In this document: positions 1 to 64,000 of the stretch, one piece after another
Layout of the letters: each line of letters opens with the position of its first letter
Position numbering within the stretch: position 1 is the stretch's first letter
Source of the DNA: a virus
Lineage: Duplodnaviria; Heunggongvirae; Uroviricota; Caudoviricetes
Virus record (IMG/VR): IMGVR_UViG_2938709436_000001
Span: 27,717 to 91,716 of that record
Direction: 5' to 3' (one strand)
DNA length: 64,000 nt
Program-made: the position numbers and the translations under genes
Notes under the pieces: model-generated
Databases searched by the model: none
What the model was told of the DNA's origin: nothing
Seen by the model: only the letters and a program-made list of their open reading frames with translations

Positions 1-904
1 TAACAATGGCAGCATCGTTACCTTTGTCGCCCTTGTCTCCCTTCGGACCCTGTGCTCCGGTAAGACCCTGGATGCCTTGAGGACCTTGGTCTCCCTTATC
101 ACCCTTGTCTCCCTTGTCGCCTTTAGGACCTTGTGGACCTGTAGCACCAGTGGCACCCTGTGGACCAGTTGGTCCGACTTGCCCTACTGGTTGCCAACCA
201 TCTTCATCTCCGGTCCAAACCCACATCTGTTCCTGGATGATGTAGGTATCACCTTCAGTATTCCCTTCTTGTGGAAGGAATGCAGTGTCGGTGAAAGATC
301 CTTTGATTACCAGGCCGATACCATCCTGACCCTGTGGGCCAGCGAAGTCTCCAAGATCAACCCATTGCTGGTTTACAACAGTCCAGTAGTGTGTTCCAAT
401 AACATATGTATCGCCTTCCTGCATTGTTGATGCAGGTGGTAGTTGGGATGGATCTCCAACGATACCTTGGATGTAAATACCAACACCCGGTTCACCTTGC
501 GGCCCTTGGTCACCTTTATCGCCCTTTTCACCAGGCGGGACATATAGCCCCTCTTCACCTGGGTCGGTTACTTCTACGAGAGTGTTTCCAGTCTTAGTAG
601 AAATCGGGATGACGATCTGAGGAGGAGCAACATACAGCTTTCCACCCGCTAATACAAGCAGGTTGTCACTGATTGCACTGACACCAACGGAAAGACCGTC
701 AGCGCCAGCTACAAGTGCGTTTCCGGAAGCAGGATCTACAATAACAGTTGCCTTCAGTGGGGTAGTGGATGTACCATTACCGAGAAGTGTGACGGTGGTC
801 GTGTCTTCCGTGTGGAATTGACCATCATCAACAAAGGTCTCCCCCGCACCGCCCTCTGGGAGGATCAGTTCGGCGTTAACGACCTTATCATTGTAATCTG
901 CCAT
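1..904 (-). CDS. Collagen-like (GXY repeat) virion structural protein, probably tail-fibre-like; 5' complete, 3' end truncated by the window edge
   Basis: Reverse-strand translation from ATG at 904 gives [13 protein letters not shown]... followed by long G-X-Y runs ([52 protein letters not shown]). It lies directly downstream of the capsid module on the same strand. Confidence 0.6.
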
Positions 905-913
905 TTTTACCCC

Positions 914-1437
914 TTATTTTGCAGGCTCTAGTTCTTCAAGAGCAGCCTTGAAGTCAGCCATCATGTTTTCGAAAGATTTGTTTTTCGCAAGGGTGATGCC
1001 TTTGGTTGCTGCCAGGTCAGCAAGTTTATCTTTGCTACCTTTCTTGTCAGCTTCATCATTGAGGGCTTCTGCTTCTGTCAGAATTGCTTCATAACTTGCA
1101 GATTTAACCTCGACTACCGGAGCATCAACCTTCGGAGCCACAGTAGCTTCAACTGCCTTACCGCGACGATTAGGGTTTGGAAGAGCGCTGTTGAAAAATA
1201 CGATGTATGTACCCATACGCAGTGTTGAATGTTCAGCATCTACATCCAGACCAGAGATCTCTGCAAGAGCCTTGAAGAAGTCAACGGAGTTGCGGAAAGC
1301 CTTGTGCTCTTTTCCAACACAAAATCCATTCAGAGGAAGACGTGCTGAAACACCAATATTCAGATCAGGAGCATAAGTGCCGAAGAATTTGAACAGTTCT
1401 ACTTTGTTCGGGAAAATACGATAGTTTTGATTAGCCA
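914..1437 (-). CDS. Hypothetical virion-associated protein
   Basis: Minus-strand ORF in the structural module. The internal ATG (MANQNYRIF...) is preceded by GGAG five nt upstream, so it is preferred over the upstream in-frame ATG of the track ORF (914..1471). Confidence 0.5.
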
Positions 1438-1512
1438 TAAAATCTCCATTGGTTACCTTAGTAAAAACCACTTGACACCAGTGATGAAGTGGCTATTATT
1501 AAGGTGACGAAA

Positions 1513-1552
1513 AAGAAAAAGGGAGAGGTGAATAATCACCTCCCCCTCTTAG
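1513..1552 (-). terminator. Rho-independent terminator downstream of the major capsid gene
   Basis: GC-rich inverted repeat gggagaggtg/cacctcccc followed by a T-run on the minus strand, immediately after the capsid gene stop. Confidence 0.55.
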
Positions 1553-1571
1553 AGGTAGCAGTTACGCTATC

Positions 1572-2585
1572 TTATGCGAAAGTACCAGTAGAGCGAACAA
1601 CCAGTTCCGGACGGGTGTTAACAGTCAGGAAGGAAGTTTCGGACTCAACCTTTTCTTCACGCAGGTATGCAGAAGATTTGTACCACAGGTACAGTTCTTG
1701 TGCAGGAGTGTTCGCTTCACGAACGTCATCTGCTGGTGCATAGTGAATCTGGAACATGTCGTCGATTCCTTGCGGCAGAATGTAAGCTTCACCATCAGGG
1801 ATGTAGTTGGAGATATCCTCGATGTAAGTTACGTTCTTGTGAACAAACATACGGTTGTTGGCGTTTTCCTGCCCTTGTCCCAGACGACGACGCAGCGGCT
1901 CTTGGGTAGAAGAGTAGTATTGGTAAGCGTTCATTACCAGCGGGTGAGCGATCAGCGCTGAGAACCACTTACGAGAAGCCAGAACTACGATGCCGTAGTT
2001 ATTACCGTTGTCACCAGCATTGTCGATGATGTACGCACGAGCGTCAGCTTCGATGATGTCAGTTGGATCGGTTGCTACATCGGTGAAGTCGATGTTAGCT
2101 GTGTGCTGAGTAACACCCCACTCGGTGAAGTAGTTGTACTGAGCGGTTGGGTCCTGTGGTGCCCAGGATTTACCCATGATCGCCTGAAGCATTGCTTTTT
2201 CTTTCAGTTGTTCATGAGAGATACGGATGCGTTTAACCACACGAGCAACAACATCTTCTACAGACTTCGGAGCGTCAGCAGTAAAATACTTACGGAAGTT
2301 CTGCACGTCTGCCGCTGTGATCTGACGATCCAGTGGGAAGAACGGAATGTTGAAGTTTTTCAGTTGGGCCTTTTCAGTACCAACGTAGTTACGTTCACCC
2401 TGACGACGACGAGCCGGGAAGTCAGTTACAACTTCATCAACACGTTCGATCTGAGCGACAGTCGTTACACCGTGGTACGCTGTGAACAGGTCCATGTTGG
2501 TGATCAGACGGTACTGACGTGGTACGATTTCCAGAGTAGCGCCGAGATCGACGATCTGGAAGTCATTAGTGCGTACTACTGCCAT
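1572..2585 (-). CDS. Major capsid protein (HK97-fold type)
   Basis: 337 aa ORF between the decoration-like and scaffold genes, in the canonical position. A strong terminator follows it. Size and composition fit a phage major head protein. Confidence 0.65.
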   Translation of the reverse strand: MAVVRTNDFQIVDLGATLEIVPRQYRLITNMDLFTAYHGVTTVAQIERVDEVVTDFPARRRQGERNYVGTEKAQLKNFNIPFFPLDRQITAADVQNFRKYFTADAPKSVEDVVARVVKRIRISHEQLKEKAMLQAIMGKSWAPQDPTAQYNYFTEWGVTQHTANIDFTDVATDPTDIIEADARAYIIDNAGDNGNNYGIVVLASRKWFSALIAHPLVMNAYQYYSSTQEPLRRRLGQGQENANNRMFVHKNVTYIEDISNYIPDGEAYILPQGIDDMFQIHYAPADDVREANTPAQELYLWYKSSAYLREEKVESETSFLTVNTRPELVVRSTGTFA

Positions 2586-2606
2586 TGTTATTCTCCTTGG
2601 TGTAGA

Positions 2607-3026
2607 TTAGATAGACGTTACTGGGATCTCAACGGAACCGTCGTAATATTTATCAGTGATCTTCAGACCTTTGGCCTCAAGAGCAGCGATAGCGGCAGCG
2701 TTGATTGCAGTAGTACCGTCAGCGAAAAACAGTTTAAATTTGTTCAGGGTCAGACCACGAACAGCCACGACGAAGTTGTACTTCTGTCCTACTACGAAAG
2801 GACGCGGAGCGTCATACGCAGGAACAAGGTCACGGTCGGTGATCACACCAAATGCGCTTGCAGCATCGCCAGTTGCAGCCAGAGTACCGTCTGCCTTAAC
2901 GATCATACCAGCCTTCAGGCCAGCGCTGTAGGTGATTTCCATTTCCAGGAAGCTGTAGCCCTGGTCAGAAGAGTCCACTTTACCCAGAACGATGTCAGAG
3001 TAGTACCCTTGGATTGGATTAGCCAT
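2607..3026 (-). CDS. Head decoration-like protein
   Basis: 139 aa Ala/Gly-rich small protein immediately upstream of the capsid gene. This is the usual position for a decoration or cement protein. Confidence 0.4.
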   Translation of the reverse strand: MANPIQGYYSDIVLGKVDSSDQGYSFLEMEITYSAGLKAGMIVKADGTLAATGDAASAFGVITDRDLVPAYDAPRPFVVGQKYNFVVAVRGLTLNKFKLFFADGTTAINAAAIAALEAKGLKITDKYYDGSVEIPVTSI

Positions 3027-3046
3027 TTATTTAAATCTCCTCGATA

Positions 3047-4048
3047 TTAGGCGTTTTGTGCAGCTTCACGAGCGCGAGCTTTCGCTTTCTCGATGTTTGC
3101 TTTCAGAATGTCTTCAGCAGACTTGTTGATGTCATCAACAGGCGCTTCAGCACCAGATCCGTGTTCAGCAGTGCTGAATTCTTTCTTCACGGTTTCAACT
3201 TCTGTTTCCAGTTCGCTAATACGAGCCTGAGCTTTTTCCAGAAGAGCTACTACCGGGGCATTAGCTTTTTCGATGATGAAATCAGCCAGTGATGCGTGGT
3301 CAGCTTCAGCAGCAAAGGTGAAACCTTTCGCTTTAGTCAGAGCAGCATTCTTTTCTACTTGCTCCGCAGCCTTGATAATTTCATCAGCAGCAGCAGCTTT
3401 CGCTTTGGCATCTTCCAGTTGCTTAACCAGGTCAAGGTATTCTTGAGACTTGGTTACATCAGTAACATTATCGGACACTGAGGTCTCCTTATTTTCTTTG
3501 GATGTATCAATTACAGGGTCAGTACCTGCTTCTTTGACGACCCCAGTTACCTGGAGATCTTTGGACTCACCTTCTGTGAAGGTCAGACCTAATTCGCTTA
3601 CACCTTTCTCAAACAGTTGCTGAAGTTTCAGCAGTTCATACTGTTTAACAAGGTCGATTTGTTCACCGCTGTTTGCAGCTTTCGCAATGGAGATTGACTC
3701 CATACGATCTTCAAGCCATTCCTGATGTTGTGCATTCCAAGCTTGGACCCACTCATCGTCAGGATTTTCAGCAGCTTCATTTTCAAGTTCAGTTTCAAAG
3801 CCTAACAGCTTAGTAAGCAGTTCAGCGTCATCACTCCACATATAGAAGAATCTACGCAGGAACTCTTCAAAGCTCATAGAGACAGTAACTTGCTGCAATG
3901 CCTTGATAACGTCTTCGGTAATCTGTTCTGGTTGCAGGTCAGACTTCATTAGAAGTGACACTGGACGCAGGTTTGCAGAAAATCCTTGACTCTCGTGGCA
4001 GAGTGCGATACCTTTCTCTTTAATGGCTTTGGCTTTAGCAATTGTCAT
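3047..4048 (-). CDS. Scaffolding protein
   Basis: 333 aa, highly acidic, A/E/K-rich, coiled-coil-like sequence. It sits between the portal/protease and capsid genes. Confidence 0.55.
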   Translation of the reverse strand: MTIAKAKAIKEKGIALCHESQGFSANLRPVSLLMKSDLQPEQITEDVIKALQQVTVSMSFEEFLRRFFYMWSDDAELLTKLLGFETELENEAAENPDDEWVQAWNAQHQEWLEDRMESISIAKAANSGEQIDLVKQYELLKLQQLFEKGVSELGLTFTEGESKDLQVTGVVKEAGTDPVIDTSKENKETSVSDNVTDVTKSQEYLDLVKQLEDAKAKAAAADEIIKAAEQVEKNAALTKAKGFTFAAEADHASLADFIIEKANAPVVALLEKAQARISELETEVETVKKEFSTAEHGSGAEAPVDDINKSAEDILKANIEKAKARAREAAQNA

Positions 4049-4674
4049 TCGCCATCTTCCTCAACATATTCGACACCGAAATCAACGTTGCTGATCTCAC
4101 CTGTTTCTTTGTTGATGGAGCCGGAGCACTGAATGCTTAGACCACCCACAACGTTAGACTTTTTGAGGTCCCAGAGAACAGGGTCGTTATATTTAACTTT
4201 AGCTACCCAGGTGCCAGCTTTAATTACCTGCTCGGTCCCGATAACCACCACATCAAATTCTTCCTGAATCCAAGTCTTCTCGATTGTGAAAGAGTCAGTC
4301 TCAATCATGTGGAAGAGGTTCTCTTTAACAATACCAGCTTCGTGTGCCTTATCAAAAGACTGCTTGGCCTTGGCAATTGTCTCAGCAGACATCCATTCGC
4401 CGTGAGCATCTTTAGCGTCTGGTTCGTAAATGACTTCATAGGAAATCATCTGCTCTCCAGCATCTTTCTGGACGCTTACAACAGAGGTTGACTTATTGAT
4501 TTCAGTTTTAACGTTCACGTTTAGAACGTCTTTGGAAGCCTTCTCGATAGCGGCTTCAGGAGATTGGCCTGAAGCAATCAGGCCATTTGCAATATTCAGT
4601 ACCTTGCTCTTCTGAACGAGAGACAGATCAGATACTGATGCAGGAAGGTCAGCAATACTTGTGTATTTCATCAT
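4045..4674 (-). CDS. Head morphogenesis protein, possibly the prohead protease
   Basis: 209 aa ORF located between the portal and scaffold genes, where a prohead protease usually sits. No catalytic motif was verified. Confidence 0.35.
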   Translation of the reverse strand: MMKYTSIADLPASVSDLSLVQKSKVLNIANGLIASGQSPEAAIEKASKDVLNVNVKTEINKSTSVVSVQKDAGEQMISYEVIYEPDAKDAHGEWMSAETIAKAKQSFDKAHEAGIVKENLFHMIETDSFTIEKTWIQEEFDVVVIGTEQVIKAGTWVAKVKYNDPVLWDLKKSNVVGGLSIQCSGSINKETGEISNVDFGVEYVEEDGE

Positions 4675-4740
4675 TTTCCCCGTTGATAGTTATTTTAACA
4701 CCGTTCATTTTCTTTTGCAAGCTATTTCAGTAAGTTGAAA

Positions 4741-6291
4741 TTAATTATCCATATTGGATACAGAATTGTCTCTTGTTGAGGAGATTTTTCCTGTTCCATT
4801 ACCACTAGAGCCTGCTGTCATACCATCACCGGAGCGACTGGTATCCTGACCAAGGAGTTTCAGAAGCTCGTCAGTAGACATGTCTTCTGGAATTTCCTCA
4901 TCAAAGCCACCAACTTCAAGGATCTTGTTGATAACCGTAGGAGTTTTAGGTAAGTAACCAACAGCACCAATACGCTGAACAAACTTGGAGAAGCCTTCCA
5001 TGTCCACTTCCTGAATCAGGCCAGGTTTCAGTTTTGGCATGTCTTCGTCAGAAAGACGAATATCATTCAGTGCCAGAAGCTGAGGGATCAGATTCTTATT
5101 AAATGCTTCAACAATGATGTCAATATCGCGTTGAACGAAATGTCCGTGGATAGACTGTTTGGATTCGGACAGATTGTAAGAACCCTGACCATCGTTACCA
5201 AGGTTGATAAATCCAGCACCAAAGCGGTCAAGGATCGCTTTCTTACGGGAGTTAACCAGTTCTTGAGTGCTATACTGTTTACCAGCACCGTCAATGCCCT
5301 TCAGGGCCATTTTGTACTGTTCACCACCCTGAGCGTTCATATCAGAAGGAAGGATGAAGTAAGCCTGCTCACCTGCGTGTGCGTTTGCAGCATCTGCCAT
5401 TAACCCCTGAACCATTTCGGCCTCTGGAGATTTTGGGTCCATTGCTGCTTTGTTCAGGATCTGAGAGGGAATCTTAAGTTCGATGATACCGCCAAGGTCT
5501 TTGGAAGCACCAATGGTTTCAAGGTTCTCAATCAGAATCTTCTCACGGAAAGCACGATAACACCCAACCAAAGGAGAAACCCCCGCTGGGTTTGATTCTG
5601 TGCCACCAAGACTCATCACCATCAGTTTGTTGATCGGGATAAAGACCTCATCAGCGGAAGAGGTTAGGTTGGTTACTAAACTCATCGCAGAAGAAATCTG
5701 AGTCAGGCCGTTCTGGAAGTTTGCAAAGGCCATTTTGCTTTGATAGATGCCCTTCAGTGTTCGTCCGTCATCGTCAAAAACCCAAGGTTTAGAACGTGAA
5801 AGACTTGACTGTGGACGGAAAGCAATCTTATCAATCGTAATGTAGCCAGCGTACTTTGACGGAGTTGATTCTGTGCGGTATACTTTCTCAAAGATGGAGA
5901 ATCCATATTCGTTGAAGGTTGCTGCACTGCGAGCAACATCACGAAGAGTTTGCTGGTTGGCAAGGTTCTTCAGGGCGTACTCTACAAACTCAGCGGCATC
6001 TTTAGACTCTTTGCTATCACGATTGAACAGGATTTTAAAATCGTTGAATGCTTTGGTTACGAATACGTATTTCGTATCAAGCGCCGTAGAGACTGTATGA
6101 TCCTGCTTCATTGCCTCTACGGTTGCCAGGAAGCAAGGCCAGCGTAGCTCTTCTACCTTCATCACTTCGGACTCTGCACGAAGCTGGGAGAGAGCACCAG
6201 AGCCTAATTCCCCGGTACGGAGGCGGCTAACGGCAAGGTTTTCATTCCCAGCCTTTACAACCGCCCCTGGTTGTGCAAATCTTGTTGACAC
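4741..6291 (-). CDS. Portal protein
   Basis: 516 aa ORF immediately downstream of the large terminase on the same strand. Its size and acidic C-terminus are typical of a portal protein. Confidence 0.6.
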   Translation of the reverse strand: MSTRFAQPGAVVKAGNENLAVSRLRTGELGSGALSQLRAESEVMKVEELRWPCFLATVEAMKQDHTVSTALDTKYVFVTKAFNDFKILFNRDSKESKDAAEFVEYALKNLANQQTLRDVARSAATFNEYGFSIFEKVYRTESTPSKYAGYITIDKIAFRPQSSLSRSKPWVFDDDGRTLKGIYQSKMAFANFQNGLTQISSAMSLVTNLTSSADEVFIPINKLMVMSLGGTESNPAGVSPLVGCYRAFREKILIENLETIGASKDLGGIIELKIPSQILNKAAMDPKSPEAEMVQGLMADAANAHAGEQAYFILPSDMNAQGGEQYKMALKGIDGAGKQYSTQELVNSRKKAILDRFGAGFINLGNDGQGSYNLSESKQSIHGHFVQRDIDIIVEAFNKNLIPQLLALNDIRLSDEDMPKLKPGLIQEVDMEGFSKFVQRIGAVGYLPKTPTVINKILEVGGFDEEIPEDMSTDELLKLLGQDTSRSGDGMTAGSSGNGTGKISSTRDNSVSNMDN

Positions 6292-6306
6292 GAGTTATCC
6301 CCTCTG

Positions 6307-7806
6307 TTAAAGTCTTTTATACAAGGTCGGAGCAACAATTTTCGGGATTACGACAGGTCTGATGATTTCGTTCTTCTCAAGGTAGTTGATACCAGAGGCC
6401 ACGCAGTCAGCCCAGTCATCCTTACGGGTTGTTGTGCTTCGTTCACCATTGAACTTCTCAAGCTCTGTCATAAGGGCTTCATAAGTTTTAGCGTCAAAGC
6501 TATCTCTTACGATACGCACCATGCCAGACTGAGCCAGTTTTGCAAATGGAGTGAAGCGTGTAAGTTTTGATTTGTTACCCGGTGTAGGATCTCGTTCTAC
6601 GATAAATCCTTCAGCAAGAAGCTCACGGGAACTTGTTGTGAACTCACTAATGCCAGCCTGACCTGGGTCAACGTTGAAAATGATAACAACGTCATCACCA
6701 TCAAAGTGGGCTTGCTTCTTAATGATAACATCTCGTTCACCAGCTTTTTTACAGAAACGACCTTGTGTTTGCGTTGAATACATTCCGTCATCAACGAACT
6801 CAGGGCAATAGTCACCAGACAGGTAGTAGAACCCGTCACTATCTTTACTCACCTTAACAGATGCGGTAAAGTCGGGGTATCTGTTGCCAGAGGTTCTCTC
6901 TGTGCCTGCCTTGTCATAAGGACGGACTGATGTCACACCCAAAGGAAGGCAAGGAACTTCTTTCAAATAGGATCGCTGGAAATAGTTTGCACCTTCAGGG
7001 CGAACCTTCCAGTTACCGTGGAGTAGCTGTGCCTTTTCGATCTCTGGGAGACCTTCAAGGAAGGCAAGATAATCCGGGTTATTGTCAAGCATCGGTGGGT
7101 TATCAAAGATAGTAGCACTGATGAATGAGAAGGACAGTGGCTTCGGCTTCTTACGAACATCCACACCGTCCCAATATTTCTCGATCAACTCTTCAGCACT
7201 TTCACCCCAAATAAATTCACCATCACGGCGAATGAACCAACGGATAACACCGTCACGCTCAGGGATCGGGAACCCATCATCATCAAGATACCATTCGATC
7301 AACTCTTTGATTTTGTGGTCTGGGTCCGGGTTACAAGAGATAACCATGCGACTTGGGTATTTGGATTCAGAACGAAGACGAGACATAAGGTATTCGATCT
7401 GAGACCATTCAAACTGTGTTCCTTCGTCAAATCCAACAAAGGTATATTGCAGACCCTGGTGGGAATACTTATCTTTCTCATATTCCATGTGGGACCACTT
7501 AACTTTCGCACCAGAAGGGAAAATTGCCTCAAGGTCTTTCTCCCTGAAGCGTGGCTTCCATTCAGGAGCAAGCTGTGTGTAGATGCCTCGTGCAGTATCA
7601 TACAGACCACCACCACCCTTCAACTGGGGGGTGTTTCTACGGAACATAATACAGTTTGTTCTTGGGTCGTCGATAATGTTGAGGGGCATCAATTGAAGCA
7701 GGTAAGATTTACCTGACCCCGCCGCACCCCCAATGATCAGGATTTGTGCGTTGTTTTCCAGGATCATTTTCTGCTTGGGGCTGGCAGGTCCGAATGTTTT
7801 ACTCAA
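6307..7806 (-). CDS. terL: Terminase large subunit
   Basis: Walker A motif IIGGAAGSGKSY near the N-terminus, 499 aa. TTG start preceded by GGAGG. Confidence 0.8.
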   Translation of the reverse strand: MSKTFGPASPKQKMILENNAQILIIGGAAGSGKSYLLQLMPLNIIDDPRTNCIMFRRNTPQLKGGGGLYDTARGIYTQLAPEWKPRFREKDLEAIFPSGAKVKWSHMEYEKDKYSHQGLQYTFVGFDEGTQFEWSQIEYLMSRLRSESKYPSRMVISCNPDPDHKIKELIEWYLDDDGFPIPERDGVIRWFIRRDGEFIWGESAEELIEKYWDGVDVRKKPKPLSFSFISATIFDNPPMLDNNPDYLAFLEGLPEIEKAQLLHGNWKVRPEGANYFQRSYLKEVPCLPLGVTSVRPYDKAGTERTSGNRYPDFTASVKVSKDSDGFYYLSGDYCPEFVDDGMYSTQTQGRFCKKAGERDVIIKKQAHFDGDDVVIIFNVDPGQAGISEFTTSSRELLAEGFIVERDPTPGNKSKLTRFTPFAKLAQSGMVRIVRDSFDAKTYEALMTELEKFNGERSTTTRKDDWADCVASGINYLEKNEIIRPVVIPKIVAPTLYKRL

Positions 7807-7905
7807 AAGACCTCCATTTTATGCCTTAAATTGGCCTATAGGAGGTAGTTTACCATGAAACCTGATAAAAATAAAGCCCTTATCATAAAATAAGGGCCTT
7901 GTCAA

Positions 7906-8196
7906 TCACTTTTTAGGATCAAATATGTTTCGAATATATTGCTGGAGTATGCGTAGTTTGCTACGGTCATTGGCTCCGTCAATGTTATTCTTCTTCATGA
8001 TCGCACTGTTTACCGAGTTGTCTGCACCATAAGGGAGTGGTGTTGGTTCAACAGGGTCAACCATTGCCCCAGCAGGGGGCTTTGCGAGCACCTCTGCCGG
8101 GTTAAACTTTTGCACAACAGGTACGACTTCAGGAGGATTCCTGCACCCGCTAACAAGCGCTGTAGCGACTAATACGGCTATGATTGTCTTTCTCAT
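7906..8196 (-). CDS. Outer-membrane spanin subunit (lipoprotein, Rz1-like)
   Basis: Signal peptide with lipobox LVSGC and a proline-rich mature region. Its start overlaps the upstream TM/coiled-coil gene by 4 nt. Confidence 0.6.
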   Translation of the reverse strand: MRKTIIAVLVATALVSGCRNPPEVVPVVQKFNPAEVLAKPPAGAMVDPVEPTPLPYGADNSVNSAIMKKNNIDGANDRSKLRILQQYIRNIFDPKK

Positions 8197-8597
8197 CTCA
8201 ACCCCAGGCTCTCGTTGTAGATATCCACAAAGTCATTGTCCAGACCTTTCTTCTTCCCGTTATCGGAGTTCTGATAAGCGGCCTGTTTCTTGTCAAGCTC
8301 TGACTGCAACTTCGCATTCTTCGCCTTCTCTTCTTCAAGTTGTTTACTCAACTCATCAGAAGCTTTTTGCTGATTGTCTTTGTAGTCATGGTTAGCATTC
8401 TTGTTCTCTTGTTGTTTAGCGACCCACTTATCATCAGTATCCTTCACGCCACGATTATAAGATGCTGTAATCTGGTCGTTATACCAGTGCTTAGTGTAAA
8501 CTGCCCCGGACAACAGGGCAATGGCTAAGAATGCTGCAACTACCAGTTTGGTATTATTCCTGATAAAGGAAATCACCAGTTTAAATATGTCTGTCAT
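8193..8597 (-). CDS. Inner-membrane spanin subunit (Rz-like)
   Basis: N-terminal transmembrane helix (LVVAAFLAIALLSGAVY) followed by a charged coiled-coil region. Immediately followed by the lipoprotein gene. Confidence 0.6.
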   Translation of the reverse strand: MTDIFKLVISFIRNNTKLVVAAFLAIALLSGAVYTKHWYNDQITASYNRGVKDTDDKWVAKQQENKNANHDYKDNQQKASDELSKQLEEEKAKNAKLQSELDKKQAAYQNSDNGKKKGLDNDFVDIYNESLGLR

Positions 8598-10018
8598 GAA
8601 ATATCCCCGTTAGATTCAATAAGCCGCTCTATTTTCAGAAGCGTTTCTTCATCATCTAAAATGTCAATCTGTGCATCGTCATAGGCGATTTTCGTTGGGT
8701 CAAGGACAGTGACCTCCAGAAGCACAGCCCCAGGTTTTGATAATCTGTCTCCCCATCTCCCTGTCTTCCCTTTCTCTCCCCACGACTTGTAAACGTCATA
8801 CGCCTCTTTCTCATCAATATAAACGTTCATGTACTTGAGGAGCTTATCAGCAGGTTTTGTCTCAAGAAGACCAACGGCCTGTTGCGGGTTGTTGGCCTGC
8901 ATCAAATAGAAGTTCTCTGCCGGACAGACACCCCACAGTTTAGAGAAATGTGGACGCCCGGTGTTGATACGTAACCGTTGATACATAGTGAAGATGTTCT
9001 CTGGTTTCAAACCACGATATCTACTGAACTGTCCTTTTTCGGATTCAGTTGCGATAGAGGAGATCAGATAATCCCCTGCTGAATCTAGTTTATCAAATAA
9101 CAGATCAAATGAAAATGGTCTTGTTTCATTGAATAAGTCTTCAACGTTTGTACCATACATCCCGCTCAGATGCGCCTTGGCATCTTCCCACGACTCGATT
9201 TTAAGTCCTGACGCTGCAATACCAAGCTTCATTGTTTCTCGACGAGAGATCGTGTAGCCACGGGCGCGATACTTATCAGAGCGTAGCATACTGATAATGG
9301 GGTAATCAGTGCCTGGGTTAATCACCAGAACTTTCTGAGCTAAGTGTTTAAGGAATCGGCTATCAAACTCCCATTTCTCGCTAGCAAAGCTAAAGCACCC
9401 CATGTTGATCGTAAAGTCGAACTTGTTAAATATTGCCTCTGCATCAGCAAAAACATCAAATGCGATCACCTGCATAACGGGAGAGGATTGATTGGTGAAC
9501 ATGACGCTCTTATCAGTCATCCCTAGATTGTAGATGGTATCTGGATTACTGTCTTCAGAGGCCTTTTGAATGGCCTTGAAAACATTACCGTTACGAGATT
9601 CAAGCAAAGAATAAAGCTTTGAAAGCTGGCTAGCTGAAAGCTCTGTAGGTGGTCGTTCTTTTCTTTCGCATACCAAGGTATTCACGTAGTCTTTATGGCT
9701 ACCCGGCTTGTCAAGCTCAAGGAAGTATACGAATGAACGCTTGGAGTTGCCCCAGTTGTTTGAAGTTGGGGTAAGATCGCTGTCCCCAACCAAGAGTCCA
9801 CGATCAGTCATGTATGCCAGAAAAACCTCAAGATTCTCCCAAGATGGGAAATAGAGATCAAGGTCATTCACTTCCCGGTTAGAGAAAAGTGATGTCAGCG
9901 TACCACCCGCAACACGGGCATCAAGCCGCTTAAGGATCTCATACACACCTTTCGGGATCAGGCTGTTGAGGATGTTGAATTCACGTTGAAAGTCTTCTTT
10001 TGGATAGATATGAAGCAT
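8594..10018 (-). CDS. Hypothetical protein with a Pol-beta-type nucleotidyltransferase-like motif
   Basis: Start chosen at the ATG (MLHIYPKED...) preceded by AAGGAG, rather than the TTG start of the track ORF (8594..10078). The sequence VAGGTLTSLFSNREVNDLDLYF fits the hG[GS]-x(9-13)-Dh[DE]h pattern. Confidence 0.5.
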   Translation of the reverse strand: MLHIYPKEDFQREFNILNSLIPKGVYEILKRLDARVAGGTLTSLFSNREVNDLDLYFPSWENLEVFLAYMTDRGLLVGDSDLTPTSNNWGNSKRSFVYFLELDKPGSHKDYVNTLVCERKERPPTELSASQLSKLYSLLESRNGNVFKAIQKASEDSNPDTIYNLGMTDKSVMFTNQSSPVMQVIAFDVFADAEAIFNKFDFTINMGCFSFASEKWEFDSRFLKHLAQKVLVINPGTDYPIISMLRSDKYRARGYTISRRETMKLGIAASGLKIESWEDAKAHLSGMYGTNVEDLFNETRPFSFDLLFDKLDSAGDYLISSIATESEKGQFSRYRGLKPENIFTMYQRLRINTGRPHFSKLWGVCPAENFYLMQANNPQQAVGLLETKPADKLLKYMNVYIDEKEAYDVYKSWGEKGKTGRWGDRLSKPGAVLLEVTVLDPTKIAYDDAQIDILDDEETLLKIERLIESNGDIS

Positions 10019-10195
10019 GGTTTTCTCCTTTGGTTTAGTTAACCATTGGAGTGTACCAGAAAAAGAAAAGCCCCGCAAGAGCGGGGCGAGGCAAAGGAGA
10101 GGAGATTGAATATTTATTATTATTAGAATATGGTGGGGTGTTCCCTACTGAGGGACTCTTACGGTGCAGGACTGCTCCTGGATACCCCATTGTTT

Positions 10196-10277
10196 TGGAT
10201 GCGTGGATGGGAGTCGAACCCACAATTTTCGGCTTATGAGGCCAACGTGATCTATATATCCGTTTCACTAACACGCA
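10196..10277 (-). tRNA. tRNA with anticodon CAT (Met/Ile2-like), with an enlarged D-loop
   Basis: Minus-strand fold: acceptor TGCGTGT/CCACGCA, anticodon stem TTGGC/GCCGA, loop CTCATAA, T-arm GTGGG-TTCGACT-CCCAT, encoded CCA. Confidence 0.5.
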
Positions 10278-10283
10278 ATTATT

Positions 10284-10359
10284 TGGTGGGGCCGGGTGGA
10301 CTCGAACCACCGACCATCTGCTCTTCAGGCAGGCACTCTACCAACTGAGTTACAACCCC
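10284..10359 (-). tRNA. tRNA-Phe (GAA)
   Basis: Acceptor GGGGTTG/CGGCCCC, D-arm TAACTCAGTTGGTAGAGT, anticodon loop CTGAAGA, T-arm GGTGG-TTCGAGT-CCACC, CCA encoded. Confidence 0.8.
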
Positions 10360-10366
10360 ATAAGAT

Positions 10367-10440
10367 TGGTACTTCCTGGTAGAATCGAACTACCGCAACT
10401 GCCGTGTAAAGACAGGGTTCTACCATTAAACTAAGGAAGC
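10367..10440 (-). tRNA. tRNA-Val (TAC)
   Basis: Acceptor GCTTCCT/AGGAAGT, anticodon stem CTGTC/GGCAG, loop TTTACAC, T-arm GTAGTTCGATTCTAC. Confidence 0.7.
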
Positions 10441-10448
10441 ATTAGAAG

Positions 10449-10525
10449 TGGTGGGCGACAGGGGACTCGAACCCCCAAAATTCGGAATCTAAATCCGACA
10501 CGTATACCAATTCCATCAATCGCCC
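10449..10525 (-). tRNA. tRNA with anticodon TAG (Leu-type anticodon on a short-variable-arm body)
   Basis: Acceptor GGGCGAT/GTCGCCC, perfect anticodon stem TCGGA/TCCGA, loop TTTAGAT, T-arm GGGGG-TTCGAGT-CCCCT. Confidence 0.5.
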
Positions 10526-10560
10526 GTACGCTTGGGTCCGAAGAAATCCAAGCCTTAATT

Positions 10561-10639
10561 TGGTGGAGAATAAGAGATTCGAACTCTTCTGGTATCCTCG
10601 GTGCAAGCGAGGTGTCCACTCCAAGCAGACCCATTCCCC
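10561..10639 (-). tRNA. tRNA-Ala (TGC)
   Basis: Acceptor GGGGAAT/ATTCTCC, D-stem GTCT/GGAC, anticodon stem CCTCG/CGAGG, loop CTTGCAC, T-arm AAGAG-TTCGAAT-CTCTT. Confidence 0.65.
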
Positions 10640-10645
10640 ATATTT

Positions 10646-10722
10646 TGGTGCAGATACAGGGATTCGAACCCCGACCTTTCGCCTTCGTATGACGAAGCTC
10701 TATTCCATTAAGCTATATCCGC
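10646..10722 (-). tRNA. tRNA-Arg (ACG)
   Basis: Acceptor GCGGATA/TATCTGC, D-arm TAGCTTAATGGAATAGAGC, anticodon loop ATACGAA, T-arm CGGGG-TTCGAAT-CCCTG. Confidence 0.7.
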
Positions 10723-11126
10723 AAAATTCCTGCATGTACTTTTCTATGGCAATTGGCACACAGAACCACACACTTACGTATCTCTGCCTTAAATCTCTCA
10801 GAATTGAAAGATACCATTTCAGCAGGAGACATATCTTTTTGCTCAGGGTCTAAATGATGCAGATCCAATGCAACTGGTTCTTTCTCATTACACAATAAGC
10901 AACCTTTCATTCTTTTATACCTTCTCATAAGAAGGCGGTGGAATGTCCTGATTCTTTCTGACCTTTCATTGATAGCCATTTTCCTTTTTGGATTATTGGC
11001 GTATTGGTCATTATCAATCTTCTTTTTACATTCCTTGCAAAAACCTTGATAGCCGTCTTTCTTAGATTTGTTCTTGTAGAACATTTCAAAAGGCTTATCT
11101 TGTTTGCATCGAGGGCAGTGCTTCAT
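10713..11126 (-). CDS. HNH homing endonuclease
   Basis: C-terminal HNH motif LDLHHLDP...VVLCANCHRKVH and N-terminal CPRC zinc-ribbon. Embedded in the tRNA array. Its 3' end overlaps the 5' end of tRNA-Arg by about 10 nt. Confidence 0.8.
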   Translation of the reverse strand: MKHCPRCKQDKPFEMFYKNKSKKDGYQGFCKECKKKIDNDQYANNPKRKMAINERSERIRTFHRLLMRRYKRMKGCLLCNEKEPVALDLHHLDPEQKDMSPAEMVSFNSERFKAEIRKCVVLCANCHRKVHAGILRI

Positions 11127-11145
11127 TAACTTACCTCTTTAAAAT

Positions 11146-11223
11146 TGGTCGGAGCGGCAGGATTCGAACCTGCGACCCAGTGCATCCAAGGCACCCACGC
11201 TGACCAGACTGCGCTACGCTCCG
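11146..11223 (-). tRNA. tRNA-Pro (TGG)
   Basis: Acceptor CGGAGCG/CGCTCCG, D-stem GCGC/GCGT, anticodon stem GGTGC/GCACT, loop CTTGGAT, T-arm GCAGG-TTCGAAT-CCTGC. Confidence 0.8.
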
Positions 11224-11346
11224 AAGGTGCAGAATTTTAATTGTCCCAGACACTGCAACTGGTATTGCTGGCTAGCTAATTAAATGCAGAACTAGAGGTA
11301 TCAACATCCCGAAGGACTTTCCAGTGCTAGTACGACTCTGCAAATT

Positions 11347-11422
11347 TGGCGGAGATACCGGGCATCGAACCCGGAACATACCCGTGACAGGGGTGTATTT
11401 TATCCGTTTAAACTATATCTCC
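11347..11422 (-). tRNA. tRNA-Asp (GTC)
   Basis: Perfect acceptor GGAGATA/TATCTCC, anticodon loop CTGTCAC, T-arm CCGGG-TTCGATG-CCCGG. Confidence 0.7.
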
Positions 11423-11427
11423 AAATT

Positions 11428-11516
11428 TGGCGGTTCCTGAAGGATTCGAACCTTCGTCGGGGATTGCTCCCGGCAGGTTAACAGCCTGCTACCATCGGCC
11501 TCTCGGTCAAAGAACC
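11428..11516 (-). tRNA. Type II (long variable arm) tRNA with a Tyr-like body but anticodon loop CTGTTAA (GTT)
   Basis: Acceptor GGTTCTT/AGGAACC, anticodon stem GCAGG/CCTGC, loop CTGTTAA, 17-nt variable arm, T-arm GAAGGTTCGAATCCTTC identical to E. coli tRNA-Tyr. Confidence 0.6.
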
Positions 11517-11577
11517 ATGTAATTACTTTATCAGTGAAAACAACCTTTTGCAAGAATTATTTTAACTTATTTCAATT

Positions 11578-11680
11578 TGGCGGGATCTGAGGGTTTGCAC
11601 CTCACCTACGGTCCTGGATGCCCGTCATTCTGCTCCGCTGGTTGCCGTCGCATTTCCAGCCTCATTAAACTATCGTCCCG
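11578..11680 (-). other. Degenerate tRNA-like element (acceptor pairing poor)
   Basis: Ends with GATCCCGCCA and contains a D-loop-like TAGTTTAATG and a T-arm-like TGAGG-TGCAAAC-CCTCA. About 103 nt and not foldable into a canonical cloverleaf. Confidence 0.25.
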
Positions 11681-11685
11681 TTGTA

Positions 11686-11772
11686 TGGTGGGTCGGGTGG
11701 GATTCGAACCCAACGATCCCTCGATTAAAAGTCGAGTGCCTTAGACATACGTCGCCGCTTGGCTACCAACCC
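11686..11772 (-). tRNA. tRNA, probably Lys (TTT), with an expanded D region
   Basis: Acceptor GGGTTGG/CCGACCC, perfect anticodon stem CTCGA/TCGAG with loop CTTTTAA, T-arm TTGGG-TTCGAAT-CCCAC. It carries about 10 extra nt between the acceptor and anticodon arms. Confidence 0.45.
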
Positions 11773-11777
11773 ATATT

Positions 11778-11866
11778 TGGAGGAGAGCAACAGAATCGAA
11801 CTGTCACCGTATCGCTACGATGGGACCGGGTTCAAACCGGAGTCTGCACCATGCAGCCTGCTCTCC
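11778..11866 (-). tRNA. tRNA-Ser (TGA), type II
   Basis: Perfect acceptor GGAGAGC/GCTCTCC, anticodon region CCGG-TTTGAAC-CCGG, long variable arm, T-arm GACAG-TTCGATT-CTGTT. Confidence 0.65.
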
Positions 11867-11868
11867 GG

Positions 11869-11959
11869 AGGAAGATGTCAGACTTGAACTGACACACCCC
11901 TTTTCAGGGGCTACTGTCTCTTTAGCAAAGAGATCCCTTACCGTTAGGGTTAATCTTCC
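11869..11959 (-). tRNA. tRNA-Ser (GCT), type II; 3' CCA not encoded
   Basis: Perfect acceptor GGAAGAT/ATCTTCC, anticodon stem TCTCT/AGAGA, loop TTGCTAA, long variable arm, T-arm GTCAG-TTCAAGT-CTGAC. It is followed by TCCG instead of CCA. Confidence 0.65.
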
Positions 11960-12105
11960 AATTGTTCTTTAATTTCTTTGCGAAGATCTGCTTTCTCTTT
12001 CGCACGAGTTATAGGGATTGATTGGATCTCGTCTGCAACACCACAGTTACTACCATGAATCTTGCAACGACCAAACACCTTCTTACAACGCAAAAGTTTT
12101 TGCAT
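11950..12105 (-). CDS. Small Cys-rich hypothetical protein (51 aa)
   Basis: MQKLLRCKKVFGRCKIHGSNCGV... with a strong RBS (GAGGAGATGAT then ATG). Its last ~10 nt overlap the 5' end of tRNA-Ser(GCT). Confidence 0.4.
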   Translation of the reverse strand: MQKLLRCKKVFGRCKIHGSNCGVADEIQSIPITRAKEKADLRKEIKEQLED

Positions 12106-12120
12106 ATCATCTCCTCAAAG

Positions 12121-12212
12121 TGGCGGTGGAAGTAGGATTCGAACCTACGGACCCCTGTGAAGGGGCCGACACCTTTCCAAGGTGCTGTCTTTAACCGCTC
12201 GACCATTCCACC
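12121..12212 (-). tRNA. tRNA-Ser (GGA), type II
   Basis: Perfect acceptor GGTGGAA/TTCCACC, anticodon stem GCACC/GGTGT, loop TTGGAAA, long variable arm, T-arm GTAGG-TTCGAAT-CCTAC. Confidence 0.7.
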
Positions 12213-12296
12213 AATTCGCGGCAGATACGTACAAAAGTTATCCTGGACTAGAACCCATGAAACATGGGGGAAGTTAGAGGTTAACTCGTATCTGCA
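12213..12296 (-). other. tRNA-like structured element (9-bp terminal inverted repeat, D-arm-like stem, no canonical T-arm)
   Basis: GCAGATACG...CGTATCTGC terminal pairing, a D-stem-like AGTT/AACT, and an internal hairpin CCCCCATG-TTTC-ATGGG. Confidence 0.2.
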
Positions 12297-12299
12297 AAT

Positions 12300-12376
12300 T
12301 GGGGTGGCTAGTCGGACTCGAACCGACATAGAACTGCCTCACATGCAGTGTCATTATCCAGTTATGATATAGCCAC
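12300..12376 (-). tRNA. tRNA-His (GTG)
   Basis: Perfect acceptor GTGGCTA/TAGCCAC, D-stem TCAT/ATGA, perfect anticodon stem ACTGC/GCAGT, loop ATGTGAG, T-arm GTCGG-TTCGAGT-CCGAC. Confidence 0.8.
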
Positions 12377-12447
12377 ACATGAGTGTTCTCCTGTTGAAGC
12401 CATCACAGCATAGCTGATCCATCATTCAACCCAAAAACACTCAAATT

Positions 12448-12523
12448 TGGCAGGAAGATAAGGACTCGAACCCTAACTCCGGAGATCAAAGCCCCGTGTG
12501 CTAACCAATTACACCATCCTCCT
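12448..12523 (-). tRNA. tRNA-Gln (TTG)
   Basis: Acceptor AGGAGGA/TCTTCCT, anticodon stem CGGGG/CTCCG, loop CTTTGAT, T-arm TAGGG-TTCGAGT-CCTTA. Confidence 0.65.
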
Positions 12524-12532
12524 AAAAATCAC

Positions 12533-12655
12533 TTAGCTCTGCAACAGAATGAAGCGCCACGAGTCGAACGTGGTAACCGCTCACTTCAAACCCCATTCGC
12601 GTTTGCAACCACTACTTAGAGGTATCAGGCCCGATTTACCTGCTACAGAGCTAAA
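12533..12655 (-). other. tRNA-like remnant: T-arm/acceptor minihelix nested in a 15-bp outer stem
   Basis: Outer inverted repeat TTAGCTCTG.AGCAG/CTG.TGCAGAGCTAA. Inside it, TGAAGTG-AGCGGTTA-CCACG-TTCGACT-CGTGG-CGCTTCA forms an acceptor plus T-arm hairpin. No D or anticodon arms. Confidence 0.25.
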
Positions 12656-12660
12656 TAATT

Positions 12661-12737
12661 TGGCAGGGACCCTGGGATTCGAACCCAGAACCTGCGGATT
12701 TGGAATCCGCTGCACTAGCCAATTGTGCTAAGTCCCT
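12661..12737 (-). tRNA. tRNA-Trp (CCA)
   Basis: Acceptor AGGGACT/GGTCCCT, D-stem GCAC/GTGC, perfect anticodon stem GCGGA/TCCGC, loop TTCCAAA, T-arm CTGGG-TTCGAAT-CCCAG. Confidence 0.8.
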
Positions 12738-12744
12738 ACAAATT

Positions 12745-12819
12745 TGGTACTCCTACCGAGAATCGAACTCGGATTTCCAGATTGAAAGTCTGGCGGCCTG
12801 ACCGTTAGCCGATAGGAGC
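12745..12819 (-). tRNA. tRNA-Glu (TTC)
   Basis: Acceptor GCTCCTA/TAGGAGT, perfect anticodon stem CCAGA/TCTGG, loop CTTTCAA, T-arm CCGAG-TTCGATT-CTCGG. Confidence 0.8.
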
Positions 12820-12825
12820 ATTAAT

Positions 12826-12901
12826 TGGAGCGTTATATCGGATTCGAACCGATGTCACCGACTTGGAAGGACGGGATGCTGGACCACTGCACTAATAACG
12901 C
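12826..12901 (-). tRNA. tRNA-Gly (TCC)
   Basis: Acceptor GCGTTAT/ATAACGC, D-stem GTGC/GCAT, anticodon loop CTTCCAA with one stem mismatch, T-arm ATCGG-TTCGAAT-CCGAT. Confidence 0.65.
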
Positions 12902-12907
12902 TTTGTT

Positions 12908-12982
12908 TGGTGGGAGTAGCTGGGCTTGAACCAGCGACCTAACGGTTATCGACCGTTTGCTCTACCACTGAGCTATACTCCC
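12908..12982 (-). tRNA. tRNA-Ile (GAT)
   Basis: Perfect acceptor GGGAGTA/TACTCCC, D-arm TAGCTCAGTGGTAGAGC, anticodon stem AACGG/CCGTT, loop TCGATAA, T-arm GCTGG-TTCAAGC-CCAGC. Confidence 0.7.
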
Positions 12983-12988
12983 GTTAAT

Positions 12989-13076
12989 TGGTGGGGCGAG
13001 TAGGACTCGAACCTACGAAGGACGCGATGCCAAGGGATTTACAATCCCGCCCGTTTGCCGCTCCGGGAACCGCCCC
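12989..13076 (-). tRNA. tRNA-Tyr (GTA), type II
   Basis: Acceptor GGGGCGG/TCGCCCC, anticodon GGGA-TTGTAAA-TCCC, long variable arm, T-arm GTAGG-TTCGAGT-CCTAC. Confidence 0.75.
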
Positions 13077-13078
13077 AA

Positions 13079-13444
13079 TTAACCTTGTTTGAACTGTACG
13101 ATGTCAGTTGAGAAAGGTTTTGCTACTGGTTTATCAGCGCCCTTTCCGGAACCATCATCGACGTTCTTTGTTTCTTCTTCATTTTCGTTCTCTTCATCGA
13201 AGTAATCAGAAAGCATTTGCTTACCTTCCTCAATAACGAAACGAGCAATATTCTCACGGATGTTGTCTTTAGTATCCTTGTTCATCATAAGATCACGAAG
13301 GACCATATGTGCATCAGGGATCATAGCAATCATCTTTGTTTTCAGATCAAGAATGTTCTTCTCAAGCTGAATTGCGTTAGACTCCTCTTTTAAAGGACGA
13401 CCCTTACCTCTACGACGCTTGGTAAGTGCTTGTTTTGTTGCCAT
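13079..13444 (-). CDS. Hypothetical protein with an N-terminal basic AT-hook-like segment (RRRGKGRP) and an acidic C-terminus
   Basis: Start chosen at the ATG (MATKQALTK...) rather than the upstream GTG of the track ORF (13079..13456). It sits between the tRNA sub-clusters. Confidence 0.5.
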   Translation of the reverse strand: MATKQALTKRRRGKGRPLKEESNAIQLEKNILDLKTKMIAMIPDAHMVLRDLMMNKDTKDNIRENIARFVIEEGKQMLSDYFDEENENEEETKNVDDGSGKGADKPVAKPFSTDIVQFKQG

Positions 13445-13530
13445 AATTAACCCCACTTATTAATGTTATCAGAGTTCAATATCTCTGTCAAGGGTTATTT
13501 TATCATTTATAGCAAAAAATATCAACAACT

Positions 13531-13604
13531 TGGAGCACGGTAGGTGAATCGAACACCTGACATTCGGTTTGCAGCCGAAGCTGTTGCCACTCCAGCAACC
13601 GCGC
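13531..13604 (-). tRNA. tRNA-Cys (GCA)
   Basis: Acceptor GCGCGGT/ACCGTGC, D-stem GCTG/CAGC, perfect anticodon stem TTCGG/CCGAA, loop CTGCAAA, T-arm AGGTG-TTCGATT-CACCT. Confidence 0.8.
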
Positions 13605-13609
13605 ATAAG

Positions 13610-13684
13610 TGGTCGAGGTAGTAGGATTCGAACCTACGTAAAGGAGTTTAGAAGACTCCTGCCTATCCTCTAGACTATACCCCG
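13610..13684 (-). tRNA. tRNA-Arg (TCT)
   Basis: Acceptor CGGGGTA/TACCTCG, perfect anticodon stem GGAGT/ACTCC, loop CTTCTAA, T-arm GTAGG-TTCGAAT-CCTAC. Confidence 0.8.
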
Positions 13685-13687
13685 TTC

Positions 13688-13765
13688 TGGTGCGCCCTCC
13701 CGGACTCGAACCGGGAACCCTGGGAGCTTAACACCCATGCCTCTACCAGATTGGACCAAGAGCGC
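13688..13765 (-). tRNA. tRNA of undetermined identity (atypical anticodon arm; loop region TGTTAAGCT)
   Basis: Acceptor GCGCTCT/AGGGCGC and T-arm CCCGG-TTCGAGT-CCGGG are canonical. The anticodon arm folds only as a 4-bp stem TGGG/CCCA with an apparently 9-nt loop. Confidence 0.5.
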
Positions 13766-13956
13766 AAACATATTTTAAGCTGCATGGTGACTCCACCGAC
13801 CTCTGTTCTCCGCGAACAGCGCTCTACGACCTTAGAACTTCTGTTACAACAACGTGGCCTTTGTCGTTGAAACTCCATTCAGTTAGGCTCATTCTCCTCA
13901 CAGATGATCAGTCCGTGAATCAAATAATCTGAGCTAATGCACTTTAAAATATGTTT

Positions 13957-14065
13957 TGGAGCAGGGTGGTGGAATCTAACCACCTATGTATTCACTCTCC
14001 ACTCCAAGCCGAGAGCTATTTTCAGGTCTGGATGGACCTCGCGGTTGACAAACCGCCTACCCTGC
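13957..14065 (-). other. Unusually long (about 109 nt) tRNA-like gene
   Basis: Perfect 7-bp acceptor GCAGGGT/ACCCTGC, D-stem GCGG/CCGC, T-arm GGTGG-TTAGATT-CCACC. It has a roughly 40-nt extra arm and an ambiguous anticodon loop. Confidence 0.3.
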
Positions 14066-14067
14066 AT

Positions 14068-14141
14068 TGGCTCGCTGAAGTGGATTCGAACCACTGAACC
14101 CCTTGCGCAGAGGGGGCCTTTACCGCTAAGGCTATCAACGA
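14068..14141 (-). tRNA. tRNA with anticodon loop CTGCGCA (GCG?, Arg-like), identity uncertain
   Basis: Acceptor TCGTTGA/TCAGCGA, D-stem GCC/GGC, perfect anticodon stem CCCCT/AGGGG, T-arm AGTGG-TTCGAAT-CCACT. Confidence 0.5.
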
Positions 14142-14147
14142 ATTGTT

Positions 14148-14222
14148 TGGTGCTCCCAGTAGGAATCGAACCCACTTCCTCGGCTTACAAGGCCGCTGCA
14201 TCGCCACTTATGCTTTAGGAGC
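14148..14222 (-). tRNA. tRNA-Thr (TGT)
   Basis: Acceptor GCTCCTA/TGGGAGC, D-stem GCAT/ATGC, anticodon CGGC-CTTGTAA-GCCG, T-arm GTGGG-TTCGATT-CCTAC. Confidence 0.7.
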
Positions 14223-14609
14223 AAGAATGCTGTTTCCGATTAACTGCCCGGAGGTGTGGTTAGCCATATCTTGTGAGCTAAGGACCTTTGACCCAGGATT
14301 TTAATAATCAACGAAATTTTAGCTTTGTGGTTTAGAAGTTTCAAGTTTAAACATTAAGCTTTGAACTTTAATCTTTGAATGTTGAACTTTGAAGTCTTTC
14401 GAATTCGCGATTCGATAATTTCGGCAGAGTTGTGGTCTGCGGAAACATACGTTAAGTATCATCCTATATGATTAAGTTCGAGGCAGTTTAACCTCCGGCC
14501 TCGGTAGAGGCAAGATGTTTCCAACTTCGCTAACCAAAAACAGCATTTTGAAACTTTATCAGTTAACGAGAGGAATTACAAGATGTTTTTCATAATTCAT
14601 CAAGTTATT
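14223..14609. repeat. AT-rich non-coding region with tandem CTTTGAA/GAACTTT-type short repeats (candidate ori or regulatory region)
   Basis: No ORF on either strand. Degenerate direct and inverted repeats: gaagtttcaagttt, aagctttgaacttt, aatctttgaatgtt, gaactttgaagtctttcgaattcgcgattcg. Confidence 0.5.
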
Positions 14610-15257
14610 TTAGATTGATCCCTCAATCTCTACTTCAGTCCGTGCGTTGGACTCGGACAACACAAAGTCAACGTTGGATTTGAAGTCTTCGATCTCTGTT
14701 TCCAGATTTCGGATTACGTCTGCCAGACCCAGTGGGTCAACGATAGACGGTGTGCTCATCAGACGGGTCGGACCTTCTACCGTCTTAATCTGCTCTGGAT
14801 CAGGCGCTTTGTCACGACTGATGTACGGAGCACGGGCCTGTTCCAGCTTGGTTTCGAAGTCAGCGACTTCTTTATCAAGGCGCTTCTGAGCGAAGTTGTA
14901 CTGCGCTTTCAGCTTGGACAGGAGCAGTTCTTTGTAAGCAACTGTGCGCTTGCCTTCAATTGCCTGAGCAACTGTCATCTCTTTACCACCAACGGTGACC
15001 AGAGTTACTGCGTTGGACTGAACAACTTTCGCCTTCAGTTCATCACGTACTGCCAGCAGGTCTTTCAGGCCTTGGAAGTCTGCCTTAGCAGAAGTCTCGA
15101 AGTCAGCAATGCTAACCAGAGAACCTGGGATCGAACGGTGATCTTCCGTCCCTTTTGCGATCTGAACAGTGTTCAACTGGTCGATACGCTTTTCGATCTT
15201 GCCCTCGATCTTGGTCAGAGTTGCCAGAGCGCGGGTTACAGAAATCTTAGTAGACAT
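14610..15257 (-). CDS. Hypothetical coiled-coil protein
   Basis: 215 aa, K/E-rich heptad-like sequence. RBS-like GAGGAGA precedes the ATG. Confidence 0.55.
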   Translation of the reverse strand: MSTKISVTRALATLTKIEGKIEKRIDQLNTVQIAKGTEDHRSIPGSLVSIADFETSAKADFQGLKDLLAVRDELKAKVVQSNAVTLVTVGGKEMTVAQAIEGKRTVAYKELLLSKLKAQYNFAQKRLDKEVADFETKLEQARAPYISRDKAPDPEQIKTVEGPTRLMSTPSIVDPLGLADVIRNLETEIEDFKSNVDFVLSESNARTEVEIEGSI

Positions 15258-15334
15258 ATAATTCTCCTCTCAATGAACTTTAAATTTTAAATGTACTTCA
15301 AATGTTTGCCGACATCCGTGTCGGCACGGCGGTA

Positions 15335-15946
15335 TTAGTTTTTACCAGTGTTAACTACAACACCTTGGCGGTTCGCATCAGCTTTAGCGATTTCCAGACG
15401 GGTTTCGCGTTCTGCTTTCAGGTCTGCACGGGCAGCTTCAAGCTGTTCGGTCAGCATTGCGATACGATCTTTATCTGCCTTGGTATTGGCGTTCAGTTCG
15501 GCAATCGCAACTTTGTGGGCTGATTCCAGATTGGATTTAACAGCGTTCAGTTCGATAGCGGCAGAACGTTTTGCAGCATCGACGGCAGCGGTGATCGCAT
15601 CTTCGTTACTATCCATCGCGACAGACAATTCGTGACGCAGACCATCAACAACACCCGGTTCGATAGCTACAAGACCACGAGCCTTCAGCAGGGCGTTCAG
15701 TACGCCGTCTTCGTTTTCAAGAACCTTGATCTTCAGCTTAGATTTTTCTTCAGCCAGCTTTTCGTTGAACTGGGCTTCGATATTGCCAAGCTCCTGCTGT
15801 TTGAACTGAATTTCCTGACTGATGCGCTCAGAACCTTCAGCCAGAGATTGCAGGTCAGCAACGACCTTACTCAGGCCAGTAGCAGCAGTTGCAACAGCTT
15901 TGGTAGCGCGTTCAGTTACAGAAATTACAGTTTTAGAATCAGACAT
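15335..15946 (-). CDS. Hypothetical coiled-coil protein
   Basis: Start at MSDSKTVISV... preceded by AAGGAG. Ala/Glu/Lys-rich. Confidence 0.55.
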   Translation of the reverse strand: MSDSKTVISVTERATKAVATAATGLSKVVADLQSLAEGSERISQEIQFKQQELGNIEAQFNEKLAEEKSKLKIKVLENEDGVLNALLKARGLVAIEPGVVDGLRHELSVAMDSNEDAITAAVDAAKRSAAIELNAVKSNLESAHKVAIAELNANTKADKDRIAMLTEQLEAARADLKAERETRLEIAKADANRQGVVVNTGKN

Positions 15947-15974
15947 TAAGTTCTCCTTTGCGTAAAATTGAGTT

Positions 15975-16005
15975 GTGATACTACACTTTAAAAATTTCAT
16001 TGTCA
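15975..16005 (-). promoter_or_regulatory. Sigma70-like promoter (minus strand) upstream of the 15335..15946 gene
   Basis: Reverse strand reads TTGACA-atgaaatttttaaagtg-TAGTAT. Confidence 0.45.
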
Positions 16006-16159
16006 AGAAGTTTTTTTGAAACAAGAGCACTTTCGTCCATTTAAGCTATCGCCCTGTGCCATTACGCGAGCCGGGCCAGCAAGAACGGGAGTCGAACCCG
16101 TATCTCTCTCATTCCAAAAAATGGTGGGGCATGAAGGATTCGAACCTTCGACCTTCGGC

Positions 16160-16504
16160 TTAATCGTAATGAACTTCCCTGTGGCAGTTTGCACAAAGTA
16201 GTACACACTTGTCAAGCTCTTTCCTAATTTTATCCCAAGATGCAGTTTGGTACTTACCACCCAAGTGGAAATCTTTTTGCGTAGGATCTAAGTGATGGAA
16301 CTCAAGAGCACCTATGCACTTATCATAACCACAAGAAGAACACTTACCACCCTTATAGTCAACAGCCATTTTCTTAAGGGCCTTTCTCCGTGATGTTACA
16401 GAATCAACAGAGCAAGCTCTGCAACGATAACGACCATCAGCCCTTAATACATAAACCGTATCTCCGTGATACTTACAATTAGAAATTTTCGTTGTTGCCA
16501 TCAT
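16160..16504 (-). CDS. HNH homing endonuclease (paralogue of 10713..11126)
   Basis: LEFHHLDPTQKD...CVLLCANCHREVH plus a Cys-rich N-terminus. Adjacent to orphan tRNA 3' fragments. Confidence 0.8.
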   Translation of the reverse strand: MMATTKISNCKYHGDTVYVLRADGRYRCRACSVDSVTSRRKALKKMAVDYKGGKCSSCGYDKCIGALEFHHLDPTQKDFHLGGKYQTASWDKIRKELDKCVLLCANCHREVHYD

Positions 16505-16720
16505 ACCCTCAGTAAATTCGGTCCGTGTTTTTCAAGACGTTGCACGGAATCGTCACGGTTGCCGCAGCCCTTTATTTTAAGACGCATCGCCGCAGCCAGC
16601 TTCGTCTATCCCCATGCCGGAGGAATTAATTACCGAACTGGGGCGACTGTTTACTACGACCCTGCCGACAATTTTCGACAGCGCCATTTCAACACAAACC
16701 ATCAGTTCAGTAAAGCTTTA

Positions 16721-17050
16721 TTACTTCTTCTTACCTTTCGGCGCTACGGCTTCAACAACCTTAGCGTCTTTAGCTTTACCAGCGCGTTCACGCTTGGTCT
16801 TGCCAGTGCGAACACGGTGTGAGGCAGAAATTACCTGACCACCTTCAACGCGGGAAACGGATTCCCAGATGAATACAACGTTGCCGTCTTCATCACGACG
16901 CTTTTTACGAATGGAAACGGTCTTGGTTACACCGCCCAGACGAACATCGTGTGGTGCAGAGTGAGTCTGCGTTGACTTCGACTCAAACTGGAAAGGCTGT
17001 TTGATTGCGTCGATTGCAGAAACTTTCTTAGTTGCGTTTTTCTTAGCCAT
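16721..17050 (-). CDS. Hypothetical highly basic (Lys-rich) protein
   Basis: 109 aa with K-rich N- and C-termini. Strong RBS GAGGAGAAATACAAC before the ATG. Confidence 0.5.
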   Translation of the reverse strand: MAKKNATKKVSAIDAIKQPFQFESKSTQTHSAPHDVRLGGVTKTVSIRKKRRDEDGNVVFIWESVSRVEGGQVISASHRVRTGKTKRERAGKAKDAKVVEAVAPKGKKK

Positions 17051-17119
17051 GTTGTATTTCTCCTCTATTTGCTAATGTCTTGTTGACGTTGGTAATACTA
17101 ATCTTTCGTACTTCCTTTG

Positions 17120-17287
17120 TCAATCGTTTTTTGAATCTTTTTTCGTTTCTTTATGAAGACCGAGTGAAACATCGTAACGGTCGTACACAGAATTACTATT
17201 CCCTACAGATGAGTCCATTCTGGAATCCCAGTTTGAAGACATGCTTTTGGGCTTACCAATTCCGAAAAAATCATAAATCTTATTCAT
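17120..17287 (-). CDS. Small hypothetical protein (55 aa)
   Basis: MNKIYDFFRIGKPK... with RBS AAGGAGAGACC immediately upstream. It is absent from the ORF track because of its size. Confidence 0.4.
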   Translation of the reverse strand: MNKIYDFFGIGKPKSMSSNWDSRMDSSVGNSNSVYDRYDVSLGLHKETKKDSKND

Positions 17288-17301
17288 GGTCTCTCCTTGT
17301 T

Positions 17302-17378
17302 TGGTAGTTCTGGCAGGGATTGAACCTGCGACCTCTTCCTTATGAGGGAAGCGCTCTAACCAACTAAGCTACAGAACC
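17302..17378 (-). tRNA. tRNA-Met (CAT)
   Basis: Acceptor GGTTCTG/CAGAACT, D-arm TAGCTTAGTTGGTTAGAGC, perfect anticodon stem CTTCC/GGAAG, loop CTCATAA, T-arm GCAGG-TTCAATC-CCTGC. Confidence 0.8.
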
Positions 17379-17401
17379 ATCTCGTCTTGGTGAGGTGAAT
17401 A

Positions 17402-17581
17402 CTACGCACTATCTTTTCTATTGTCAATGTCTTTTTTATCTTTTTCACAAATAAAACAGAACACCTCTCTTTTTGGCCCGATATACTGCTTACCACATTG
17501 CTTGCAAGCCAGGTGGTGGTACATACCACGCAGGCTTTCATGGGGCCAGTCTCTCTCAGAGAACTCAATAAACTGGTCCAT
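17402..17581 (-). CDS. Small C4 zinc-ribbon hypothetical protein (59 aa)
   Basis: MDQFIEFSERDWPHESLRGMYHHLACKQCGKQYIGPKREVFCFICEK... It is in a different frame from the track ORF 17356..17568, which would overlap the tRNA. Confidence 0.35.
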   Translation of the reverse strand: MDQFIEFSERDWPHESLRGMYHHLACKQCGKQYIGPKREVFCFICEKDKKDIDNRKDSA

Positions 17582-17583
17582 TT

Positions 17584-17703
17584 TTAAAACCCCCAGTTTT
17601 CCTCAGAGGAAATACCCTCTCCGAAACCAACGAAAACATCTACGTCTTCAGCTTGGTGAATGCCTTCACCATAACCGATAAATCCGTCAAATTCGTCTTT
17701 CAT
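17584..17703 (-). CDS. Small hypothetical protein (39 aa)
   Basis: MKDEFDGFIGYGEGIHQAEDVDVF... preceded by AAAAGGAGCAAAACG. Confidence 0.3.
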   Translation of the reverse strand: MKDEFDGFIGYGEGIHQAEDVDVFVGFGEGISSEENWGF

Positions 17704-17766
17704 CGTTTTGCTCCTTTTCGTTTTGAACGTGTAATCGCCGCTTCAGCACGGCGCTGCTTGCGGTTT

Positions 17767-18012
17767 TTAGACTGTCCGGAAGATTCGGAGAGCGTACTTG
17801 ATCGTGGAATCACCGTCAACGGGGTAGAAATAGTATAAGCCGCCTTCTTCTCCGAAGGATGCAACATATTTCCAGGCTTCAATGCCGTAGCCAGTCGTAG
17901 CAAAAGCGATATCATCAGCTTCTTCAGTCGCTTCGTCCAGGGTGACGTGATGTGATTCGTGTTCAATATACTCTCCATTATCAGATTTGTGTACAAGTTT
18001 TAATTTAAACAT
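17767..18012 (-). CDS. Hypothetical acidic protein
   Basis: 81 aa MFKLKLVHKSDNGEYIEHESHH... This frame is preferred over the overlapping 17700..17996 ORF because its composition is protein-like. Confidence 0.4.
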   Translation of the reverse strand: MFKLKLVHKSDNGEYIEHESHHVTLDEATEEADDIAFATTGYGIEAWKYVASFGEEGGLYYFYPVDGDSTIKYALRIFRTV

Positions 18013-18091
18013 AATGACCTACCGTTAGTTAATTAAGAAATCGAGTTGTTTCGATAACTTAGATCTTATCAGTGGTCACTATTTTTGTCAA

Positions 18092-18337
18092 TCAAACAAT
18101 GCCAGAGTCCTTGACACCCCTTGAATACTCTGCTATAGCCAGTTTTTGCTCCGGCGTTAGCTCTTCTTCATCCTCTTTCGGATTCTCAATCTCAAGGAGA
18201 TGCTCCTCAAGACCGTCAAGAATGTCTGGCTCCCACGCTTTCTTTTGGTCTATGTGTATAGAAGCACGGTTAAAATCGTTTTTTGCAACGTAATTACGCA
18301 CTGAGATCTGACTCCTTGATCTGTTTTTCGGTTTCAA
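18092..18337 (-). CDS. Hypothetical protein
   Basis: 81 aa ORF with an acidic C-terminus. Confidence 0.35.
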   Translation of the reverse strand: MKPKNRSRSQISVRNYVAKNDFNRASIHIDQKKAWEPDILDGLEEHLLEIENPKEDEEELTPEQKLAIAEYSRGVKDSGIV

Positions 18338-18608
18338 CCAGGTCTACGTTCCCAGTTTTTGTATTCACCCAACGGGTTTCTCCTTTTGTAGCGTGCATTG
18401 TATGTCCACAATCAAAAGAGATGATGCAAACACCCGGCCCGTGGGCTTCGAGATCTGCCTCAAATTCTTCTTTGCAGACTTTACATTCCATCATTACTGG
18501 TCCAAACATCTTAGGCTCCTTAATATAATACGGGTTTGTTGGTGTATTGTTGCACGTCAGGCAATCACGTACTGGCACTTCATGCCATTTACATGGATTT
18601 TCAACCAT
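18294..18608 (-). CDS. Hypothetical Cys-rich (zinc-finger-like) protein
   Basis: Start at MVENPCKWHE... preceded by AAGAGG. It has CxxC motifs (CLTCNN, CKVCKEE). The track ORF extends upstream to 18668. Confidence 0.45.
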   Translation of the reverse strand: MVENPCKWHEVPVRDCLTCNNTPTNPYYIKEPKMFGPVMMECKVCKEEFEADLEAHGPGVCIISFDCGHTMHATKGETRWVNTKTGNVDLVETEKQIKESDLSA

Positions 18609-18861
18609 TATTAAAAACCTCTTCTTTTGTGTAGAATTTTTCTGGGTCTCTGCCATTAGGCATACCATGAATCACGTATACCCCTGGTTTTAACTCCACA
18701 TAACAGACATCGTTAAAGACTGCGCTTTGGAACATAAGTCTAACATTATCACAAGTATCCTTTCTCAACTTGTAATTTCTTTCTACAGTTTTATCAAAGA
18801 CAAAATTAAGAAACAAAGCACAACTAACAATGAGAGCTAAAGGAACAATAATCTTTTTCAT
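18601..18861 (-). CDS. Putative small lipoprotein
   Basis: Start at MKKIIVPLALIVSCALF..., a signal peptide with lipobox IVSC. Confidence 0.45.
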   Translation of the reverse strand: MKKIIVPLALIVSCALFLNFVFDKTVERNYKLRKDTCDNVRLMFQSAVFNDVCYVELKPGVYVIHGMPNGRDPEKFYTKEEVFNNG

Positions 18862-18867
18862 GAAAAC

Positions 18868-18897
18868 CTCAAATAAGAACCCGACCAAGAGGTCGGG
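18868..18897 (-). terminator. Rho-independent terminator downstream of the NAMPT-like gene
   Basis: cccgacc-tcttg-ggtcggg hairpin followed by a T-rich run on the minus strand. Confidence 0.55.
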
Positions 18898-18905
18898 TTT
18901 GTATC

Positions 18906-20591
18906 TTACAGTTGAGCGGCTGCTCGTTCACGAATCGTTGTCAGATCTTCATCGACAATCAACTTGCCGTTGTAGAACACACGACGCAGTTCGTTATCTC
19001 CAGACTGTACCTCTTCCAGTTGGCAATTGTCAATCAGTTCTAACTGACCAAACATATTGCGAACAACTTTCAGGAAACCTTTTGCAGATTTCTTACCGAG
19101 GTCTGTCTTAGGCTCTTTGACAACCATGATTTGCTGACCATCGATCACAGCACCAGTTGCTTTCACAGCCATACCCAGTGAATCACGGGTTGTGTACTGG
19201 GTGGTGAAGGAACCAACACCAAACACGATATTGCTGGATGCAAAACCTTTATCTTTCAGGCGTTCAAAGATGTCTTTTGCACGAGCAACGGTAATTGAGT
19301 CACCGTAGATCAGTCCAACATGCGAATCAAGAACCTTGTAACCTTTGGAGTTAATCTCACCACCAAAGATTTCCCACAGACACTGAATTGCCCCCTTAAC
19401 TTCGTGGTCTTCCAGTCCTGAAGGTTGGAAGTCGAAGAAAGCATTATCTTCATCGTCTACAAGAATTCGGTAGTATTTGCCCTCAATCTTAGCGACTTCT
19501 GAATTCGAGTCTTCCTGCAACGCAGTATGTGCGTCTGACCAGTCATCGAATTCGCCAAGGCTACGGTAACCAGCAATGATGTGCTCTGGAATACCTGAGT
19601 CAGGACGGAATACAACACGACCGTCACGAGCCATGATATCTTCTTTCAGAATCAGCGCTGCACGAGTGATAATCGCCCAGAAGTCATAACTATCTGCTAC
19701 GTAGGAAACAAAACCTTTCGGGAAAATTTCCGTGATGTAGCGTTTCAAGAATTCAACTTCAGCCAGGAAACGCAGATCATCAAGAGACAGATCAGGATGT
19801 TCTGTTTTCAGGCGACCAACGATGAAGCCGATGTTGGTTGTTGCCACACTGTGTTCTGATGCTGGGATTGACCCGGCAACGAACTTACCTTTCATGTTGT
19901 AATAACGGCGAGCATACAGAATCGCAGGGATAGTGTCTGTACCCATTGAGTTGATCAGTTGACCGAACTCGCTCTGTGCTGCATCGTGAGTACCTGATTC
20001 ACCGCGATATGCGAAGCAGTGATTCTGGAATGGAACGTGAAGATTGTTATCACAAGTTTCAGCGGCCCATGCTTCAGACAGTTTACGATACTGCCAGAAG
20101 GTAGTTGCAGTTGTGATAGTTTTCCAGGTTTCTGCTGAAATCACGCTTTCCAGGAAATTCGGTAACCAGTAAAAATCAGGGTGCGTGTTCTGGATTGTGA
20201 ACATCGGGACCTGAACAGGGGACAGTGTTCCCTCTGGAAGAGCACGAATTTCAAGAGGAAGATAGCCAAGATCATGAAGCGCCTCAAAGCCCCATGTTTC
20301 AACCATACCTATGCCGATACTTGAATCGCAAACCTCACGATAATCAGCAACAGCCTCTTCTTTCGGAAGATTGAAGAAGTTATTGTTGAACATATCGATC
20401 AGGAACCACTTAATAAAACCTTGGATGCCTGCGAACATGACACGCTTGTCATTATCAGCAAAGTGAATGAAATGCTTCGCGTTACGCGGAGTCATGTTGT
20501 CCTGAACAATTTCAGAACGTTTATCATACATGGAGATGTGTGAAGGTTTGTAAAAGTCTGCAAACAGGATAGGACTTTCTTGATTAAGCAT
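18906..20591 (-). CDS. Nicotinamide phosphoribosyltransferase-like protein (NAMPT/NadV family; possibly the Namat component of a NARP1-type NAD-reconstitution pathway)
   Basis: N-terminal ILFADFYKPSH resembles the NAMPT LLATDSYKVTH signature. 561 aa. It is encoded two genes away from a Prs homologue, the pairing described for phage NAD reconstitution pathway 1. Confidence 0.7.
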   Translation of the reverse strand: MLNQESPILFADFYKPSHISMYDKRSEIVQDNMTPRNAKHFIHFADNDKRVMFAGIQGFIKWFLIDMFNNNFFNLPKEEAVADYREVCDSSIGIGMVETWGFEALHDLGYLPLEIRALPEGTLSPVQVPMFTIQNTHPDFYWLPNFLESVISAETWKTITTATTFWQYRKLSEAWAAETCDNNLHVPFQNHCFAYRGESGTHDAAQSEFGQLINSMGTDTIPAILYARRYYNMKGKFVAGSIPASEHSVATTNIGFIVGRLKTEHPDLSLDDLRFLAEVEFLKRYITEIFPKGFVSYVADSYDFWAIITRAALILKEDIMARDGRVVFRPDSGIPEHIIAGYRSLGEFDDWSDAHTALQEDSNSEVAKIEGKYYRILVDDEDNAFFDFQPSGLEDHEVKGAIQCLWEIFGGEINSKGYKVLDSHVGLIYGDSITVARAKDIFERLKDKGFASSNIVFGVGSFTTQYTTRDSLGMAVKATGAVIDGQQIMVVKEPKTDLGKKSAKGFLKVVRNMFGQLELIDNCQLEEVQSGDNELRRVFYNGKLIVDEDLTTIRERAAAQL

Positions 20592-20644
20592 GTTTTGTTT
20601 CTCCTTTGTGTGTTTTGATGGGGTGATTCTACACCCCGTTTGTT

Positions 20645-21178
20645 TTAGATGTCAAGTGAAAAATCTAAAGATTTCGATTCTGTTTTCACAGTTGTCGTTT
20701 CTTTAACCAATCTGCAACCTTTTACCTTGATTTCTTTGGCTGGTGACCACTTGGTCGCACGAATATAGAAAGTGTTAGCACGGATGACCATGAAACGTAC
20801 CACATCTTCAGGTGGTTCTTCACGGATGTAGATAGCTACACTTTCGTATGCAGGCCACTTGAAGGGATTATTTGCCGTAACATCAGAATGCACACCACCA
20901 CCGTTGTTTGTGCGCCCCGGAGTTGGGTAAATCGCACATGGGCGATAGCAGGCGTGTTCATCTGGAACCTGGAGAACATTATTTTCTAACCATCCACAGA
21001 TTTTTTCGAGATCAAAATCGTAATGGTCTTCTTTCAGGTCTTCAATATCGGTGCGGTACTCTGCACCAACACCACATTCACCAATCTGCCCGGTGATATG
21101 AGCGCACATGTCACGCTCAAAATTACCAGCATAGGAATCTGTATCGACAACAAAAATAAAACTTGTTGATTCAGTCAT
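20645..21178 (-). CDS. Hypothetical protein between the NAMPT-like and Prs-like genes
   Basis: 177 aa ORF, no recognisable motif. Confidence 0.5.
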   Translation of the reverse strand: MTESTSFIFVVDTDSYAGNFERDMCAHITGQIGECGVGAEYRTDIEDLKEDHYDFDLEKICGWLENNVLQVPDEHACYRPCAIYPTPGRTNNGGGVHSDVTANNPFKWPAYESVAIYIREEPPEDVVRFMVIRANTFYIRATKWSPAKEIKVKGCRLVKETTTVKTESKSLDFSLDI

Positions 21179-21990
21179 TAAAAATTCTCCGTCCAGTCAT
21201 GATACGCATAGATTTCATCAACCCCACCATCGAGGATGACCTGTTTACCGAAAGAAAAGATACCGTGAGTAACGTACAGAATAACACGTTTTGCACCATT
21301 TTCTTTCAGGGCTTGTGCAAGAGCGATGAATGTACGACCCCCGTCGCAGATATCATCAACAATCATACACACTTTACCTTCTACATCTCCGAACACCGCA
21401 GTACCAGTGATTTCGTTGGTCTGCAAATCACGTACTTTACCAGCCTCAACAAGAGGAAGACTGAATCGGTCAGCAACCTTATGGGCTTTCTTGCGAGCAC
21501 CCGCATCAGGTGCTACCACAACCAAAGAGTTGCTATGCAATGTGGAGTTGCCAAGATCTTTCATCTCGGAAATAAGAACATCCTGACCACGGATACGGAC
21601 GTTATTGAGCAGTGCAGCAGAGACATCGCTGTGCGGGTCATCAACGATAACCGTGTCAAAGCCGAGTGAGTTTACGATGTTTGCGAAAACCTTAATGGAT
21701 AACGCTTCACCAGGGTTCATTACACGATCTTGTCGTGCATACGGGATGTATGGAAGGTGCAGGGTGAACTCTGCGTGGTTATGCAATCCTTCCAGACGGG
21801 AACACGCATCAACCAACATAGCCAGTGCCATGACATCAGTTGAATTTTTGATTTTGGCAGTGATATCTACGAAACCGATACCGCCTTTCGGTGCGTGTTT
21901 TAGGTCAATTTTTACCTGTTCCTCACCACCCTTAAAAGTGAAGTGGTCTACAGGAACAACCAGTTTGTTCAAACGTAATTCAATACTCAT
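21178..21990 (-). CDS. prs: Ribose-phosphate pyrophosphokinase (PRPP synthetase) homologue, or ADP-ribose pyrophosphokinase of a NARP1-type pathway
   Basis: Phosphoribosyltransferase PRPP-binding motif CMIVDDICDGGRTF and overall Prs-like organisation. 270 aa. Confidence 0.7.
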   Translation of the reverse strand: MSIELRLNKLVVPVDHFTFKGGEEQVKIDLKHAPKGGIGFVDITAKIKNSTDVMALAMLVDACSRLEGLHNHAEFTLHLPYIPYARQDRVMNPGEALSIKVFANIVNSLGFDTVIVDDPHSDVSAALLNNVRIRGQDVLISEMKDLGNSTLHSNSLVVVAPDAGARKKAHKVADRFSLPLVEAGKVRDLQTNEITGTAVFGDVEGKVCMIVDDICDGGRTFIALAQALKENGAKRVILYVTHGIFSFGKQVILDGGVDEIYAYHDWTENF

Positions 21991-21991
21991 T

Positions 21992-22309
21992 TTATTTCTC
22001 CTCTGTCCAATTGTGAATTTCGTAAATCGTTTTGTTGTGGCCCATATTGGTGCGTGTTGTGTCCTTTGTCAACCACTTTATCTTTTCAAGGTTGCTCACA
22101 CACCTGGCAACGGTTGCCCTCGATAATCCTGTGGCATCAGCAATACTATCAAGCGACTCATGATACGTTTTCCTGAGAGACTTGAAGTAATGATACTGAT
22201 GTCGCATGTAGAGATACACAATCTTGTCGTTGGACGAGGCGCAGGTCACCGACAGCAACTTCAGTTCGAAGTTACCGTAGATGTGCTTACCTGACGCGAT
22301 GTACCCCAT
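21992..22309 (-). CDS. Winged-helix/HTH transcriptional regulator
   Basis: HTH-like segment SLDSIADATGLSRATVARCVSNLEKIKWL. It borders a divergent promoter region containing direct repeats. Confidence 0.5.
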   Translation of the reverse strand: MGYIASGKHIYGNFELKLLSVTCASSNDKIVYLYMRHQYHYFKSLRKTYHESLDSIADATGLSRATVARCVSNLEKIKWLTKDTTRTNMGHNKTIYEIHNWTEEK

Positions 22310-22325
22310 GTCTCTCCTCCATAGC

Positions 22326-22365
22326 CTATACTCAAATTGATACTAAGCCTAGTCTCAAATTGATA
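22326..22365. promoter_or_regulatory. Direct repeats (candidate operator sites) in the divergent intergenic region
   Basis: ctcaaattgata occurs twice, 23 nt apart, adjacent to the HTH regulator gene. AGATCT palindromes follow. Confidence 0.4.
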
Positions 22366-22534
22366 ACAGAAATAAATACTATATAAAATAAATAAAACAA
22401 TACTCTTTTATAAAAACAATAAAACATAAGATCTAAAAACAAGATCTTTTAGTATGATCTATATATTCTACTATCAAAGAGTCGTTCACTTGATGAACCG
22501 CAGTATGAATGAACAGGAATGTGCTGTCAAGGGG

Positions 22535-22562
22535 TTGACTTCAGATTTTGTTCATGTAGAAT
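22535..22562 (+). promoter_or_regulatory. Sigma70-type early promoter
   Basis: TTGACT - 16 nt - TAGAAT upstream of the first plus-strand gene. Confidence 0.55.
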
Positions 22563-22588
22563 GCTCGTATTGTTAAAGGAGATTGTAA

Positions 22589-22911
22589 TGTTGTCAAGTA
22601 AACAAGCAAAAGATATTGGTGATATGGTGTGTGGTAAACCTCGTCGTAAAGCTGAACAGACTGACGAGGAGAAGTCAAGGCTCATGTTGATTCGTGATGT
22701 GTTTCATGAATCAATGAAAGAACAAAATGTGTGTGTAGTTTTACCAGATGGCAAGTCTGAACAGGAAGTGTTCGGAGACTACCTCACGTCATTACGTAGT
22801 CGTCTAAGACGAAGAAATGTCACTGTGGTGTGGTATAAGGACTTGACAGTGGAACATATCGAGAGTAATAATTGTGTGGTGGATCTCAGTGAGATTCGTA
22901 TAACGCTCTGA
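22589..22911 (+). CDS. Hypothetical early protein
   Basis: ATG preceded by AAGGAGATTGTA. The track ORF starts further upstream at a non-ATG codon. Confidence 0.5.
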
Positions 22912-23028
22912 GAAGCGTTGTAAGAGGTTTTAATGGTGTGGTGTTACACTTGGGTTCCCTACACCTGTTTAATTCAATACAGGGCCGCTCAGAGGCTCTG
23001 AGGGCCATTGTGGAGGGTTAATTTGGAT

Positions 23029-23298
23029 ATGAAGAGCATTACCTGCGATAACTCAATCTACAAAGAGGCTTATGAAGCCCTCTTGGAGATTATGAGTGCA
23101 GCGGAGAAACGATATGGTGTTAAGCTGTATCTCGACAGTCGGGTTGACTGGGGTAAGACATGGATGGACTCCAGTGTCTACATTCATGGTGATCGTCATG
23201 TAGTTAATTTGGTGTGCATGAAGCTGATTGTGTGGCAGCACAACCGTAACATTCGTGACGGAATCCTCTATGCTTACCCGGCAACGGAGATAAAATGA
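23029..23298 (+). CDS. Hypothetical protein
   Basis: ORF with GGAGGG RBS before the ATG (MKSITCDN...). Confidence 0.45.
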   Translation: MKSITCDNSIYKEAYEALLEIMSAAEKRYGVKLYLDSRVDWGKTWMDSSVYIHGDRHVVNLVCMKLIVWQHNRNIRDGILYAYPATEIK

Positions 23299-23579
23299 AA
23301 AAAGATATTAAGAAGCCTGTTAAGGACAAGTTCGATACAGAAGCGTTTGTGTTCACAACCGATGTTGGTGTGATCAAGGAAGCTATACAACGTCTTCATG
23401 ATCAAGAGGCAGATCCTGAAGCAGAACCACTCACCAAAGACCAGATCTACTGGATGGGTTGGTGGGAGCTTAATATGCCGGAGGTTGATCGTCGTAAGAT
23501 CGAAAGGGTCCTCACCTGTGCTAAAGAAAATGCGGCCTTAGGCCTCTACAAGAAAACAACAAAAAGGAAGAAAAAATGA
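23295..23579 (+). CDS. Hypothetical protein
   Basis: 94 aa, start overlaps the upstream stop (ATGA). Confidence 0.5.
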   Translation: MKKDIKKPVKDKFDTEAFVFTTDVGVIKEAIQRLHDQEADPEAEPLTKDQIYWMGWWELNMPEVDRRKIERVLTCAKENAALGLYKKTTKRKKK

Positions 23580-23679
23580 AAATTTTCAAGATTGTTTCAA
23601 TGGACAAAAGTCATGAAGATTACTACTGCTATGACTGCGAAAGCTGGGGATTTTTCTGCAAATGTTAAAGGAAAATAAA

Positions 23680-24273
23680 ATGATCGACCACGTTACGTCA
23701 GATACCCACTGGTGGCACACCAATATCCTTGGTTTCCCATCGTGCGATAAGTTCCGTAAGAACCTGTATGGCCCGAAAGAAGACTCAGCCTCCGTTGTCA
23801 AAATGAACGATGACATGGTTAAGACGTGGAACAAACACGTCAAGCCTGACGATGTGGTGGCACACCTGGGTGATTTCGTTATTGCCTATGGTAAGCACGT
23901 TGAGCCAAAGGTTCGTGATATTTTGAGCCGTATCAATGGGAAGATCATTCTGGTTGGTGGTAATCATGACAACCATCAGACAAAGCGTATCTTCCGTGAG
24001 TTTGGTCATGAAGTCGTGGACTATAAGGAAATTGAGTTCAGCACCGGGAAAGAAAAGGTGAAGGTGTGTATGTCCCACTATCCGTTTGCATCATGGAATA
24101 AGGCACATCACGGGTCGGTAATGCTGCACGGTCACAGCCACGGCTCCTATACGGCCCCTGGTGGGCGTATTTTGGATGTGGGTTGGGATGTGCATGGTCG
24201 TCCTTTAACGATGTGTGAAGCTGTTCTGATGTGCCTTGCTAAACCAATTTACACTGCTGATCATGGAGAATAA
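23680..24273 (+). CDS. Calcineurin-like metallophosphoesterase
   Basis: Motifs DTHWWH, HLGDF and GGNHD match the DxH / GD / GNHD phosphoesterase signature. AAAGGAA RBS. Confidence 0.65.
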   Translation: MIDHVTSDTHWWHTNILGFPSCDKFRKNLYGPKEDSASVVKMNDDMVKTWNKHVKPDDVVAHLGDFVIAYGKHVEPKVRDILSRINGKIILVGGNHDNHQTKRIFREFGHEVVDYKEIEFSTGKEKVKVCMSHYPFASWNKAHHGSVMLHGHSHGSYTAPGGRILDVGWDVHGRPLTMCEAVLMCLAKPIYTADHGE

Positions 24274-24277
24274 TATG

Positions 24278-24631
24278 CACAATAAGCCTCGTAATTTTTT
24301 ACCAAAGAAGACTTCTAAGTCTTTCTATGCAACAATTCACATCGCTGGCAACTACAATCAGGCTGAAAACCTGTGCCGTCAGTGGGTGATGAAGGGTGCT
24401 TGTGTGCAGATCTCTCCGTGTACCTACGTGTATACTGGTGGTGTTGAGGATGGAATGACTGTTAGGATCATGCAATACCCCCGCTTTGAGCGTCCTGAGC
24501 ACGAAATCCTTGATATGGCTGTTGAACTTGGTTCATTCCTAGCCCAAGAGCTTTGCCAGATTAGTTTCAGCGTAGAAACACCTTATAATACAGCATATTA
24601 CCAAGCGGAAGGCTATGAAAAAAGATCTTGA
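24278..24631 (+). CDS. Hypothetical protein
   Basis: ORF following the phosphoesterase, with GGAG 8 nt upstream of the ATG (MHNKPRNF...). Confidence 0.4.
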   Translation, partial: HNKPRNFLPKKTSKSFYATIHIAGNYNQAENLCRQWVMKGACVQISPCTYVYTGGVEDGMTVRIMQYPRFERPEHEILDMAVELGSFLAQELCQISFSVETPYNTAYYQAEGYEKRS

Positions 24632-24812
24632 TCAGTTGGGTAATGTCGCATTTTTAATCTCAGAGCTTGAAGATTACGTTGACATGCTGGACCTGAGCAT
24701 TTATGATGATTACCAAGAAATGAAACTAGCACAAAAAGAAGTGCTTAAAATACTGAAAAGTCTCAGATTGAGGAGAGAAAATGAAATTCAACGTAGACGA
24801 TCTGGTCGCTAA
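24615..24812 (+). CDS. Hypothetical protein
   Basis: 65 aa ORF, overlapping arrangement typical of phage operons. Confidence 0.4.
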   Translation: MKKDLDQLGNVAFLISELEDYVDMLDLSIYDDYQEMKLAQKEVLKILKSLRLRRENEIQRRRSGR

Positions 24813-25701
24813 AAAACTGGTAACCAAAAAGACTTATACCGAAGGCCCGTTCGCGGGTCTTTCCGTTCTGAAATATAAGAACAATGTGTTCTGGGACAAC
24901 CTGTGGCACACAGACGCACGTCTTCTTGAGTGTCGTGGCATGGTTGTTGATGCAGAGGACAACGTTGTTATCTGGCCTTTCACGAAGATTTTCAACCGCT
25001 TCGAGAATAACACCGATGTTCCACAAGATCAGTTAGTGTGTGTTCCACGTAAAGTTAATGGCTTTATGGCAGCGATGAGCGTTTACAAAGGCGAGGTGAT
25101 TGTATCTACAACTGGAACACTTGATTCTGAATTTGCACAAATGGCAAAAGACAAGATCACCGCTGCAATGCCTGACGGAATGCTGGATTATTTCGTGAAA
25201 AATGCTGGTCCATGCACACTTATCTTCGAAATCTGCGATGATAGTGACCCACACATTGTTGGAGAAGAAGCTGGGGCTTACCTGATCGGTTGTCGTGTCC
25301 ACTTGAGTGGTGGTATGCTCCCAGAATGGGACCTTGATAGGGTTGCAGATCGATATGGCTGGAAACGTGCTGGCTGGGACAATATGCTCTTCAGCGATGT
25401 TGTTAAGGCCTCTCAGTCGGTTAATCATGAAGGGTTTGTTGTGCGTGATGTTGATACCAATGAGTTGTTGCTTAAAATCAAGTCACCACATTACCTGGCG
25501 AAGAAGTTCCTGATGCGTGGTAGCCAGAACAAGTGGGACATGATCTGGGACAACCCTAAAGAAGCTAAGAAGCGTATCGACGAAGAGTTCTACGAACTCC
25601 TTGATTGGCTTCGCTGGGCTTACGAAAAAGAAGAGTGGGCGGCTAAGGACTCTCAGTATCGCCGTATGATTATTGAAAAATACTTCGAGGATCGTAAATG
25701 A
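24781..25701 (+). CDS. ATP-dependent RNA-ligase-like nucleotidyltransferase (Rnl2-like motif set)
   Basis: Motif I KVNGF (KxNG), motif IV EGFVVR and motif V LKIKS in the correct order. No OB domain. It is distinct from the larger DNA ligase downstream. GAGGAGAGAAA RBS. Confidence 0.6.
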   Translation: MKFNVDDLVAKKLVTKKTYTEGPFAGLSVLKYKNNVFWDNLWHTDARLLECRGMVVDAEDNVVIWPFTKIFNRFENNTDVPQDQLVCVPRKVNGFMAAMSVYKGEVIVSTTGTLDSEFAQMAKDKITAAMPDGMLDYFVKNAGPCTLIFEICDDSDPHIVGEEAGAYLIGCRVHLSGGMLPEWDLDRVADRYGWKRAGWDNMLFSDVVKASQSVNHEGFVVRDVDTNELLLKIKSPHYLAKKFLMRGSQNKWDMIWDNPKEAKKRIDEEFYELLDWLRWAYEKEEWAAKDSQYRRMIIEKYFEDRK

Positions 25702-34810: not shown

Positions 34811-35112
34811 TTGACGGGATGATCATGGAAGCAGTAATGAGGGACTCTAAGGCCCTCGCTGTTTCTTCTCTGAAACCTAAGTTCATGGTAGGGACAGGTA
34901 TTTGGAGAATGCTGGAAACCGACCACGGAGACTATGTTGTCTTCACAGACGATTTCATTGACCCAGATAAGGCATTCACAGTCCTGCTTCTTGAGGATTG
35001 TGAGCTTGTTGAGGGAGAGAAGTTGCTACTGTTGACAAGTGTTGCCTACGGTGACCTTGAGTGCTCCTTGGTTCTTTTCCGCGAGAATGCTGTGGACGGG
35101 AAAGATGAGTGA
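34807..35112 (+). CDS. Hypothetical protein
   Basis: Start overlaps the upstream stop (ATGA). The track ORF starts upstream, inside the FEN gene. Confidence 0.4.
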   Translation: MIDGMIMEAVMRDSKALAVSSLKPKFMVGTGIWRMLETDHGDYVVFTDDFIDPDKAFTVLLLEDCELVEGEKLLLLTSVAYGDLECSLVLFRENAVDGKDE

Positions 35113-35740
35113 GTTCCCTTATGTTTTGATGTCTGTTGATCAGTCTTTGTCCCATTGTGCCGTTGTTATCTGGAGTGATGGGACTCCTATTTATCGGGAG
35201 ATGATCAGGACTGGTTCTACCAAGAGCAAGGGAAAGCAAAACCCGGAAGTTTACTACTTTGACACCGTTTATGAGCAGATCGAACATATCTGCAAAAGGA
35301 TAAATGAACTGTGTACTGAGTATTCCCCGGATGATTATGTGATGGAAGCACTGAGTCTGGGGTCTATTGGTAGTGCCACAAGGGATCTTGCAGGTCTGTT
35401 CTACTGCATTGCCCTTAGCCTGGATGGTTGTGGTAATCATTTTATTGAATACTTTAACATCCATACTGTTGCACCAACTTCTGTTAAGTCTTTTGCCCGT
35501 AGTCTCCTTCCAGAGGAAGAGCAGTGGGTGACTAAGGAAAAGCTTGACAAAAAGAAGAATAAAATGGTATCATCACGCTCCAAAGTTAAGATGGACAAAG
35601 CCATGATGGTTAAGGCCGTTGATTACGACTATCCGGGGTGGTTAGACGGTGTTACTCTTGCAGCAGGAAAGGCTGACTACGCCGATGCGTATTTAATCGG
35701 CAAGAAGTTCTTGGAGGGGCTATCCGCAGGAAAAGAGTAA
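35105..35740 (+). CDS. RuvC-like Holliday junction resolvase
   Basis: LMSVDQSLSHCAVVIW (compare RuvC IDPGSRVTGYGVI) and a downstream VMEALSLG acidic motif. Start overlaps the upstream gene (ATGA). Confidence 0.45.
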   Translation: MSEFPYVLMSVDQSLSHCAVVIWSDGTPIYREMIRTGSTKSKGKQNPEVYYFDTVYEQIEHICKRINELCTEYSPDDYVMEALSLGSIGSATRDLAGLFYCIALSLDGCGNHFIEYFNIHTVAPTSVKSFARSLLPEEEQWVTKEKLDKKKNKMVSSRSKVKMDKAMMVKAVDYDYPGWLDGVTLAAGKADYADAYLIGKKFLEGLSAGKE

Positions 35741-35784
35741 AAAGTCCTGTATCCAAACCCAAGGCAAGGAAGAAGCCTGTCGTA

Positions 35785-36270
35785 GTGCCATTGACGGCAG
35801 AACTTTGGGTTAAGGATGCAAGACAGATTGCAGCATTCAGGGAGAAATTAATTCTGGAACAAGGCGGTCTTGATCCTGTACTCGGTGAGCCACTTCGCAA
35901 GCCTTGTCTCGATCATGATCACTTCGATGGAAAGTGTCGAGGAGTTCTGAGCCAGTGTGTGAATACGTTTGAAGGATATGTCCTGAAGGCTTGGATGAAG
36001 TACGTTTCTGCTTACACAGACACCTCTTTGTCCACAGCGCTTAGAAATCTTGCTGACTACTTGGAACAGGATTTCAGTGGGTATCCTATTCACGCAGGGT
36101 ATAAGGACGACATGCTGAAGTTTCTGAGAAGATGCACCAATGAGAAGATCATTGAAAGGGCTGAGTCGGATCTCGGCCTCATCATCCCCAAAGGGACTCA
36201 GAAACACGAAAGCATCACACTTTACCTTACGGAGTTTGTCAGACAGACGGAGGAAAGATTTGCTGAATAA
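35785..36270 (+). CDS. Endonuclease VII family resolvase
   Basis: PCLDHDHFDGKCRGVLSQCVNTFEGYV matches the T4 endo VII zinc/His-Me finger. GTG start after AGGAAGAAG. Confidence 0.65.
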   Translation: MPLTAELWVKDARQIAAFREKLILEQGGLDPVLGEPLRKPCLDHDHFDGKCRGVLSQCVNTFEGYVLKAWMKYVSAYTDTSLSTALRNLADYLEQDFSGYPIHAGYKDDMLKFLRRCTNEKIIERAESDLGLIIPKGTQKHESITLYLTEFVRQTEERFAE

Positions 36271-36472
36271 TTTGAGTAAGCCCCTGAAGTTCTATTACAA
36301 GAACTGGCGCGGGGAATACGGTTATCGAACCGTTATGGACCCGGTGATGTGGTATGGGTCCACAGAGTTTCACAAAGAGCCTCAATGGATGATCAAGGCA
36401 TATGATGTCGAGAAAGATGCCGTGCGGGACTTTGCTGTGAATGATATTGTTGAATTTATCCGAGAGGTGTAA
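36258..36472 (+). CDS. Hypothetical protein
   Basis: TTG start following GGAGGAAAGA. The track ORF begins inside the upstream gene. Confidence 0.35.
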
Positions 36473-37446
36473 TGCTGAGTGCAGAAGAAATCCTTGATTT
36501 AAAAGCGAAAGGTCTGAGTAACCGTGAAATTGCTCGTCGTTATCTTGGGAAAGAGAGTAAGGAATCACACATCCGTCTGATCCTGAAGGCCCACGAGTAC
36601 GATAAGCAGGCTGCTCAGGTAATTACTGAGACAGTTGCACGTAATCCGGGGGCGAAGATCTTCTTGGGTGACGTAGAGGTCTCTGCGACCTTGGCTTGGG
36701 TCTTTAACCGATTCAAGGCATTTGTAACACCTTCCCACGTTGAGCACGAGCCATACATGCTGACATGGGCGGGTAAGTGGTTGGATAACCCGGCGATCAT
36801 CAGTCGCAAACTCCCTGACTACGAAACTTTCAAAACAGATATCCATGACGACCGAGAACTGGTTGAAGAACTGTGGCATATTCTGGATGAGTGTGACATC
36901 TTCATTGCACACAATGCTCGTTTCGATAAGGGTTGGGCTAACCAGCGTTTCGCATTCCACGGAATGAAACCACCATCTCCGTACATTGTGATCGATACTC
37001 TTGCAGAACTGAAGTCGGCATTCTCCTTGCCTTCTAATGCTCTGGAAGCGGCGTGTAATTACTTCCAACTGGACGCACGTAAGCGCCACCATGAAGGTAT
37101 TACACTGTGGATTCGTTGTTTCCACGGAGAGATCGAGGCATTTGAGGAAATGGAATTCTATAACATCGGTGATATTCCAACACTTGAAGGTATCTACTTG
37201 AAAGTAAGACCTTTCATGAAGAAACACCCTAACGTGACCCTGTTCAATGAGGAAGACGACAACCAAGTTCTACGCTGTGTTCGTTGTAACTCTGATCAGG
37301 TTGTGGAAATGCCGGGTAAGGTCGGTACTACATACCTTTCCAAGTTCCAGGCATACCGTTGTGAGTGCTGTGGTTCGGTGATGCGTGACCGCCGTAATAT
37401 CCGTACCAAGGAAGAAATGGCTAACACGCTTGTGAACATCATTTAA
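36472..37446 (+). CDS. DEDDh-type 3'-5' exonuclease domain protein with N-terminal HTH and C-terminal zinc-ribbon
   Basis: N-terminal LSNREIARRYLG is HTH-like. Exo motifs GDVEVS (Exo I) and IAHNARFDKGW (Exo II, DnaQ / RNase T type). C-terminal CVRCN...CECCG. Confidence 0.5.
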   Translation: MLSAEEILDLKAKGLSNREIARRYLGKESKESHIRLILKAHEYDKQAAQVITETVARNPGAKIFLGDVEVSATLAWVFNRFKAFVTPSHVEHEPYMLTWAGKWLDNPAIISRKLPDYETFKTDIHDDRELVEELWHILDECDIFIAHNARFDKGWANQRFAFHGMKPPSPYIVIDTLAELKSAFSLPSNALEAACNYFQLDARKRHHEGITLWIRCFHGEIEAFEEMEFYNIGDIPTLEGIYLKVRPFMKKHPNVTLFNEEDDNQVLRCVRCNSDQVVEMPGKVGTTYLSKFQAYRCECCGSVMRDRRNIRTKEEMANTLVNII

Positions 37447-37466
37447 GGGCTTCGGCCCTTTTGTAA
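37447..37466 (+). terminator. Rho-independent terminator
   Basis: gggcttcggccc followed by ttttg. Confidence 0.6.
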
Positions 37467-37650
37467 AGGAGAGAAGATTGGATATTCAAATTCCCGATTG
37501 TAACGATGATGAGTGGATGAGAGAGCAATTTAGGGCGCTCAGAGAAAGGATTGAATCCTCTTATGAGGAAAAGCATGGCAGCGATTTGGGAGACACGTTG
37601 CATGAGTGTTTACAGATTCTTAATGCACTTCAAGAATATGCGGGGTACTG

Positions 37651-38256
37651 ATGGATATTATTGTTCTTAATGCACCGCCGCAGAGCGGGAAAGATGAGAT
37701 CTCTGCGTATCTCTGCAAGGGTAACCCAAACATCAACCACGAAGAGGTTAAGGAACTCCTTTTTGAGGTTGCGATCCGTTCAGCGGGTATTTCCCGCGAG
37801 TTGTGGGATGCAATGTACACTCGTCGGTACAAAGAGATTCCAAGCCCGTATCTGATGGTCGATGGTGTGAATGTATCACCACGCCAGTGGATGATCCATT
37901 GCTCAGAGAAAGTGATCAAACCATTGTTCGGTAAGTCTGCTTTTGGTAAGGCTGCTGTAGAGCATCTGAAGAAGACATATGCAAATGATGAGGTTATTGT
38001 GTATTCAGATGGTGGTTTCAAGGAAGAGATCAAAGAGCTATCCGACTATGCGTACTCAACAGGCGGTGAATTCTTTCTTGCACGTATCCACCGAAAAGGT
38101 TATGATTGGGGAAATGACAGTCGTAACTGGTTGTACCTCGATGGCATCAGAGGACATGAACGTGACTTTGACAACAAAGAGGGTGGTATGATAGACTGTG
38201 CTGAAGAGGTTCTCGAATGGGCGAGAACTATTAGCTACGGAGAAGAGAATGCGTAA
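37651..38256 (+). CDS. Deoxynucleoside monophosphate kinase
   Basis: MDIIVLNAPPQSGKDEIS resembles T4 gp1 MKLIFLSGVKRSGKDT. 201 aa. Confidence 0.6.
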   Translation: MDIIVLNAPPQSGKDEISAYLCKGNPNINHEEVKELLFEVAIRSAGISRELWDAMYTRRYKEIPSPYLMVDGVNVSPRQWMIHCSEKVIKPLFGKSAFGKAAVEHLKKTYANDEVIVYSDGGFKEEIKELSDYAYSTGGEFFLARIHRKGYDWGNDSRNWLYLDGIRGHERDFDNKEGGMIDCAEEVLEWARTISYGEENA

Positions 38257-38851
38257 ACCGCTGAATATCGGTATTGATGTTGACCTGACTTTTGTGGATT
38301 CAGGTACTCCCTGGATTCAATGGATGGAGCAGGTTTATGGTGTGAAGGCAGACCTTTGCCTCCCACCTAAAAACCCGCAAGGAAAGTTTTATTACAACGT
38401 TTCCAAATATTTTCCACCTGCAAAGGTAAATCAGGTTCCACCATACGAGTTCTGGGAAGACCCATACCTGTATGATAAACTGAAACCTCTGCCTGGTGCA
38501 GTTGAGGCAGTAGCAGCTTGGGCTGAAGCAGGACACTTCAACCAGTTTGTATCTTACTGCAAGAAAGGCCACTTCTCGTCTAAGGTTCGATTCCTGAAAC
38601 GTGAAACTGAAGAGTTTTTCAGTATTGAGCCAGGCTCAGGCCACGGATTCTATGCGACAAAGAACAAGGCTGGTATCAAACTCGATGTCATCATTGATGA
38701 CCGTAACGAGTTCCTGAACCAGTTTGGACCAGAGGTGATCAAGATTAAGTTCAAGACACCATATGATCAGTCCGAAGAGCTTCGTGTCTCGATTGACCTT
38801 GAGACCGACAACTGGGACGAAATCCGTAAGTTCGTTCTGGATATTGCGTAA
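38249..38851 (+). CDS. HAD-superfamily phosphatase (5'-nucleotidase-like)
   Basis: HAD motif I IGIDVDLT (DxDxT) at the N-terminus. Confidence 0.5.
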   Translation: MRKPLNIGIDVDLTFVDSGTPWIQWMEQVYGVKADLCLPPKNPQGKFYYNVSKYFPPAKVNQVPPYEFWEDPYLYDKLKPLPGAVEAVAAWAEAGHFNQFVSYCKKGHFSSKVRFLKRETEEFFSIEPGSGHGFYATKNKAGIKLDVIIDDRNEFLNQFGPEVIKIKFKTPYDQSEELRVSIDLETDNWDEIRKFVLDIA

Positions 38852-39045
38852 TGAAGAGATGCCCCACAGGAGACTTTGTTGTCCACTACGGGGATTGGGT
38901 GGAAGTGTTCACCGAGGATGGAACTTTCCTCATATCCTTCAAAGCCACAAGTGACATGTGTCAGGATATCCTGACACGATATTTGGTGTTCAAGGCGAAC
39001 ATGAGTCCTGAAACACCATACCGAATCAAAAGGAGAGGCAAATGA
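38851..39045 (+). CDS. Hypothetical protein
   Basis: 64 aa ORF, start overlaps the upstream stop. Confidence 0.4.
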   Translation: MKRCPTGDFVVHYGDWVEVFTEDGTFLISFKATSDMCQDILTRYLVFKANMSPETPYRIKRRGK

Positions 39046-39365
39046 CTTTAAAACAAGAATCTTTCGACATCCTGACCAATGAGTTACAGCGCCGTGTGGA
39101 TAAAGTCCCACAGGTAATGGGGCTGGACGCCTACGGCATCACCGCAGCAGATATGGGCCTTGATGCCGATTTCATTAACCGCCTGATCACTGAAGCGTAT
39201 CTCGGTATTTTCACCGCAGAAGAAGCTGAAGAAATGATCGCATTCCAGCAACGCTTCGCTGATCGCACCGCGATCCTTGAAAAGGTTGTAGAGGAAGCGG
39301 TTGGTAAAGTAATGGAAGCCAACAAAGAGAACATCCTGAAAAAACTGCAAGAAGGGGCTAAGTAA
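39042..39365 (+). CDS. Hypothetical protein
   Basis: 107 aa acidic ORF, AAAGGAGAGGCAA RBS. Confidence 0.5.
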   Translation: MTLKQESFDILTNELQRRVDKVPQVMGLDAYGITAADMGLDADFINRLITEAYLGIFTAEEAEEMIAFQQRFADRTAILEKVVEEAVGKVMEANKENILKKLQEGAK

Positions 39366-40354
39366 TGACAGAGGCTGTAATCGCTCGCGTAGTAGCGGAT
39401 AGCATTTCACCGCAGGGACAACGTATTACAACCTTTGAGCTTGAGTACCCACGCATCATTCACAGCGAATTGATGACGCACCGACTGTTTAGTCGCAATG
39501 CTATGAGTAGCCGTGCAATTCCGATCAAGAAGATGATTCAACAAGCTCTGGATAATCCGGCAATGCCTGTTAAGTTCGGGAAGAATCAACCAGGTATGCA
39601 AGATGCTGGTGATCACTCCGCAGGTATTGGGAAGCGTGGATATTCACCAGAGCAGTGGTGGAAATTTGCAGCAGCAGAGGCTTGTCACTTCGCAAGCGGC
39701 TTTGATGAAGCAGGTTATCATAAACAAATTGCCAATCGTCTTCTAGAACCGTTCCAACGGATGAAAACGGTTCTGACGGCAACTGACTTCGAGAACTTCT
39801 GGTGGTTGCGTGTAGATAAAGATGCAGATCCGACGATCTTTGCATTGGCTGAGGCCATGAAGAAGGCGTTTGATGAATCTTTGCCTGAACTGCTTGAACC
39901 TGGACAATGGCACACCCCGTATGTTGATCACGTCTACGAATACGAAGACATTGACGACAAAGAATGTGTTGTGTTTGTTGGGTATTGTGTTCTTGACGAA
40001 AACGACAAGCCTGTTATGCTTACCGTAGAGGAAGCAAAGGCAATATCTGCCTCGTGTTGTGCTCAGGTCTCTTACCGAGTTCTGAACAACACAAAAGATA
40101 AGGCGCTGGACATTTATGGGAAACTTTTGAGCGGTAATAAGGTACACGCCTCTCCGTTCGAACATCAGGCCACCCCGATGAAGGGGGAGTTCAGCCAGTA
40201 TGGGTATGACCCAAGCGTGAATCTCCCAGGGTATGCTGTCTCTTGGGAAGAAGGTATCACCCATGTTGACCGTAACGGTGCATTGTGGTCAGGTAACTTC
40301 TGCGGTTGGGTACAACATCGCCAGTTAGTTCCTAACAACGTAGTTTCCGGTTGA
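39365..40354 (+). CDS. thyX: Flavin-dependent thymidylate synthase
   Basis: ThyX signature RHRLFSRNAMSSRA (RHRxxxxxxxSxR). Confidence 0.85.
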   Translation: MTEAVIARVVADSISPQGQRITTFELEYPRIIHSELMTHRLFSRNAMSSRAIPIKKMIQQALDNPAMPVKFGKNQPGMQDAGDHSAGIGKRGYSPEQWWKFAAAEACHFASGFDEAGYHKQIANRLLEPFQRMKTVLTATDFENFWWLRVDKDADPTIFALAEAMKKAFDESLPELLEPGQWHTPYVDHVYEYEDIDDKECVVFVGYCVLDENDKPVMLTVEEAKAISASCCAQVSYRVLNNTKDKALDIYGKLLSGNKVHASPFEHQATPMKGEFSQYGYDPSVNLPGYAVSWEEGITHVDRNGALWSGNFCGWVQHRQLVPNNVVSG

Positions 40355-40379
40355 CAAAGGTTCCAGTAATCCGTATCTT
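40351..40379 (+). promoter_or_regulatory. Sigma70 promoter
   Basis: TTGACA - 17 nt - TATCTT. Confidence 0.5.
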
Positions 40380-40435
40380 GGTTGTATGAATTGCGGGGAG
40401 AGTTTCTCCCCGATTATAGGCAGAATGGAGAATAC

Positions 40436-40912
40436 ATGAGTAAAACAAAACGCAAACCTACCCAACACATTTCGGTCACTTTGGACTTCCTGAGAACAGT
40501 ACCTGGATTCGATGTGACACAAGAAAGTGGACTCCGTGCTGCCCTGTATGCAGTGGGATTCCAAGTCTCCGACAGTGAGGGTAATCCTAAGCAAGTAACT
40601 ATGCTTAACAACAAAAATGTACGATGTGCTAATTTGCCCTATCTGTACCGTAAGACCACGATCTTTGTTGGTGACATGCGTCCGGATTATCCGTATGCAA
40701 AAATCTATAACGGGGTTGACATCCTCGATGTCGGTGTGTATTCGGAACGAGACATGGAGTTCGTTATCGACTTGCCATACGACATCCCGGTGAACGAAAA
40801 AGTTAACACCCGTAAGTACACCAAACGTGGTGATCGCCCAGATTCGTTCGATATTACGTTCAATAGTGAAGATGAAGCACGTCTGAGTGACGCATTTGGT
40901 CTGGGGGACTAA
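40436..40912 (+). CDS. Hypothetical protein
   Basis: Start at MSKTKRKPTQH... after GAATGGAGAATAC. The track ORF begins upstream. Confidence 0.5.
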   Translation: MSKTKRKPTQHISVTLDFLRTVPGFDVTQESGLRAALYAVGFQVSDSEGNPKQVTMLNNKNVRCANLPYLYRKTTIFVGDMRPDYPYAKIYNGVDILDVGVYSERDMEFVIDLPYDIPVNEKVNTRKYTKRGDRPDSFDITFNSEDEARLSDAFGLGD

Positions 40913-41142
40913 TGAGTAAAGAGAAGACCAAGTGGAAAGACCGTGGCTTCGATGATAAGCATCACTACGCCGGGTGGCTCTACTTCAATGATTTGACCGA
41001 TGACAGTAAGATGTACGATGATGTTTACTATGATCAATATTCTGGTAAAATAATCAACGTCACTGCTCCATCTGAAGATGCTCCTCAAGATGAGGAAGTT
41101 GATGAAGCTGACAAGTATCTTGCTCAATTCGAAGAAAAATAA
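40912..41142 (+). CDS. Hypothetical acidic protein
   Basis: 76 aa ORF. Confidence 0.45.
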   Translation: MSKEKTKWKDRGFDDKHHYAGWLYFNDLTDDSKMYDDVYYDQYSGKIINVTAPSEDAPQDEEVDEADKYLAQFEEK

Positions 41143-41151
41143 GGAGAAAGT

Positions 41152-43467
41152 TTGATCAATACAGTTGTAAAGAGTGATGGATCTAGTGTTCCTTTTGAAC
41201 CAGAACGTCTGAACAAAGCAGCAATCTTTGGTGATGACGGCAATGGTAACTGGTCCCACATCTCTATGGACGCGTATAAGCGCCTTTATGATGGATGCAC
41301 CACTCGTGAAGTAAACCAGGCATTGATCGACGCTTGTGTAAGTCGCAAAGATGAAGCTCACTCTCGCATGGCTGGGCGTGTGCTCATCGGACAGATCTAC
41401 AAGGAGGCGTATGGTGGCTTCACAAAGATCCCTACGCTGTTTAACTTCTACCATTACATGACCAGTATCGGTTACTGGGAAGATATGGGGTATGACTCTT
41501 TCGATCTGGTTAAGCTTGAAACAGTTATCAATCACGCGAAAGACCTTGATTACGGCTATGCTGTTCTGAAGCAGTTCCGTGACAAGTACGGTATCAAGGA
41601 CAACATCAACGATGTTCTGTTTGAATCTCCGCAGATGATGTTCATGGGTATCGCGATGGCGGTGATGAAGCGTATGCCAAAGGATCGTCGTATTAACGAT
41701 GTGATCCAGTTGTACACTTATCTCTCTGACCTGAAGATCAATGCCCCAACACCGTATCTGAACGGTCTTCGTACCGGGCGTACTGGTTATGCGTCCTGCT
41801 GCATCATTAAGGCAGACGATACGGCTAAGAGTATTGGTGTTGCTCGTGAAGTGGCGTACACTATGACCGTAGCGCAGGCCGGGATTGGTTATTACCTGTC
41901 ATCCCGTTCGATTGGTGATGGTGTTCGTGGCAATACGATCAAACACATGGGTAAACTGCCTTATTACCGTGGCATTGATGCCGGGGTGAAGGAGAACCGT
42001 CAGTCAACCCGTGGTGGTAGTGCAACGATTTCATTCCTTGCGCTTGACCCGCAGATCGATGAACTGATGCGACTTAAAAACCCGCAGACTGTAACGTCGA
42101 AGCGTATCAACACAATGGACTACTCCATTGGTATCAACCAGTCGTTCATGAACCGTGTGGCTAAGAACCTTGACTGGATGTTGGTCTCTTACAAGGATGC
42201 TCCTCAGTTGCACGAGGGTATGTTTAAGATGACCATGCAGGAGTTTGATGCAGAGGTTGCTCGTGTGGCTGCTGACAAAAAGATTCCTAAGACCTGGGTT
42301 AAGGCTCGCGATCTCGCTTTAGAGCTAATCACTCAACGAGCAGAGACTGGTCGCCTGTATGTGTACTGGCCTGATGAGATGAACCGACACACACCGTTCC
42401 TGGAGACAATTTACTCCTCTAACCTGTGTCAGGAAATCTGTCTGCCAACCAAGGGCTATAAAGATATGCGAAATATCTTTGATCCTCTTGCAGATGATGG
42501 TGAGGTTGCATTATGCTTCCTGTCCTCTCTGGTGGCGGGTCGGGTATCCCCGGAAGAGTACGAGGATGTGGCTTACTACACCGTCCTGATGATCGACAAC
42601 GTTATGGATATCATGGATTATCCGTATGAGAACATGGAGCACACTGCCAAGTCTCGTCGTTCGATTGGTGTTGGCCTGACAAACCTTGCTCACTACATCG
42701 CGAAACACAAAGTCGCGTATGGTTCTCCGGAGAGTAAGCAGTTGGTTCACGATCTTGCAGAACTGCACAGCTTCAGCCTGCACAAGGCAAGCCTGCGACT
42801 GGCAAAAGAACGTGGTGTTGCACCTTGGATGAACAAAACCAAGTATCCACAGGGATGGTTGCCTATCGACACCTATAACAAGGCTGTTGATAGTGTGGTG
42901 AAAGACCCAAGCCTGAAGCAGGACTGGGAATCTCTTCGCCAGGAGATTATCAAGAACGGTGGTATCCGCAACAGCGTGTTGGAAGCTTATATGCCAAATG
43001 AGAGTTCCTCTCTGGCAACCAACACCACAAACGGGCTTTACCCGGTGCGTGATCACATCATCTTCAAGAAGTCTCCGCAAGGTTCTGTACTGTTTATTGT
43101 TCCAGAGTACGAAGCGCTGAAGGACTACTACACCTCAGCATGGGACATTAGCAGCAACGATCTGATCGACGTTTACGCGGTGATCCAGAAGTTTGCAGGG
43201 CAGGCTATCAGTGCTGACCTCTACATTGACTACACCCAGTTGAAAGACGGGAAGATTTCGATGAAGGACCAGATTGGTTACCTGATCCGTGCGACTAAAA
43301 TGGGGATGAAAACCTGGTACTACCTGAACTCTAAGGTTGGTGCTGGTGACTCCCTGACCGCAGAGCTTCAGGCGAAGAAGCAAGCAGAGGAAGAGACCCG
43401 CAAGGACTACCCGCTGATTGCAGACAATTCGGTGGAAGACCCGTACTGTGAAGGTTGTGCATTGTAA
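41152..43467 (+). CDS. nrdA: Ribonucleoside-diphosphate reductase alpha subunit (class I)
   Basis: 771 aa with the RNR catalytic-site region NLCQEICLP...SSL. TTG start after AAGGAGAAAG. Confidence 0.85.
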   Translation: MINTVVKSDGSSVPFEPERLNKAAIFGDDGNGNWSHISMDAYKRLYDGCTTREVNQALIDACVSRKDEAHSRMAGRVLIGQIYKEAYGGFTKIPTLFNFYHYMTSIGYWEDMGYDSFDLVKLETVINHAKDLDYGYAVLKQFRDKYGIKDNINDVLFESPQMMFMGIAMAVMKRMPKDRRINDVIQLYTYLSDLKINAPTPYLNGLRTGRTGYASCCIIKADDTAKSIGVAREVAYTMTVAQAGIGYYLSSRSIGDGVRGNTIKHMGKLPYYRGIDAGVKENRQSTRGGSATISFLALDPQIDELMRLKNPQTVTSKRINTMDYSIGINQSFMNRVAKNLDWMLVSYKDAPQLHEGMFKMTMQEFDAEVARVAADKKIPKTWVKARDLALELITQRAETGRLYVYWPDEMNRHTPFLETIYSSNLCQEICLPTKGYKDMRNIFDPLADDGEVALCFLSSLVAGRVSPEEYEDVAYYTVLMIDNVMDIMDYPYENMEHTAKSRRSIGVGLTNLAHYIAKHKVAYGSPESKQLVHDLAELHSFSLHKASLRLAKERGVAPWMNKTKYPQGWLPIDTYNKAVDSVVKDPSLKQDWESLRQEIIKNGGIRNSVLEAYMPNESSSLATNTTNGLYPVRDHIIFKKSPQGSVLFIVPEYEALKDYYTSAWDISSNDLIDVYAVIQKFAGQAISADLYIDYTQLKDGKISMKDQIGYLIRATKMGMKTWYYLNSKVGAGDSLTAELQAKKQAEEETRKDYPLIADNSVEDPYCEGCAL

Positions 43468-43470
43468 TTC

Positions 43471-43497
43471 TTATGGGGCTTCGGCCCCGTTTTCGAG
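43471..43497 (+). terminator. Rho-independent terminator (leaky; within the nrdAB operon)
   Basis: ggggcttcggcccc followed by gttttcg. Confidence 0.5.
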
Positions 43498-43506
43498 GGA
43501 GAATAA

Positions 43507-44594
43507 TGGCTGTATTTAACGTTGAGAACACCGCTCATAAAACTGGTGACTACCCGCTGTTCCTGGGGCAGCAAATGGGGATGTATGACTCCATCAACAA
43601 AAAGTACCCACAACTGTTCGACCTGTACAAAAAGCAGAAAGAGCAGGACTGGTCTGAAGATGAGGTTGAACTGAACCAATCCATCACTGATTTCGCAACC
43701 TGTAGCAAATCCACCTACGATGTCATGGTACAAACGATTATGTGGCAGTGGGAAGCGGATAGCGTTGCAGCACAGGCGATTATCTGTCTGTTCGCACCAT
43801 TCATCACCAATAGTGAACTGTTTGCTATGATGATGAAGCAATCTGAGATTGAAGTTCTTCATGCTTTAACGTATTCTGATATTGTCCGTCAGTGTCTGCC
43901 AAACTCACGTCAGATCATTGAAGACATTCAGAACAACCAGGCAGTTCTGGAACGCTCAGGTGTGATTGTCAAGTATATGCGTGAACTGGAAATCCTCGGT
44001 GCAAAATACCGTATCGATCCAGAGTCTGTTGATAAAGAGGAAGTTCGTCGTGGTATTCTGCGAGCACTGTTCTCTCTGCTTGGTCTTGAAGGTATCGAAT
44101 TCATCTCCAGCTTCGCGTGTACCTTTGCTCTGGCTGAACAGGGTGTATTCGTTCAGGTAGGTCAGCTTGTTCAGAAAATTATGCTGGACGAAATGTTGCA
44201 CACCAAAATGGACTTCGGTGTCATTGACATTCTGTTGAAAGACCCGGTGTGGAAAGATAGTTTCTATGCTATCAAATCAGAACTGAAAGCAATTCTGGAC
44301 GAAGTTCGCACCAACGAGTACGCATGGGGTGATTACCTGTTCAGTGAGGGACGTGCAATCATCGGGCTTAATGCTCCATTACTGAAAGACTGGACCGACT
44401 GGAACTGTGCTCCGATCTATGACTACTACGGTATCGAACGTGATTTCGAGGCTCCAAAACGAGATCCTCTGCCGTTCATGGATATCTGGATGAATCCGAG
44501 CAAACAGCAGAACGCTAACCAAGAGCAAACCAACACAGATTATCGCCTGAATGCAGCGGTAGATGATACCGATGGCGAAACCTGGGATTTCTAA
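43507..44594 (+). CDS. nrdB: Ribonucleoside-diphosphate reductase beta subunit
   Basis: Ferritin-like di-iron protein following nrdA. Start at MAVFNVENT after GAGGGAGAATA. Confidence 0.8.
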
Positions 44595-44603
44595 GGAGAA
44601 AAA

Positions 44604-44966
44604 ATGGCAGAAATAATTCCGAGTGGTCCGGCACTGGCACCACTTCGTTTAGTGGCTTACGACCCACACAAACTCCATCTGTTTCTTGGTGGGGAGCGTG
44701 TAAGTGGATTTCTACCGCATCGTAAGATTTCCTTGCGTCGTGGACTAAACGGCACGTTTGAGATGGAAATTTTCTTGGGCGGGACATCTTCTTGGGTCCC
44801 TAAACTCCGTCAACTGCTCGGTTATCAAATGCCTATCAGCATTCAGTACCCGAACGAGTTTGCAGATGCACTAGGATTCGAGGATATTGGTGTGCTGTCT
44901 GGATTCGATCTGCACTTCACCAACGAAGTGCCGGAAGTTGTGTTCTACTTTAAAAATAAGGATTGA
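44604..44966 (+). CDS. Hypothetical protein
   Basis: 120 aa ORF between nrdB and the CPHC glutaredoxin-like redoxin gene. Confidence 0.5.
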   Translation: MAEIIPSGPALAPLRLVAYDPHKLHLFLGGERVSGFLPHRKISLRRGLNGTFEMEIFLGGTSSWVPKLRQLLGYQMPISIQYPNEFADALGFEDIGVLSGFDLHFTNEVPEVVFYFKNKD

Positions 44967-44967
44967 C

Positions 44968-45234
44968 ATGAGCATCAAAGAAAATACCTTTGTGATCTAC
45001 GGCAAAGACAATTGCCCCCACTGTGTACGTGCGAAAGAGTTCGCAAAGTCAAAGGATCTTGACTTCCTGTACATGACTCTCGACAAGAACTACACGAAAG
45101 AGGAACTGGTTGCAAAATGCGCCCCTGTTGTTCCAACCACAGTGCCTCGTGTGTTTATGGAGGATGGTGGTAGTGAGCGGTATATCGGGACCGCAGATGA
45201 GTTTATCGCATTTGTGAAATCTCATAACATCTGA
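44968..45234 (+). CDS. Glutaredoxin / NrdH-like redoxin
   Basis: CPHC active site in MSIKENTFVIYGKDNCPHCVRAKEF. 88 aa. Confidence 0.75.
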   Translation: MSIKENTFVIYGKDNCPHCVRAKEFAKSKDLDFLYMTLDKNYTKEELVAKCAPVVPTTVPRVFMEDGGSERYIGTADEFIAFVKSHNI

Positions 45235-45263
45235 TTGACAGTCGTCTAAAAACCATATAAGAT
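45235..45263 (+). promoter_or_regulatory. Sigma70 promoter
   Basis: TTGACA followed by a TATAAG / TAAGAT -10-like element. Confidence 0.45.
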
Positions 45264-45310
45264 TAACTAAGCCCATCCTCATGTTGTTGGTGGGCCACAA
45301 AGGAGAATAT

Positions 45311-45454
45311 AATGAGCAAACGTACTCTGCGTAAGGCATATCAAAAGGAACTGGCACTGGAACTGCGTGGTAAGAAGCGTAAGACTAAACGTGCTACCGA
45401 AGACGAACTTCTGCAACTGGTAGCCGATGCTGCTGCCCGTGGCACCTACTGAGG
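45311..45454 (+). CDS. Small basic hypothetical protein (47 aa)
   Basis: MSKRTLRKAYQKELALELRGKKRKTKRATEDELLQLVADAAARGTY with RBS AAAGGAGAATATA. Confidence 0.45.
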
Positions 45455-45460
45455 TAACCT

Positions 45461-45892
45461 ATGACTGACGTTATCAATGAAGAAGGACAAACGTTCGTGC
45501 CAATGCCACAGTCAGAGCTTGACACCATTCTGTTTGGTGATCACGAGCAACTGGCCCGTGACTTTGTTGGTCTTGTATTCCCACGACTGATTAATCAGTT
45601 CAGTGAGCAAACCCAATACGAGATCGAAGCAATGCGCCAAATGAAGTCTGGTGCAAAAGACCCGGCTTTCGAAAAGGAATTGAATGCCGCACAGGTTCGC
45701 CTGAAAAAGGCTCTTTCCGAAGAGGTTATGCAAAAGGTTATGTATAAGATGGTTGCACTCCTGAAAGAAGCGCTTGAACCACATGAATTGGCTTATGCGA
45801 TCTACCAGGAACGAATTACCATCAAGATCTCTGGGATTGCCGCCCAGCTTGAAACGGCTTTTGTAGAGGCACTAGGAGAGACTAATCCGTAA
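45461..45892 (+). CDS. Hypothetical protein
   Basis: 143 aa ORF, GAGGTAACCT then ATG. Confidence 0.5.
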   Translation: MTDVINEEGQTFVPMPQSELDTILFGDHEQLARDFVGLVFPRLINQFSEQTQYEIEAMRQMKSGAKDPAFEKELNAAQVRLKKALSEEVMQKVMYKMVALLKEALEPHELAYAIYQERITIKISGIAAQLETAFVEALGETNP

Positions 45893-45904
45893 GGAGGTCT
45901 TCTT

Positions 45905-46459
45905 TTGAAACTAACGCTTGAACAACTCAACAAGATTTTTCCAGTAGGTGCGTCAGCAGGACGAAATGCCAAGTTCATTGATGCACTGAACGACTTGTTT
46001 GAGAAGGGCAGTATCAATACTGTCAAACGTATCGCTGGATTCCTATCCCAGGTTGGTGTGGAATCTGCTGAGTTCCGTTATGTTAAGGAGCTTGGTAACA
46101 ACGCCTACTTTGATAAGTATGACACTGGCCCTATCGCAAAGCGTCTTGGCAACACCCCTGAAAAGGATGGGGATGGGGCTAAGTATAAGGGGAGAGGCCT
46201 GATTCAGGTTACCGGACTTGCAAACTACAAAGCTTGCGGAAAGGCACTTGGTTTAGACCTCGTTAATCACCCAGAACTGCTTGAACAGCCTAAGTATGCA
46301 GTTGCCAGCGCTGGTTGGTATTGGGACATGAGAAACATCAACGCCGCTTGCGATGCTGATGATATCGTTAAGATTACCAAGCTGGTAAACGGTGGCACAA
46401 ACCACCTAGCCGAGCGCACAGCCTATTACAAAAAGGCAAAATCTGTTCTAACCTCGTAA
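45905..46459 (+). CDS. Endolysin, glycoside hydrolase family 19 (chitinase-like)
   Basis: GH19-like core YKGRGLIQVTGLANYKACGKALG ... AGWYWDMRNIN. TTG start after AAGGAGG. Confidence 0.65.
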   Translation: MKLTLEQLNKIFPVGASAGRNAKFIDALNDLFEKGSINTVKRIAGFLSQVGVESAEFRYVKELGNNAYFDKYDTGPIAKRLGNTPEKDGDGAKYKGRGLIQVTGLANYKACGKALGLDLVNHPELLEQPKYAVASAGWYWDMRNINAACDADDIVKITKLVNGGTNHLAERTAYYKKAKSVLTS

Positions 46460-46470
46460 GGAGAACCAAT

Positions 46471-47271
46471 ATGGGAAGAAGCAAAGAGGCTCGTGCAACA
46501 AAACTGAGCGCCCGTCAACAGCAACGTGCTGAACGTCAGGCCGCTAGTCAAGCAAAGCACCACCCGAAATTCGATGAGGAACGTAAAAGCGCACCACCGC
46601 TCGTTGCTCTGAATGAAAAGCAGCAAGATTACCTTCATAAGTTGCAGACATGCAACATTATCATCGCGAAGGGGATCTTCGGAACAGGTAAAACTTATCT
46701 GGCCTCCGCTCATGCTGCCGACTTGCTACGTAGAAACGAACTTGACAAGATCATTGTCGCTCGACCATACGTGCAGACGGGTAAAACCTCCGGCTTCAAA
46801 CCGGGTACTTCACTGGAGAAGCTGTTCCCTTATGTCCGAAATATGCTGGATACCATCCGTAAGCGTATGGGTGACGGGGCGTACTACAACGCGCTGAAGG
46901 ACGGCTTAAATGGGCGTATCGAAGTTCAGGAACTGGAAAGCATCCGTGGTCGTTCATTCGACGAAAAGAGCTTCCTGCTGATCGACGAAGCGCAGCAGAG
47001 CACCCCCGAAGAGATGCTGAGTATCATCACTCGTATCTCCGACAACTGTACTCTTGTGGTTATGGGTGATGCCAGTCAGAAAGACATTCATGGTCAGTCT
47101 GGACTTGAATGGTTGATTGAGTTCACTCAGCGTCACAACCTTGCAGGTGTGGGTTCTGTTTCCTTTGATGACCCGAATGAGGATATCGTTCGTGGTGGTA
47201 TGGTTCGCGACATCGCTCTTGGCCTCATGGCTGACCGTGACGCAAAACTCTATACCCCGATGGCTTCTTAA
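46471..47271 (+). CDS. phoH: PhoH-like ATPase
   Basis: Walker A GIFGTGKTYLA and the PhoH family layout. 266 aa. Confidence 0.8.
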   Translation: MGRSKEARATKLSARQQQRAERQAASQAKHHPKFDEERKSAPPLVALNEKQQDYLHKLQTCNIIIAKGIFGTGKTYLASAHAADLLRRNELDKIIVARPYVQTGKTSGFKPGTSLEKLFPYVRNMLDTIRKRMGDGAYYNALKDGLNGRIEVQELESIRGRSFDEKSFLLIDEAQQSTPEEMLSIITRISDNCTLVVMGDASQKDIHGQSGLEWLIEFTQRHNLAGVGSVSFDDPNEDIVRGGMVRDIALGLMADRDAKLYTPMAS

Positions 47272-47281
47272 CAGGAGGATT

Positions 47282-47914
47282 ATGGCATATTACACTGGGG
47301 TAGGATCTCGCGAAACACCCCCAGAGGTTATCAGCGTCATGGAAGACGCTGCTTTCCGATTAGCAAGACTCGGATTTACGTTGAGAAGCGGGAAAGCCGG
47401 GGGCGCTGATGAGGCATTTCAGGTTGGAATGCAAAAATATTACGAAACTCTTGACAATGGAAAACAAGAAGAGTATCGTACACGCTTGGCAGAGATTTAC
47501 ATACCGTGGGACGGGTTTGCAACAGATAACGATAAGCTTTGGGATTATTGGGACTTTCCTTTGAGTTATGTTGACTATCTGATGCCTGACCAAAAAGCAG
47601 TAAGAGACTCTTTGGTTGAAGAAATTCATCCTAATTTTGAAGCTCTTAAGAAGAAGCGCGGGGCTTTTGCACTGCACTCACGAAATGTGCATCAGGTTTT
47701 AGGAGCAAATCTTCTCGAACCAAGACCTTCTGCCTTCTGTTTGTACTTCGCACTGGAAGACAAACATGGAAATCCTAAAGGTGGCACCGCAACAGCGGTG
47801 AATCTCGCTAAAAAGTACGGCGTGAGAACGCTTAACCTAAACACTCCGGAGCGCTTGGCCTTACTTGAGCAGTTCCTGACTAATCTTGAGAGGAAACGAG
47901 GTGTCCAGGTTTAG
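47282..47914 (+). CDS. SLOG-fold protein (DprA/Smf-like Rossmann domain)
   Basis: TGVGSRETP ... RSGKAGGADEAF resembles the DprA GxGSR / SGGARGIDAAAH motifs. Start after CAGGAGGATT. Confidence 0.4.
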   Translation: MAYYTGVGSRETPPEVISVMEDAAFRLARLGFTLRSGKAGGADEAFQVGMQKYYETLDNGKQEEYRTRLAEIYIPWDGFATDNDKLWDYWDFPLSYVDYLMPDQKAVRDSLVEEIHPNFEALKKKRGAFALHSRNVHQVLGANLLEPRPSAFCLYFALEDKHGNPKGGTATAVNLAKKYGVRTLNLNTPERLALLEQFLTNLERKRGVQV

Positions 47915-48209
47915 AGATAAGCTGAATCAGTCTTATTGTCTTGTAAAATATGACAAAAAGGGCTGGGTTTTGGCTAAAAAGACAGGTAAACGGATTTATG
48001 TCACTGAAAGCAATGGTGAAATTCGTTATGTCTGCACCACAGACGATACGGATCAGTTCAAACATCTTACCGAGTCCTTGGAATATGAGTCAAGGAAGAC
48101 CCTTGTGGTGGGTGATATCGTAAGATTGGACAATTTTGGTCCTTATCATGTGGTAGATTCCGGTTACCGTGGGGATGACGGTGAAGTGAAATATCTGATA
48201 GCTCGATAG
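47886..48209 (+). CDS. Hypothetical protein
   Basis: 107 aa ORF. Confidence 0.45.
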   Translation: MRGNEVSRFRDKLNQSYCLVKYDKKGWVLAKKTGKRIYVTESNGEIRYVCTTDDTDQFKHLTESLEYESRKTLVVGDIVRLDNFGPYHVVDSGYRGDDGEVKYLIAR

Positions 48210-48216
48210 GAGGAGT

Positions 48217-48699
48217 ATGACAGTTAGTATTCATGGGGTTATCTCCCATCGAAAACTGATGGAGTTGAAGAATTGTGGGGTAGTTTCTCCAGGGCTGTTT
48301 GATGCTGAAGCGGAAAGCCTCTTCAATTTTTATCGCAAGGTAGTGGCTCAGTCTCTGTATGAGATGAACGATGGGTTCTTTACCCGGATGATTTACAGTC
48401 CAGCCGCAGCAGAACGTGATGCACTGTGGATGTTCCCGGATCGTCGTGATTTGCTTAATCACCTGATCTATCTGGATGGTAAATCCAAATATGTGACTGT
48501 CGAGAAAGAAGAACTTGACAAGTTCACTATGCTGCACACCGCAGCCGTAGCCTCTGAAAGGGCGAGAAAAGTTCTCGTGACATTCAAGTACAGCGATCAG
48601 GTACTTGTCGATGACGAAACAGGGTATTACATCGACTGGCTGATGAGGAATGCTTACATTCTGAAAGGCTATATTGCAAACGCTCGTGAGGAGGATTAA
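48217..48699 (+). CDS. Hypothetical protein
   Basis: 160 aa ORF with GGAGGAGT RBS. Confidence 0.5.
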   Translation: MTVSIHGVISHRKLMELKNCGVVSPGLFDAEAESLFNFYRKVVAQSLYEMNDGFFTRMIYSPAAAERDALWMFPDRRDLLNHLIYLDGKSKYVTVEKEELDKFTMLHTAAVASERARKVLVTFKYSDQVLVDDETGYYIDWLMRNAYILKGYIANAREED

Positions 48700-48700
48700 T

Positions 48701-49633
48701 ATGGAACATAACAAGAACTTTTTCGGTATGATGCCGGGTATGCACGGGAATATCTACAGCTACCCTGTTCACTCTCACGATCATGTCATCTACATTGATG
48801 ACCTGTCATGGTTGGAAGACCATCAGGACCGTTTGCAGGTAATCCGTCAGGCATCCCCTGATGACACCATTCGTGTGGTGATCAACAGCCCTGGTGGTGT
48901 AGTTTCCATCGCTATGGCCTACGTAAGCGCCATTCGTGAAAGCCAAGCGTCTATCGTGACACACGCAGAGGGTAATGTTTGCTCTGCTGGTACTGTTCTG
49001 TGGCTGGCTTGTAAGGATCGTACAGTGTCCCCGCTGACAGAGTTTATGTTCCACAACTATCAGGGCGGAACATATGGTGATGGTGCAAACATGTACGCAC
49101 AGATTGCCTTTGAGAAGCACTATTTTGATCGTCTGATCGATACCTTCTACAGTGGTGTTCTGACAGAAACGGAGATCGCCACAATCAAAGGCGGTGGACA
49201 GGTCTGGATGGACGAGGTGGAGATCGTGAAACGCACCCCGGCAGTTCTGCTTGATGAGCGAAACATCAAACGTATGCAGGAAGGCCAACGCCCAATCATC
49301 TCCGGTGAGAAGGCAAAGGAGCCGAAAGACAAAACTGTGATTGAGAATGTTGATCTGGATAATCTTCCGGAAGGAACCCCAGAGAGCATCTTCCTGAAAA
49401 TCGAAGTTGAAGGAGAGGTATTCAAATTCGACGTATCGACACTTCAGGCGAAGGACTTCGACCCATTCAATGTGGCAGAACTGCAAACCATCTACTCCCA
49501 GATTGGTGCAATGGCTATCGGGGCAGAAGATCCTCTGGTTGTCAACGTTCGTAATCGTCAAGAACTGATTGATGCTATTCTGGCAGCTTCAGAGGAGATT
49601 ATGGCTGACGTACTGGAGAGAATGGGGAACTAA
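48701..49633 (+). CDS. ClpP-family (S14) serine protease homologue
   Basis: VVINSPGGVV and GNVCSAGTVL (Ser nucleophile in the GxSxG-like context), then H/D downstream. RBS GAGGAGGATTAAT. Confidence 0.6.
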   Translation: MEHNKNFFGMMPGMHGNIYSYPVHSHDHVIYIDDLSWLEDHQDRLQVIRQASPDDTIRVVINSPGGVVSIAMAYVSAIRESQASIVTHAEGNVCSAGTVLWLACKDRTVSPLTEFMFHNYQGGTYGDGANMYAQIAFEKHYFDRLIDTFYSGVLTETEIATIKGGGQVWMDEVEIVKRTPAVLLDERNIKRMQEGQRPIISGEKAKEPKDKTVIENVDLDNLPEGTPESIFLKIEVEGEVFKFDVSTLQAKDFDPFNVAELQTIYSQIGAMAIGAEDPLVVNVRNRQELIDAILAASEEIMADVLERMGN

Positions 49634-50313
49634 TGTCTGCGCCTTTGAAGAAGAAGGGAGAACGTAGGGATTATGACGTGTATGAGACACCAGAATGGGC
49701 TGTGACGGCCCTTTTGGATGTTATCCCTATCAACCCACACTGGAAATATTTAGAGCCTTGTAGAGCGTCTGGTAGATTCTACAACCATATGCCGATTGGC
49801 TCTGCTTGGGGTGAGATTCGTCATGGCGTGGATTATCTGAATACCGAGTACAACCATGTTGACTGTATCATCACAAACCCACCATATTCTTTAGCTCAGG
49901 CATTCGTTGCCAAGGCTCTTGAAGATGCTGATGTTGTGATTATGTTACTCCGTCTTGGTTTTCTGGAAAGTCAGACAAGAAACGAATGGTGGCAGAGCAA
50001 TAAGCCAACCAGCTTGATGGTCTTATCTCAGAGACCTTCATTCACAGATGACGGTAAGACAGACGGTTCAGGTTACGCCTATTTTGTCTGGGACAAGAAG
50101 AACAGACTGAACCTGGAACCATTTTACTTCCTGGAGGGACAGAGCGATGAGTGTCGCAAACAAGATGCGAGAGATCGCAAACAACGCAGAAAAGCAAACG
50201 CCGCCAGAAATGAAAGACATCTTCGACCAGATAGTGAGCGGGATAGCTCAGTGTGCAAGGAAGGGGATGTTCGGGATGGGACTCTCAATGGACTTCCCGG
50301 TGGAGATGAGTGA
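49633..50313 (+). CDS. DNA N6-adenine methyltransferase
   Basis: Motif I YLEPCRASGRFY and motif IV CIITNPPY. The 3' terminal ~55 codons overlap a convincing ORF in another frame, so a frameshift or true gene overlap is possible. Confidence 0.6.
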   Translation: MSAPLKKKGERRDYDVYETPEWAVTALLDVIPINPHWKYLEPCRASGRFYNHMPIGSAWGEIRHGVDYLNTEYNHVDCIITNPPYSLAQAFVAKALEDADVVIMLLRLGFLESQTRNEWWQSNKPTSLMVLSQRPSFTDDGKTDGSGYAYFVWDKKNRLNLEPFYFLEGQSDECRKQDARDRKQRRKANAARNERHLRPDSERDSSVCKEGDVRDGTLNGLPGGDE

Positions 50314-50425
50314 TTACCTGCCTCATATTGTTGGGGATCTTCGTAATGGAGGTTTCACAGTTGACATCATCAGCTACCAACCGACAGTGCAAGGTACTTC
50401 AATAAACTTTTTCGTTACCTGGTAA
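50147..50425 (+). CDS. Hypothetical protein (overlaps the 3' end of the methyltransferase ORF)
   Basis: GGAGGGACAGAGCG then ATG. The translation MSVANKMREIANNAEKQTPPEMKDIFDQIVSGIA... is protein-like. Confidence 0.5.
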   Translation: MSVANKMREIANNAEKQTPPEMKDIFDQIVSGIAQCARKGMFGMGLSMDFPVEMSDYLPHIVGDLRNGGFTVDIISYQPTVQGTSINFFVTW

Positions 50426-50428
50426 AAT

Positions 50429-50457
50429 TAACCCGCTTCGGCGGGTTTTTTCGTTTT
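50429..50457 (+). terminator. Rho-independent terminator
   Basis: aacccgcttcggcgggtt followed by ttttcgttttt. Confidence 0.7.
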
Positions 50458-50462
50458 TGTGC

Positions 50463-50491
50463 TTGACATCTGTTTGGTGAGCCATTATTCT
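50463..50491 (+). promoter_or_regulatory. Sigma70 promoter
   Basis: TTGACA - 17 nt - TATTCT, immediately after a terminator. Confidence 0.55.
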
Positions 50492-50512
50492 CTACTCAAC
50501 AAAGGAGAACAC

Positions 50513-50788
50513 ATGAAATTTTTCATATACTATCGACCTCTGGAGAGCATTCGCTTCAAAGAGTACATGGGCGACTTGATCCATATCTCCACCGAAGAGA
50601 AAGAATACTCACCTGACGGAAAGGAATGGAAAATTAGACGTTGCAATCGTCCTGAGCATGTGTATACTCGTTTAGTAAAGATGCTGGCACACGGTGGGAT
50701 GGAGAGTGATATGGTTTACCCTCTTGACGGCAAACGGTCAGTAAAAGACCTTGTTAACTACATGAATAAATGGGAGAACAAACAATGA
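50513..50788 (+). CDS. Hypothetical protein
   Basis: AAAGGAGAACAC then ATG. 91 aa. Confidence 0.5.
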   Translation: MKFFIYYRPLESIRFKEYMGDLIHISTEEKEYSPDGKEWKIRRCNRPEHVYTRLVKMLAHGGMESDMVYPLDGKRSVKDLVNYMNKWENKQ

Positions 50789-51174
50789 GTGAACTCAACG
50801 CGCGCGAAAAGCTGTTAGCGATTGCTGACTGGTTGGGCTGGCAGAATGAAGACCTGTCTTTCGGATTGAAGTCCCCAGAAGATGCAGTGAAGCTGTACAA
50901 CTACTGGCAGGAACGTGCAGACACCCTGCCTGAAATGGCAGATGAGGTAGAGGACGACGAAGGTCGTTATGTATTCATGTTCCGTAAACATGCTTTGGGC
51001 TATGATCCTCTGGGACAGGATGTTGCGATCCTCGCAAGTCTCGCACGAGACAAGTATGAAGAGAACAACGAAACACCGTGCTGTGATTTCGATGGACTGC
51101 GCAAACACGTTCGTACAATGTACATGAACGATGCTGAGTGGAAACTGCAAAAGGAGTATGGTCTTGTTCGATGA
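50785..51174 (+). CDS. Hypothetical protein
   Basis: Start MSELNAREKLL overlapping the upstream stop. Confidence 0.5.
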   Translation: MSELNAREKLLAIADWLGWQNEDLSFGLKSPEDAVKLYNYWQERADTLPEMADEVEDDEGRYVFMFRKHALGYDPLGQDVAILASLARDKYEENNETPCCDFDGLRKHVRTMYMNDAEWKLQKEYGLVR

Positions 51175-51316
51175 AAAATTTGAAGCGTGGTTCAATGAGA
51201 ACTACCCGCATGTGACTGATCCGATCACCCGTGCCATTGCTCACTGTGCGTGGGATGCACGTTGGGAGCTTCTTGTTGAAGAGTTCCGTGAAGTACACGG
51301 GGAGAAGAGTAAATGA
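51161..51316 (+). CDS. Hypothetical small protein
   Basis: Short ORF in a polycistronic arrangement. Start uncertain. Confidence 0.3.
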   Translation, partial: VLFDEKFEAWFNENYPHVTDPITRAIAHCAWDARWELLVEEFREVHGEKSK

Positions 51317-51846
51317 CAGAACCAGTTGTCCGTAATAGGATTCGTGAACTCCAGGTGTTCCGTGTGAACCCTGGTCAACACAGTGTTGAGTCACATATCT
51401 GCTGGCTTGAGCGCGGTGCCTATTTCTTCGATGCAGCCTACCAGCGCCCGTATGTGTGGAAAAAGAAGGAGCAGCAACAATTCCTGAAGACACTTGTGTC
51501 TGGGTTCCCGCTTGGTAATGTGGCTATTGCCAAACATGATGATTGGGATCGTCGAGATGGGCCGTGGCTTGAGGTTGTTGACGGAAAACAGCGTCTGACC
51601 ACCATCAACCTGTTCATCACTGATGAAATCCCGTTTATTTTACCAGATGGAAAGCGACTGTACTGGTCTGATATGACCCGTGGGGAACAATTAGCATTTG
51701 GCAACCCGTTCTTACCTGTGTTAACATTAGAACAGGCAACGGATCGGCAGATCCTTGACTATTTCATCGCTGTAAACTTTTCTGGTTTGCCACAAAGTAA
51801 CGCACACAAACAGGCAGTTCTTAAAATGAGAGGAGAAATACAATGA
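51313..51846 (+). CDS. DUF262 / ParB-like nuclease (ParB/Srx fold) domain protein
   Basis: YQRPYVW ... LVSGFPLG ... VVDGKQRLTTI match the DUF262 (GmrSD N-terminal domain) signature. Confidence 0.55.
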   Translation: MTEPVVRNRIRELQVFRVNPGQHSVESHICWLERGAYFFDAAYQRPYVWKKKEQQQFLKTLVSGFPLGNVAIAKHDDWDRRDGPWLEVVDGKQRLTTINLFITDEIPFILPDGKRLYWSDMTRGEQLAFGNPFLPVLTLEQATDRQILDYFIAVNFSGLPQSNAHKQAVLKMRGEIQ

Positions 51847-52154
51847 CCAATAAAACTTATACCGTTGTAAAAGACCAGTGCCATGAAAACATGGGTACAC
51901 CATCCACCGTGGGTCAGACAGTAACCACAATCGTAGCAATTCCTGCGGGTACACCTGTTGGTGTCTACGACTATGATAAGCTCTGCGGCACATCTCACGT
52001 TCGTCGGGATGTTTTCTTGACCCTTGGTGGAACATCACGTATTGCCAACAACTTCGGTGAGGTCGTGGATCGTACATTCGTTGTGCGTATTGACGGAACC
52101 TTGTACGAAGGTAACGATGTGTACACCGCAGAAGAACTGGGGATCACAGAATGA
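51843..52154 (+). CDS. Hypothetical protein
   Basis: 103 aa ORF. Confidence 0.45.
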   Translation: MTNKTYTVVKDQCHENMGTPSTVGQTVTTIVAIPAGTPVGVYDYDKLCGTSHVRRDVFLTLGGTSRIANNFGEVVDRTFVVRIDGTLYEGNDVYTAEELGITE

Positions 52155-52417
52155 AAGTGACCGCTTTCATCCGTTACGACATGTATCCGTACTACATCGT
52201 TCTTGAGGGAGATCTCCAGGAGAACTTTGATGTCAAAACGGCTTGTGGTGCTTATCACCACCGGAATGTGCTTTGCGTGAAGCCATTCTCAGAGCTAAAA
52301 GAGCACGAAGACAACCATAAAAAGATCTGTCGTGAATATAAACGACTTGAATCTGAATTAAGGGTTGACTTGTTGAAGAAGAACGGTATAAACTTCATCA
52401 ACACAAACAACGTATAG
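52151..52417 (+). CDS. Hypothetical protein
   Basis: 88 aa ORF. Confidence 0.45.
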   Translation: MKVTAFIRYDMYPYYIVLEGDLQENFDVKTACGAYHHRNVLCVKPFSELKEHEDNHKKICREYKRLESELRVDLLKKNGINFINTNNV

Positions 52418-52426
52418 GAGAAAGGA

Positions 52427-53680
52427 ATGAAGGTATATTTGGTAGGCGGCGCTGTGCGTGATGGTTTGCTTGGTCGTGAAGTTCATGACCGTGACTACGT
52501 GGTTGTGGGTGCAACGCACGAAGAAATGATCAATAAAGGTTTCACCCAGGTTGGCGCTGCTTTTCCAGTATACCTGCATCCTGAAACCAACGAAGAGTAT
52601 GCTCTCGCCCGTACTGAGCGTAAGACTGGTAACGGTCATACTGACTTCGAGACATTCTTCAGCCCCGATGTGACACTGGTGGAGGATCTGTCTCGTCGTG
52701 ACCTGACGATCAACGCTATGGCTCAAGACCTTGAGACAGGTGAGATCATTGACCCGTTTGGTGGTCAGTACGATATCGAAAAGAAAATCCTGCGTCATAC
52801 AACGCTGGCATTCCTTGACGATCCGCTGCGTATCCTGCGTGTCTACCGCTTTAAAGCCCAATTGGGTAAAGAGTGGGAAATCCATGCAGATACTAAAGCC
52901 CTGTGCTTCAATAACCGTTATGGTCTGTCACACATCAGTGGTGAGCGCAAGTGGAAAGAAATGGAGAAGGCTCTGGCCTCTGATAACTTCCGGGCCTACG
53001 CTGAGGCAATGGCAGAGCTTGGTGAATTGCCTGAGCTTGATGCCCTCCGTGGTGTAGCACAACCACCGGAACACCACCCGGAAGGGGATGCTTTCGTTCA
53101 CACACTGCTGTGTCTTGATGTGGCAGATATTTACGAGGCAAATCCGTACACCAAGTTCGCTGTGTTGTGTCACGACTTCGGTAAAGCTCTGACTTTCCGT
53201 AAGTATGGTAATCTGATCGGTCACGAAGAAGAAGGCCTTGAGCCAGTACGTGAGTTGTGCGAGCGTATCCGTGTTCCTAACGACTTCCGTGATGTGGCTC
53301 TGTATGTGACTGAGCACCACACGCGTGTACACTGCATTGCTCCTCGTGGAGGCAACAAAGGTGCAAAACCCCGCTCACTGATGAAGCTGTTTGAAGCCGC
53401 AGGCAACGTGGCAAGCGCGAAAACCGCTATGAAGGTCTCTGCTCTGGCTGATGCTTGTTTCTGTGATGCGAAGGGTCGTGGCCCAACCAAAATGGCAGAG
53501 CCATACCCACAGGGTTACGTGCTGATGGATGCTTTCCGTTGCATGAAGGCAGTTGACACAAAAGTGATCTCTGCGGAGTGCCTTGAGAAAGGTAAGAGCG
53601 GTATCGAAATCGGTGAGGCTATTCGTGTAGCGCGTATTGACGCTATCCGTAAGATTACTCAGCGTGAAATTAATTGGTAG
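52427..53680 (+). CDS. cca: CCA-adding tRNA nucleotidyltransferase (class II, with HD domain)
   Basis: MKVYLVGGAVRDGLLGREVHDRDYVVVGA head motif and an HD-domain segment HDFGKALT. 417 aa. Confidence 0.85.
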   Translation: MKVYLVGGAVRDGLLGREVHDRDYVVVGATHEEMINKGFTQVGAAFPVYLHPETNEEYALARTERKTGNGHTDFETFFSPDVTLVEDLSRRDLTINAMAQDLETGEIIDPFGGQYDIEKKILRHTTLAFLDDPLRILRVYRFKAQLGKEWEIHADTKALCFNNRYGLSHISGERKWKEMEKALASDNFRAYAEAMAELGELPELDALRGVAQPPEHHPEGDAFVHTLLCLDVADIYEANPYTKFAVLCHDFGKALTFRKYGNLIGHEEEGLEPVRELCERIRVPNDFRDVALYVTEHHTRVHCIAPRGGNKGAKPRSLMKLFEAAGNVASAKTAMKVSALADACFCDAKGRGPTKMAEPYPQGYVLMDAFRCMKAVDTKVISAECLEKGKSGIEIGEAIRVARIDAIRKITQREINW

Positions 53681-53688
53681 GAGAAACT

Positions 53689-54150
53689 ATGACCCTTGTT
53701 GATTTACCAAAACCAAATGGTAAGACGGTGCAGGAGAAGTATGAATATGCTAAGTTCCTGATGTTGTGCAAGGAACCTACGCTGGAACTTCTGCGCTTCC
53801 TTGAAAGGGAGAAAGACAATTTCACGTACCGTCATCTGATGGATGGGGCTTATACTTTTAGCTATGACCTTGTGTGGAGCAAAGGTCTGCTTTTTGATAA
53901 TCTTTCGCGTCAGGACACTACCTACCCACACTATGGTGTTGGCGGATATGTAAGCAATGTTACCAGCAGGTACTACGGCTTCTCGTGGGCTAACCCTTAT
54001 GAGGCCGCTTTGCTGGAAAAAGCTGTTGACAACATTATTTTGTGGTCGGAAGAGCGTACAAGACTGGCAGAGATCCAGAGGGAAATGGATATTCAAAATG
54101 CTCATCGAACCCGTATCAAAGAGTGGCTGAACAACCATGAAGAAAGCTGA
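53689..54150 (+). CDS. Hypothetical protein
   Basis: Start MTLVDLPKPNGKT after GGAGAAACT. Confidence 0.5.
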   Translation: MTLVDLPKPNGKTVQEKYEYAKFLMLCKEPTLELLRFLEREKDNFTYRHLMDGAYTFSYDLVWSKGLLFDNLSRQDTTYPHYGVGGYVSNVTSRYYGFSWANPYEAALLEKAVDNIILWSEERTRLAEIQREMDIQNAHRTRIKEWLNNHEES

Positions 54151-54343
54151 CAAAGAAGAGTACACATACGAGAAACACCATTTCTATGCAGACAAACACG
54201 CAGGGAAGCAAGTCTGTGCATGGTGTGGTCTCGTCGCCTTGAGAAACAGGGCGAGCGACTGGTGCGTTGACAAAGGGTGCAACTACAAACTGCACCCCTC
54301 TTATCGCAGCGCAATGTACAAGTTCACACAATTCTTTAAATAA
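54137..54343 (+). CDS. Small zinc-ribbon protein
   Basis: CAWCG ... CNYKLH cysteine pairs. 68 aa. Confidence 0.4.
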   Translation: MKKADKEEYTYEKHHFYADKHAGKQVCAWCGLVALRNRASDWCVDKGCNYKLHPSYRSAMYKFTQFFK

Positions 54344-54352
54344 GGAGAAATT

Positions 54353-54670
54353 ATGATTTGGTGGATGAATGAGATCGTCAGACCATACATCTTTTTCCTG
54401 GATGAGTGGTTCTGGTGGATAACTCTTGCTGTGTTGCTGGTCTCTTCTGGATTGATAGGTAAATTCTTTCATCCTAAGAGTTTCGATAGCTGGGAGGACT
54501 ATTTCTGGCCCGTCTTGGCTATAACCCTAATGACCTTGCTTTTCCCAATAAGCTCGGTTTTAATTTTGGTGGCTGCACCAGTTGTAACATTCATTCTGGC
54601 GATAGCCGGGATAGGTGGTGCGATTTTCTGGGCTGTACAAAACAATTTTTGGATTAAAAAGGAGAGATGA
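54353..54670 (+). CDS. Membrane protein
   Basis: Three predicted TM helices. Confidence 0.5.
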   Translation: MIWWMNEIVRPYIFFLDEWFWWITLAVLLVSSGLIGKFFHPKSFDSWEDYFWPVLAITLMTLLFPISSVLILVAAPVVTFILAIAGIGGAIFWAVQNNFWIKKER

Positions 54671-54888
54671 TGCCTATCGAACTGGTAATTTATTTGTGCA
54701 TCGGCATACTGGCTATGGTCGTTGTACTGGCACTGGAGTGGTTTTGTTGCGATAAGATCACTGGGTCTTCGGTGGGAATAGGGTTGATGATGATCCTGTT
54801 CTGGCCTTTAGGTGTTGTTTGCTTTGTTGGTGGTGGTCTCGCCGCCCTCTGCGATGAAGACTTTGTAATTGTAAGGAGAAAGAAATGA
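54667..54888 (+). CDS. Membrane protein
   Basis: Two TM helices. 73 aa. Confidence 0.45.
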   Translation: MMPIELVIYLCIGILAMVVVLALEWFCCDKITGSSVGIGLMMILFWPLGVVCFVGGGLAALCDEDFVIVRRKK

Positions 54889-55373
54889 AGACACGCATGT
54901 ACTGCGTAGTAAACCAATATATTGCTGGCATTCATGCCGGGATTCAGTCAGCACACGCGATGTCTGAGATGTTCCTTGATTATTCCCAGCGCCGGAACAA
55001 TGCCGGGAATCTTCTCTGGGACTGGGCTGATCGTGACAAGACCGTGATCGTACTCAACGGTGGATATCAGTCTTCATTGCAGGAACTGTGTGAGAAACTG
55101 AAGCCTCTGAGCGGAACATACCCTTGGGCCTCGTTCTGTGAAGAGCAGGAAGCCCTGAATGGAGCGATGACAGCAGTTGCTGTTGTGCTCCCGGAGTATA
55201 TGTATGCACCACAATACGCAGAAGTTGTTGACTTGGTAAAACTACCGGGTTATACTCCTCCTCAGATTGCTAATCAGTATCGTGACGAGATGGGTAACAC
55301 CATCCACAACTATACGCAACCTGAAAAAGACCTGATCACAATGATCAAATCATTCCGGCTAAAAGGAGAATAG
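54885..55373 (+). CDS. Hypothetical protein, possibly PTH2-like peptidyl-tRNA hydrolase
   Basis: N-terminal MYCVVNQYIAGIHAGIQSAHAM resembles the PTH2 VVRTDL.M..GKIAAQC.HA segment. Weak. Confidence 0.3.
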   Translation: MKTRMYCVVNQYIAGIHAGIQSAHAMSEMFLDYSQRRNNAGNLLWDWADRDKTVIVLNGGYQSSLQELCEKLKPLSGTYPWASFCEEQEALNGAMTAVAVVLPEYMYAPQYAEVVDLVKLPGYTPPQIANQYRDEMGNTIHNYTQPEKDLITMIKSFRLKGE

Positions 55374-55374
55374 T

Positions 55375-55560
55375 ATGAAGATTCAAGAATTGCATCGTGA
55401 TGTGATGATAGAGATGGTTCGTGCCGCTGCACAGATCGCCTGCACCGAAATTGAGACTTTGGGTTCCAGCTATAATCGGAATGCAAATTTCTTTGATCTT
55501 GCATTGGCTGATATCGTGGCTGGTGTTGAAAAACGTCTGTTGAAGGAGAAAGCACAATGA
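55375..55560 (+). CDS. Hypothetical protein
   Basis: 61 aa ORF. Confidence 0.4.
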   Translation: MKIQELHRDVMIEMVRAAAQIACTEIETLGSSYNRNANFFDLALADIVAGVEKRLLKEKAQ

Positions 55561-55892
55561 TTTTTACTATCTTTTTGCTGTGGTCCCTGTTCGGTCTTTC
55601 CATTTGCACGTATTCTTGGCTGAAGGGCGAAGACACCGTTGCCGACCCGAAATCATTTGGTGTTTTCTTGGTTCTTGCAATGATTGAGGGGATGATGTTG
55701 GTGACAACACTGATCCCGCCAAGTGCAGGTCTGTTTGCAGGATGCCTGTTCGGTTTCTGGCTGTTCCGTCATCTTCTGGCTGCGAAAGCCATTATTAACG
55801 GCAAGGTTTGCAAAAACAAGAGTCTTGGGTACGGCATCCTGATCAACGCGATTTTTGTAGGCCTGGTTACCATCTCTTACTTTGGTAGTTAA
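55557..55892 (+). CDS. Membrane protein
   Basis: Four hydrophobic helices. Confidence 0.5.
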   Translation: MIFTIFLLWSLFGLSICTYSWLKGEDTVADPKSFGVFLVLAMIEGMMLVTTLIPPSAGLFAGCLFGFWLFRHLLAAKAIINGKVCKNKSLGYGILINAIFVGLVTISYFGS

Positions 55893-56014
55893 TATGAAAG
55901 ACGTTCGTGGTGAAACCCTGAACATTGGTGATGAAGTCTATATTTACTGGGGGTACAATCAGTTGCGCCCCGCAGTGGTAAAACAAATCTCAAAAAATCA
56001 AGCCAAGGTGTTTT

Positions 56015-56545
56015 GTGACGGGTCACTTTCTAAGTGGAAACGTGGCGAGTGACTTTGAGGTACGCTGGAATGCTACCCGCCTTCTGTCTCAGTCGGACGA
56101 TGTTCTGTTACTGGCAGACCTTGGTGTTGGCGACTATGATGATCTGGAGCACTTCGACCACCAGGATGAGGCCAGCTATTATTGCCGTGGATACGATAAA
56201 GACACCCTGCAAGAACGTGCAGTGAAGATCTTCCAGGAGCAAAACGGGTATAAGGCATTCCCTATCAATGCTAACTGGTCTGATAGTCGTAAGCGATTGG
56301 TTACTGAAATGGCAATCAGTCAAGGCCGTACACCAATTACGGTGAAAAAGGCAGCATACCAGATGCTGAAGGAAGAGTTCAACGTGCCAGAGGTTATCAA
56401 CGAAATTGTTGAGTTCAAAGCACTGGATTATCTGGAGAAGTTCCTTGCAAAACACGGTCGTAAGCTGTACAGTAAGCCGAAAAAAGACCTGGAGAACACA
56501 ATCCACATGCTGAAGGTAGCAAAAGGAGAAAAGAATGTCCGATGA
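56015..56545 (+). CDS. Hypothetical protein
   Basis: 176 aa ORF with a GTG start. Confidence 0.4.
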   Translation: MTGHFLSGNVASDFEVRWNATRLLSQSDDVLLLADLGVGDYDDLEHFDHQDEASYYCRGYDKDTLQERAVKIFQEQNGYKAFPINANWSDSRKRLVTEMAISQGRTPITVKKAAYQMLKEEFNVPEVINEIVEFKALDYLEKFLAKHGRKLYSKPKKDLENTIHMLKVAKGEKNVR

Positions 56546-56744
56546 GTACGGCGATGCAAGAGAAGAATTAGGCAAGATGCTTGAGAGAAAAGAGATCATG
56601 GAAGAGATTATTAGCCAGATAGATACCTGTCGATTCTTAAGGGACAAGGAGCCGAAAAATTCTGTTTCGAGGGGCAAGTACAATCTTGTTATCGACACCC
56701 TACTCCATGTTGCAAAAACAATACAGGTAAGGGGTGTTGGATGA
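56535..56744 (+). CDS. Hypothetical protein
   Basis: 69 aa ORF. Confidence 0.4.
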   Translation: MSDEYGDAREELGKMLERKEIMEEIISQIDTCRFLRDKEPKNSVSRGKYNLVIDTLLHVAKTIQVRGVG

Positions 56745-56892
56745 CATACAGCATCTACGGAAGAATGTCTATGGACTCGGCCTCCCGTGAGGGGGCCTGG
56801 TATTGTCTGAAAACCAAGGTTCCTGTTGACAAAACTGCGGAAGTTATGGCACACTATCGGAAAACTTGGCGTTACGTTCAGAGGAGATTAGA

Positions 56893-57150
56893 ATGTTAGG
56901 TTGGTGGAAAAGACGAAAGATGAAGCTTATCGGCACTTCCAGTTGGACTGTCAACTGGACCGACACCGGAGAAAGGGATCGTGGTAAGTGGCTATTTTAT
57001 GAGTCAGAGAGCGGTCGTAGGCACTTTGAGAGTACCCACGTCCCGTCGCTGTTGAGTCGTAGCAGTCTTCCCGGCTATGCGGGGTGCAAGGCGTGGGCCA
57101 GTGGTGCTCCTCGCCCAGAAAGTTTCGAACCAGTAAAGGAGATCCAATGA
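56893..57150 (+). CDS. Hypothetical protein
   Basis: GGAGATTAGA then ATG. Confidence 0.4.
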   Translation: MLGWWKRRKMKLIGTSSWTVNWTDTGERDRGKWLFYESESGRRHFESTHVPSLLSRSSLPGYAGCKAWASGAPRPESFEPVKEIQ

Positions 57151-57395
57151 AACTAAGTGAAATCAAAAAGATTCTCTCAGAATCTCGATCAAACGGTATC
57201 TACTTCCACGACAAAGCATGGGATCAGGGTTTGGGTAGTGTCCGTGGGCTGGCTTACCTTTCAAAAGAAGGCGCTCTATTCATGACTTACCTCCACCCGC
57301 TTAAAAATAAGCGTCTGGTACGACCATTCACACCAGATATGGAGAATATGCTACAACCATCGGACAGTCTGATCATCTGGGAGGGGTCTGTATGA
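57147..57395 (+). CDS. Hypothetical protein
   Basis: AAGGAGATCCA then ATG. Confidence 0.5.
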   Translation: MKLSEIKKILSESRSNGIYFHDKAWDQGLGSVRGLAYLSKEGALFMTYLHPLKNKRLVRPFTPDMENMLQPSDSLIIWEGSV

Positions 57396-57586
57396 AGATG
57401 TCAAGTGGTATGAAGGATTTTTTGGTGGGATTCCCAATCGTACTATTTTGTGCGGTAATTATCCTTTGGTTGATATCTCAACTAGGGCCTGCGGCCCTTC
57501 TTCTGATTGGAGGTCTGGTGTTTCTGGGCTTCATCGGGGCGATTGTTGGCTGTGCCATTCGTGATAATTTCAGGATCTGGAAATGA
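57392..57586 (+). CDS. Small membrane protein
   Basis: Two TM helices. Confidence 0.45.
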   Translation: MKMSSGMKDFLVGFPIVLFCAVIILWLISQLGPAALLLIGGLVFLGFIGAIVGCAIRDNFRIWK

Positions 57587-57745
57587 CCGAACAAGAACAT
57601 CGTGTAAAGAGAGCGCAAGAGCTTCGGCTGGGTATTGAAAACACACTCTTCTTGGGTGCGGCTTTCAATTTCTGGGAGGATCGTGTAAAGGTGGCAGATA
57701 TGGTCAACGAACTTCACAGAATGGCTATAGAGCCACGGGAGGACA

Positions 57746-57994
57746 ATGCAAAGTCGTGATTATCGTGAACTCCTGAAAGAAATTCACGGGGAATCAATTG
57801 ATAACTGGTATCTGCCTGAAGAGGCGTGGGGAAAAGAGGGCAATATGGGTGGCGAAAGCATTTTAGAGTTTATTAACCACGAGGTCTGGCGAGATACTGA
57901 TACCGGGCAGTGGCGATTCCAGGACAAACACTTCAAGCGAGAAGGTCAGGCGCGTAAAGCTGCACGTCTTTACTTTCGCAAGAAATTCTCCTGA
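57746..57994 (+). CDS. Hypothetical protein
   Basis: 82 aa ORF. Confidence 0.45.
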   Translation: MQSRDYRELLKEIHGESIDNWYLPEEAWGKEGNMGGESILEFINHEVWRDTDTGQWRFQDKHFKREGQARKAARLYFRKKFS

Positions 57995-58034
57995 TTTTGT
58001 GATAAAATAAAGGTTTACAAATAGGAGAAAAGCA

Positions 58035-59186
58035 ATGTTTGAGATGATGTTAGCTGGGGGAAAGGCCCCAGTACCGACAGGGAATATTAAGAAATTCGAT
58101 GCTGGTGACGCTGGTATCGTTGCCCTGTCAACGTCTGGTAATCTGTACACAATAGGCAACCAGTATTTTAGTGGCACAGGAGGCACAACAACAGCCTGGA
58201 GATTATTATCTGCGGGTGTTGAGGACTTCTGGGTCGGATTCCGTGCAGTCCTTTTCAAAATGATTGATGGGCGATGGATGTTTATGGGTAACAACTTTAT
58301 GTTCCCGACAGCACTAGGATCTATCATCACTTCCCCGGTGGATGTCTCTGCGTACATGACATATACGGCTGGACTAACTATCAAGGAAGTCTCCATAGGT
58401 TACAACTCTCTCGCAGTGGTGTTCACGAACGGACAGTACGCGATGTGCGGTTGGAACGGGAATGGCGGCCTTGGTCAAGGAAATACAACAACCGTCAGGC
58501 AATTGACCATGAGGACTGACTTCACTAATGTTAAGAAGATCACCTTTGACTGGGGAAGTTTAGACACCTCGTATATGCTGTTAAACACAGGGGATGTGTA
58601 TGTCACCGGGGTATCTGACTCAGGGCAGGCGGGGATAACGTCATCTGCTGTTTTGACATGGAGATTGCAGTCTTCGGTAACTACGGTACTTGATATTGTT
58701 GCAGGTACAAGCGGTTGGTTCAGGGTTGTGGAGACAGGATCTGCCTATGTCTTGTACGCCCAAGGAAGACAATTCGATGGTAGTTTGGGAACGGGTTCAA
58801 CTTCAGCGGCTAACTACCTAAACCCGACTGCTGTTGCACCAAACATTACCGATAAGTCGAAGGGGCCACCAAAGCTGTATGTTGGGCTGTACTCTGCACG
58901 ATATCTACACCCGACTGGTCGTGTTTATTACACGGGGACAAGCAGTGGGAACATCCAAGGAGATGGTGCAATAAGCCAAGCCATTAAGTATTCCTTCACA
59001 GCACTTGGTACTCAGGTTTTAGATGGTGAATATCACGCCACGCGTGGTGCTTACAAGGCCGCATACCTTCTGATAAACGGAACCTTATATGGGACAGGCC
59101 AAGACACCACCACAGGATTGCTTCCTGGTCTTGGAACAACAAGGGTTTACACTTTCGTACCGCTGGACACAACAGCAATATCTTAA
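58035..59186 (+). CDS. RCC1-repeat (beta-propeller) protein
   Basis: Repeated units including YAMCGWNGNGGLGQGNTT and YAQGRQFDGSLGTGST. AGGAGAAAAGCA RBS. 383 aa. Confidence 0.55.
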   Translation: MFEMMLAGGKAPVPTGNIKKFDAGDAGIVALSTSGNLYTIGNQYFSGTGGTTTAWRLLSAGVEDFWVGFRAVLFKMIDGRWMFMGNNFMFPTALGSIITSPVDVSAYMTYTAGLTIKEVSIGYNSLAVVFTNGQYAMCGWNGNGGLGQGNTTTVRQLTMRTDFTNVKKITFDWGSLDTSYMLLNTGDVYVTGVSDSGQAGITSSAVLTWRLQSSVTTVLDIVAGTSGWFRVVETGSAYVLYAQGRQFDGSLGTGSTSAANYLNPTAVAPNITDKSKGPPKLYVGLYSARYLHPTGRVYYTGTSSGNIQGDGAISQAIKYSFTALGTQVLDGEYHATRGAYKAAYLLINGTLYGTGQDTTTGLLPGLGTTRVYTFVPLDTTAIS

Positions 59187-59187
59187 T

Positions 59188-59212
59188 AAAGGCCCTTCGG
59201 GGCCTTTTTTGT
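59188..59212 (+). terminator. Rho-independent terminator
   Basis: aggcccttcggggcct followed by tttttg. Confidence 0.7.
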
Positions 59213-59214
59213 TC

Positions 59215-59243
59215 TTGACAACACATTAAATAGCTGTTACGCT
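59215..59243 (+). promoter_or_regulatory. Sigma70 promoter
   Basis: TTGACA - 17 nt - TACGCT, directly after a terminator. Confidence 0.45.
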
Positions 59244-59270
59244 CCTCTTAGACAATAAAAGGAGACACTA

Positions 59271-59387
59271 TGGACACAATTTTAACAATAATCTTCCTGC
59301 TCGTTATGGTAGGTGTTGGTTTACGAGGCCTGCCCTTCTGGGCGTGGGTTGTTTTGGCACATGAATCTAAAAGGAGAGATCGATGAA
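59271..59387 (+). CDS. Small membrane peptide (38 aa)
   Basis: AAAGGAGACACT then ATG. MDTILTIIFLLVMVGVGL... Confidence 0.35.
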
Positions 59388-59577
59388 GTATGAATATCGG
59401 GTTATCACCGGGATAAATGAAGAGGGTAAAGAAATTTTCATATCTCAGTACAAACCTGTGTGGTGGCCTTTCTGGATAAAAATCTGTTGCTATCCTCGCG
59501 AAGAATGGTCTATAGAGGAAATGGAGGCCAAGAAAAAGATACATACCTTTAAAAGCAAGGTCGTTCGCTTAGGTTAA
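59383..59577 (+). CDS. Hypothetical protein
   Basis: 64 aa, AAAGGAGAGATCG RBS. Confidence 0.45.
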   Translation: MKYEYRVITGINEEGKEIFISQYKPVWWPFWIKICCYPREEWSIEEMEAKKKIHTFKSKVVRLG

Positions 59578-59625
59578 TACTTGCTGCCGTCAGGCAGCGC
59601 CGCAAAAATCCAATAGGAGATTTTC

Positions 59626-59823
59626 GTGAAAAATCCGATTTATTTTAAACAGATGTACAGCACAGACCGAATCTCAGTAGACCTCGGTGCGATCACCTTG
59701 GTCACTGAGATGTCTGCAACGAATTCCTGCTTTCTTAAAATTAAAGGCATGGAAGAAGAGCTTGAAGTAGGTGAAGAATATGATGTGGTAATGGACCGCA
59801 TTCGTTTGTACGCTCAAGAATAG
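59626..59823 (+). CDS. Hypothetical protein
   Basis: 65 aa, ATAGGAGATTTTC then GTG. Confidence 0.4.
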   Translation: MKNPIYFKQMYSTDRISVDLGAITLVTEMSATNSCFLKIKGMEEELEVGEEYDVVMDRIRLYAQE

Positions 59824-59831
59824 GAGAAGGG

Positions 59832-60077
59832 ATGAACATTTTTATTGACGAGCGTCGTGGAACGCCGATTACCCAGGAAGAGCGCGAGTGGATCGAGAAA
59901 GAGATCCGTGAACTCGAAGCGTACCGTGCAGATGAGGATGCGCTAGCCGCTGAAGCGCAGTCTATGAGGGAAGAAGGCATGTCAGCCTTTGATCGGGACG
60001 TGATCATCATGTGCATTGATGCCGATATCTTCGGAATGAAACGAACCCTCGAACAGGGTCGTGTTATTTTGTGGTAA
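59832..60077 (+). CDS. Hypothetical protein
   Basis: 81 aa, TAGGAGAAGGG RBS. Confidence 0.45.
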   Translation: MNIFIDERRGTPITQEEREWIEKEIRELEAYRADEDALAAEAQSMREEGMSAFDRDVIIMCIDADIFGMKRTLEQGRVILW

Positions 60078-60082
60078 TCGCT

Positions 60083-60111
60083 TGACAGCCAGTTACGACT
60101 GGCTTAAAATC
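60083..60111 (+). promoter_or_regulatory. Sigma70 promoter
   Basis: TTGACA - 17 nt (contains the inverted repeat gccagttacgactggc) - TAAAAT. Confidence 0.5.
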
Positions 60112-60149
60112 TTCACATACAAAACAAATCCATAAAGGAGAAAAGAAAC

Positions 60150-60317
60150 ATGCAGACAGCTACACTTATTGCATTCGCCCTGAACCTCGTTGCGGCGGTA
60201 ATCAATACCAGCCTCGGTATTCAAGGCAAGTCCTCGTTCAATGCTTACCTCGCCATGTTCAACTGGTTCCTGACTGGAGCATTTCTGACAGCGCTGGCGC
60301 AGGAGGCTGGATTCTGA
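60150..60317 (+). CDS. Small membrane protein (55 aa)
   Basis: AAAGGAGAAAAGAAAC then ATG. Two hydrophobic helices. Confidence 0.4.
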   Translation: MQTATLIAFALNLVAAVINTSLGIQGKSSFNAYLAMFNWFLTGAFLTALAQEAGF

Positions 60318-60457
60318 TGAAAGCTCATCGCTGGAACAGACCAAAAACTAAAAAGATGACTGACACTCAGTACCTGTTCGGTGTGCTTGGGGTGATTATG
60401 TGTGCAGTGTCATTTATTTGTGTTTGGTTACTCATCCTGGCGGCAGCATTATCATGA
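60317..60457 (+). CDS. Small membrane protein (46 aa)
   Basis: Start overlaps the upstream stop. One TM helix. Confidence 0.3.
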   Translation: MKAHRWNRPKTKKMTDTQYLFGVLGVIMCAVSFICVWLLILAAALS

Positions 60458-60564
60458 AGCCGATGAGCGAGTACCTCTTGTGCTTCCTGTACTTCGTTAT
60501 GGCCTTTGCCATTGGAAGCATGGTATGGGGCTTCTTTATTTTCTTTACAAGTTGAGGAGAAAAC

Positions 60565-60792
60565 GTGAAAGTAAAAGTAACACAGCAGAATAAAACGATG
60601 GTCACCCTGTCCTCCCTTGACCCTGGTGATGGGTTCATATTCGACGGGTATCCGTGTATTGTTGGTGAGTCTCTGATCGGAAACTACAACGGGTTTGTGA
60701 CCGCATTCGATCTGCGAAATGCCAAAATTATCGCAATACCAGAGTTGCAACAGGTGCAGTTGAGTCAGATCAGTGTGGAGTACACGGTATGA
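60565..60792 (+). CDS. Hypothetical protein
   Basis: GAGGAGAAAAC then GTG. Confidence 0.45.
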   Translation: MKVKVTQQNKTMVTLSSLDPGDGFIFDGYPCIVGESLIGNYNGFVTAFDLRNAKIIAIPELQQVQLSQISVEYTV

Positions 60793-61019
60793 ATACTCTC
60801 GATATGCACACTAAAGAATTTCAGGCTTGGTGGATTCGCCAGACCCGGTTCCAGTTAACCTCTGAGATGATTGAGGCGGGTGCAGGTTGGTGTGCCTGCC
60901 TTATCGAAAGGCACAACATCAAAAGCACAGCAGGCAAACTTCGTGGTATTGACCCGTACTGTTCCGGATGGAATGCTGCTGTCGAATTCATACTCCTGTT
61001 TGGTGAGGCTGATAAATGA
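60789..61019 (+). CDS. Hypothetical protein
   Basis: 76 aa ORF. Confidence 0.45.
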   Translation: MNTLDMHTKEFQAWWIRQTRFQLTSEMIEAGAGWCACLIERHNIKSTAGKLRGIDPYCSGWNAAVEFILLFGEADK

Positions 61020-61201
61020 CAGCGCTGATCCCTATGTTGTGGGCCTTGTGGCTCCTGATTTCTGTAAGTGCAGTCTTCGAATGTGTAGGCTGGCGAAGCA
61101 TGGTGCAATTCTTCCCCGAAGGTCGTCGCTGGTGGATGTTACCTTTGCAGTTGCTGACGCTCTTCAACTTCGCTATGTGTGTTTTGTTCAACCCATTCTA
61201 A
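61016..61201 (+). CDS. Small membrane protein
   Basis: Two TM helices. Confidence 0.4.
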   Translation: MTALIPMLWALWLLISVSAVFECVGWRSMVQFFPEGRRWWMLPLQLLTLFNFAMCVLFNPF

Positions 61202-61214
61202 CCAGGAGACCGAT

Positions 61215-61643
61215 ATGATAAAACACTGTCATAATTGCAGTGCCTGTTGTGAGGTCATTGCCATAGATAACATCACACACGAAGAGTTCCACGAGAAGGT
61301 TCGCACCGGGAGAGTTTCTGCTATCCACGGAGAGATGATGAAGCCCCTCTCCAGAGATGAGGCCTACAAACGGAATCCCCTGGTGGTCACAGGTCGTGAG
61401 GAAGTGGGTAAAGGCACAAACCACTTTACCAGCTACTTCACCTGCACAAAACTGAAAGACAACAAGTGCTCTATGTACGAGGATCGTCCGTACATGTGTA
61501 GCGGATATCCGTTCTACGACAGAGTAGAAGTCAACACACAATCTCATGCTGATCTTTGCAGAACGCAACTCAGCAGGAAGGACACTCCGTACTCCCCAAC
61601 ATGTACGTATGTTCCTACGCTGATCGCAGTACGAAACATTTGA
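61215..61643 (+). CDS. Cysteine-cluster protein (putative zinc / iron chelating domain)
   Basis: CHNCSACC ... CTKLKDNKCSMYEDRPYMCSGYPFYD. CCAGGAGACCGAT RBS. Confidence 0.45.
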   Translation: MIKHCHNCSACCEVIAIDNITHEEFHEKVRTGRVSAIHGEMMKPLSRDEAYKRNPLVVTGREEVGKGTNHFTSYFTCTKLKDNKCSMYEDRPYMCSGYPFYDRVEVNTQSHADLCRTQLSRKDTPYSPTCTYVPTLIAVRNI

Positions 61644-61652
61644 CCCACACAA

Positions 61653-61683
61653 CAAGGGAGCCTGAAGAGGCTCCTTTTCTTTT
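61653..61683 (+). terminator. Rho-independent terminator
   Basis: ggagcc-tgaaga-ggctcc followed by ttttctttt. Confidence 0.65.
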
Positions 61684-61707
61684 ATCTAAAGTGGCACATC
61701 AATTCCC

Positions 61708-61736
61708 TTGACCTGAAGAGGCACGTCGATTATACT
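61708..61736 (+). promoter_or_regulatory. Sigma70 promoter
   Basis: TTGACC - 17 nt - TATACT. Confidence 0.55.
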
Positions 61737-61766
61737 CCTCTCATACCAAACAAACGGAGATACGAA

Positions 61767-62051
61767 ATGTCCACCAAAGAAGAAATCGCAATGACAAAAT
61801 GGAACGGCAGCGTTCCGCAGATCCACGTACCAGACATCGCAAATATTCCTGTTCTGGAACACCACATTAGCACAGGTGTAGCGGTATTCCTCCTCGTAGT
61901 GATTATCACTATGTTTGTGGTGTCATTCGGGTTCTGGAATCGTTGCTTCCGAAGTAATGTTCGCTCACACCGTGCTGTGTACGCACTCGCTGGCCTATTT
62001 TCCTCTTTTGTGGCTGGACATCTCATCTGGTTTACAATCACCAACTGGTAA
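61767..62051 (+). CDS. Membrane protein
   Basis: Two TM helices. 94 aa. Confidence 0.5.
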   Translation: MSTKEEIAMTKWNGSVPQIHVPDIANIPVLEHHISTGVAVFLLVVIITMFVVSFGFWNRCFRSNVRSHRAVYALAGLFSSFVAGHLIWFTITNW

Positions 62052-62175
62052 GGAGATATTTTATGACCGGACTTGAACTATTAACCCTGGGTGCGTGGGC
62101 GAGCTTTTCCCTCATTGGTTGTGTTGGTTGGGCGATGTGGGTCTGTCTTGGTCCAGTGACTGAGAAGGATTAACT

Positions 62176-62358
62176 ATGGAAATTGTAGTGTTTATGGTCC
62201 TGCTGTTGGTTGTTGCGGTCCTTATCGGATTGGCCCTCTGGGTGTTTTTGAGTAACGATGACGATGATGACGACACACCCTCTTCCGGTTCAGGAACCAC
62301 CAATACTGCCATGCTGTTGACCACACAACAGGCTATGGTTGTCACCATGATTTTATAA
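62176..62358 (+). CDS. Small membrane protein with a poly-Asp tract
   Basis: TM helix followed by DDDDDDTPSSGSG and a second hydrophobic segment. Confidence 0.4.
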   Translation: MEIVVFMVLLLVVAVLIGLALWVFLSNDDDDDDTPSSGSGTTNTAMLLTTQQAMVVTMIL

Positions 62359-62368
62359 GGAAAACACG

Positions 62369-62608
62369 ATGAAACAGCACGAGTTCAAAATAGTCCACGA
62401 CACAGCTACAGATGTGTGGTACGCCTATGTCAAGGTTCCATTCTTTTTCTTCTGGTCTGTGTGGAGACACGTCCCAAAGGCAGACCACGGGATCTGGCAT
62501 GAATTAAAATTCTCCTCAGAGCAGGATTGTCTGAAAGGAATTGAGAAGTGGAAGCGAGAGCATTCGCCATGCTATATCCGTTATCAAACGACACATCTTA
62601 CAAAATAG
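62369..62608 (+). CDS. Hypothetical protein
   Basis: 79 aa ORF. Confidence 0.45.
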   Translation: MKQHEFKIVHDTATDVWYAYVKVPFFFFWSVWRHVPKADHGIWHELKFSSEQDCLKGIEKWKREHSPCYIRYQTTHLTK

Positions 62609-62619
62609 GAGACCACAAC

Positions 62620-62847
62620 ATGTTATTTTTCAGTAAAGAGGTTGTCAACACCATCCTGAAAGAGGCACACCAGGAGTTATCCAGAGTAGAAGATGCCCTT
62701 CTCGCACTGCACGATCAAGGGTACAGCATGTGCTCTGACGAGTTCGTTTCTTTGATGGGTTACCGCCGGGAGATGAAGGACTCGATAGACGCTCTGGAGA
62801 AGAAGTTTAAGAGGTTGGGTTTGATTGAGAAGATACTGAAGAAATGA
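62620..62847 (+). CDS. Hypothetical protein
   Basis: ATAGGAGACCACAAC then ATG. Confidence 0.45.
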   Translation: MLFFSKEVVNTILKEAHQELSRVEDALLALHDQGYSMCSDEFVSLMGYRREMKDSIDALEKKFKRLGLIEKILKK

Positions 62848-63134
62848 CTTTCCAGAAGGTTGTAAAAGCGCCTGCAAAACGGGCGCACATAAAGAACTAC
62901 CCACACAAAAAGTCTAAAGAGCGAGGCCGAAGAGTGAAGTGGTTGTTGGACTATACAAAATCACTTCTTGGGGTTATCCTTATAAACAGTGGAGACCTGA
63001 AGTTGCACTTCTACGAGCAGTTGAGAGCCACACAACAAGAGCTTAGGGAACTCGATGCTTACGATAGTCGGGTGACTGAGTTAATGATTAGGGAAGTCCG
63101 GTTCGAACATAACAGATTCCATCATCGGTGGTAG
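62844..63134 (+). CDS. Hypothetical basic protein
   Basis: 96 aa ORF. Confidence 0.45.
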   Translation: MTFQKVVKAPAKRAHIKNYPHKKSKERGRRVKWLLDYTKSLLGVILINSGDLKLHFYEQLRATQQELRELDAYDSRVTELMIREVRFEHNRFHHRW

Positions 63135-63155
63135 CATAGCTCCCACACATAAGGG

Positions 63156-63184
63156 TTGACCTGAAGGGTCAGCCCTGTTATATT
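63156..63184 (+). promoter_or_regulatory. Sigma70 promoter with no obvious downstream plus-strand CDS
   Basis: TTGACC - 17 nt - TATATT. The next gene is on the opposite strand. Confidence 0.45.
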
Positions 63185-63267
63185 CATTATACGCCACATC
63201 TCCTGAAGCGGGAGGATACAAACACCACCCCTGCCCGTTATAGTGTACAAAAATTTAATATAATGAG

Positions 63268-63292
63268 GACATAATAAAACCTCACGAAGGAG
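63268..63292. terminator. Bidirectional hairpin terminator
   Basis: aaacctc-acgaagg-gaggttt flanked by T-runs on both strands. It follows the stop of the minus-strand gene 63305..63973. Confidence 0.5.
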
Positions 63293-63304
63293 GTTTTCTG
63301 TGAA

Positions 63305-63973
63305 CTATCTTTTAACAAATCTTGTGGCAATCACCTCTTCCGGCGAGATGTTGTGGTACTTAGCCATCTTATATATGCTGTCCCAAGATACACCAATAAT
63401 TTCCTTAAGGTCGCGTTTCTTGACCATCTCGCCATTACAAAGGACAAACTGATCGGGCTTCCTGTAGTTTATAGCATCCTTCATAGACATCCCCATATTT
63501 AAGACTCTCCATGCCAATGTTGCATCGTTTATACCAGTCTTTCTTGACCACCCACGCATTGAGTCGAACACGCCGTCAACCTCATACGTCATGAACTTCT
63601 CGACACTCTTCTCCTTGTTTCTTTTCCTTATTAAGGACCTTTTTTCAATCAGATAATCACACTCCTCTGCGACCGCCATTGTTGAGAAAGGTACTCCCTT
63701 ACCGAAGTATGACTTAGACGGTATCCACAAACACACGTCCGACTTTCTAAAGTGGTAATCTCGTGCTTCAACAACAAACCCGCATTTTGAGTAAGGATTT
63801 CTGATGGCAACCTCCTCCTTCGGTCTTAAAGCCTCAATGTCCTCAGAGGTTATGTACGGCTCATTGAAAATGTCGAGTGTGGAAATTTCCTGAAGTGCAA
63901 ATTCAGGGGTAATGTCAAAACACTCCGTAGAGCCAGAAAACTCCCCACCAACAAAACGGTAGTCAGAGAACAT
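63305..63973 (-). CDS. Hypothetical protein in opposite orientation to the surrounding early genes (possible homing-endonuclease-like insertion)
   Basis: 222 aa lone minus-strand ORF among plus-strand genes. Confidence 0.4.
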   Translation of the reverse strand: MFSDYRFVGGEFSGSTECFDITPEFALQEISTLDIFNEPYITSEDIEALRPKEEVAIRNPYSKCGFVVEARDYHFRKSDVCLWIPSKSYFGKGVPFSTMAVAEECDYLIEKRSLIRKRNKEKSVEKFMTYEVDGVFDSMRGWSRKTGINDATLAWRVLNMGMSMKDAINYRKPDQFVLCNGEMVKKRDLKEIIGVSWDSIYKMAKYHNISPEEVIATRFVKR

Positions 63974-64000
63974 GACGTGCAGAGACCTCTCAAGAATATA

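Follow-up and report, generated by a model that had tools for sequence, protein, structure and literature searches.

Independent HNH homing endonuclease insertions probably shaped a Seunavirus tRNA gene array

The analyzed window, 64,000 nt of a Caudoviricetes record (IMGVR_UViG_2938709436_000001, positions 27,717 to 91,716), carries a dense tRNA gene array interrupted by two HNH endonuclease genes, here HNH1 and HNH2. Across the whole window, ARAGORN called 24 tRNA genes (10284-17378), all on the minus strand. The Rfam tRNA model matched 22 of these directly and tRNA-Ser(UGA) as a tRNA-Sec clan member, and it added two genes missing from the ARAGORN output (CAU, 10199-10277; Lys-UUU, 11689-11772). 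The total of 26 bears out the approximately 26 minus-strand genes that an earlier note had proposed from manual folding. The T-loop motif GTTCRANTC occurred 29 times in the window compared to 6.0 ± 2.6 times in shuffled sequences, an excess indicating that the array is not a chance pattern; 26 of the 29 matches were on the minus strand within 10211-16145. In the following list, tRNA genes were called by both ARAGORN and Rfam unless stated otherwise.

10070..10087, minus: terminator-like GC hairpin and T run past the last tRNA
10196..10277, minus: tRNA with CAU anticodon (Met or Ile2 type), Rfam 45 bits, below the ARAGORN default threshold
10284..10359, minus: tRNA-Phe(GAA), Rfam 66.2 bits
10367..10440, minus: tRNA-Val(UAC), 60.4 bits
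10449..10525, minus: tRNA-Leu(UAG), 77 nt, variable loop of only 5 nt, 50.8 bits
10561..10639, minus: tRNA-Ala(UGC), within the foreign patch 3' of HNH1, 38 bits
10569..10723, no strand: foreign patch 3' of HNH1, putative co-conversion tract
10646..10722, minus: tRNA-Arg(ACG), chimeric allele, 56.9 bits
10713..11126, minus: HNH1, free-standing HNH endonuclease gene, 137 aa (ORF, phrog_2255)
11146..11223, minus: tRNA-Pro(UGG)
11347..11422, minus: tRNA-Asp(GUC)
11428..11516, minus: tRNA-Asn(GUU), 89 nt, long class-II-like variable arm, 51.2 bits
11686..11772, minus: tRNA-Lys(UUU), D-loop of ~20 nt, from Rfam (50.5 bits) and folding, below the ARAGORN default threshold
11778..11866, minus: tRNA-Ser(UGA), ARAGORN, best Rfam match a tRNA-Sec clan member (34.1 bits)
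11867..11959, minus: tRNA-Ser(GCU), 47.7 bits
12121..12212, minus: tRNA-Ser(GGA), 56.8 bits
12300..12376, minus: tRNA-His(GUG)
12448..12523, minus: tRNA-Gln(UUG)
12661..12737, minus: tRNA-Trp(CCA)
12745..12819, minus: tRNA-Glu(UUC)
12826..12901, minus: tRNA-Gly(UCC)
12908..12982, minus: tRNA-Ile(GAU)
12989..13076, minus: tRNA-Tyr(GUA), 33.7 bits
13531..13604, minus: tRNA-Cys(GCA)
13610..13684, minus: tRNA-Arg(UCU)
13688..13765, minus: tRNA-Leu(UAA), 78 nt, short variable loop, 40.8 bits
14068..14141, minus: tRNA-Arg(GCG), doubtful call, ARAGORN only
14148..14222, minus: tRNA-Thr(UGU)
14316..14344, minus: promoter-like TTGAAA-N17-TAAAAT (consensus match) upstream of tRNA-Thr, where the main, HNH1-containing array starts
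16008..16133, no strand: dense foreign patch 3' of HNH2, LNA4/Mydovirus-like rather than EC152-like
16122..16163, minus: 42-nt 3' half remnant of tRNA-Lys(CUU), anticodon loop to CCA, from alignment with relatives
16160..16504, minus: HNH2, HNH endonuclease gene, 114 aa (ORF, phrog_2255, Pfam HNH, junctions)
16503..16509, minus: residual tRNA-Lys(CUU) 5' acceptor strand, ~6-7 nt (AGGGTAT), from EC152 and LNA4 alignment
17095..17123, minus: promoter-like TTGACA-N17-TAGTAT (consensus match) upstream of a unit of a 109-aa ORF, HNH2, and the tRNA-Lys remnant
17302..17378, minus: tRNA-Met(CAU), 72.6 bits
17399..17427, minus: promoter-like TTGACA-N17-TAGTAT (consensus match only) upstream of tRNA-Met

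Of the two genes added by Rfam, the CAU tRNA (10196..10277), annotated as tRNA-Met in its GAP31 counterpart, combines a D-loop of 14 nt with a U1-A72 pair and a U at discriminator position 73; in the other, tRNA-Lys(UUU), the anticodon loop reads CUUUUAA. tRNA-Arg(GCG) folds into a clean cloverleaf but had no Rfam tRNA match in 14068-14141 even at E ≤ 10. With it, there are three Arg genes (ACG, UCU, and GCG) rather than the two counted earlier. Leu, Lys, and Asn, which the earlier note had taken as missing or ambiguous, are present (Leu UAG and UAA, Asn GUU, Lys UUU); their structures are atypical, as it had noticed, and these genes lie apart from both HNH genes. The sole tRNA truly lost is tRNA-Lys(CUU), at the HNH2 site.

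On nucleotide identity, the window is that of an enterobacterial Seunavirus (Vequintavirinae) myophage. Enterobacter phage EC152 (PP681140) has 97.4% identity to the region over 90% of its length, and Cronobacter phage GAP31 (NC_019400) has 96.8%; a placement among T5-like or Felix O1-like phages is therefore set aside. Together with Escherichia phage LNA4, these Seunavirus comparators share the window's tRNAs, their order, the flanking ORFs, and the promoters at 97% identity. In contrast to the window, they lack HNH1 and HNH2 and have an intact tRNA-Lys(CUU), and the versions of tRNA-Arg(ACG) and tRNA-Ala found in the window are foreign by comparison with theirs. ARAGORN recovered from EC152 the window's 24 tRNAs in unchanged order plus Lys(CUU). 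The GAP31 and EC152 arrays themselves differ in tRNA-His and a pseudo-tRNA.

The two HNH reading frames singled out previously, 10713-11126 (137 aa) and 16160-16504 (114 aa), proved exact in their coordinates; from its second ATG (16501), HNH2 would encode 113 aa. Both matched phrog_2255, "HNH endonuclease" (E = 6.5e-40 for HNH1 and 1.1e-31 for HNH2), while their Pfam HNH scores of 20.7 and 13.7 bits (E = 4.8e-4 for HNH2) fell under the gathering threshold of 21.4. The family profile gave hits to LtrA, in its En/HNH domain (E = 1.1e-4), and to McrA. Residues C76, C79, H90, H91, K97, C123, N125, C126, H127, and H131 were invariant in 17 relatives, and neither protein has lost any catalytic or zinc-binding residue. 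The quality of a single-sequence structure model (pLDDT 54.7) was insufficient for confirming the fold. In each of the 11 other GenBank phages checked, the homologues lay inside tRNA arrays and on the same strand as the tRNAs, and 11 of 15 IMG/VR loci had tRNAs within 1.5 kb. The best protein identities in the phage collection were 57% (HNH1) and 68% (HNH2), and the collection contained no donor genome for either cassette. HNH1 and HNH2 are paralogous, as had been proposed, only in a loose sense: they share 49% identity confined to the C-terminal 47 residues (E = 2e-14), and each resembles a different Felix O1 gene more than it does the other, so they were acquired separately and not by duplication in this genome.

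HNH1 occupies the 8-nt spacer separating tRNA-Pro from tRNA-Arg(ACG), with breakpoints against EC152 and GAP31, which lack it, at window positions 10728/11142. The final 10 nt of the gene, TAG stop included, are part of tRNA-Arg(ACG). Sequence change around the insertion is one sided. tRNA-Pro(UGG) is identical to EC152 up to the junction, and there are no differences from EC152 in the ~2 kb upstream (11142-13200), compared to 51 differences in 155 bp within the 3' patch. This patch has 78% identity to EC152 and GAP31 versus 85 to 93% to other Vequintavirinae. The 5' two-thirds of tRNA-Arg(ACG) is unlike EC152 and resembles a Mydovirus allele, while its T-arm and 3' acceptor strand are the same as in EC152.

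HNH2, likewise absent from EC152 and GAP31 (breakpoints 16163/16503), replaced positions 8-34 of tRNA-Lys(CUU); the junctions were compared using LNA4, KpS8, and NINP13076 sequences. The 42-nt remnant has 98% identity to the intact EC152 gene and 100% to that of GAP31, its former U36-A37-A38 now serve as the HNH2 stop codon TAA (16160-16162), and neither ARAGORN nor Rfam called a tRNA there. With its 3' junction in the anticodon loop and the complete 3' half of the tRNA kept, HNH2 might be read as the reading frame carried by a self-splicing group I intron of the cyanobacterial-like, anticodon-loop type, whose excision would restore the tRNA so that nothing was lost; a related phage, Certrevirus CB7, is documented to carry HNH genes within group I introns (PMC7344957). 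We consider this extremely improbable, since just ~7 nt of the 5' exon is left, and both the D-arm and the 5' side of the anticodon stem are absent, with no match at ≤3 mismatches anywhere in the window. Moreover, the 339-nt insert is nearly all ORF, leaving no space for a ribozyme core, and an Rfam search of 15980-16620 gave neither a group I intron nor a tRNA hit at a cutoff as loose as E ≤ 10. As a point against the homing account given below, precise intergenic homing would not have replaced 27 nt of the gene; some illegitimate event was therefore involved in the original HNH2 insertion. The adjoining dense patch has 96 to 98% identity to LNA4 and Klebsiella Mydovirus phages, and sparser differences extend beyond it to 14838. 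The absence of both genes from EC152 and GAP31, the destruction of tRNA-Lys(CUU), and the foreign patches 3' of both inserts uphold the earlier suggestion that HNH genes, as mobile insertions, reshaped the array.

We estimate a probability of about 80% that this region is a 26-gene Seunavirus tRNA array invaded independently by two free-standing, SegB-like HNH homing endonuclease genes. During coinfection, each enzyme would cut tRNA-gene DNA of a related phage lacking the gene, and repair off the carrier genome would copy the gene together with the stretch from the cut to the insertion point, leaving donor sequence on one side only. Along with HNH1 would have come tRNA-Ala and the greater part of tRNA-Arg as foreign alleles. 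Insertion of HNH2 inside tRNA-Lys(CUU) killed that gene and probably removed the target site too, a loss that should be tolerable because tRNA-Lys(UUU) remains. A few sigma-70-type promoters are predicted to drive minus-strand transcription of the array, which would end at the terminator near 10070. No promoter-like site lies immediately upstream of HNH1 or HNH2, suggesting that each is read within a tRNA precursor transcript. Since the HNH1 stop lies inside tRNA-Arg, 5' maturation of the tRNA should remove the stop codon and hold nuclease expression low, the control proposed for T4 segB.

It is also possible that both genes could be inactive relics, decayed or domesticated, and that the patches beside them could stem from ordinary homologous recombination between mosaic phages, with the nucleases marking exchange boundaries. 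Whole-gene indels alter phage tRNA arrays even where homing endonuclease genes are absent (as between GAP31 and EC152), and one study places nuclease genes at the boundaries of interphage genetic exchange (PMC10448857). This explanation is nevertheless unlikely given the intact active-site residues and full-length ORFs, each with a Shine-Dalgarno sequence (AGAGG upstream of HNH1; GAGG, overlapping the residual tRNA-Lys(CUU) 5' end, for HNH2). In addition, contigs from three samples carried HNH2 with no differences in 342 nt and with the same tRNA-Lys junctions, on flanks differing by >25%; in one, from another metagenome, the downstream flank was EC152-type, not LNA4-type. One cassette on two flanks points to very recent spread, as judged from these contigs, rather than decay.

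Could the proteins instead serve the phage, cutting arrays to drive tRNA amplification or reshuffling against tRNA-cleaving host defenses? SegB, a homing endonuclease of a different family in a tRNA cluster, amplifies tRNA-Tyr in T6 and so evades Septu, and its homologues are tRNA associated across phages (PMC13096335); the HNH lineage is likewise tied to tRNA arrays across many phage groups. We regard a similar benefit as very unlikely here, considering that the array contains no tandem duplication of tRNA segments (its direct repeats are tRNA 3' ends only), that one insertion killed a tRNA instead of amplifying it, and that 97%-identical phages dispense with both genes. The insertions are better seen as a clear example of selfish-gene behavior of an already known kind.

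T4 SegB and the T5 enzymes F-TflI/II/IV are also free-standing homing endonucleases between tRNA genes, absent from close relatives, with co-conversion of flanking tRNA markers. SegB recognizes a T-psi-C motif and co-converts its flanks, and segB is transcribed within a tRNA precursor in which maturation of the downstream tRNA-Arg cuts the stop codon from the ORF (PMC2330249), the same layout as that of HNH1. SegB differs in being a GIY-YIG enzyme whose activity and homing were demonstrated experimentally, whereas those of HNH1 and HNH2 are inferred, and, unlike HNH2, it overwrote no tRNA gene. Both insertion sites appear to be hot spots, as other Vequintavirinae bear different HNH genes there. 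Iguana_ER37 has one between tRNA-Pro and tRNA-Arg (WNV45583) that is unrelated to HNH1, and Klebsiella phage VLCpiM5a has one inside tRNA-Lys(CUU) (UVX30014) with 49.6% identity to HNH1 and 41%, in the C terminus only, to HNH2; its junctions differ from those of HNH2, with tRNA-Lys kept only from the T-loop onward. Felix O1 belongs to another subfamily (Ounavirinae), has other neighboring tRNAs, and has nucleotide similarity to the window (about 70%) confined to the HNH core, yet for the HNH genes themselves the Felix O1 analogy drawn earlier holds. Their nearest relatives are ORF47 (53% identity to HNH1 over all 137 aa) and ORF44 (64% to HNH2 over 77 aa, with an additional N-terminal region) in the Felix O1 tRNA array. 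Both lie on the tRNA strand, as do HNH1 and HNH2, and these two Felix O1 genes abut or overlap a tRNA 5' end, ORF44 overlapping tRNA-Ile by 7 nt and ORF47 stopping 1 nt short of tRNA-Thr.

Over 90% of its length, the region matched Enterobacter phage EC152 (PP681140) at 97.4% identity, and it was 96.8% identical to Cronobacter phage GAP31 (NC_019400), both members of Seunavirus within Vequintavirinae. In the nucleotide search the best matches were all Vequintavirinae, and Seunavirus accounted for all three records with coverage of at least 80%. Genome-level similarity of the array to Tequintavirus (T5-like) or Felixounavirus was not found; Felix O1-like matches were ~160 to 200 nt per HNH core at 70% identity. 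The comparison with T5-like and Felix O1-like phages in the earlier note was therefore wrong for the genome but apt for its two HNH genes, which resemble Felix O1 ORF47 and ORF44. ARAGORN applied to EC152 returned the window's 24 tRNA genes in unchanged order plus a tRNA-Lys(CUU). The window and EC152 form a clean natural before-and-after pair: kilobases of the array are identical, the main difference is two nuclease cassettes, and each cassette trails a short stretch of foreign tRNA sequence.

Features of the array and its surroundings (window coordinates)
8594-10018, minus strand: 474-aa ORF just downstream of the array
10196-10277, minus strand: tRNA with anticodon CAU
10449-10525, minus strand: tRNA-Leu(UAG)
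10646-10722, minus strand: tRNA-Arg(ACG)
10713-11126, minus strand: HNH1, 137 aa
11428-11516, minus strand: tRNA-Asn(GUU)
~11578-11680, minus strand: tRNA-like unit
11686-11772, minus strand: tRNA-Lys(UUU)
12213-12299, 12377-12447, and 12524-12660, minus strand: folded inter-tRNA spacers
13531-13604, minus strand: tRNA-Cys(GCA)
13610-13684, minus strand: tRNA-Arg(UCU)
13688-13765, minus strand: tRNA-Leu(UAA)
13957-14066, minus strand: tRNA-like unit
14068-14141, minus strand: tRNA-Arg(GCG), doubtful
15978-16006, 17095-17123, and 17399-17427, minus strand: promoter-like sites
16007-16121, minus strand: conserved element of ~115 nt
16160-16504, minus strand: HNH2, 114 aa

ARAGORN, run on the whole 64-kb window, called 24 tRNA genes between 10284 and 17378, all on the minus strand. 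In a permissive Rfam scan of 9500 to 18500, 22 of the 24 were matched by the tRNA model, Ser-UGA was matched as a tRNA-Sec clan member, and two genes that ARAGORN had missed were added: the CAU tRNA (10199 to 10277; anticodon loop CUCAUAA; 45 bits) and Lys-UUU (11689 to 11772; loop CUUUUAA; 50.5 bits). The resulting total of 26, all on the minus strand, agrees with the approximate count made from sequence alone. The accompanying list of isotypes was mostly right, but Arg has three genes, and Leu (two genes), Asn, and Lys(UUU) are all present. The T-loop motif GTTCRANTC occurred 29 times in the window compared to 6.0 ± 2.6 times in shuffled sequences, with 26 of the 29 on the array's minus strand. 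A low-threshold ARAGORN run (-ps80) made 32 calls, including a "tRNA-Lys(ctt)" within the HNH2 ORF and several on the plus strand; their poor folds marked them as false positives. Arg-GCG was called by ARAGORN alone and had no Rfam tRNA match even at an E value of ≤10. It folds into a clean cloverleaf, but with C37 and nucleotide 26 missing, and was left uncalled by the EC152 annotators. The 474-aa ORF beside the array carried a precomputed Pfam match to PF26128 (Gad2) in a contig look-up, which a fresh hmmscan at an E value of ≤0.01 did not reproduce; it showed no homology to the 471-aa "RNA-binding protein" beside the Felix O1 array.

Both HNH ORFs lay exactly where the earlier note had placed them, and their mutual similarity was borne out, at 49% identity confined to the last 47 residues. 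No third HNH copy was found in the window. HNH1 was 53% identical to Felix O1 ORF47 over its full 137 aa, and HNH2 was 64% identical to Felix O1 ORF44 over 77 aa. HNH1 and HNH2 are thus each more similar to their own Felix O1 match than to one another, which favors separate acquisition over duplication within the genome. The closest relatives among 50,697 phage genomes had only 57% (HNH1) and 68% (HNH2) identity, so both alleles are new to that collection.

The protein family phrog_2255 ("HNH endonuclease") matched both HNH1 (E = 6.5e-40) and HNH2 (E = 1.1e-31). Pfam PF01844 scores fell below the 21.4-bit cutoff (20.7 bits for HNH2 and 13.7 bits for HNH1), which, given phrog_2255 matches at 1e-31 to 1e-40, is explained by a domain that has diverged from the Pfam seed and not by a missing one. 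Across 17 aligned relatives, both window proteins among them, C76, C79, H90, H91, K97, C123, N125, C126, H127, and H131 (HNH1 numbering) were invariant. These include a His…Asn…His catalytic motif (H90/H91, N125, and H131), which aligns with the corresponding HNH segments of McrA and the LtrA En domain, and the two CxxC pairs of a structural zinc site (C76, C79, C123, and C126); the predicted motif is a zinc-bracketed HNH. The family profile matched McrA and, at E = 1.1e-4, the En (HNH) domain of LtrA, a group II intron protein, and did better than single-protein phmmer searches of the PDB, which gave no match for HNH1 and a marginal McrA match for HNH2. An AlphaFold model of HNH1 from its single sequence (pLDDT, 54.7; <50 across the HNH region) was too poor for the fold to be read. 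A SegB-type GIY-YIG domain was sought in both proteins, and the only domain matches were of HNH type.

Pairwise BLAST against EC152 placed the HNH1 breakpoints at 10728 and 11142. The spacer between tRNA-Pro and tRNA-Arg(ACG) is ~8 nt in EC152 and GAP31 versus ~420 nt in the window, where it contains HNH1. HNH1 has an AGAGG ribosome-binding site and overlaps the 5′ end of tRNA-Arg by its final 10 nt, TAG stop included. Compared to EC152, there were no differences in 10100 to 10500 and 11142 to 13200 and 51 differences in 10569 to 10723, immediately 3′ of HNH1. This patch spans most of tRNA-Arg(ACG) and tRNA-Ala(UGC) and was 78% identical to EC152 and GAP31 versus 85 to 93% identical to other Vequintavirinae. 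The window's tRNA-Arg is chimeric: its 5′ two-thirds are Mydovirus-like, with a T-arm and 3′ end of the EC152 allele.

HNH2, with breakpoints at 16163 and 16503 in the same comparison, occupies the position of an intact 76-nt tRNA-Lys(CUU) in EC152, GAP31, the Seunavirus-type Escherichia phage LNA4, NINP13076, and Mydovirus KpS8. In the window, the first 6 to 7 nt of tRNA-Lys(CUU) immediately precede the HNH2 start codons and an ORF of 339 nt; the TAA stop was once U36-A37-A38 in the anticodon loop, and the complete 3′ half of the tRNA comes next (16122 to 16163). HNH2 might be taken for a group I intron or split-tRNA insert in tRNA-Lys(CUU), but this reading fails. The 5′ exon is missing, as positions 8 to 34 are absent at the site and have no copy elsewhere in the window at ≤3 mismatches, and a ribozyme core is lacking, with no tRNA or group I intron detected at the site by Rfam and no tRNA by ARAGORN. 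We conclude that tRNA-Lys(CUU) was destroyed, not split by an intron. In the intact genes, position 33, which is almost universally U in tRNAs, varies: EC152 and NINP13076 have U, KpS8 has C, and LNA4, an UNVERIFIED record, has A. The cause could be relaxed selection on this tRNA, escape from a nuclease, or sequencing error. A pseudo-CDS labeled "HNH endonuclease" at the same site in Klebsiella phage K18PH07C1 (OY978784) proved to be a misannotation, with an intact tRNA-Lys(CUU) and a frame full of stops.

Downstream of HNH2 lies a dense patch (16008 to 16133) that is LNA4/Mydovirus-like at 96 to 98% identity, with sparser differences from EC152 beyond it down to 14838; a short patch (16509 to 16549) lies on the other side. 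The exact HNH2 protein was found on contigs from three independent sequencing runs in its 113-aa form, which starts at the second ATG; the exact look-up of the 114-aa form gave no match. The HNH2 ORF and both tRNA-Lys junctions were nucleotide identical on all three runs' contigs. The downstream flank was of the EC152 type in one contig (L029) versus the LNA4 type in the other two (L028 and L030). A cassette with zero differences on flanks >25% divergent indicates recent movement between genomes by recombination; this comparison covers HNH2, HNH1 being on record in a single context. The possibility that the HNH genes are dead relics and the patches ordinary mosaicism fits poorly with that identical cassette on divergent flanks and with the intact catalytic residues.

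HNH1 and HNH2 are instead best explained as free-standing homing endonuclease genes that would target tRNA-gene DNA. EC152, GAP31, and LNA4, with 97% identity in the backbone, lack both genes, and the one-sided patches, at 25 to 33% divergence, adjoin mismatch-free stretches, as in co-converted flanks. Double-strand-break repair would copy the gene into relatives lacking it, and the patches may be one-sided because repair would carry along the stretch between cut and insertion point. Cleavage, target sites, homing, and regulation via tRNA processing are what we infer here, whereas the sequences directly show the insertions, junctions, foreign patches, and conserved residues. The earlier note's proposal that homing endonucleases reshape the array is supported. 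As the locus shows, such enzymes can bring in tRNA alleles as well as remove tRNA genes.

The two positions are not unique to these genes. Iguana_ER37 has an HNH gene unrelated to HNH1 between Pro and Arg, and VLCpiM5a has one inside tRNA-Lys, with junctions differing from those of HNH2 and the tRNA surviving only from the T-loop onward. Since other Vequintavirinae have distinct HNH genes there, both positions are recurrent landing sites.

Association with tRNA arrays was sampled at 26 loci. Felix O1 ORF44 and ORF47 both lie within that phage's tRNA array: the former shares 7 nt with tRNA-Ile, and the latter stops 1 nt short of tRNA-Thr. A homologue lay inside a tRNA array, on the tRNA strand, in all 10 further GenBank phages picked from tblastn match lists (Aeromonas Lahexavirus, a Pseudomonas phage, Certrevirus CR3 and DU_PP_I, Acinetobacter Saclayvirus, Bacillus Bastillevirus, crAss-like DAC15, a Vibrio Demerecviridae phage, jumbo phage Muenster, and Lak-C1). 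In IMG/VR, tRNAs were present within 1.5 kb at 11 of 15 loci, and a same-strand tRNA started 0 to 61 nt past the match end at 7. Since tRNA arrays make up only a few percent of these genomes, the association is far beyond chance. HNH genes have been noted among the core genes of viral tRNA clusters (PMC6409571). We tentatively propose, at odds of roughly one in three, that the phrog_2255 HNH lineage is a tRNA-array specialist across phage groups (Ounavirinae, Vequintavirinae, Demerecviridae, Herelleviridae, crAss-like, and jumbo phages) and the HNH counterpart of GIY-YIG SegB. It would recognize tRNA-gene DNA and move between unrelated families, carrying or overwriting tRNA genes, with ORFs that end in or at the next tRNA, whose processing would throttle nuclease expression. 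If so, the 3′ half of tRNA-Lys and the 5′ acceptor remnant overlapping the HNH2 ribosome-binding site could be a functional processing signal rather than debris.

No promoter-like site was found directly upstream of HNH1 or HNH2. HNH1 lies inside a unit running from promoter-like sites at 14344 or 13491 to a terminator-like site at 10070 to 10087, and HNH2 follows a 109-aa ORF downstream of the promoter-like site at 17123. With the HNH1 stop inside tRNA-Arg, 5′ maturation of this tRNA should detach the stop from the ORF. The promoter-like sequence TTGACA-N17-TAGTAT occurs three times with identical hexamers and spacing, upstream of tRNA-Met (17399 to 17427), the 109-aa ORF (17095 to 17123), and a 203-aa ORF (15978 to 16006).

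Several tRNAs of the array are atypical. In bacteria, short variable loops are the norm for tRNA-Asn, and long arms are a feature of Ser, Leu, and Tyr tRNAs. The 89-nt tRNA-Asn(GUU) has discriminator G73 and a class-II-like variable arm made up of a 4-bp stem and a loop, as a result of which its charging identity is uncertain; the long-armed form is also in EC152 and GAP31. The two Leu tRNAs (77 to 78 nt; 5-nt variable loop) lack the long arm, unlike bacterial and T4 tRNA-Leu; similar short Leu tRNAs are annotated in Felix O1, LAh_6, and Bacillus phage Anthony. Of the two genes missed by default ARAGORN, tRNA-Lys(UUU) has a ~20-nt D-loop with a possible mini-hairpin, and the CAU tRNA combines a D-loop of 14 nt with a U1-A72 pair, mismatched U7/C66, and U73 as its discriminator. 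G3:U70, the classic AlaRS identity element, is read in three nonalanine tRNAs, Arg(ACG), Arg(UCU), and Cys(GCA), for which dual identity is possible; that of Arg(ACG) came in with the foreign 5′ segment, EC152 having A3-U70.

Other structured elements lie among the tRNAs. Spacers 12524 to 12660, 12213 to 12299, and 12377 to 12447 folded much more stably than shuffled sequences (z scores of -5.0, -5.2, and -3.9), each with a long closing stem and the first also with a T-arm-like hairpin, and are reminiscent of "species I/II," stable RNAs from the T4 tRNA cluster. Two tRNA-like units, each with a CCA end followed by an AATT trailer, may be pseudo-tRNAs or novel small RNAs: 13957 to 14066 scored 23.7 bits on the tRNA-Sec model with a large insertion, and ~11578 to 11680 has an acceptor-like stem and a degenerate T-arm. 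Directly after the tRNA-Lys remnant, the conserved element has a 14-bp closing stem followed in order by T-arm-like, middle, and D-arm-like hairpins, resembling a permuted tRNA or Y-RNA-like module. It had a weak Rfam YrlA match (19 bits; E = 0.27) and compensatory changes at three pairs among the only three sequence types compared. EC152-type genomes (EC152 at 6200 to 6297, GAP31, and L029) have a further ~100-nt tRNA-like element right after tRNA-Lys(CUU), which is unannotated, includes a T-arm, and ends in CCA; it is missing from the window and LNA4, and the crossover appears to lie in shared T-arm/CCA sequence.

Phage tRNA arrays are now viewed both as a codon supply and as an escape from tRNA-cutting host defenses, which makes the forces shaping them of current interest. 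SegB homologues were found in a 2026 study to be statistically tRNA associated across phages and can amplify tRNA genes, allowing escape from tRNA-cleaving defense (PMC13096335), and the T5 F-Tfl enzymes have been cited as a second case of tRNA-cluster homing endonuclease genes besides SegB (PMC2330249). A beneficial, SegB-like role in tRNA amplification is possible in principle for the HNH genes, but the array shows no tandem segmental amplification, its direct repeats being tRNA 3′ ends only. The phenomenon and concept are of an already known kind. New here are the two alleles, a clear case of a homing endonuclease gene overwriting a tRNA gene, and the breadth of the HNH lineage's association with tRNA arrays, which extends to an HNH lineage of many phage groups a link lately published for GIY-YIG SegB. 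HNH1 and HNH2 would work like SegB but belong to a different enzyme family, HNH rather than GIY-YIG.

Follow-up and report, generated by a model that had tools for sequence, protein, structure and literature searches.

A long-armed tRNA-Asn in a Vequintavirinae phage: a predicted asparagine elongator of class-II-like build

By the textbook rule, only Leu, Ser, bacterial Tyr, and Sec tRNAs have long variable arms, and the arm is a main means by which synthetases tell these tRNAs apart. The 64,000-nucleotide stretch of Caudoviricetes DNA analyzed here (hereafter the window; IMG/VR record IMGVR_UViG_2938709436_000001, positions 27,717 to 91,716) encodes a tRNA that combines such an arm with the asparagine anticodon GTT, which raises the questions of which amino acid this tRNA inserts and why it carries the arm. 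We predict, with a probability of roughly 0.7, that the long-armed tRNA-Asn of this Vequintavirinae (Seunavirus) phage is a working elongator of class-II-like build that inserts Asn at AAC and AAU codons. Literature searches for a long-armed phage tRNA-Asn found no description of one, a search on Vequintavirinae tRNAs was equally negative, and a variable arm on tRNA-Asn was absent from the text of the key phage-tRNA papers.

At 11428..11516, ARAGORN called a minus-strand tRNA-Asn(gtt) of 89 nt, with the anticodon at position 35. The same interval matched the Rfam tRNA family RF00005 with 51.2 bits (gathering score, 29; E = 6e-9), and the surplus bases of this alignment fell in the variable region. 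Read 5' to 3' on the minus strand, the gene runs GGTTCTT TG ACCGAGAGGCCGATGGT A GCAGG CTGTTAA CCTGC and then CGGGAGCAATCCCCGAC GAAGG TTCGAAT CCTTC AGGAACC G CCA. The features expected of a tRNA (U8, A14, G18G19, U33, a TTC-R-A T loop, and a 7-bp acceptor stem) were present, and the minimum-free-energy fold was a cloverleaf with an extra hairpin. This hairpin is the long arm, and the variable region measured 17 nt, as originally predicted; the perfectly paired anticodon stem GCAGG/CCTGC, the loop CTGTTAA, and the anticodon GTT of that prediction were likewise recovered by ARAGORN and by segmentation. The features of the gene and its downstream neighbor are as follows.

11428..11516, minus strand: whole gene, tRNA-Asn(GUU) of class-II-like build with encoded CCA (ARAGORN, Rfam, fold, and covariation in seven orthologues)
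11510..11516, minus strand: 5' strand of the acceptor stem, GGTTCTT, pairing with AGGAACC at 11432..11438; invariant in 7/7 family members
11491..11509, minus strand: U8, G9, and the class-II-type D arm ACCGAGAGGCCGATGGT (segmentation)
11473..11489, minus strand: anticodon arm GCAGG / CTGTTAA / CCTGC, with the anticodon GTT at 11480..11482 and A37 at 11479
11456..11472, minus strand: long variable arm CGGGAGCAATCCCCGAC (fold and covariation)
11439..11455, minus strand: T arm GAAGG TTCGAAT CCTTC (segmentation)
11428..11438, minus strand: 3' strand of the acceptor stem, AGGAACC (11432..11438), discriminator G73 (11431), and encoded CCA (11428..11430) (segmentation)
11347..11422, minus strand: tRNA-Asp(GTC), 5 nt downstream of the long-armed tRNA-Asn; the Asn-then-Asp order is conserved in relatives and in jumbo phage 7t3

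The D arm contained three Watson-Crick pairs and G13.U22, with a 9-nt loop that included G18 and G19. The variable arm consisted of one unpaired nucleotide, the 4-bp stem GGGA/TCCC, the GNRA loop GCAA, and the 4-nt 3' tail CGAC, the last nucleotide of which is C48. The class-I build of cellular tRNA-Asn, defined by a variable loop of 4–5 nt and a 4-bp D stem, was absent. The tRNA would instead adopt a class-II core in which G9 is combined with a D stem of 3 bp extended by G13.U22, the nucleotides taken to be G15 and C48 could form a Levitt pair, and a short GNRA-capped hairpin with a tRNA-Tyr-like shape would project from the variable region.

Comparison with orthologous tRNAs, suggested as a check alongside the original prediction, covered seven orthologues (GAP31/EC152, 4MG, VIK251, Av-05, 18-1-2, jumbo phage 7t3, and one IMG/VR contig), in which the long arm and GTT were kept and the stems showed covariation. 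Eight of the 26 consensus pairs changed on both sides, and each of the four internal stems (D, anticodon, variable arm, and T) contained such pairs. Changes on both sides were found in four of the five anticodon-stem pairs around an invariant loop, in two of the four variable-arm pairs (GC<->UA and GC<->AU), and in the D stem at C11-G24, which is U-A in the 7t3 lineage. Covariation also fixed the pairing register of the variable arm. The anticodon loop, acceptor stem, G73, and CCA did not vary across the seven orthologues. The Asn-Asp tRNA pair matched that of 7t3 at 77.8% over 162 nt. In the 7t3 lineage, the T arm (GCTGG/CCAGC) was identical to that of the phage T5 tRNA-Asn, and the final 28 nt of the 7t3 orthologue were identical to those of T5 tRNA-Asn.

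The long-armed gene was the sole Asn tRNA among the window tRNAs, of which 24 were called by ARAGORN and 2 were detected by Rfam only. It fills the slot directly upstream of tRNA-Asp, a position that it shares with its counterparts in most relatives, and the equivalent slot carried a tRNA-Asn of some form in every related phage examined. SPLA5a has a normal 75-nt tRNA-Asn in this slot, and in PVP-SE1, KB57, and KPP-1 the slot is filled by another form of long-armed tRNA-Asn, 85 nt in length, whose D arm is of the class-I type. The gene is probably cotranscribed with the rest of the minus-strand tRNA array. A promoter and terminator scan yielded sites that were no commoner than in shuffled sequences, with none directly upstream of the long-armed tRNA-Asn. 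A TTGCAA-N17-TAAAGT whose end lies 8 nt ahead of the tRNA can be made out by eye; its score of 8/12 falls under the scan cutoff, and we claim no dedicated promoter.

The original prediction placed the Asn-type anticodon loop on a Tyr-like body. The closest E. coli tRNA was indeed tRNA-Tyr (75% identity over positions 11–78), the D-loop layout was that of E. coli tRNA-Tyr and tRNA-Ser(GCU), and the variable arm had the shape of viral tRNA-Tyr, unlike that of Ser and Leu tRNAs, lying closest to the Tyr distribution (about 1 nt on the 5' side, a 3-bp stem, and a 3-nt 3' tail). The resemblance to bacterial class II tRNA-Tyr covered the core layout, D-loop spacing, and arm shape (1 nt, 3–4 bp, 4-nt loop, and 3–4 nt tail), whereas the anticodon (GUU versus GUA), the discriminator (G73 versus A73), and the acceptor stem differed. 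The Tyr-like description thus holds for the core (D arm, anticodon stem, and variable-arm shape) and fails for the discriminator and acceptor stem. The T arm was identical to that of E. coli tyrT/tyrV, as predicted; since phage tRNAs for Thr, Ser, Lys, Leu, and Gln share this 17-mer, we rejected it as a diagnostic Tyr marker. A BLAST match beside an annotated tRNA-Tyr in Citrobacter phage Moogle proved to be an antisense, low-identity tRNA-to-tRNA alignment and was uninformative on origin.

The Tyr-shaped arm, the nearest E. coli relative, and the one substitution that separates the two anticodons would suit a recent GTA->GTT mutant of tRNA-Tyr, which would either misread Asn codons as Tyr or serve uncharged as a decoy for Septu/PtuAB and retron Eco7; we consider this very improbable. 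In bacterial tRNA-Tyr, U35 is a major identity determinant and A36 is also required. A73 was found in 77 of the 77 viral tRNA-Tyr among the matches listed, in contrast to G73 in the long-armed tRNA-Asn, and G73 is a TyrRS antideterminant (PMC9976931). Since it combines this antideterminant with a GUU anticodon and an acceptor stem of Asn type instead of Tyr type, the long-armed tRNA is not expected to be a TyrRS substrate; G73 and U36 would exclude the enzyme. The decoy version draws on the observation that PtuAB cleaves the variable arm of tRNA-Tyr and that an extra phage tRNA-Tyr can weaken this defence, possibly as a decoy (PMC13096335), but the encoded CCA, the intact anticodon loop with A37, and the position as the only Asn tRNA of the window in a near-complete set favor decoding. 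Moreover, GTT and G73 were fixed across divergent lineages with compensatory changes, indicating an old, selected gene rather than a recent mutant. ARAGORN agreed with the original prediction on a tRNA-Tyr(GTA) at 12989..13076, and the long-armed tRNA was not especially like it. Nor was it closer to the co-resident Tyr, Ser, and Leu tRNAs than to other isotypes, and the test for recent remoulding from these array members was negative.

Misreading, recoding, or a decoy role had been entertained in the original prediction beside an Asn tRNA of unusual architecture, and the evidence favors the latter. The GTT loop was invariant across divergent orthologues despite compensatory stem changes, and, judged by eye, Asn residues of a flanking protein aligned with Asn in the orthologue of the sister phage SPLA5a, the phage with the normal tRNA-Asn. 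In ORFs that encode 200 aa or more, 44.5 of every 1000 codons were Asn codons, and there was no sign of recoding in Asn codon use or in the flanking-protein alignment. The flanking ORF of 494 aa had no match in Pfam, NCBIfam, or PDB sequence searches, and fold comparison alone was informative for it.

Asn identity in E. coli consists of the anticodon and G73 and can be transplanted to another tRNA body (PMC9976931). The long-armed tRNA carries the full bacterial set, G34, U35, U36, and G73. Over the acceptor stem and G73, it shared 14 of 15 positions with the ordinary phage T5 tRNA-Asn, and its likeness to ordinary tRNA-Asn (E. coli asnT and T5) extends to the CUGUUAA loop with A37 and the encoded CCA. 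It differs from ordinary tRNA-Asn in having a 17-nt hairpin in place of a 5-nt variable loop and a class-II D arm (3 bp plus G.U, with G9) in place of a 4-bp D stem, and from E. coli asnT in G1-C72 versus U1-A72. By analogy with identity rules worked out on class-I bodies, the tRNA would most likely be charged with asparagine by the host AsnRS, which would read G34, U35, U36, and G73 on an acceptor/T-arm half nearly the same as that of an ordinary phage tRNA-Asn. With CCA already encoded, no de novo CCA addition would be needed. AspRS and other class II synthetases approach the tRNA from the variable-loop side; with such an approach the long arm could hinder AsnRS, which counts against Asn charging.

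The predicted Asn elongator was then set against a census of viruses and cells, in which counts are lower bounds, fractions are rough, and all refer to the matches listed. The pattern scan of viral contigs yielded an ARAGORN tRNA-Asn in 108 of 128 matches from the first 120 loci. When 596 Gb of cellular genomes were scanned in this way, approximately 12 of the 120 loci listed were tRNA-Asn. Per chance match, the design was about 60-fold or more enriched in viral over cellular DNA among the matches listed. Viral contigs and cultured phages contained at least 114 distinct long-arm tRNA(gtt) sequences in at least 71 clusters, with the CTGTTAA loop in 110 of the 114 among the matches listed. In the subset of 106 that passed the stem-pairing filters, again among the matches listed, 98 had G73, 68 had U1-A72 (also present in E. 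coli asnT), and 41 had C2-G71. The long-armed Asn design is conserved in phages, with more than 100 viral sequences, and is almost never cellular. A narrow pattern for the window tRNA's own family retrieved three viral contigs, the counterparts of 4MG, Av-05, and a 7t3-like phage; this family is small, yet the design is widespread.

The census also bears on the main rival reading, in which the host SerRS, ignoring the anticodon, would charge the long-armed tRNA, and Ser would be inserted at Asn codons, be it that the phage deliberately mistranslates a share of them or that this is an early stage of some other change. E. coli tRNA-Tyr reportedly accepts serine after its variable stem is lengthened and positions 9 and 73 are changed. 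Bacterial tRNA-Ser conserves G1-C72 and G2-C71, and G73 is an in vivo determinant (PMC9976931). The window tRNA has all three, as well as C11-G24 and a D arm, ACCGAGAGGCCGATGGT, identical to that of the tRNA-Ser(GCT) of Pseudomonas phage PPSC2, and the occurrence of G73, G1-C72, and G2-C71, all SerRS-friendly, together with a long arm in its own family counts against our main reading. We nevertheless regard serine charging as unlikely. E. coli SerRS recognizes tertiary structure, and the arm of the window tRNA is of the Tyr type, with 4 bp and a 4-nt 3' tail, instead of the Ser type, with a 4–7-bp stem and a 0–2-nt tail that sets the arm orientation read by SerRS; among the matches listed, folded viral tRNA-Ser had tails of 0–2 nt in 129 of 139 cases and of at least 3 nt in 10 of 139. 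C2-G71 is a SerRS antideterminant (PMC9976931), and since this pair and U1-A72 are frequent in the viral set, Ser identity cannot be the general explanation of the design. A2-U71 is present in the PVP-SE1/KB57 form that occupies this slot, and the acceptor/T half of the window tRNA is that of T5 tRNA-Asn. Finally, with Asn at 4.5% of codons and conserved against SPLA5a by eye, a proteome-wide N-to-S replacement by the only Asn tRNA of the window would be costly.

Asn was the foremost of several isotypes with long arms in viruses, ahead of Lys, Cys, Thr, Asp, and Met/Ile, and the window tRNA is one of a large and varied group, enriched in viruses, in which tRNAs for class-I amino acids have long arms. 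Among the long-armed tRNAs listed, A73 was found in 54 of 65 Lys, G73 in 18 of 20 Asp, and U73 in 22 of 22 Cys tRNAs; the discriminator base follows the anticodon in viral long-armed Asn, Lys, Asp, and Cys tRNAs, which favors faithful decoding. Candida tRNA-Ser(CAG) is a long-armed tRNA whose anticodon mismatches its charging, and the same is reportedly true of nematode nev-tRNAs and of allo-tRNAs. In tRNA-Ser variants with changed anticodons, Ser identity is kept by the body and discriminator (PMC9976931). The phage tRNA resembles these systems in joining a class-II arm to the anticodon of an amino acid that normally uses a class-I tRNA; they retain Ser or Leu identity and misread the codon, whereas here the discriminator and acceptor stem follow the anticodon. 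The recurrence of a long-armed tRNA-Asn in more than 100 diverse viral sequences suggests that AsnRS, and probably LysRS, AspRS, CysRS, and ThrRS, tolerate a class-II body, which bears on identity rules and on orthogonal tRNA engineering.

Regarding the arm itself, a neutral origin is possible: relaxed structural constraint on phage tRNAs might have allowed an insertion or recombination product to be tolerated, without benefit, in a functionally normal Asn tRNA. Long arms occurred in several isotypes and on many unrelated bodies, 25 of the 90 long-Asn loci listed also held a normal-length Asn tRNA, and an HNH homing endonuclease in the tRNA array together with the three tRNA-Asn forms at the slot in sister phages points to frequent recombination. 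In addition, the link between arm and defence is drawn by analogy only. Drift would not, however, readily account for a hairpin kept by compensatory changes, for variable regions that fold far better than shuffled sequences (mean z = -2.8) and are commonly capped by GNRA loops, or for one preferred arm shape across at least 71 clusters. Long arms were also far commoner in Asn, Cys, Thr, and Lys tRNAs than in others among the matches listed, with 0 of 62 Gly, 0 of 34 Phe, and 0 of 45 Val. Selection fits the conserved hairpin, single shape, isotype bias, and viral enrichment better than drift.

The selective role that we favor, with about one chance in three and by analogy, is that host defence nucleases which grip the body of the tRNA, PARIS AriB for example, might cleave the phage copy poorly because of its arm. 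We rate a neutral arm that is simply tolerated as about equally probable. AriB cleaves host tRNA-Lys, tRNA-Thr, and tRNA-Asn at U36AAUC|N41 and has been modelled as gripping the D loop too; host tRNA-Asn is a secondary target, with the site U36AAUC|C41. In E. coli under PARIS, both growth and phage infection are rescued in part by T5 tRNA-Asn (PMC12409363). Positions 36–41 were UAACCU in the window tRNA-Asn and UAAGCC in the window tRNA-Thr, and the window tRNA-Lys had an additional mini-hairpin in its D loop. The long-armed tRNA-Asn is thus of a targeted isotype and altered at the recognition site, like the PARIS-resistant T5 tRNA-Lys, tRNA-Thr, and tRNA-Asn, which also differ from the host at positions 39–41 by the AriB cut. 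Known evaders (T5 and the variants with altered anticodon loops in van den Berg et al., 2023) carry point substitutions in the anticodon stem-loop or D loop, whereas the present case, known from sequence, involves an added arm and, in the sister tRNA-Lys, a D-loop hairpin. With such evasion, translation of the many Asn codons of the phage would go on once host tRNA-Asn had been destroyed.

Several observations limit this proposal. The KB57-type long-armed tRNA-Asn has the host-like UAAUCC at positions 36–41, which counts against evasion. The anticodon loop of the window tRNA is identical to the host CUGUUAA, and loop-only nucleases such as colicin E5 would for this reason not be evaded. Because Septu/PtuAB and retron Eco7 cut within long variable arms (PMC13096335), the arm can also be a liability. 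The arm is nevertheless a candidate for a new phage counter-defence in which the shape of a tRNA is changed instead of a few bases. It is also conceivable, though we hold this only tentatively, that viruses of bacteria keep a distinct class of tRNAs with cognate identity, a class-II-like body, and a short, usually GNRA-capped arm of Tyr type, for amino acids (Asn foremost, and Lys, Cys, Thr, and Asp) that use class-I tRNAs in all cells. The arm, like the D-loop hairpin of the window tRNA-Lys, would then be an adaptive structural disguise against body-gripping host nucleases, or would be grasped by a phage factor, for instance a CCA-adding-enzyme-like protein beside the array.

A CCA-adding-enzyme-like protein is encoded beside the array at 8594..10078. 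Within the array, ARAGORN missed two oddly built tRNAs, and it misnamed relatives of them, a point of relevance to annotation.

In the window, ARAGORN called 24 tRNAs, every one of them a minus-strand gene lying between 10284 and 17378, and two further tRNAs (10199..10277 and 11689..11772) were detected with the Rfam tRNA model and missed by ARAGORN. The features considered here are as follows.

8594..10078, minus strand: ORF of 494 aa adjoining the array, conserved across Vequintavirinae
10199..10277, minus strand: tRNA with a CAT anticodon whose D loop is enlarged (Rfam, 45 bits)
10713..11126, minus strand: HNH endonuclease ORF, 137 aa (phrog_2255, E = 6.5e-40, partial profile match)
11428..11516, minus strand: tRNA-Asn(gtt), 89 nt (ARAGORN)
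11689..11772, minus strand: tRNA-Lys(TTT), 84 nt (Rfam, 50.5 bits)
11778..11866, minus strand: tRNA-Ser(TGA)
11867..11959, minus strand: tRNA-Ser(GCT), abutting the preceding gene with zero spacer

The tRNA-Asn at 11428..11516 scored 51.2 bits with the Rfam tRNA model (gathering score, 29), with its surplus bases assigned to the variable region, and its minimum-free-energy fold was a cloverleaf with an extra hairpin. On the minus strand it reads GGTTCTT TG ACCGAGAGGCCGATGGT A GCAGG CTGTTAA CCTGC CGGGAGCAATCCCCGAC GAAGG TTCGAAT CCTTC AGGAACC G CCA. The factual details of the original prediction, which had described a long-armed tRNA with a GTT anticodon, were all correct, including the identity of the T arm to that of E. 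coli tyrT/tyrV and the presence of a separate tRNA-Tyr(GTA) at 12989..13076. It is the sole Asn tRNA of the window.

The region matched Enterobacter phage EC152 at 100% identity and Cronobacter phage GAP31 (Vequintavirinae, Seunavirus) at 99.7%. The tRNA was also found in phages 4MG, VIK251, LNA4, Av-05, and 18-1-2, as well as in two unrelated Salmonella phages of 348 kb, 7t3 and SE_PL. None of 5,426 complete E. coli genomes contained a match over 80% of its length, and the top E. coli match was tRNA-Tyr (75% identity, positions 11-78). RNAalifold analysis of seven sequences yielded 26 consensus pairs, eight of which showed two-sided changes with pairing kept (the anticodon stem contributes three, the T and variable-arm stems two each, and the D stem one; the variable-arm changes are GC<->UA and GC<->AU). 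The covariation in the variable stem defined the arm as one unpaired nucleotide, a stem of 4-5 bp, a loop that is usually 4 nt long, and a 3' tail of 4 nt. Neither the anticodon loop CTGTTAA nor the acceptor stem, G73, or CCA varied among the seven orthologues. This conservation indicates a folded RNA under selection with a fixed anticodon; a sequencing slip or recent mutant was ruled out by the covariation and the invariant anticodon loop.

The gene lies 5 nt from tRNA-Asp, located downstream in the direction of transcription, and most relatives, along with 7t3, retain this Asn-then-Asp pair; VIK251 has a CDS between the genes. The tRNA-Asn(GTT) found in this slot among sister phages takes three forms: the 89-92 nt type of the present gene; a form of 85 nt, seen in PVP-SE1, KB57, and KPP-1, with a class-I-like D arm, a GACGAG acceptor, and a 15-nt variable hairpin; and an ordinary 75-nt class-I tRNA-Asn in SPLA5a. 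The hairpin of the 85-nt form (4 bp, tetraloop, 3-nt tail) had its own compensatory C-G<->U-A change. Thus, a long arm accompanies GUU on two different bodies in the same slot.

We then compared the tRNA segment by segment with known tRNAs. The acceptor stem and discriminator matched those of the ordinary 78-nt tRNA-Asn of phage T5 at 14 of 15 positions (GGTTCCT.../AGGAACC G in T5), and the final 28 nt of the T5 tRNA were identical to those of the 7t3 orthologue. U8 G9, the D arm, and position 26 were identical to those of tRNA-Ser(GCU) from Pseudomonas phage PPSC2, and the D-loop spacing was that of E. coli tRNA-Tyr and tRNA-Ser(GCU). No information comes from the T arm, since it is shared with phage tRNAs for Thr, Ser, Lys, Leu, and Gln. 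By sequence, the molecule combines a class-II core with an Asn-type acceptor/T half. The Tyr-like body originally proposed therefore held for the core, D-loop spacing, and arm shape, whereas the acceptor stem and discriminator were of the T5 tRNA-Asn type.

Bacterial Asn identity consists of the three anticodon bases and G73 and is transplantable into tRNA-Lys, and G73 acts against both TyrRS and LeuRS as an antideterminant (PMC9976931). The tRNA carries GUU, G73, G1-C72, and G2-C71; GUU and G73 suit AsnRS and close the molecule to TyrRS. It is most likely a conserved phage tRNA-Asn of class-II-like build charged with Asn, as one option of the original prediction had it, and we put the probability that it is functional and Asn-inserting at roughly 0.7. 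Serine mischarging would be unlikely. SerRS uses the variable arm and not the anticodon, bacterial tRNA-Ser conserve the pairs G1-C72 and G2-C71, and a C2-G71 pair is a SerRS antideterminant (PMC9976931), so that the G1-C72 and G2-C71 pairs keep SerRS possible for this tRNA; however, C2-G71, which counts against SerRS, occurred in 41 of 106 viral long Asn tRNAs among the matches listed, and Ser arms (tail of 0-2 nt, 4-7 bp) differ from the long Asn arm. There was no sign of recoding: ORFs of at least 200 aa contained 44.5 Asn codons per 1000, AAC being used twice as often as AAU, and Asn residues of the 494-aa protein appeared by eye to align with Asn in its orthologue from SPLA5a, a phage with an ordinary tRNA-Asn.

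We searched for Asn anticodon loops that have a standard T arm 21-30 nt further on (CTGTTAAN{21,30}GGTTCRAWTCC). IMG/VR contained at least 120 loci, with 108 of 128 listed matches inside ARAGORN tRNA-Asn genes. Including cultured phages, there were at least 114 distinct long tRNA(gtt), which fell into at least 71 clusters when grouped at 80% identity of the body, and the loop was CTGTTAA in 110 of 114 among the matches listed. Applied to 596 Gb of genomes from bacteria and archaea, this pattern gave long tRNA(gtt) in approximately 12 of 120 loci among the matches listed; four resembled intron-containing archaeal tRNAs, three lay within phage-like arrays of 11-17 tRNAs, and two had Ser-like bodies. 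With non-tRNA matches as the yardstick for the amount of DNA read, enrichment in viral over cellular DNA was at least ~60-fold among the matches listed. Among viral loci fetched for other reasons, a biased sample giving a rough figure, 11 of 65 Asn tRNAs were long. The gene is already labelled tRNA-Asn in the GenBank records of EC152 and GAP31, and we found no description of the architecture of this tRNA or its viral family in the literature searched. The two Ser-like cellular cases, L210:6162-6250 (Prevotellaceae assembly) and L215:3976-4064 (Alphaproteobacteria MAG), place GTT on bodies with a GGAGG... acceptor, G2-C71, and a long arm, and are candidate natural Asn-to-Ser mistranslating tRNAs.

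Long arms extended to other isotypes. Control scans gave 66 of 123 Lys and 11 of 120 Ile among the matches listed, and 23 of 93 Asp in a complete scan. Asn-selected loci also contained long Cys, Thr, Met/Ile(CAT), and Lys tRNAs; in these loci, no long Gly, Phe, or Val tRNA was seen, and hardly any long Ala, Arg, or Gln tRNA. Most long Asn, Lys, Thr, Asp, and Cys tRNAs shared one arm shape (1 nt, 3-4 bp, 4-nt loop, 3-4 nt tail), which is that of viral tRNA-Tyr and differs from Ser and Leu (tail of 2 nt in Leu). The arms were genuine hairpins (mean z = -2.8 against shuffles), 58% with GNRA loops; the loop here is GCAA. Among the matches listed, the discriminator tracked the anticodon: G73 in 98 of 106 long Asn and 18 of 20 long Asp, A73 in 54 of 65 long Lys and 77 of 77 Tyr, and U73 in 22 of 22 long Cys. 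U1-A72, the pair of E. coli asnT, occurred in 68 of 106 long Asn among the matches listed. Identity of long Asn tRNAs to Tyr, Ser, and Leu tRNAs of their own contig was ~0.54, compared with 0.49-0.55 for other isotypes, which points to old lineages and rejects fresh anticodon mutants. Together with the exclusion of TyrRS by G73, this makes a Tyr-derived misreader or decoy highly improbable. Long-armed Lys(UUU), Asp, Cys, Thr, Met/Ile(CAU), Ile, and Glu tRNAs with a Tyr-like arm and the expected discriminator were seen in viral contigs (loci L258-L577; examples are L089, L083, and L261 for Lys and L376 and L383 for Asp), several together in some contigs.

The arm may reflect nuclease evasion, since several defence systems act against phage by tRNA cleavage. 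AriB, the PARIS nuclease that cleaves host tRNA-Lys, tRNA-Thr, and tRNA-Asn at U36AAUC|N41, is modelled as gripping the D loop too, and T5 versions of these tRNAs restore growth and phage infection under PARIS (PMC12409363). Positions 36-41 of the tRNA-Asn are UAACCU, and tRNA-Thr of the same phage reads UAAGCC; tRNA-Lys keeps UAAUC and has an inserted mini-hairpin of ~10 nt (GAC-GTAT-GTC) that follows G18G19 of its D loop. This mini-hairpin was also found in 4MG and in PVP-SE1 (in PVP-SE1 as GAC-GCAA-GTC, with a GNRA loop) and was absent from tRNA-Lys of VIK251, KB57, and T5. ARAGORN misnamed the PVP-SE1 and SPLA5a copies of this tRNA-Lys '?(Ala|Cys)'. Extra hairpins on two of three AriB target isotypes would be consistent with escape by changing the shape. 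However, the tRNA-Asn has a host-like anticodon loop, and nucleases can also be drawn to an arm; Septu/PtuAB and retron Eco7 cleave tRNA-Tyr within the variable arm (PMC13096335). Evasion is thus a tentative explanation, and a neutral, tolerated arm is about equally plausible; these estimates are separate from those for identity and not additive with them.

The HNH ORF lies between tRNA-Arg and tRNA-Pro, which are adjacent without it in EC152, consistent with mosaic turnover of tRNA genes. The 494-aa ORF had no matches in Pfam, NCBIfam, or PDB sequence searches. It contains an AGG...NDLDLY motif, and Foldseek matched its predicted structure (mean pLDDT 82) to many CCA-adding enzymes of bacteria and to the poly(A) polymerase of E. 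coli (probability 1.0, E down to 3e-5, TM-score only ~0.3); it may be a divergent tRNA nucleotidyltransferase. Orthologues of the CAT tRNA at 10199..10277 were called 'Ala(ggc)' by ARAGORN in relatives and are annotated in GenBank as tRNA-Met in PVP-SE1 and tRNA-Ala in VIK251. Both abutting tRNA-Ser genes have U73 rather than the G73 usual in bacterial tRNA-Ser, which is found here only in tRNA-Ser(GGA) at 12121..12212; U73 occurred in 27 of 140 viral tRNA-Ser.

Follow-up and report, generated by a model that had tools for sequence, protein, structure and literature searches.

A probable operon for NAD+ reconstitution in a Seunavirus-like phage, with an additional conserved gene between adps and namat

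The 64,000-nucleotide stretch of Seunavirus-like phage DNA analysed here, which we refer to as the window, very probably carries a NARP1 operon for NAD+ reconstitution, in which a gene from neither of the known insert families, here called X, is placed between the two pathway genes. In the pathway as we picture it for this phage, Adps would transfer pyrophosphate from ATP to ADP-ribose, yielding ADPR-PP, and Namat would combine ADPR-PP with nicotinamide to give NAD+; the rebuilt NAD+ would then permit phage replication despite NAD+ cleavage by SIR2-HerA, DSR, Thoeris or SEFIR. Osterman et al. (bioRxiv 10.1101/2024.02.11.579819) demonstrated this chemistry experimentally with the Bas63, SpbetaL1 and Fado homologues, and homology together with the motifs described below lets us predict it here with high confidence.

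The original prediction had already assigned the pair of enzymes to this pathway. That core finding is correct and already published. Because the phage group and the exact Adps are in the NARP1 catalogue, the pair brings nothing new, and the value of the locus lies instead in the middle gene.

Layout of the locus

The window belongs to a Seunavirus-like myovirus with approximately 95% identity to the E. coli phage LNA4. The three minus-strand ORFs on which the original prediction was built, including the uncharacterised one between the pair, are present at the positions given for them (Table 1). The two enzyme genes are on the same strand and one gene apart, which places them within the 10-gene neighbourhood by which NARP1 loci are recognised.

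Table 1. Positions of genes and putative regulatory elements in the window
Feature	Position	Strand	Description
wHTH gene	21992..22309	minus	105-aa winged-helix protein
adps	21178-21990	minus	270 aa, Prs-like, first NARP1 enzyme
X	20645-21178	minus	177 aa, phrog_23621, between adps and namat
promoter-like site	20617..20655	minus	TTGACA-18-TAGAAT, upstream of namat
namat	18906-20591	minus	561 aa, Nampt-like, second NARP1 enzyme
terminator-like hairpin	18878..18899	minus	AACCCGACCTCTTGGTCGGGTT then CTTATTTG; consensus match only

The winged-helix gene is probably the first of the transcription unit, because it ends one base before adps starts. Its product matches Pfam HTH_IclR (E 1.6e-5) and PHROG 8102, with a sub-threshold match to PF24409 ('wHTH-PRTase associated'), and is 96-100% identical in relatives (dN/dS 0.04-0.06). 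Further down the unit, the stop codon of adps and the start codon of X overlap by one base (TTT TAATG ACT), and we propose that X would be co-expressed with adps and translationally coupled to it.

The 53-bp spacer between X and namat holds a hairpin, a promoter-like site and an AAGGAG ribosome-binding site. The -35 hexamer of the promoter-like site falls inside the final codons of X, and the -10 hexamer within the loop of the GC-rich hairpin; the same promoter-in-hairpin architecture is found upstream of namat in phages without X. We infer from these elements that the site is a promoter of namat. Seven nucleotides past the namat stop is a terminator-like hairpin, the probable end of the transcription unit.

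Assignment of the two enzymes

By overall similarity as well as by the published discriminating motifs, both proteins group with enzymes whose Adps or Namat activity has been validated, and apart from housekeeping Prs and Nampt. The 270-aa protein, in which Pfam recognises Pribosyltran, Pribosyl_synth and Pribosyltran_N, is 43% identical to the validated Adps of Bas63 (E 2e-53, 163 bits), compared with E 1e-24 and about 90 bits for E. coli Prs (4s2u). Its PP loop, the donor site, reads DDICDGGRTF at residues 212-221, keeping D212-D213-I214-C215-D216 and F221; the catalytic hairpin is GKVRD at 184-188, with K185 present; the conserved acceptor residues are likewise kept, and further motifs are DPHS at 118-121, APDAG at 160-164 and ARQDR at 85-89. 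In place of DDICDGGRTF, GKVRD and DPHS, the E. coli enzyme reads DDMIDTGGT, DKRRP and DLHA, so that in the window protein the housekeeping DDM-x-DTGGT loop and DLHA are absent and Adps-type motifs stand in their place. On its sequence, the Prs-like protein is an Adps, an ADP-ribose pyrophosphokinase, and it is 100% identical to the LNA4 protein MZ311864_00097 in Table S1 of Osterman et al.

The 561-aa protein matches the Pfam NAPRTase family (E 9.5e-28) and is 42% identical to the validated Bas63 Namat (E 1e-133); against structures, it scores E 1e-125 with PDB 9w5x versus about 1e-47 with Nampt structures. The SCH motif is GSFTTQYTTRD at residues 460-470, with F at position 3 and Y at position 7, and corresponds to GSFTYQYNTRD in SpbetaL1 and GSYTYQYMTRD in Bas63. 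A Nampt-type protein from one of the lineages carrying a distant X homologue (L034) has GGGLLQKVNRD at this point, and that GGGLLQ loop is absent from the window protein. Taking SpbetaL1 residues D13', Y15', F189, R192, D215, A242 and R306 as reference, we found from a HMMER alignment to 9w5x and from motif positions that the nicotinamide-binding and catalytic residues are kept as D12, Y14, F193, R196, D219, A244 and R329. The SCL loop (beta1-beta2) of Namat, which contributes a stacking residue, is variable in sequence and length. By these signatures the NAMPT-like protein is a Namat, a nicotinamide ADP-ribose transferase.

It had also been remarked that this NAMPT homologue is about 70 residues longer than canonical enzymes. 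The length itself holds, PDB 9w5x having 491 aa and this protein 561 aa, and the excess consists of two insertions at residues about 254-280 and 342-394. It is not an unusual feature, however: the same two insertions are found in the validated Bas63 Namat, which at 593 aa is even larger; we therefore discarded length as a special property of the window enzyme.

Published tables agree with these assignments. The Namat proteins of LNA4, GAP31 and 4MG and the identical LNA4 Adps are in the NARP1 tables (bioRxiv 10.1101/2024.02.11.579819): Table S1 marks the adps/namat neighbourhood as 'Yes' for LNA4, GAP31, 4MG and PVP-SE1, and Table S2 classes the LNA4 Namat as 'Adps-associated', not Nmnat-associated. 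Taken literally, the Pfam, NCBIfam and GenBank names would make this a conventional Prs and Nampt pair producing PRPP and NMN. That is very improbable given the replacement of DLHA, DDMIDTGGT and the GGGLLQ loop by Adps- and Namat-type motifs, the level of identity to validated NARP1 enzymes, and the finding that the Bas63 homologues do not act via NMN.

Gene X and its neighbourhoods

X has no Pfam or NCBIfam match, and we found no description of it in the literature searched. A Pfam search over 60 members of its family returned no consistent family, and the only matches of an X profile against PDB sequences, artificial alphaRep proteins, were judged spurious. The AF2 model (pLDDT 95) is a mixed alpha/beta protein with a ferredoxin-like core, for which no structural relative was found. 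The invariant polar, aromatic and Arg residues cluster in one loop-helix motif, and D12, E21 and D73 are conserved acidic positions. X is under purifying selection (dN/dS 0.066-0.078) equal to that on the flanking enzymes, and the Adps-X-Namat order, together with the overlap, is kept in relatives whose X shares 58% identity and whose Namat shares 52-55%. Among named phages, GAP31 (gp181) and 4MG have an X protein.

Two identities suggested by known operon inserts did not apply. X was not recognised as a Macro-domain ADPR-1''P phosphatase (Adpp, Poa1p-like). We also rejected a RyR/RyDEP domain, by a comparison made through PF02026 and the fold: PF02026 (RyR Repeat12) was not among the 25 listed of 26 Pfam families matched at E<=5 by the 60 X-family members, and the alpha/beta model of X differs from the R12 repeat of RyR, which is all-helical. 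Domain fusions were uninformative, as P0084 has an N-terminus without a family and P0022 carries DUF6575.

Because the background is raised by NadV-like genes, present in about 33% of jumbo phages, we judged the association of X with NAD metabolism by an internal control, the distance from X. A gene of the NAD/ADPr network lies within 10 kb of X in 29 of 70 lineages. Prs- or Nampt-type genes occur in six of the 70, in each case within 3 kb of X. As the clearest example, we point to lineage L072, whose array (Nampt-unk-X-NADAR-DrHyd-Macro...SIR2...Prs) consists almost wholly of NAD/ADPr domains. In other independent contexts X is found together with Adps-Adpp-Namat (L063), directly beside Prs (L005) and, in phage G, close to a DrHyd protein. 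Its distant homologues in L072, L034 and L005 sit beside classical Prs and Nampt types. Adps-type and true Prs-type enzymes are both represented among X neighbours, as are the Namat and Nampt types. Since X co-occurs with Adpp, it is no replacement for Adpp.

We consider it about as likely as not that X takes some part in NAD/ADPr metabolism or in counter-defence. A strong contender, with close to even support, is that X is an unrelated early gene, of nucleotide metabolism, RNA repair or host takeover, that resides in a plain two-enzyme NARP1 operon. With the seed set used, 41 of the 70 lineages have no detectable NAD/ADPr gene within 10 kb of X, and none of 12 MAG loci has one nearby; genes for ThyA, DHFR, DNA/RNA ligases, Thg1 and YqeY recur around X at roughly the frequency of NARP genes. 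In early regions, ADPr genes are found clustered with RNA-repair genes, and therefore, considering also the frequency of NadV, the association may in part be generic early-region clustering. The family is moreover very large (1,752 representatives from clusters at 50% identity, with no Pfam model) and located mainly on large or jumbo-phage contigs. Close relatives have a NARP1 operon in which adps and namat are adjacent without X, which suggests that the pathway can do without it; PVP-SE1 and GEC_vB_MG are among the relatives lacking X. Against an unrelated gene speak the overlap with adps and the slot kept across deep divergence, the proximity to Prs- and Nampt-type genes wherever a lineage has one, and the composition of the L072 array.

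Possible roles of X and comparison with published systems

As a tentative suggestion, made by analogy because Adpp and RyDEP occupy the same slot, X may work together with NARP1 as an accessory enzyme or a sponge. In such a scheme it would most likely be an accessory factor supporting the pathway by binding or converting a small molecule derived from NAD+ or ADP-ribose. We put forward, equally tentatively, that after Adpp (Macro) and RyDEP (RyR) X could be a third, structurally new NARP1-associated class; it would act on an NAD+-derived molecule beyond the reach of both (candidates include ADPR-cyclic phosphate, His-ADPR or a further cADPR isomer), broaden the range of defences that NAD+ reconstitution can counter, and be widespread in the NAD/ADP-ribose arrays of jumbo phages.

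Two further proposals seem to us improbable. X could be a non-enzymatic sponge for an ADPR-derived immune signal, such as a Thoeris cADPR isomer or His-ADPR: it is a small, stand-alone protein widespread among phages, its conserved residues include Arg and aromatics, and RyDEP-family members of other phages serve as sponges. Yet X resembles no known sponge fold, and the conserved D12, E21 and D73 would suit catalysis equally. Just as doubtful is that X handles labile 1-pyrophosphoryl-ribose intermediates, protecting or channelling ADPR-PP and PRPP or recycling ADPR-cP and PRcP. It sits beside both the Adps/Namat and the Prs/Nampt types, and appears coupled translationally to the enzyme that would make the intermediate; ADPR-PP decays to ADPR-cP, and a section heading of PMC12774641 states that Adps and Namat alone form no stable complex. 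This case is purely chemical, however; X lacks the motifs of known cyclic phosphodiesterases, and phages without X apparently manage.

We believe that the accessory reading of X merits attention, as inserts in NARP1 operons proved to be new counter-defence enzymes twice in 2026 (Adpp counters aRES, and RyDEP counters Thoeris signals), each channelling a different immune product into ADPR. X is the third, unrelated family in this insert slot. Activity of X on an NAD/ADPR derivative would add a further layer to the NAD+ arms race and possibly hint at a new defence product. Genetics is feasible, since E. coli K-12 MG1655 is a host for phage 4MG.

In Bas63, a Felixounavirus, NARP1 (genes 79-80) likewise runs Adps then Namat on one strand, but the two genes are adjacent, whereas in the window a further gene overlaps the adps stop. 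NARP2 (Nampt with NMNAT/Nudix, phage KVP40) and classical Prs and NadV salvage draw on the same enzyme superfamilies but carry Prs and Nampt signatures, in contrast to the Adps and Namat signatures found here. The intervening gene noted in the original prediction is real and comes from neither known insert family, but it is not without precedent. NARP1-AP of Vibrio phage Gary has the order Adps-Adpp-Namat, with an extra middle gene as in the window, and its Adpp converts ADPR-1''P to ADPR, widening the substrate range (bioRxiv 10.64898/2026.01.28.702374). RyDEP (gp78) of mycobacteriophage DyoEdafos is, like X, an insert in a NARP1 operon, and its product is ADPR, which feeds NARP1 (bioRxiv 10.64898/2026.05.28.727677). 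RyDEP and X have in common that the insert is found in some close relatives and missing in others.

The NARP1 gene pair and its probable transcription unit

The three minus-strand ORFs, of 561, 177 and 270 aa, lie exactly where the original prediction had placed them (see table), in a Vequintavirinae/Seunavirus-like myovirus whose operon region shares 95% identity with Escherichia phage vB_EcoM_LNA4 and 94% with Cronobacter phage GAP31. Because just one base separates the end of a wHTH gene from the start of adps, adps and the 177-aa gene (X) overlap, and a hairpin follows the namat stop, wHTH-adps-X-namat is likely a single transcription unit. The wHTH protein gave a sub-threshold match to PF24409, "wHTH-PRTase associated" (22.3 bits, cut-off 27); its RefSeq name, "replication initiation protein", apparently derives from a partial PHROG 8102 match. 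In X-less relatives its slot holds a different, longer HTH protein, similar over only about 50 aa. GC skew switches from negative to positive at about 22000-22500, coinciding with the region of divergent promoters that separates the minus-strand NARP1 unit from plus-strand genes.

Features of the window and of compared contigs (own coordinates)
Feature	Position	Strand	Remarks
wHTH gene	21992-22309	-	
adps	21178-21990	-	270 aa; Pfam Pribosyltran_N, Pribosyltran, Pribosyl_synth
X	20645-21178	-	177 aa; between adps and namat
X-namat spacer		-	53 bp; promoter-like site, GC-rich hairpin, then AAGGAG
Promoter-like TTGACA-18-TAGAAT	20617-20655	-	-10 hexamer in loop of GC-rich hairpin
namat	18906-20591	-	561 aa; Pfam NAPRTase family
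Adps motif DPHS	residues 118-121		E. coli Prs: DLHA
Adps catalytic hairpin lysine, in GKVRD	K185		E. coli Prs: DKRRP
Adps remodelled PP loop DDICDGGRTF	residues 212-221		same in Bas63; E. coli Prs: DDMIDTGGT
24 clustered tRNA genes	10284-17378	-	operon's strand, downstream of it
HNH endonuclease ORF	16160-16504		separates main tRNA cluster from last tRNA (tRNA-Met)
Metallophosphoesterase gene	23662-24273	+	2.4 kb from X, divergent strand
T4 Rnl1-type RNA ligase gene	24781-25701	+	adjoins metallophosphoesterase gene
namat-upstream element elsewhere	L088 3290-3356; L089 3824-3884; L014 1873-1929		
NAD/ADP-ribose island, L072	7758-16391		233-kb phage contig IMGVR_UViG_3300033984_000473

The phages on which NARP1 was first described are Bas63 (genes 79-80), SpbetaL1 and Fado: Adps pyrophosphorylates ADP-ribose to ADPR-PP, from which, with nicotinamide, Namat makes NAD+ (Osterman et al., bioRxiv 10.1101/2024.02.11.579819). 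The Prs-like protein is 43% identical to Adps of Bas63, a Felixounavirus (E 2e-53), and matches E. coli Prs at only 1e-24. For the NAMPT-like protein, identity to Bas63 Namat is 42% (E 1e-133), and it matches PDB 9w5x/9w5w at E 1e-125 against about 1e-47 for true Nampt structures; we take 9w5x/9w5w to be SpbetaL1 Namat because their numbering matches residues named in PMC12774641. All of the published features that discriminate Adps and Namat were found in the window proteins. Furthermore, the 270-aa protein is 100% identical to LNA4 MZ311864_00097, which appears in Supplementary Table 1 with "Namat within 10 genes: Yes"; MZ311864_00099 is "Adps-associated" in Table 2, and GAP31, 4MG and PVP-SE1 are also in the NARP1 tables (Osterman et al.). 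Similarity, motifs and published entries thus support the predicted NARP1 assignment, and the pair is not new, its phage group being already catalogued. Separately, positions 1-222 of PHROG 12872 (547 positions) align with Adps and positions 254-539 with Namat, and the Table S1 entry for Shigella phage Ag3 (FJ373894_00125) reads like an Adps N-terminus continued by a Namat C-terminus; Adps and Namat are either fused in nature, or a frameshift or an annotation artefact accounts for the Ag3 entry.

Namat had also been singled out as some 70 residues longer than canonical enzymes. The length is correct but is ordinary: it consists of two insertions (about 254-280 and 342-394), both found in the 593-aa Bas63 Namat, where the second is longer, and in related phages, X-less ones included; shorter Nampt-type proteins have neither. 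Identity to GAP31 is 99.6% for Adps and 98.3% for X but only 86.2% for Namat, whose divergence is concentrated in the second insertion; there the window is almost the same as the X-less phage GEC_vB_MG. This pattern implies a mosaic operon, with a breakpoint of recombination close to where X meets namat.

Conservation of X and the site upstream of namat

The middle gene, predicted to be uncharacterised, gave no matches in a Pfam search. X is a genuine gene under constraint: compared with 4MG and EspYZU15 it has a dN/dS of 0.066-0.078, on a par with Adps (0.056-0.072) and Namat (0.07-0.11). The order Adps-X-Namat and the one-base overlap are kept in two metagenomic lineages at 58% X and 52-55% Namat identity. 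The arrangement is therefore old, and PVP-SE1-like and Klebsiella phages differ from it by lacking X, a presence/absence polymorphism.

The adps stop and X start share one base (TTT TAATG ACT), an overlap typical of translationally coupled genes; co-expression with adps is the only property of X for which the sequence offers support. Phages with and without X share one layout upstream of namat: TTGACA is followed after 17-18 nt by a -10-like hexamer (TAGAAT, TACAAT or AAGAAT), which a GC-rich hairpin holds in its loop, and then come AGGAGA and ATG. The last codons of X contain the window's -35 hexamer. Since the promoter-in-hairpin also precedes namat in X-less relatives, whose adps-namat gap is 61-67 bp, X sits exactly between the adps stop and this conserved site, which may serve namat as an internal, regulated promoter.

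An exhaustive profile search returned 1,752 X-family representatives at 50% identity (1,463 with E<=1e-10), nearly all stand-alone proteins of 150-250 aa. Near-invariant positions are D12, T13, Y16, G18, N19, F20, E21 and R22, in a loop-helix motif DTDxYAGNFER, and T29, G30, G33, C35, D73, R79, P80, R133 and R156; this acidic, aromatic and arginine mix suggests a nucleotide- or phosphate-ligand site. The only sequenced phages with X are those of one Seunavirus sub-lineage, Bacillus phage G, Salmonella phage 21 and an uncultured jumbo phage; in IMG/VR the gene is mostly on 100-500 kb contigs. A pattern scan of 185,579 species genomes found only 12 contigs, all from MAGs and none from isolate genomes, one being an IMG/VR jumbo-phage contig.

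Genomic neighbours of X

In 70 lineages, delimited at 70% X identity, every ORF up to 10 kb from X was assigned to a cluster, and families that recurred were annotated. The commonest, in 16 lineages, the window's included, is a calcineurin-like metallophosphoesterase, which in some cases (phage G and L035) carries a DrHyd/NDT-like domain as a fusion; given the neighbouring RNA ligase, the window member may instead belong to an RNA-repair module. Others are DUF4326 (9 lineages), ATP-dependent DNA ligase (8), RNA ligases (7), ThyA (6), Prs/Adps, Nampt/Namat, Macro, NUDIX, YqeY and Thg1 (5 each) and DHFR (4). Phage G AEO93593.1, two genes from the X homologue, is a DrHyd-type predicted ADP-ribosyl cyclase, and DUF4326 is proposed to strip terminal phosphates off ADPr derivatives (Iyer et al. 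2022). In one metagenomic lineage (L012 3337-5876, L016 1064-3597, L004 1-729), X is divergent to a 249-aa unannotated protein, and the same pairing includes a protein of ~596 aa whose NUDIX domain is central and whose large flanks have no annotation.

Several independent loci are notable. A dense NAD/ADP-ribose island, on L072, runs on one strand through Nampt, a 201-aa protein without annotation, X (one-base overlap), NADAR (E 3e-51), a DrHyd-like protein and Macro...SIR2...Prs. L063 carries X in a same-strand array with Adps, unknown, Adpp, unknown and Namat; L034 has Macro, Nampt, RNA ligase and X; and in L005 a canonical Prs lies directly downstream of X, and a PARP-domain protein and an NAD-dependent ligase are encoded close by. 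By motif typing, L005 and L072 are true Prs-type (the L072 Nampt-family enzyme is without the SCH motif), L034 is Nampt-type, and L063, L014 and L018 are Adps/Namat-type; X is thus found with either kind of NAD+ salvage.

At least one NAD/ADPr-network gene lies within 10 kb of X in 29 of the 70 lineages (within 3 kb in 16); in the other 41, a limited seed set found none. Prs- or Nampt-type genes, in 6 lineages representing about 5 independent events, are within 3 kb of X in 6/6, where uniform placement would give about 30%. NadV-like genes occur in about 33% of jumbo phages, and ADPr-processing genes generally lie in early regions, alongside RNA-repair and host-takeover genes, so the association could in part be generic early-region clustering. 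The main rival reading, that X is an unrelated early gene, has in our estimate slightly less than an even chance.

Candidate roles for X and comparison with known NARP1 inserts

By homology to enzymes for which this chemistry has been shown, Adps in the window would convert ATP and ADPR to ADPR-PP and AMP, and Namat would convert ADPR-PP and nicotinamide to NAD+ and PPi, the restored NAD+ countering NAD+-depleting defences. Relatives carry adps and namat without X, which thus looks non-essential to the pathway. Our best guess is that X could be an accessory enzyme or binder for an NAD+/ADPR-derived small molecule, a tentative proposal that we regard as less likely than not. In one variant of it, motivated by chemistry, X might handle labile 1-pyrophosphoryl intermediates or cyclic-phosphate decay products: decay of ADPR-PP to ADPR-cP parallels that of PRPP to PRcP and is common to both contexts of X.

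The observation is confirmed and the NARP1 interpretation supported, on a core system that is already known; the sole novelty is a conserved third gene, hitherto undescribed and embedded in the operon, with a putative role, which we count as a good experimental lead and not as a discovery. Two other inserts in NARP1 operons have been described. Adpp, a Macro-domain ADPR-1''-phosphate phosphatase, is found in 15% of them; Vibrio phage Gary, for one, has the order Adps-Adpp-Namat (bioRxiv 10.64898/2026.01.28.702374). RyDEP is a RyR-domain glycosidase that opens 2'/3'cADPR (bioRxiv 10.64898/2026.05.28.727677). X belongs to neither family. Aligned with hhalign, the X family profile matched Gary Adpp with a probability of 0.2%. 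Neither Macro nor RyR models were among the Pfam families reported for 60 X-family members, even at E<=5, and GAP31, LNA4 and 4MG are not in the Macro-associated NARP1 table. As X co-occurs with Adpp in L063, it is no substitute for it. The role proposed for X would parallel those of the two known inserts, with another substrate.
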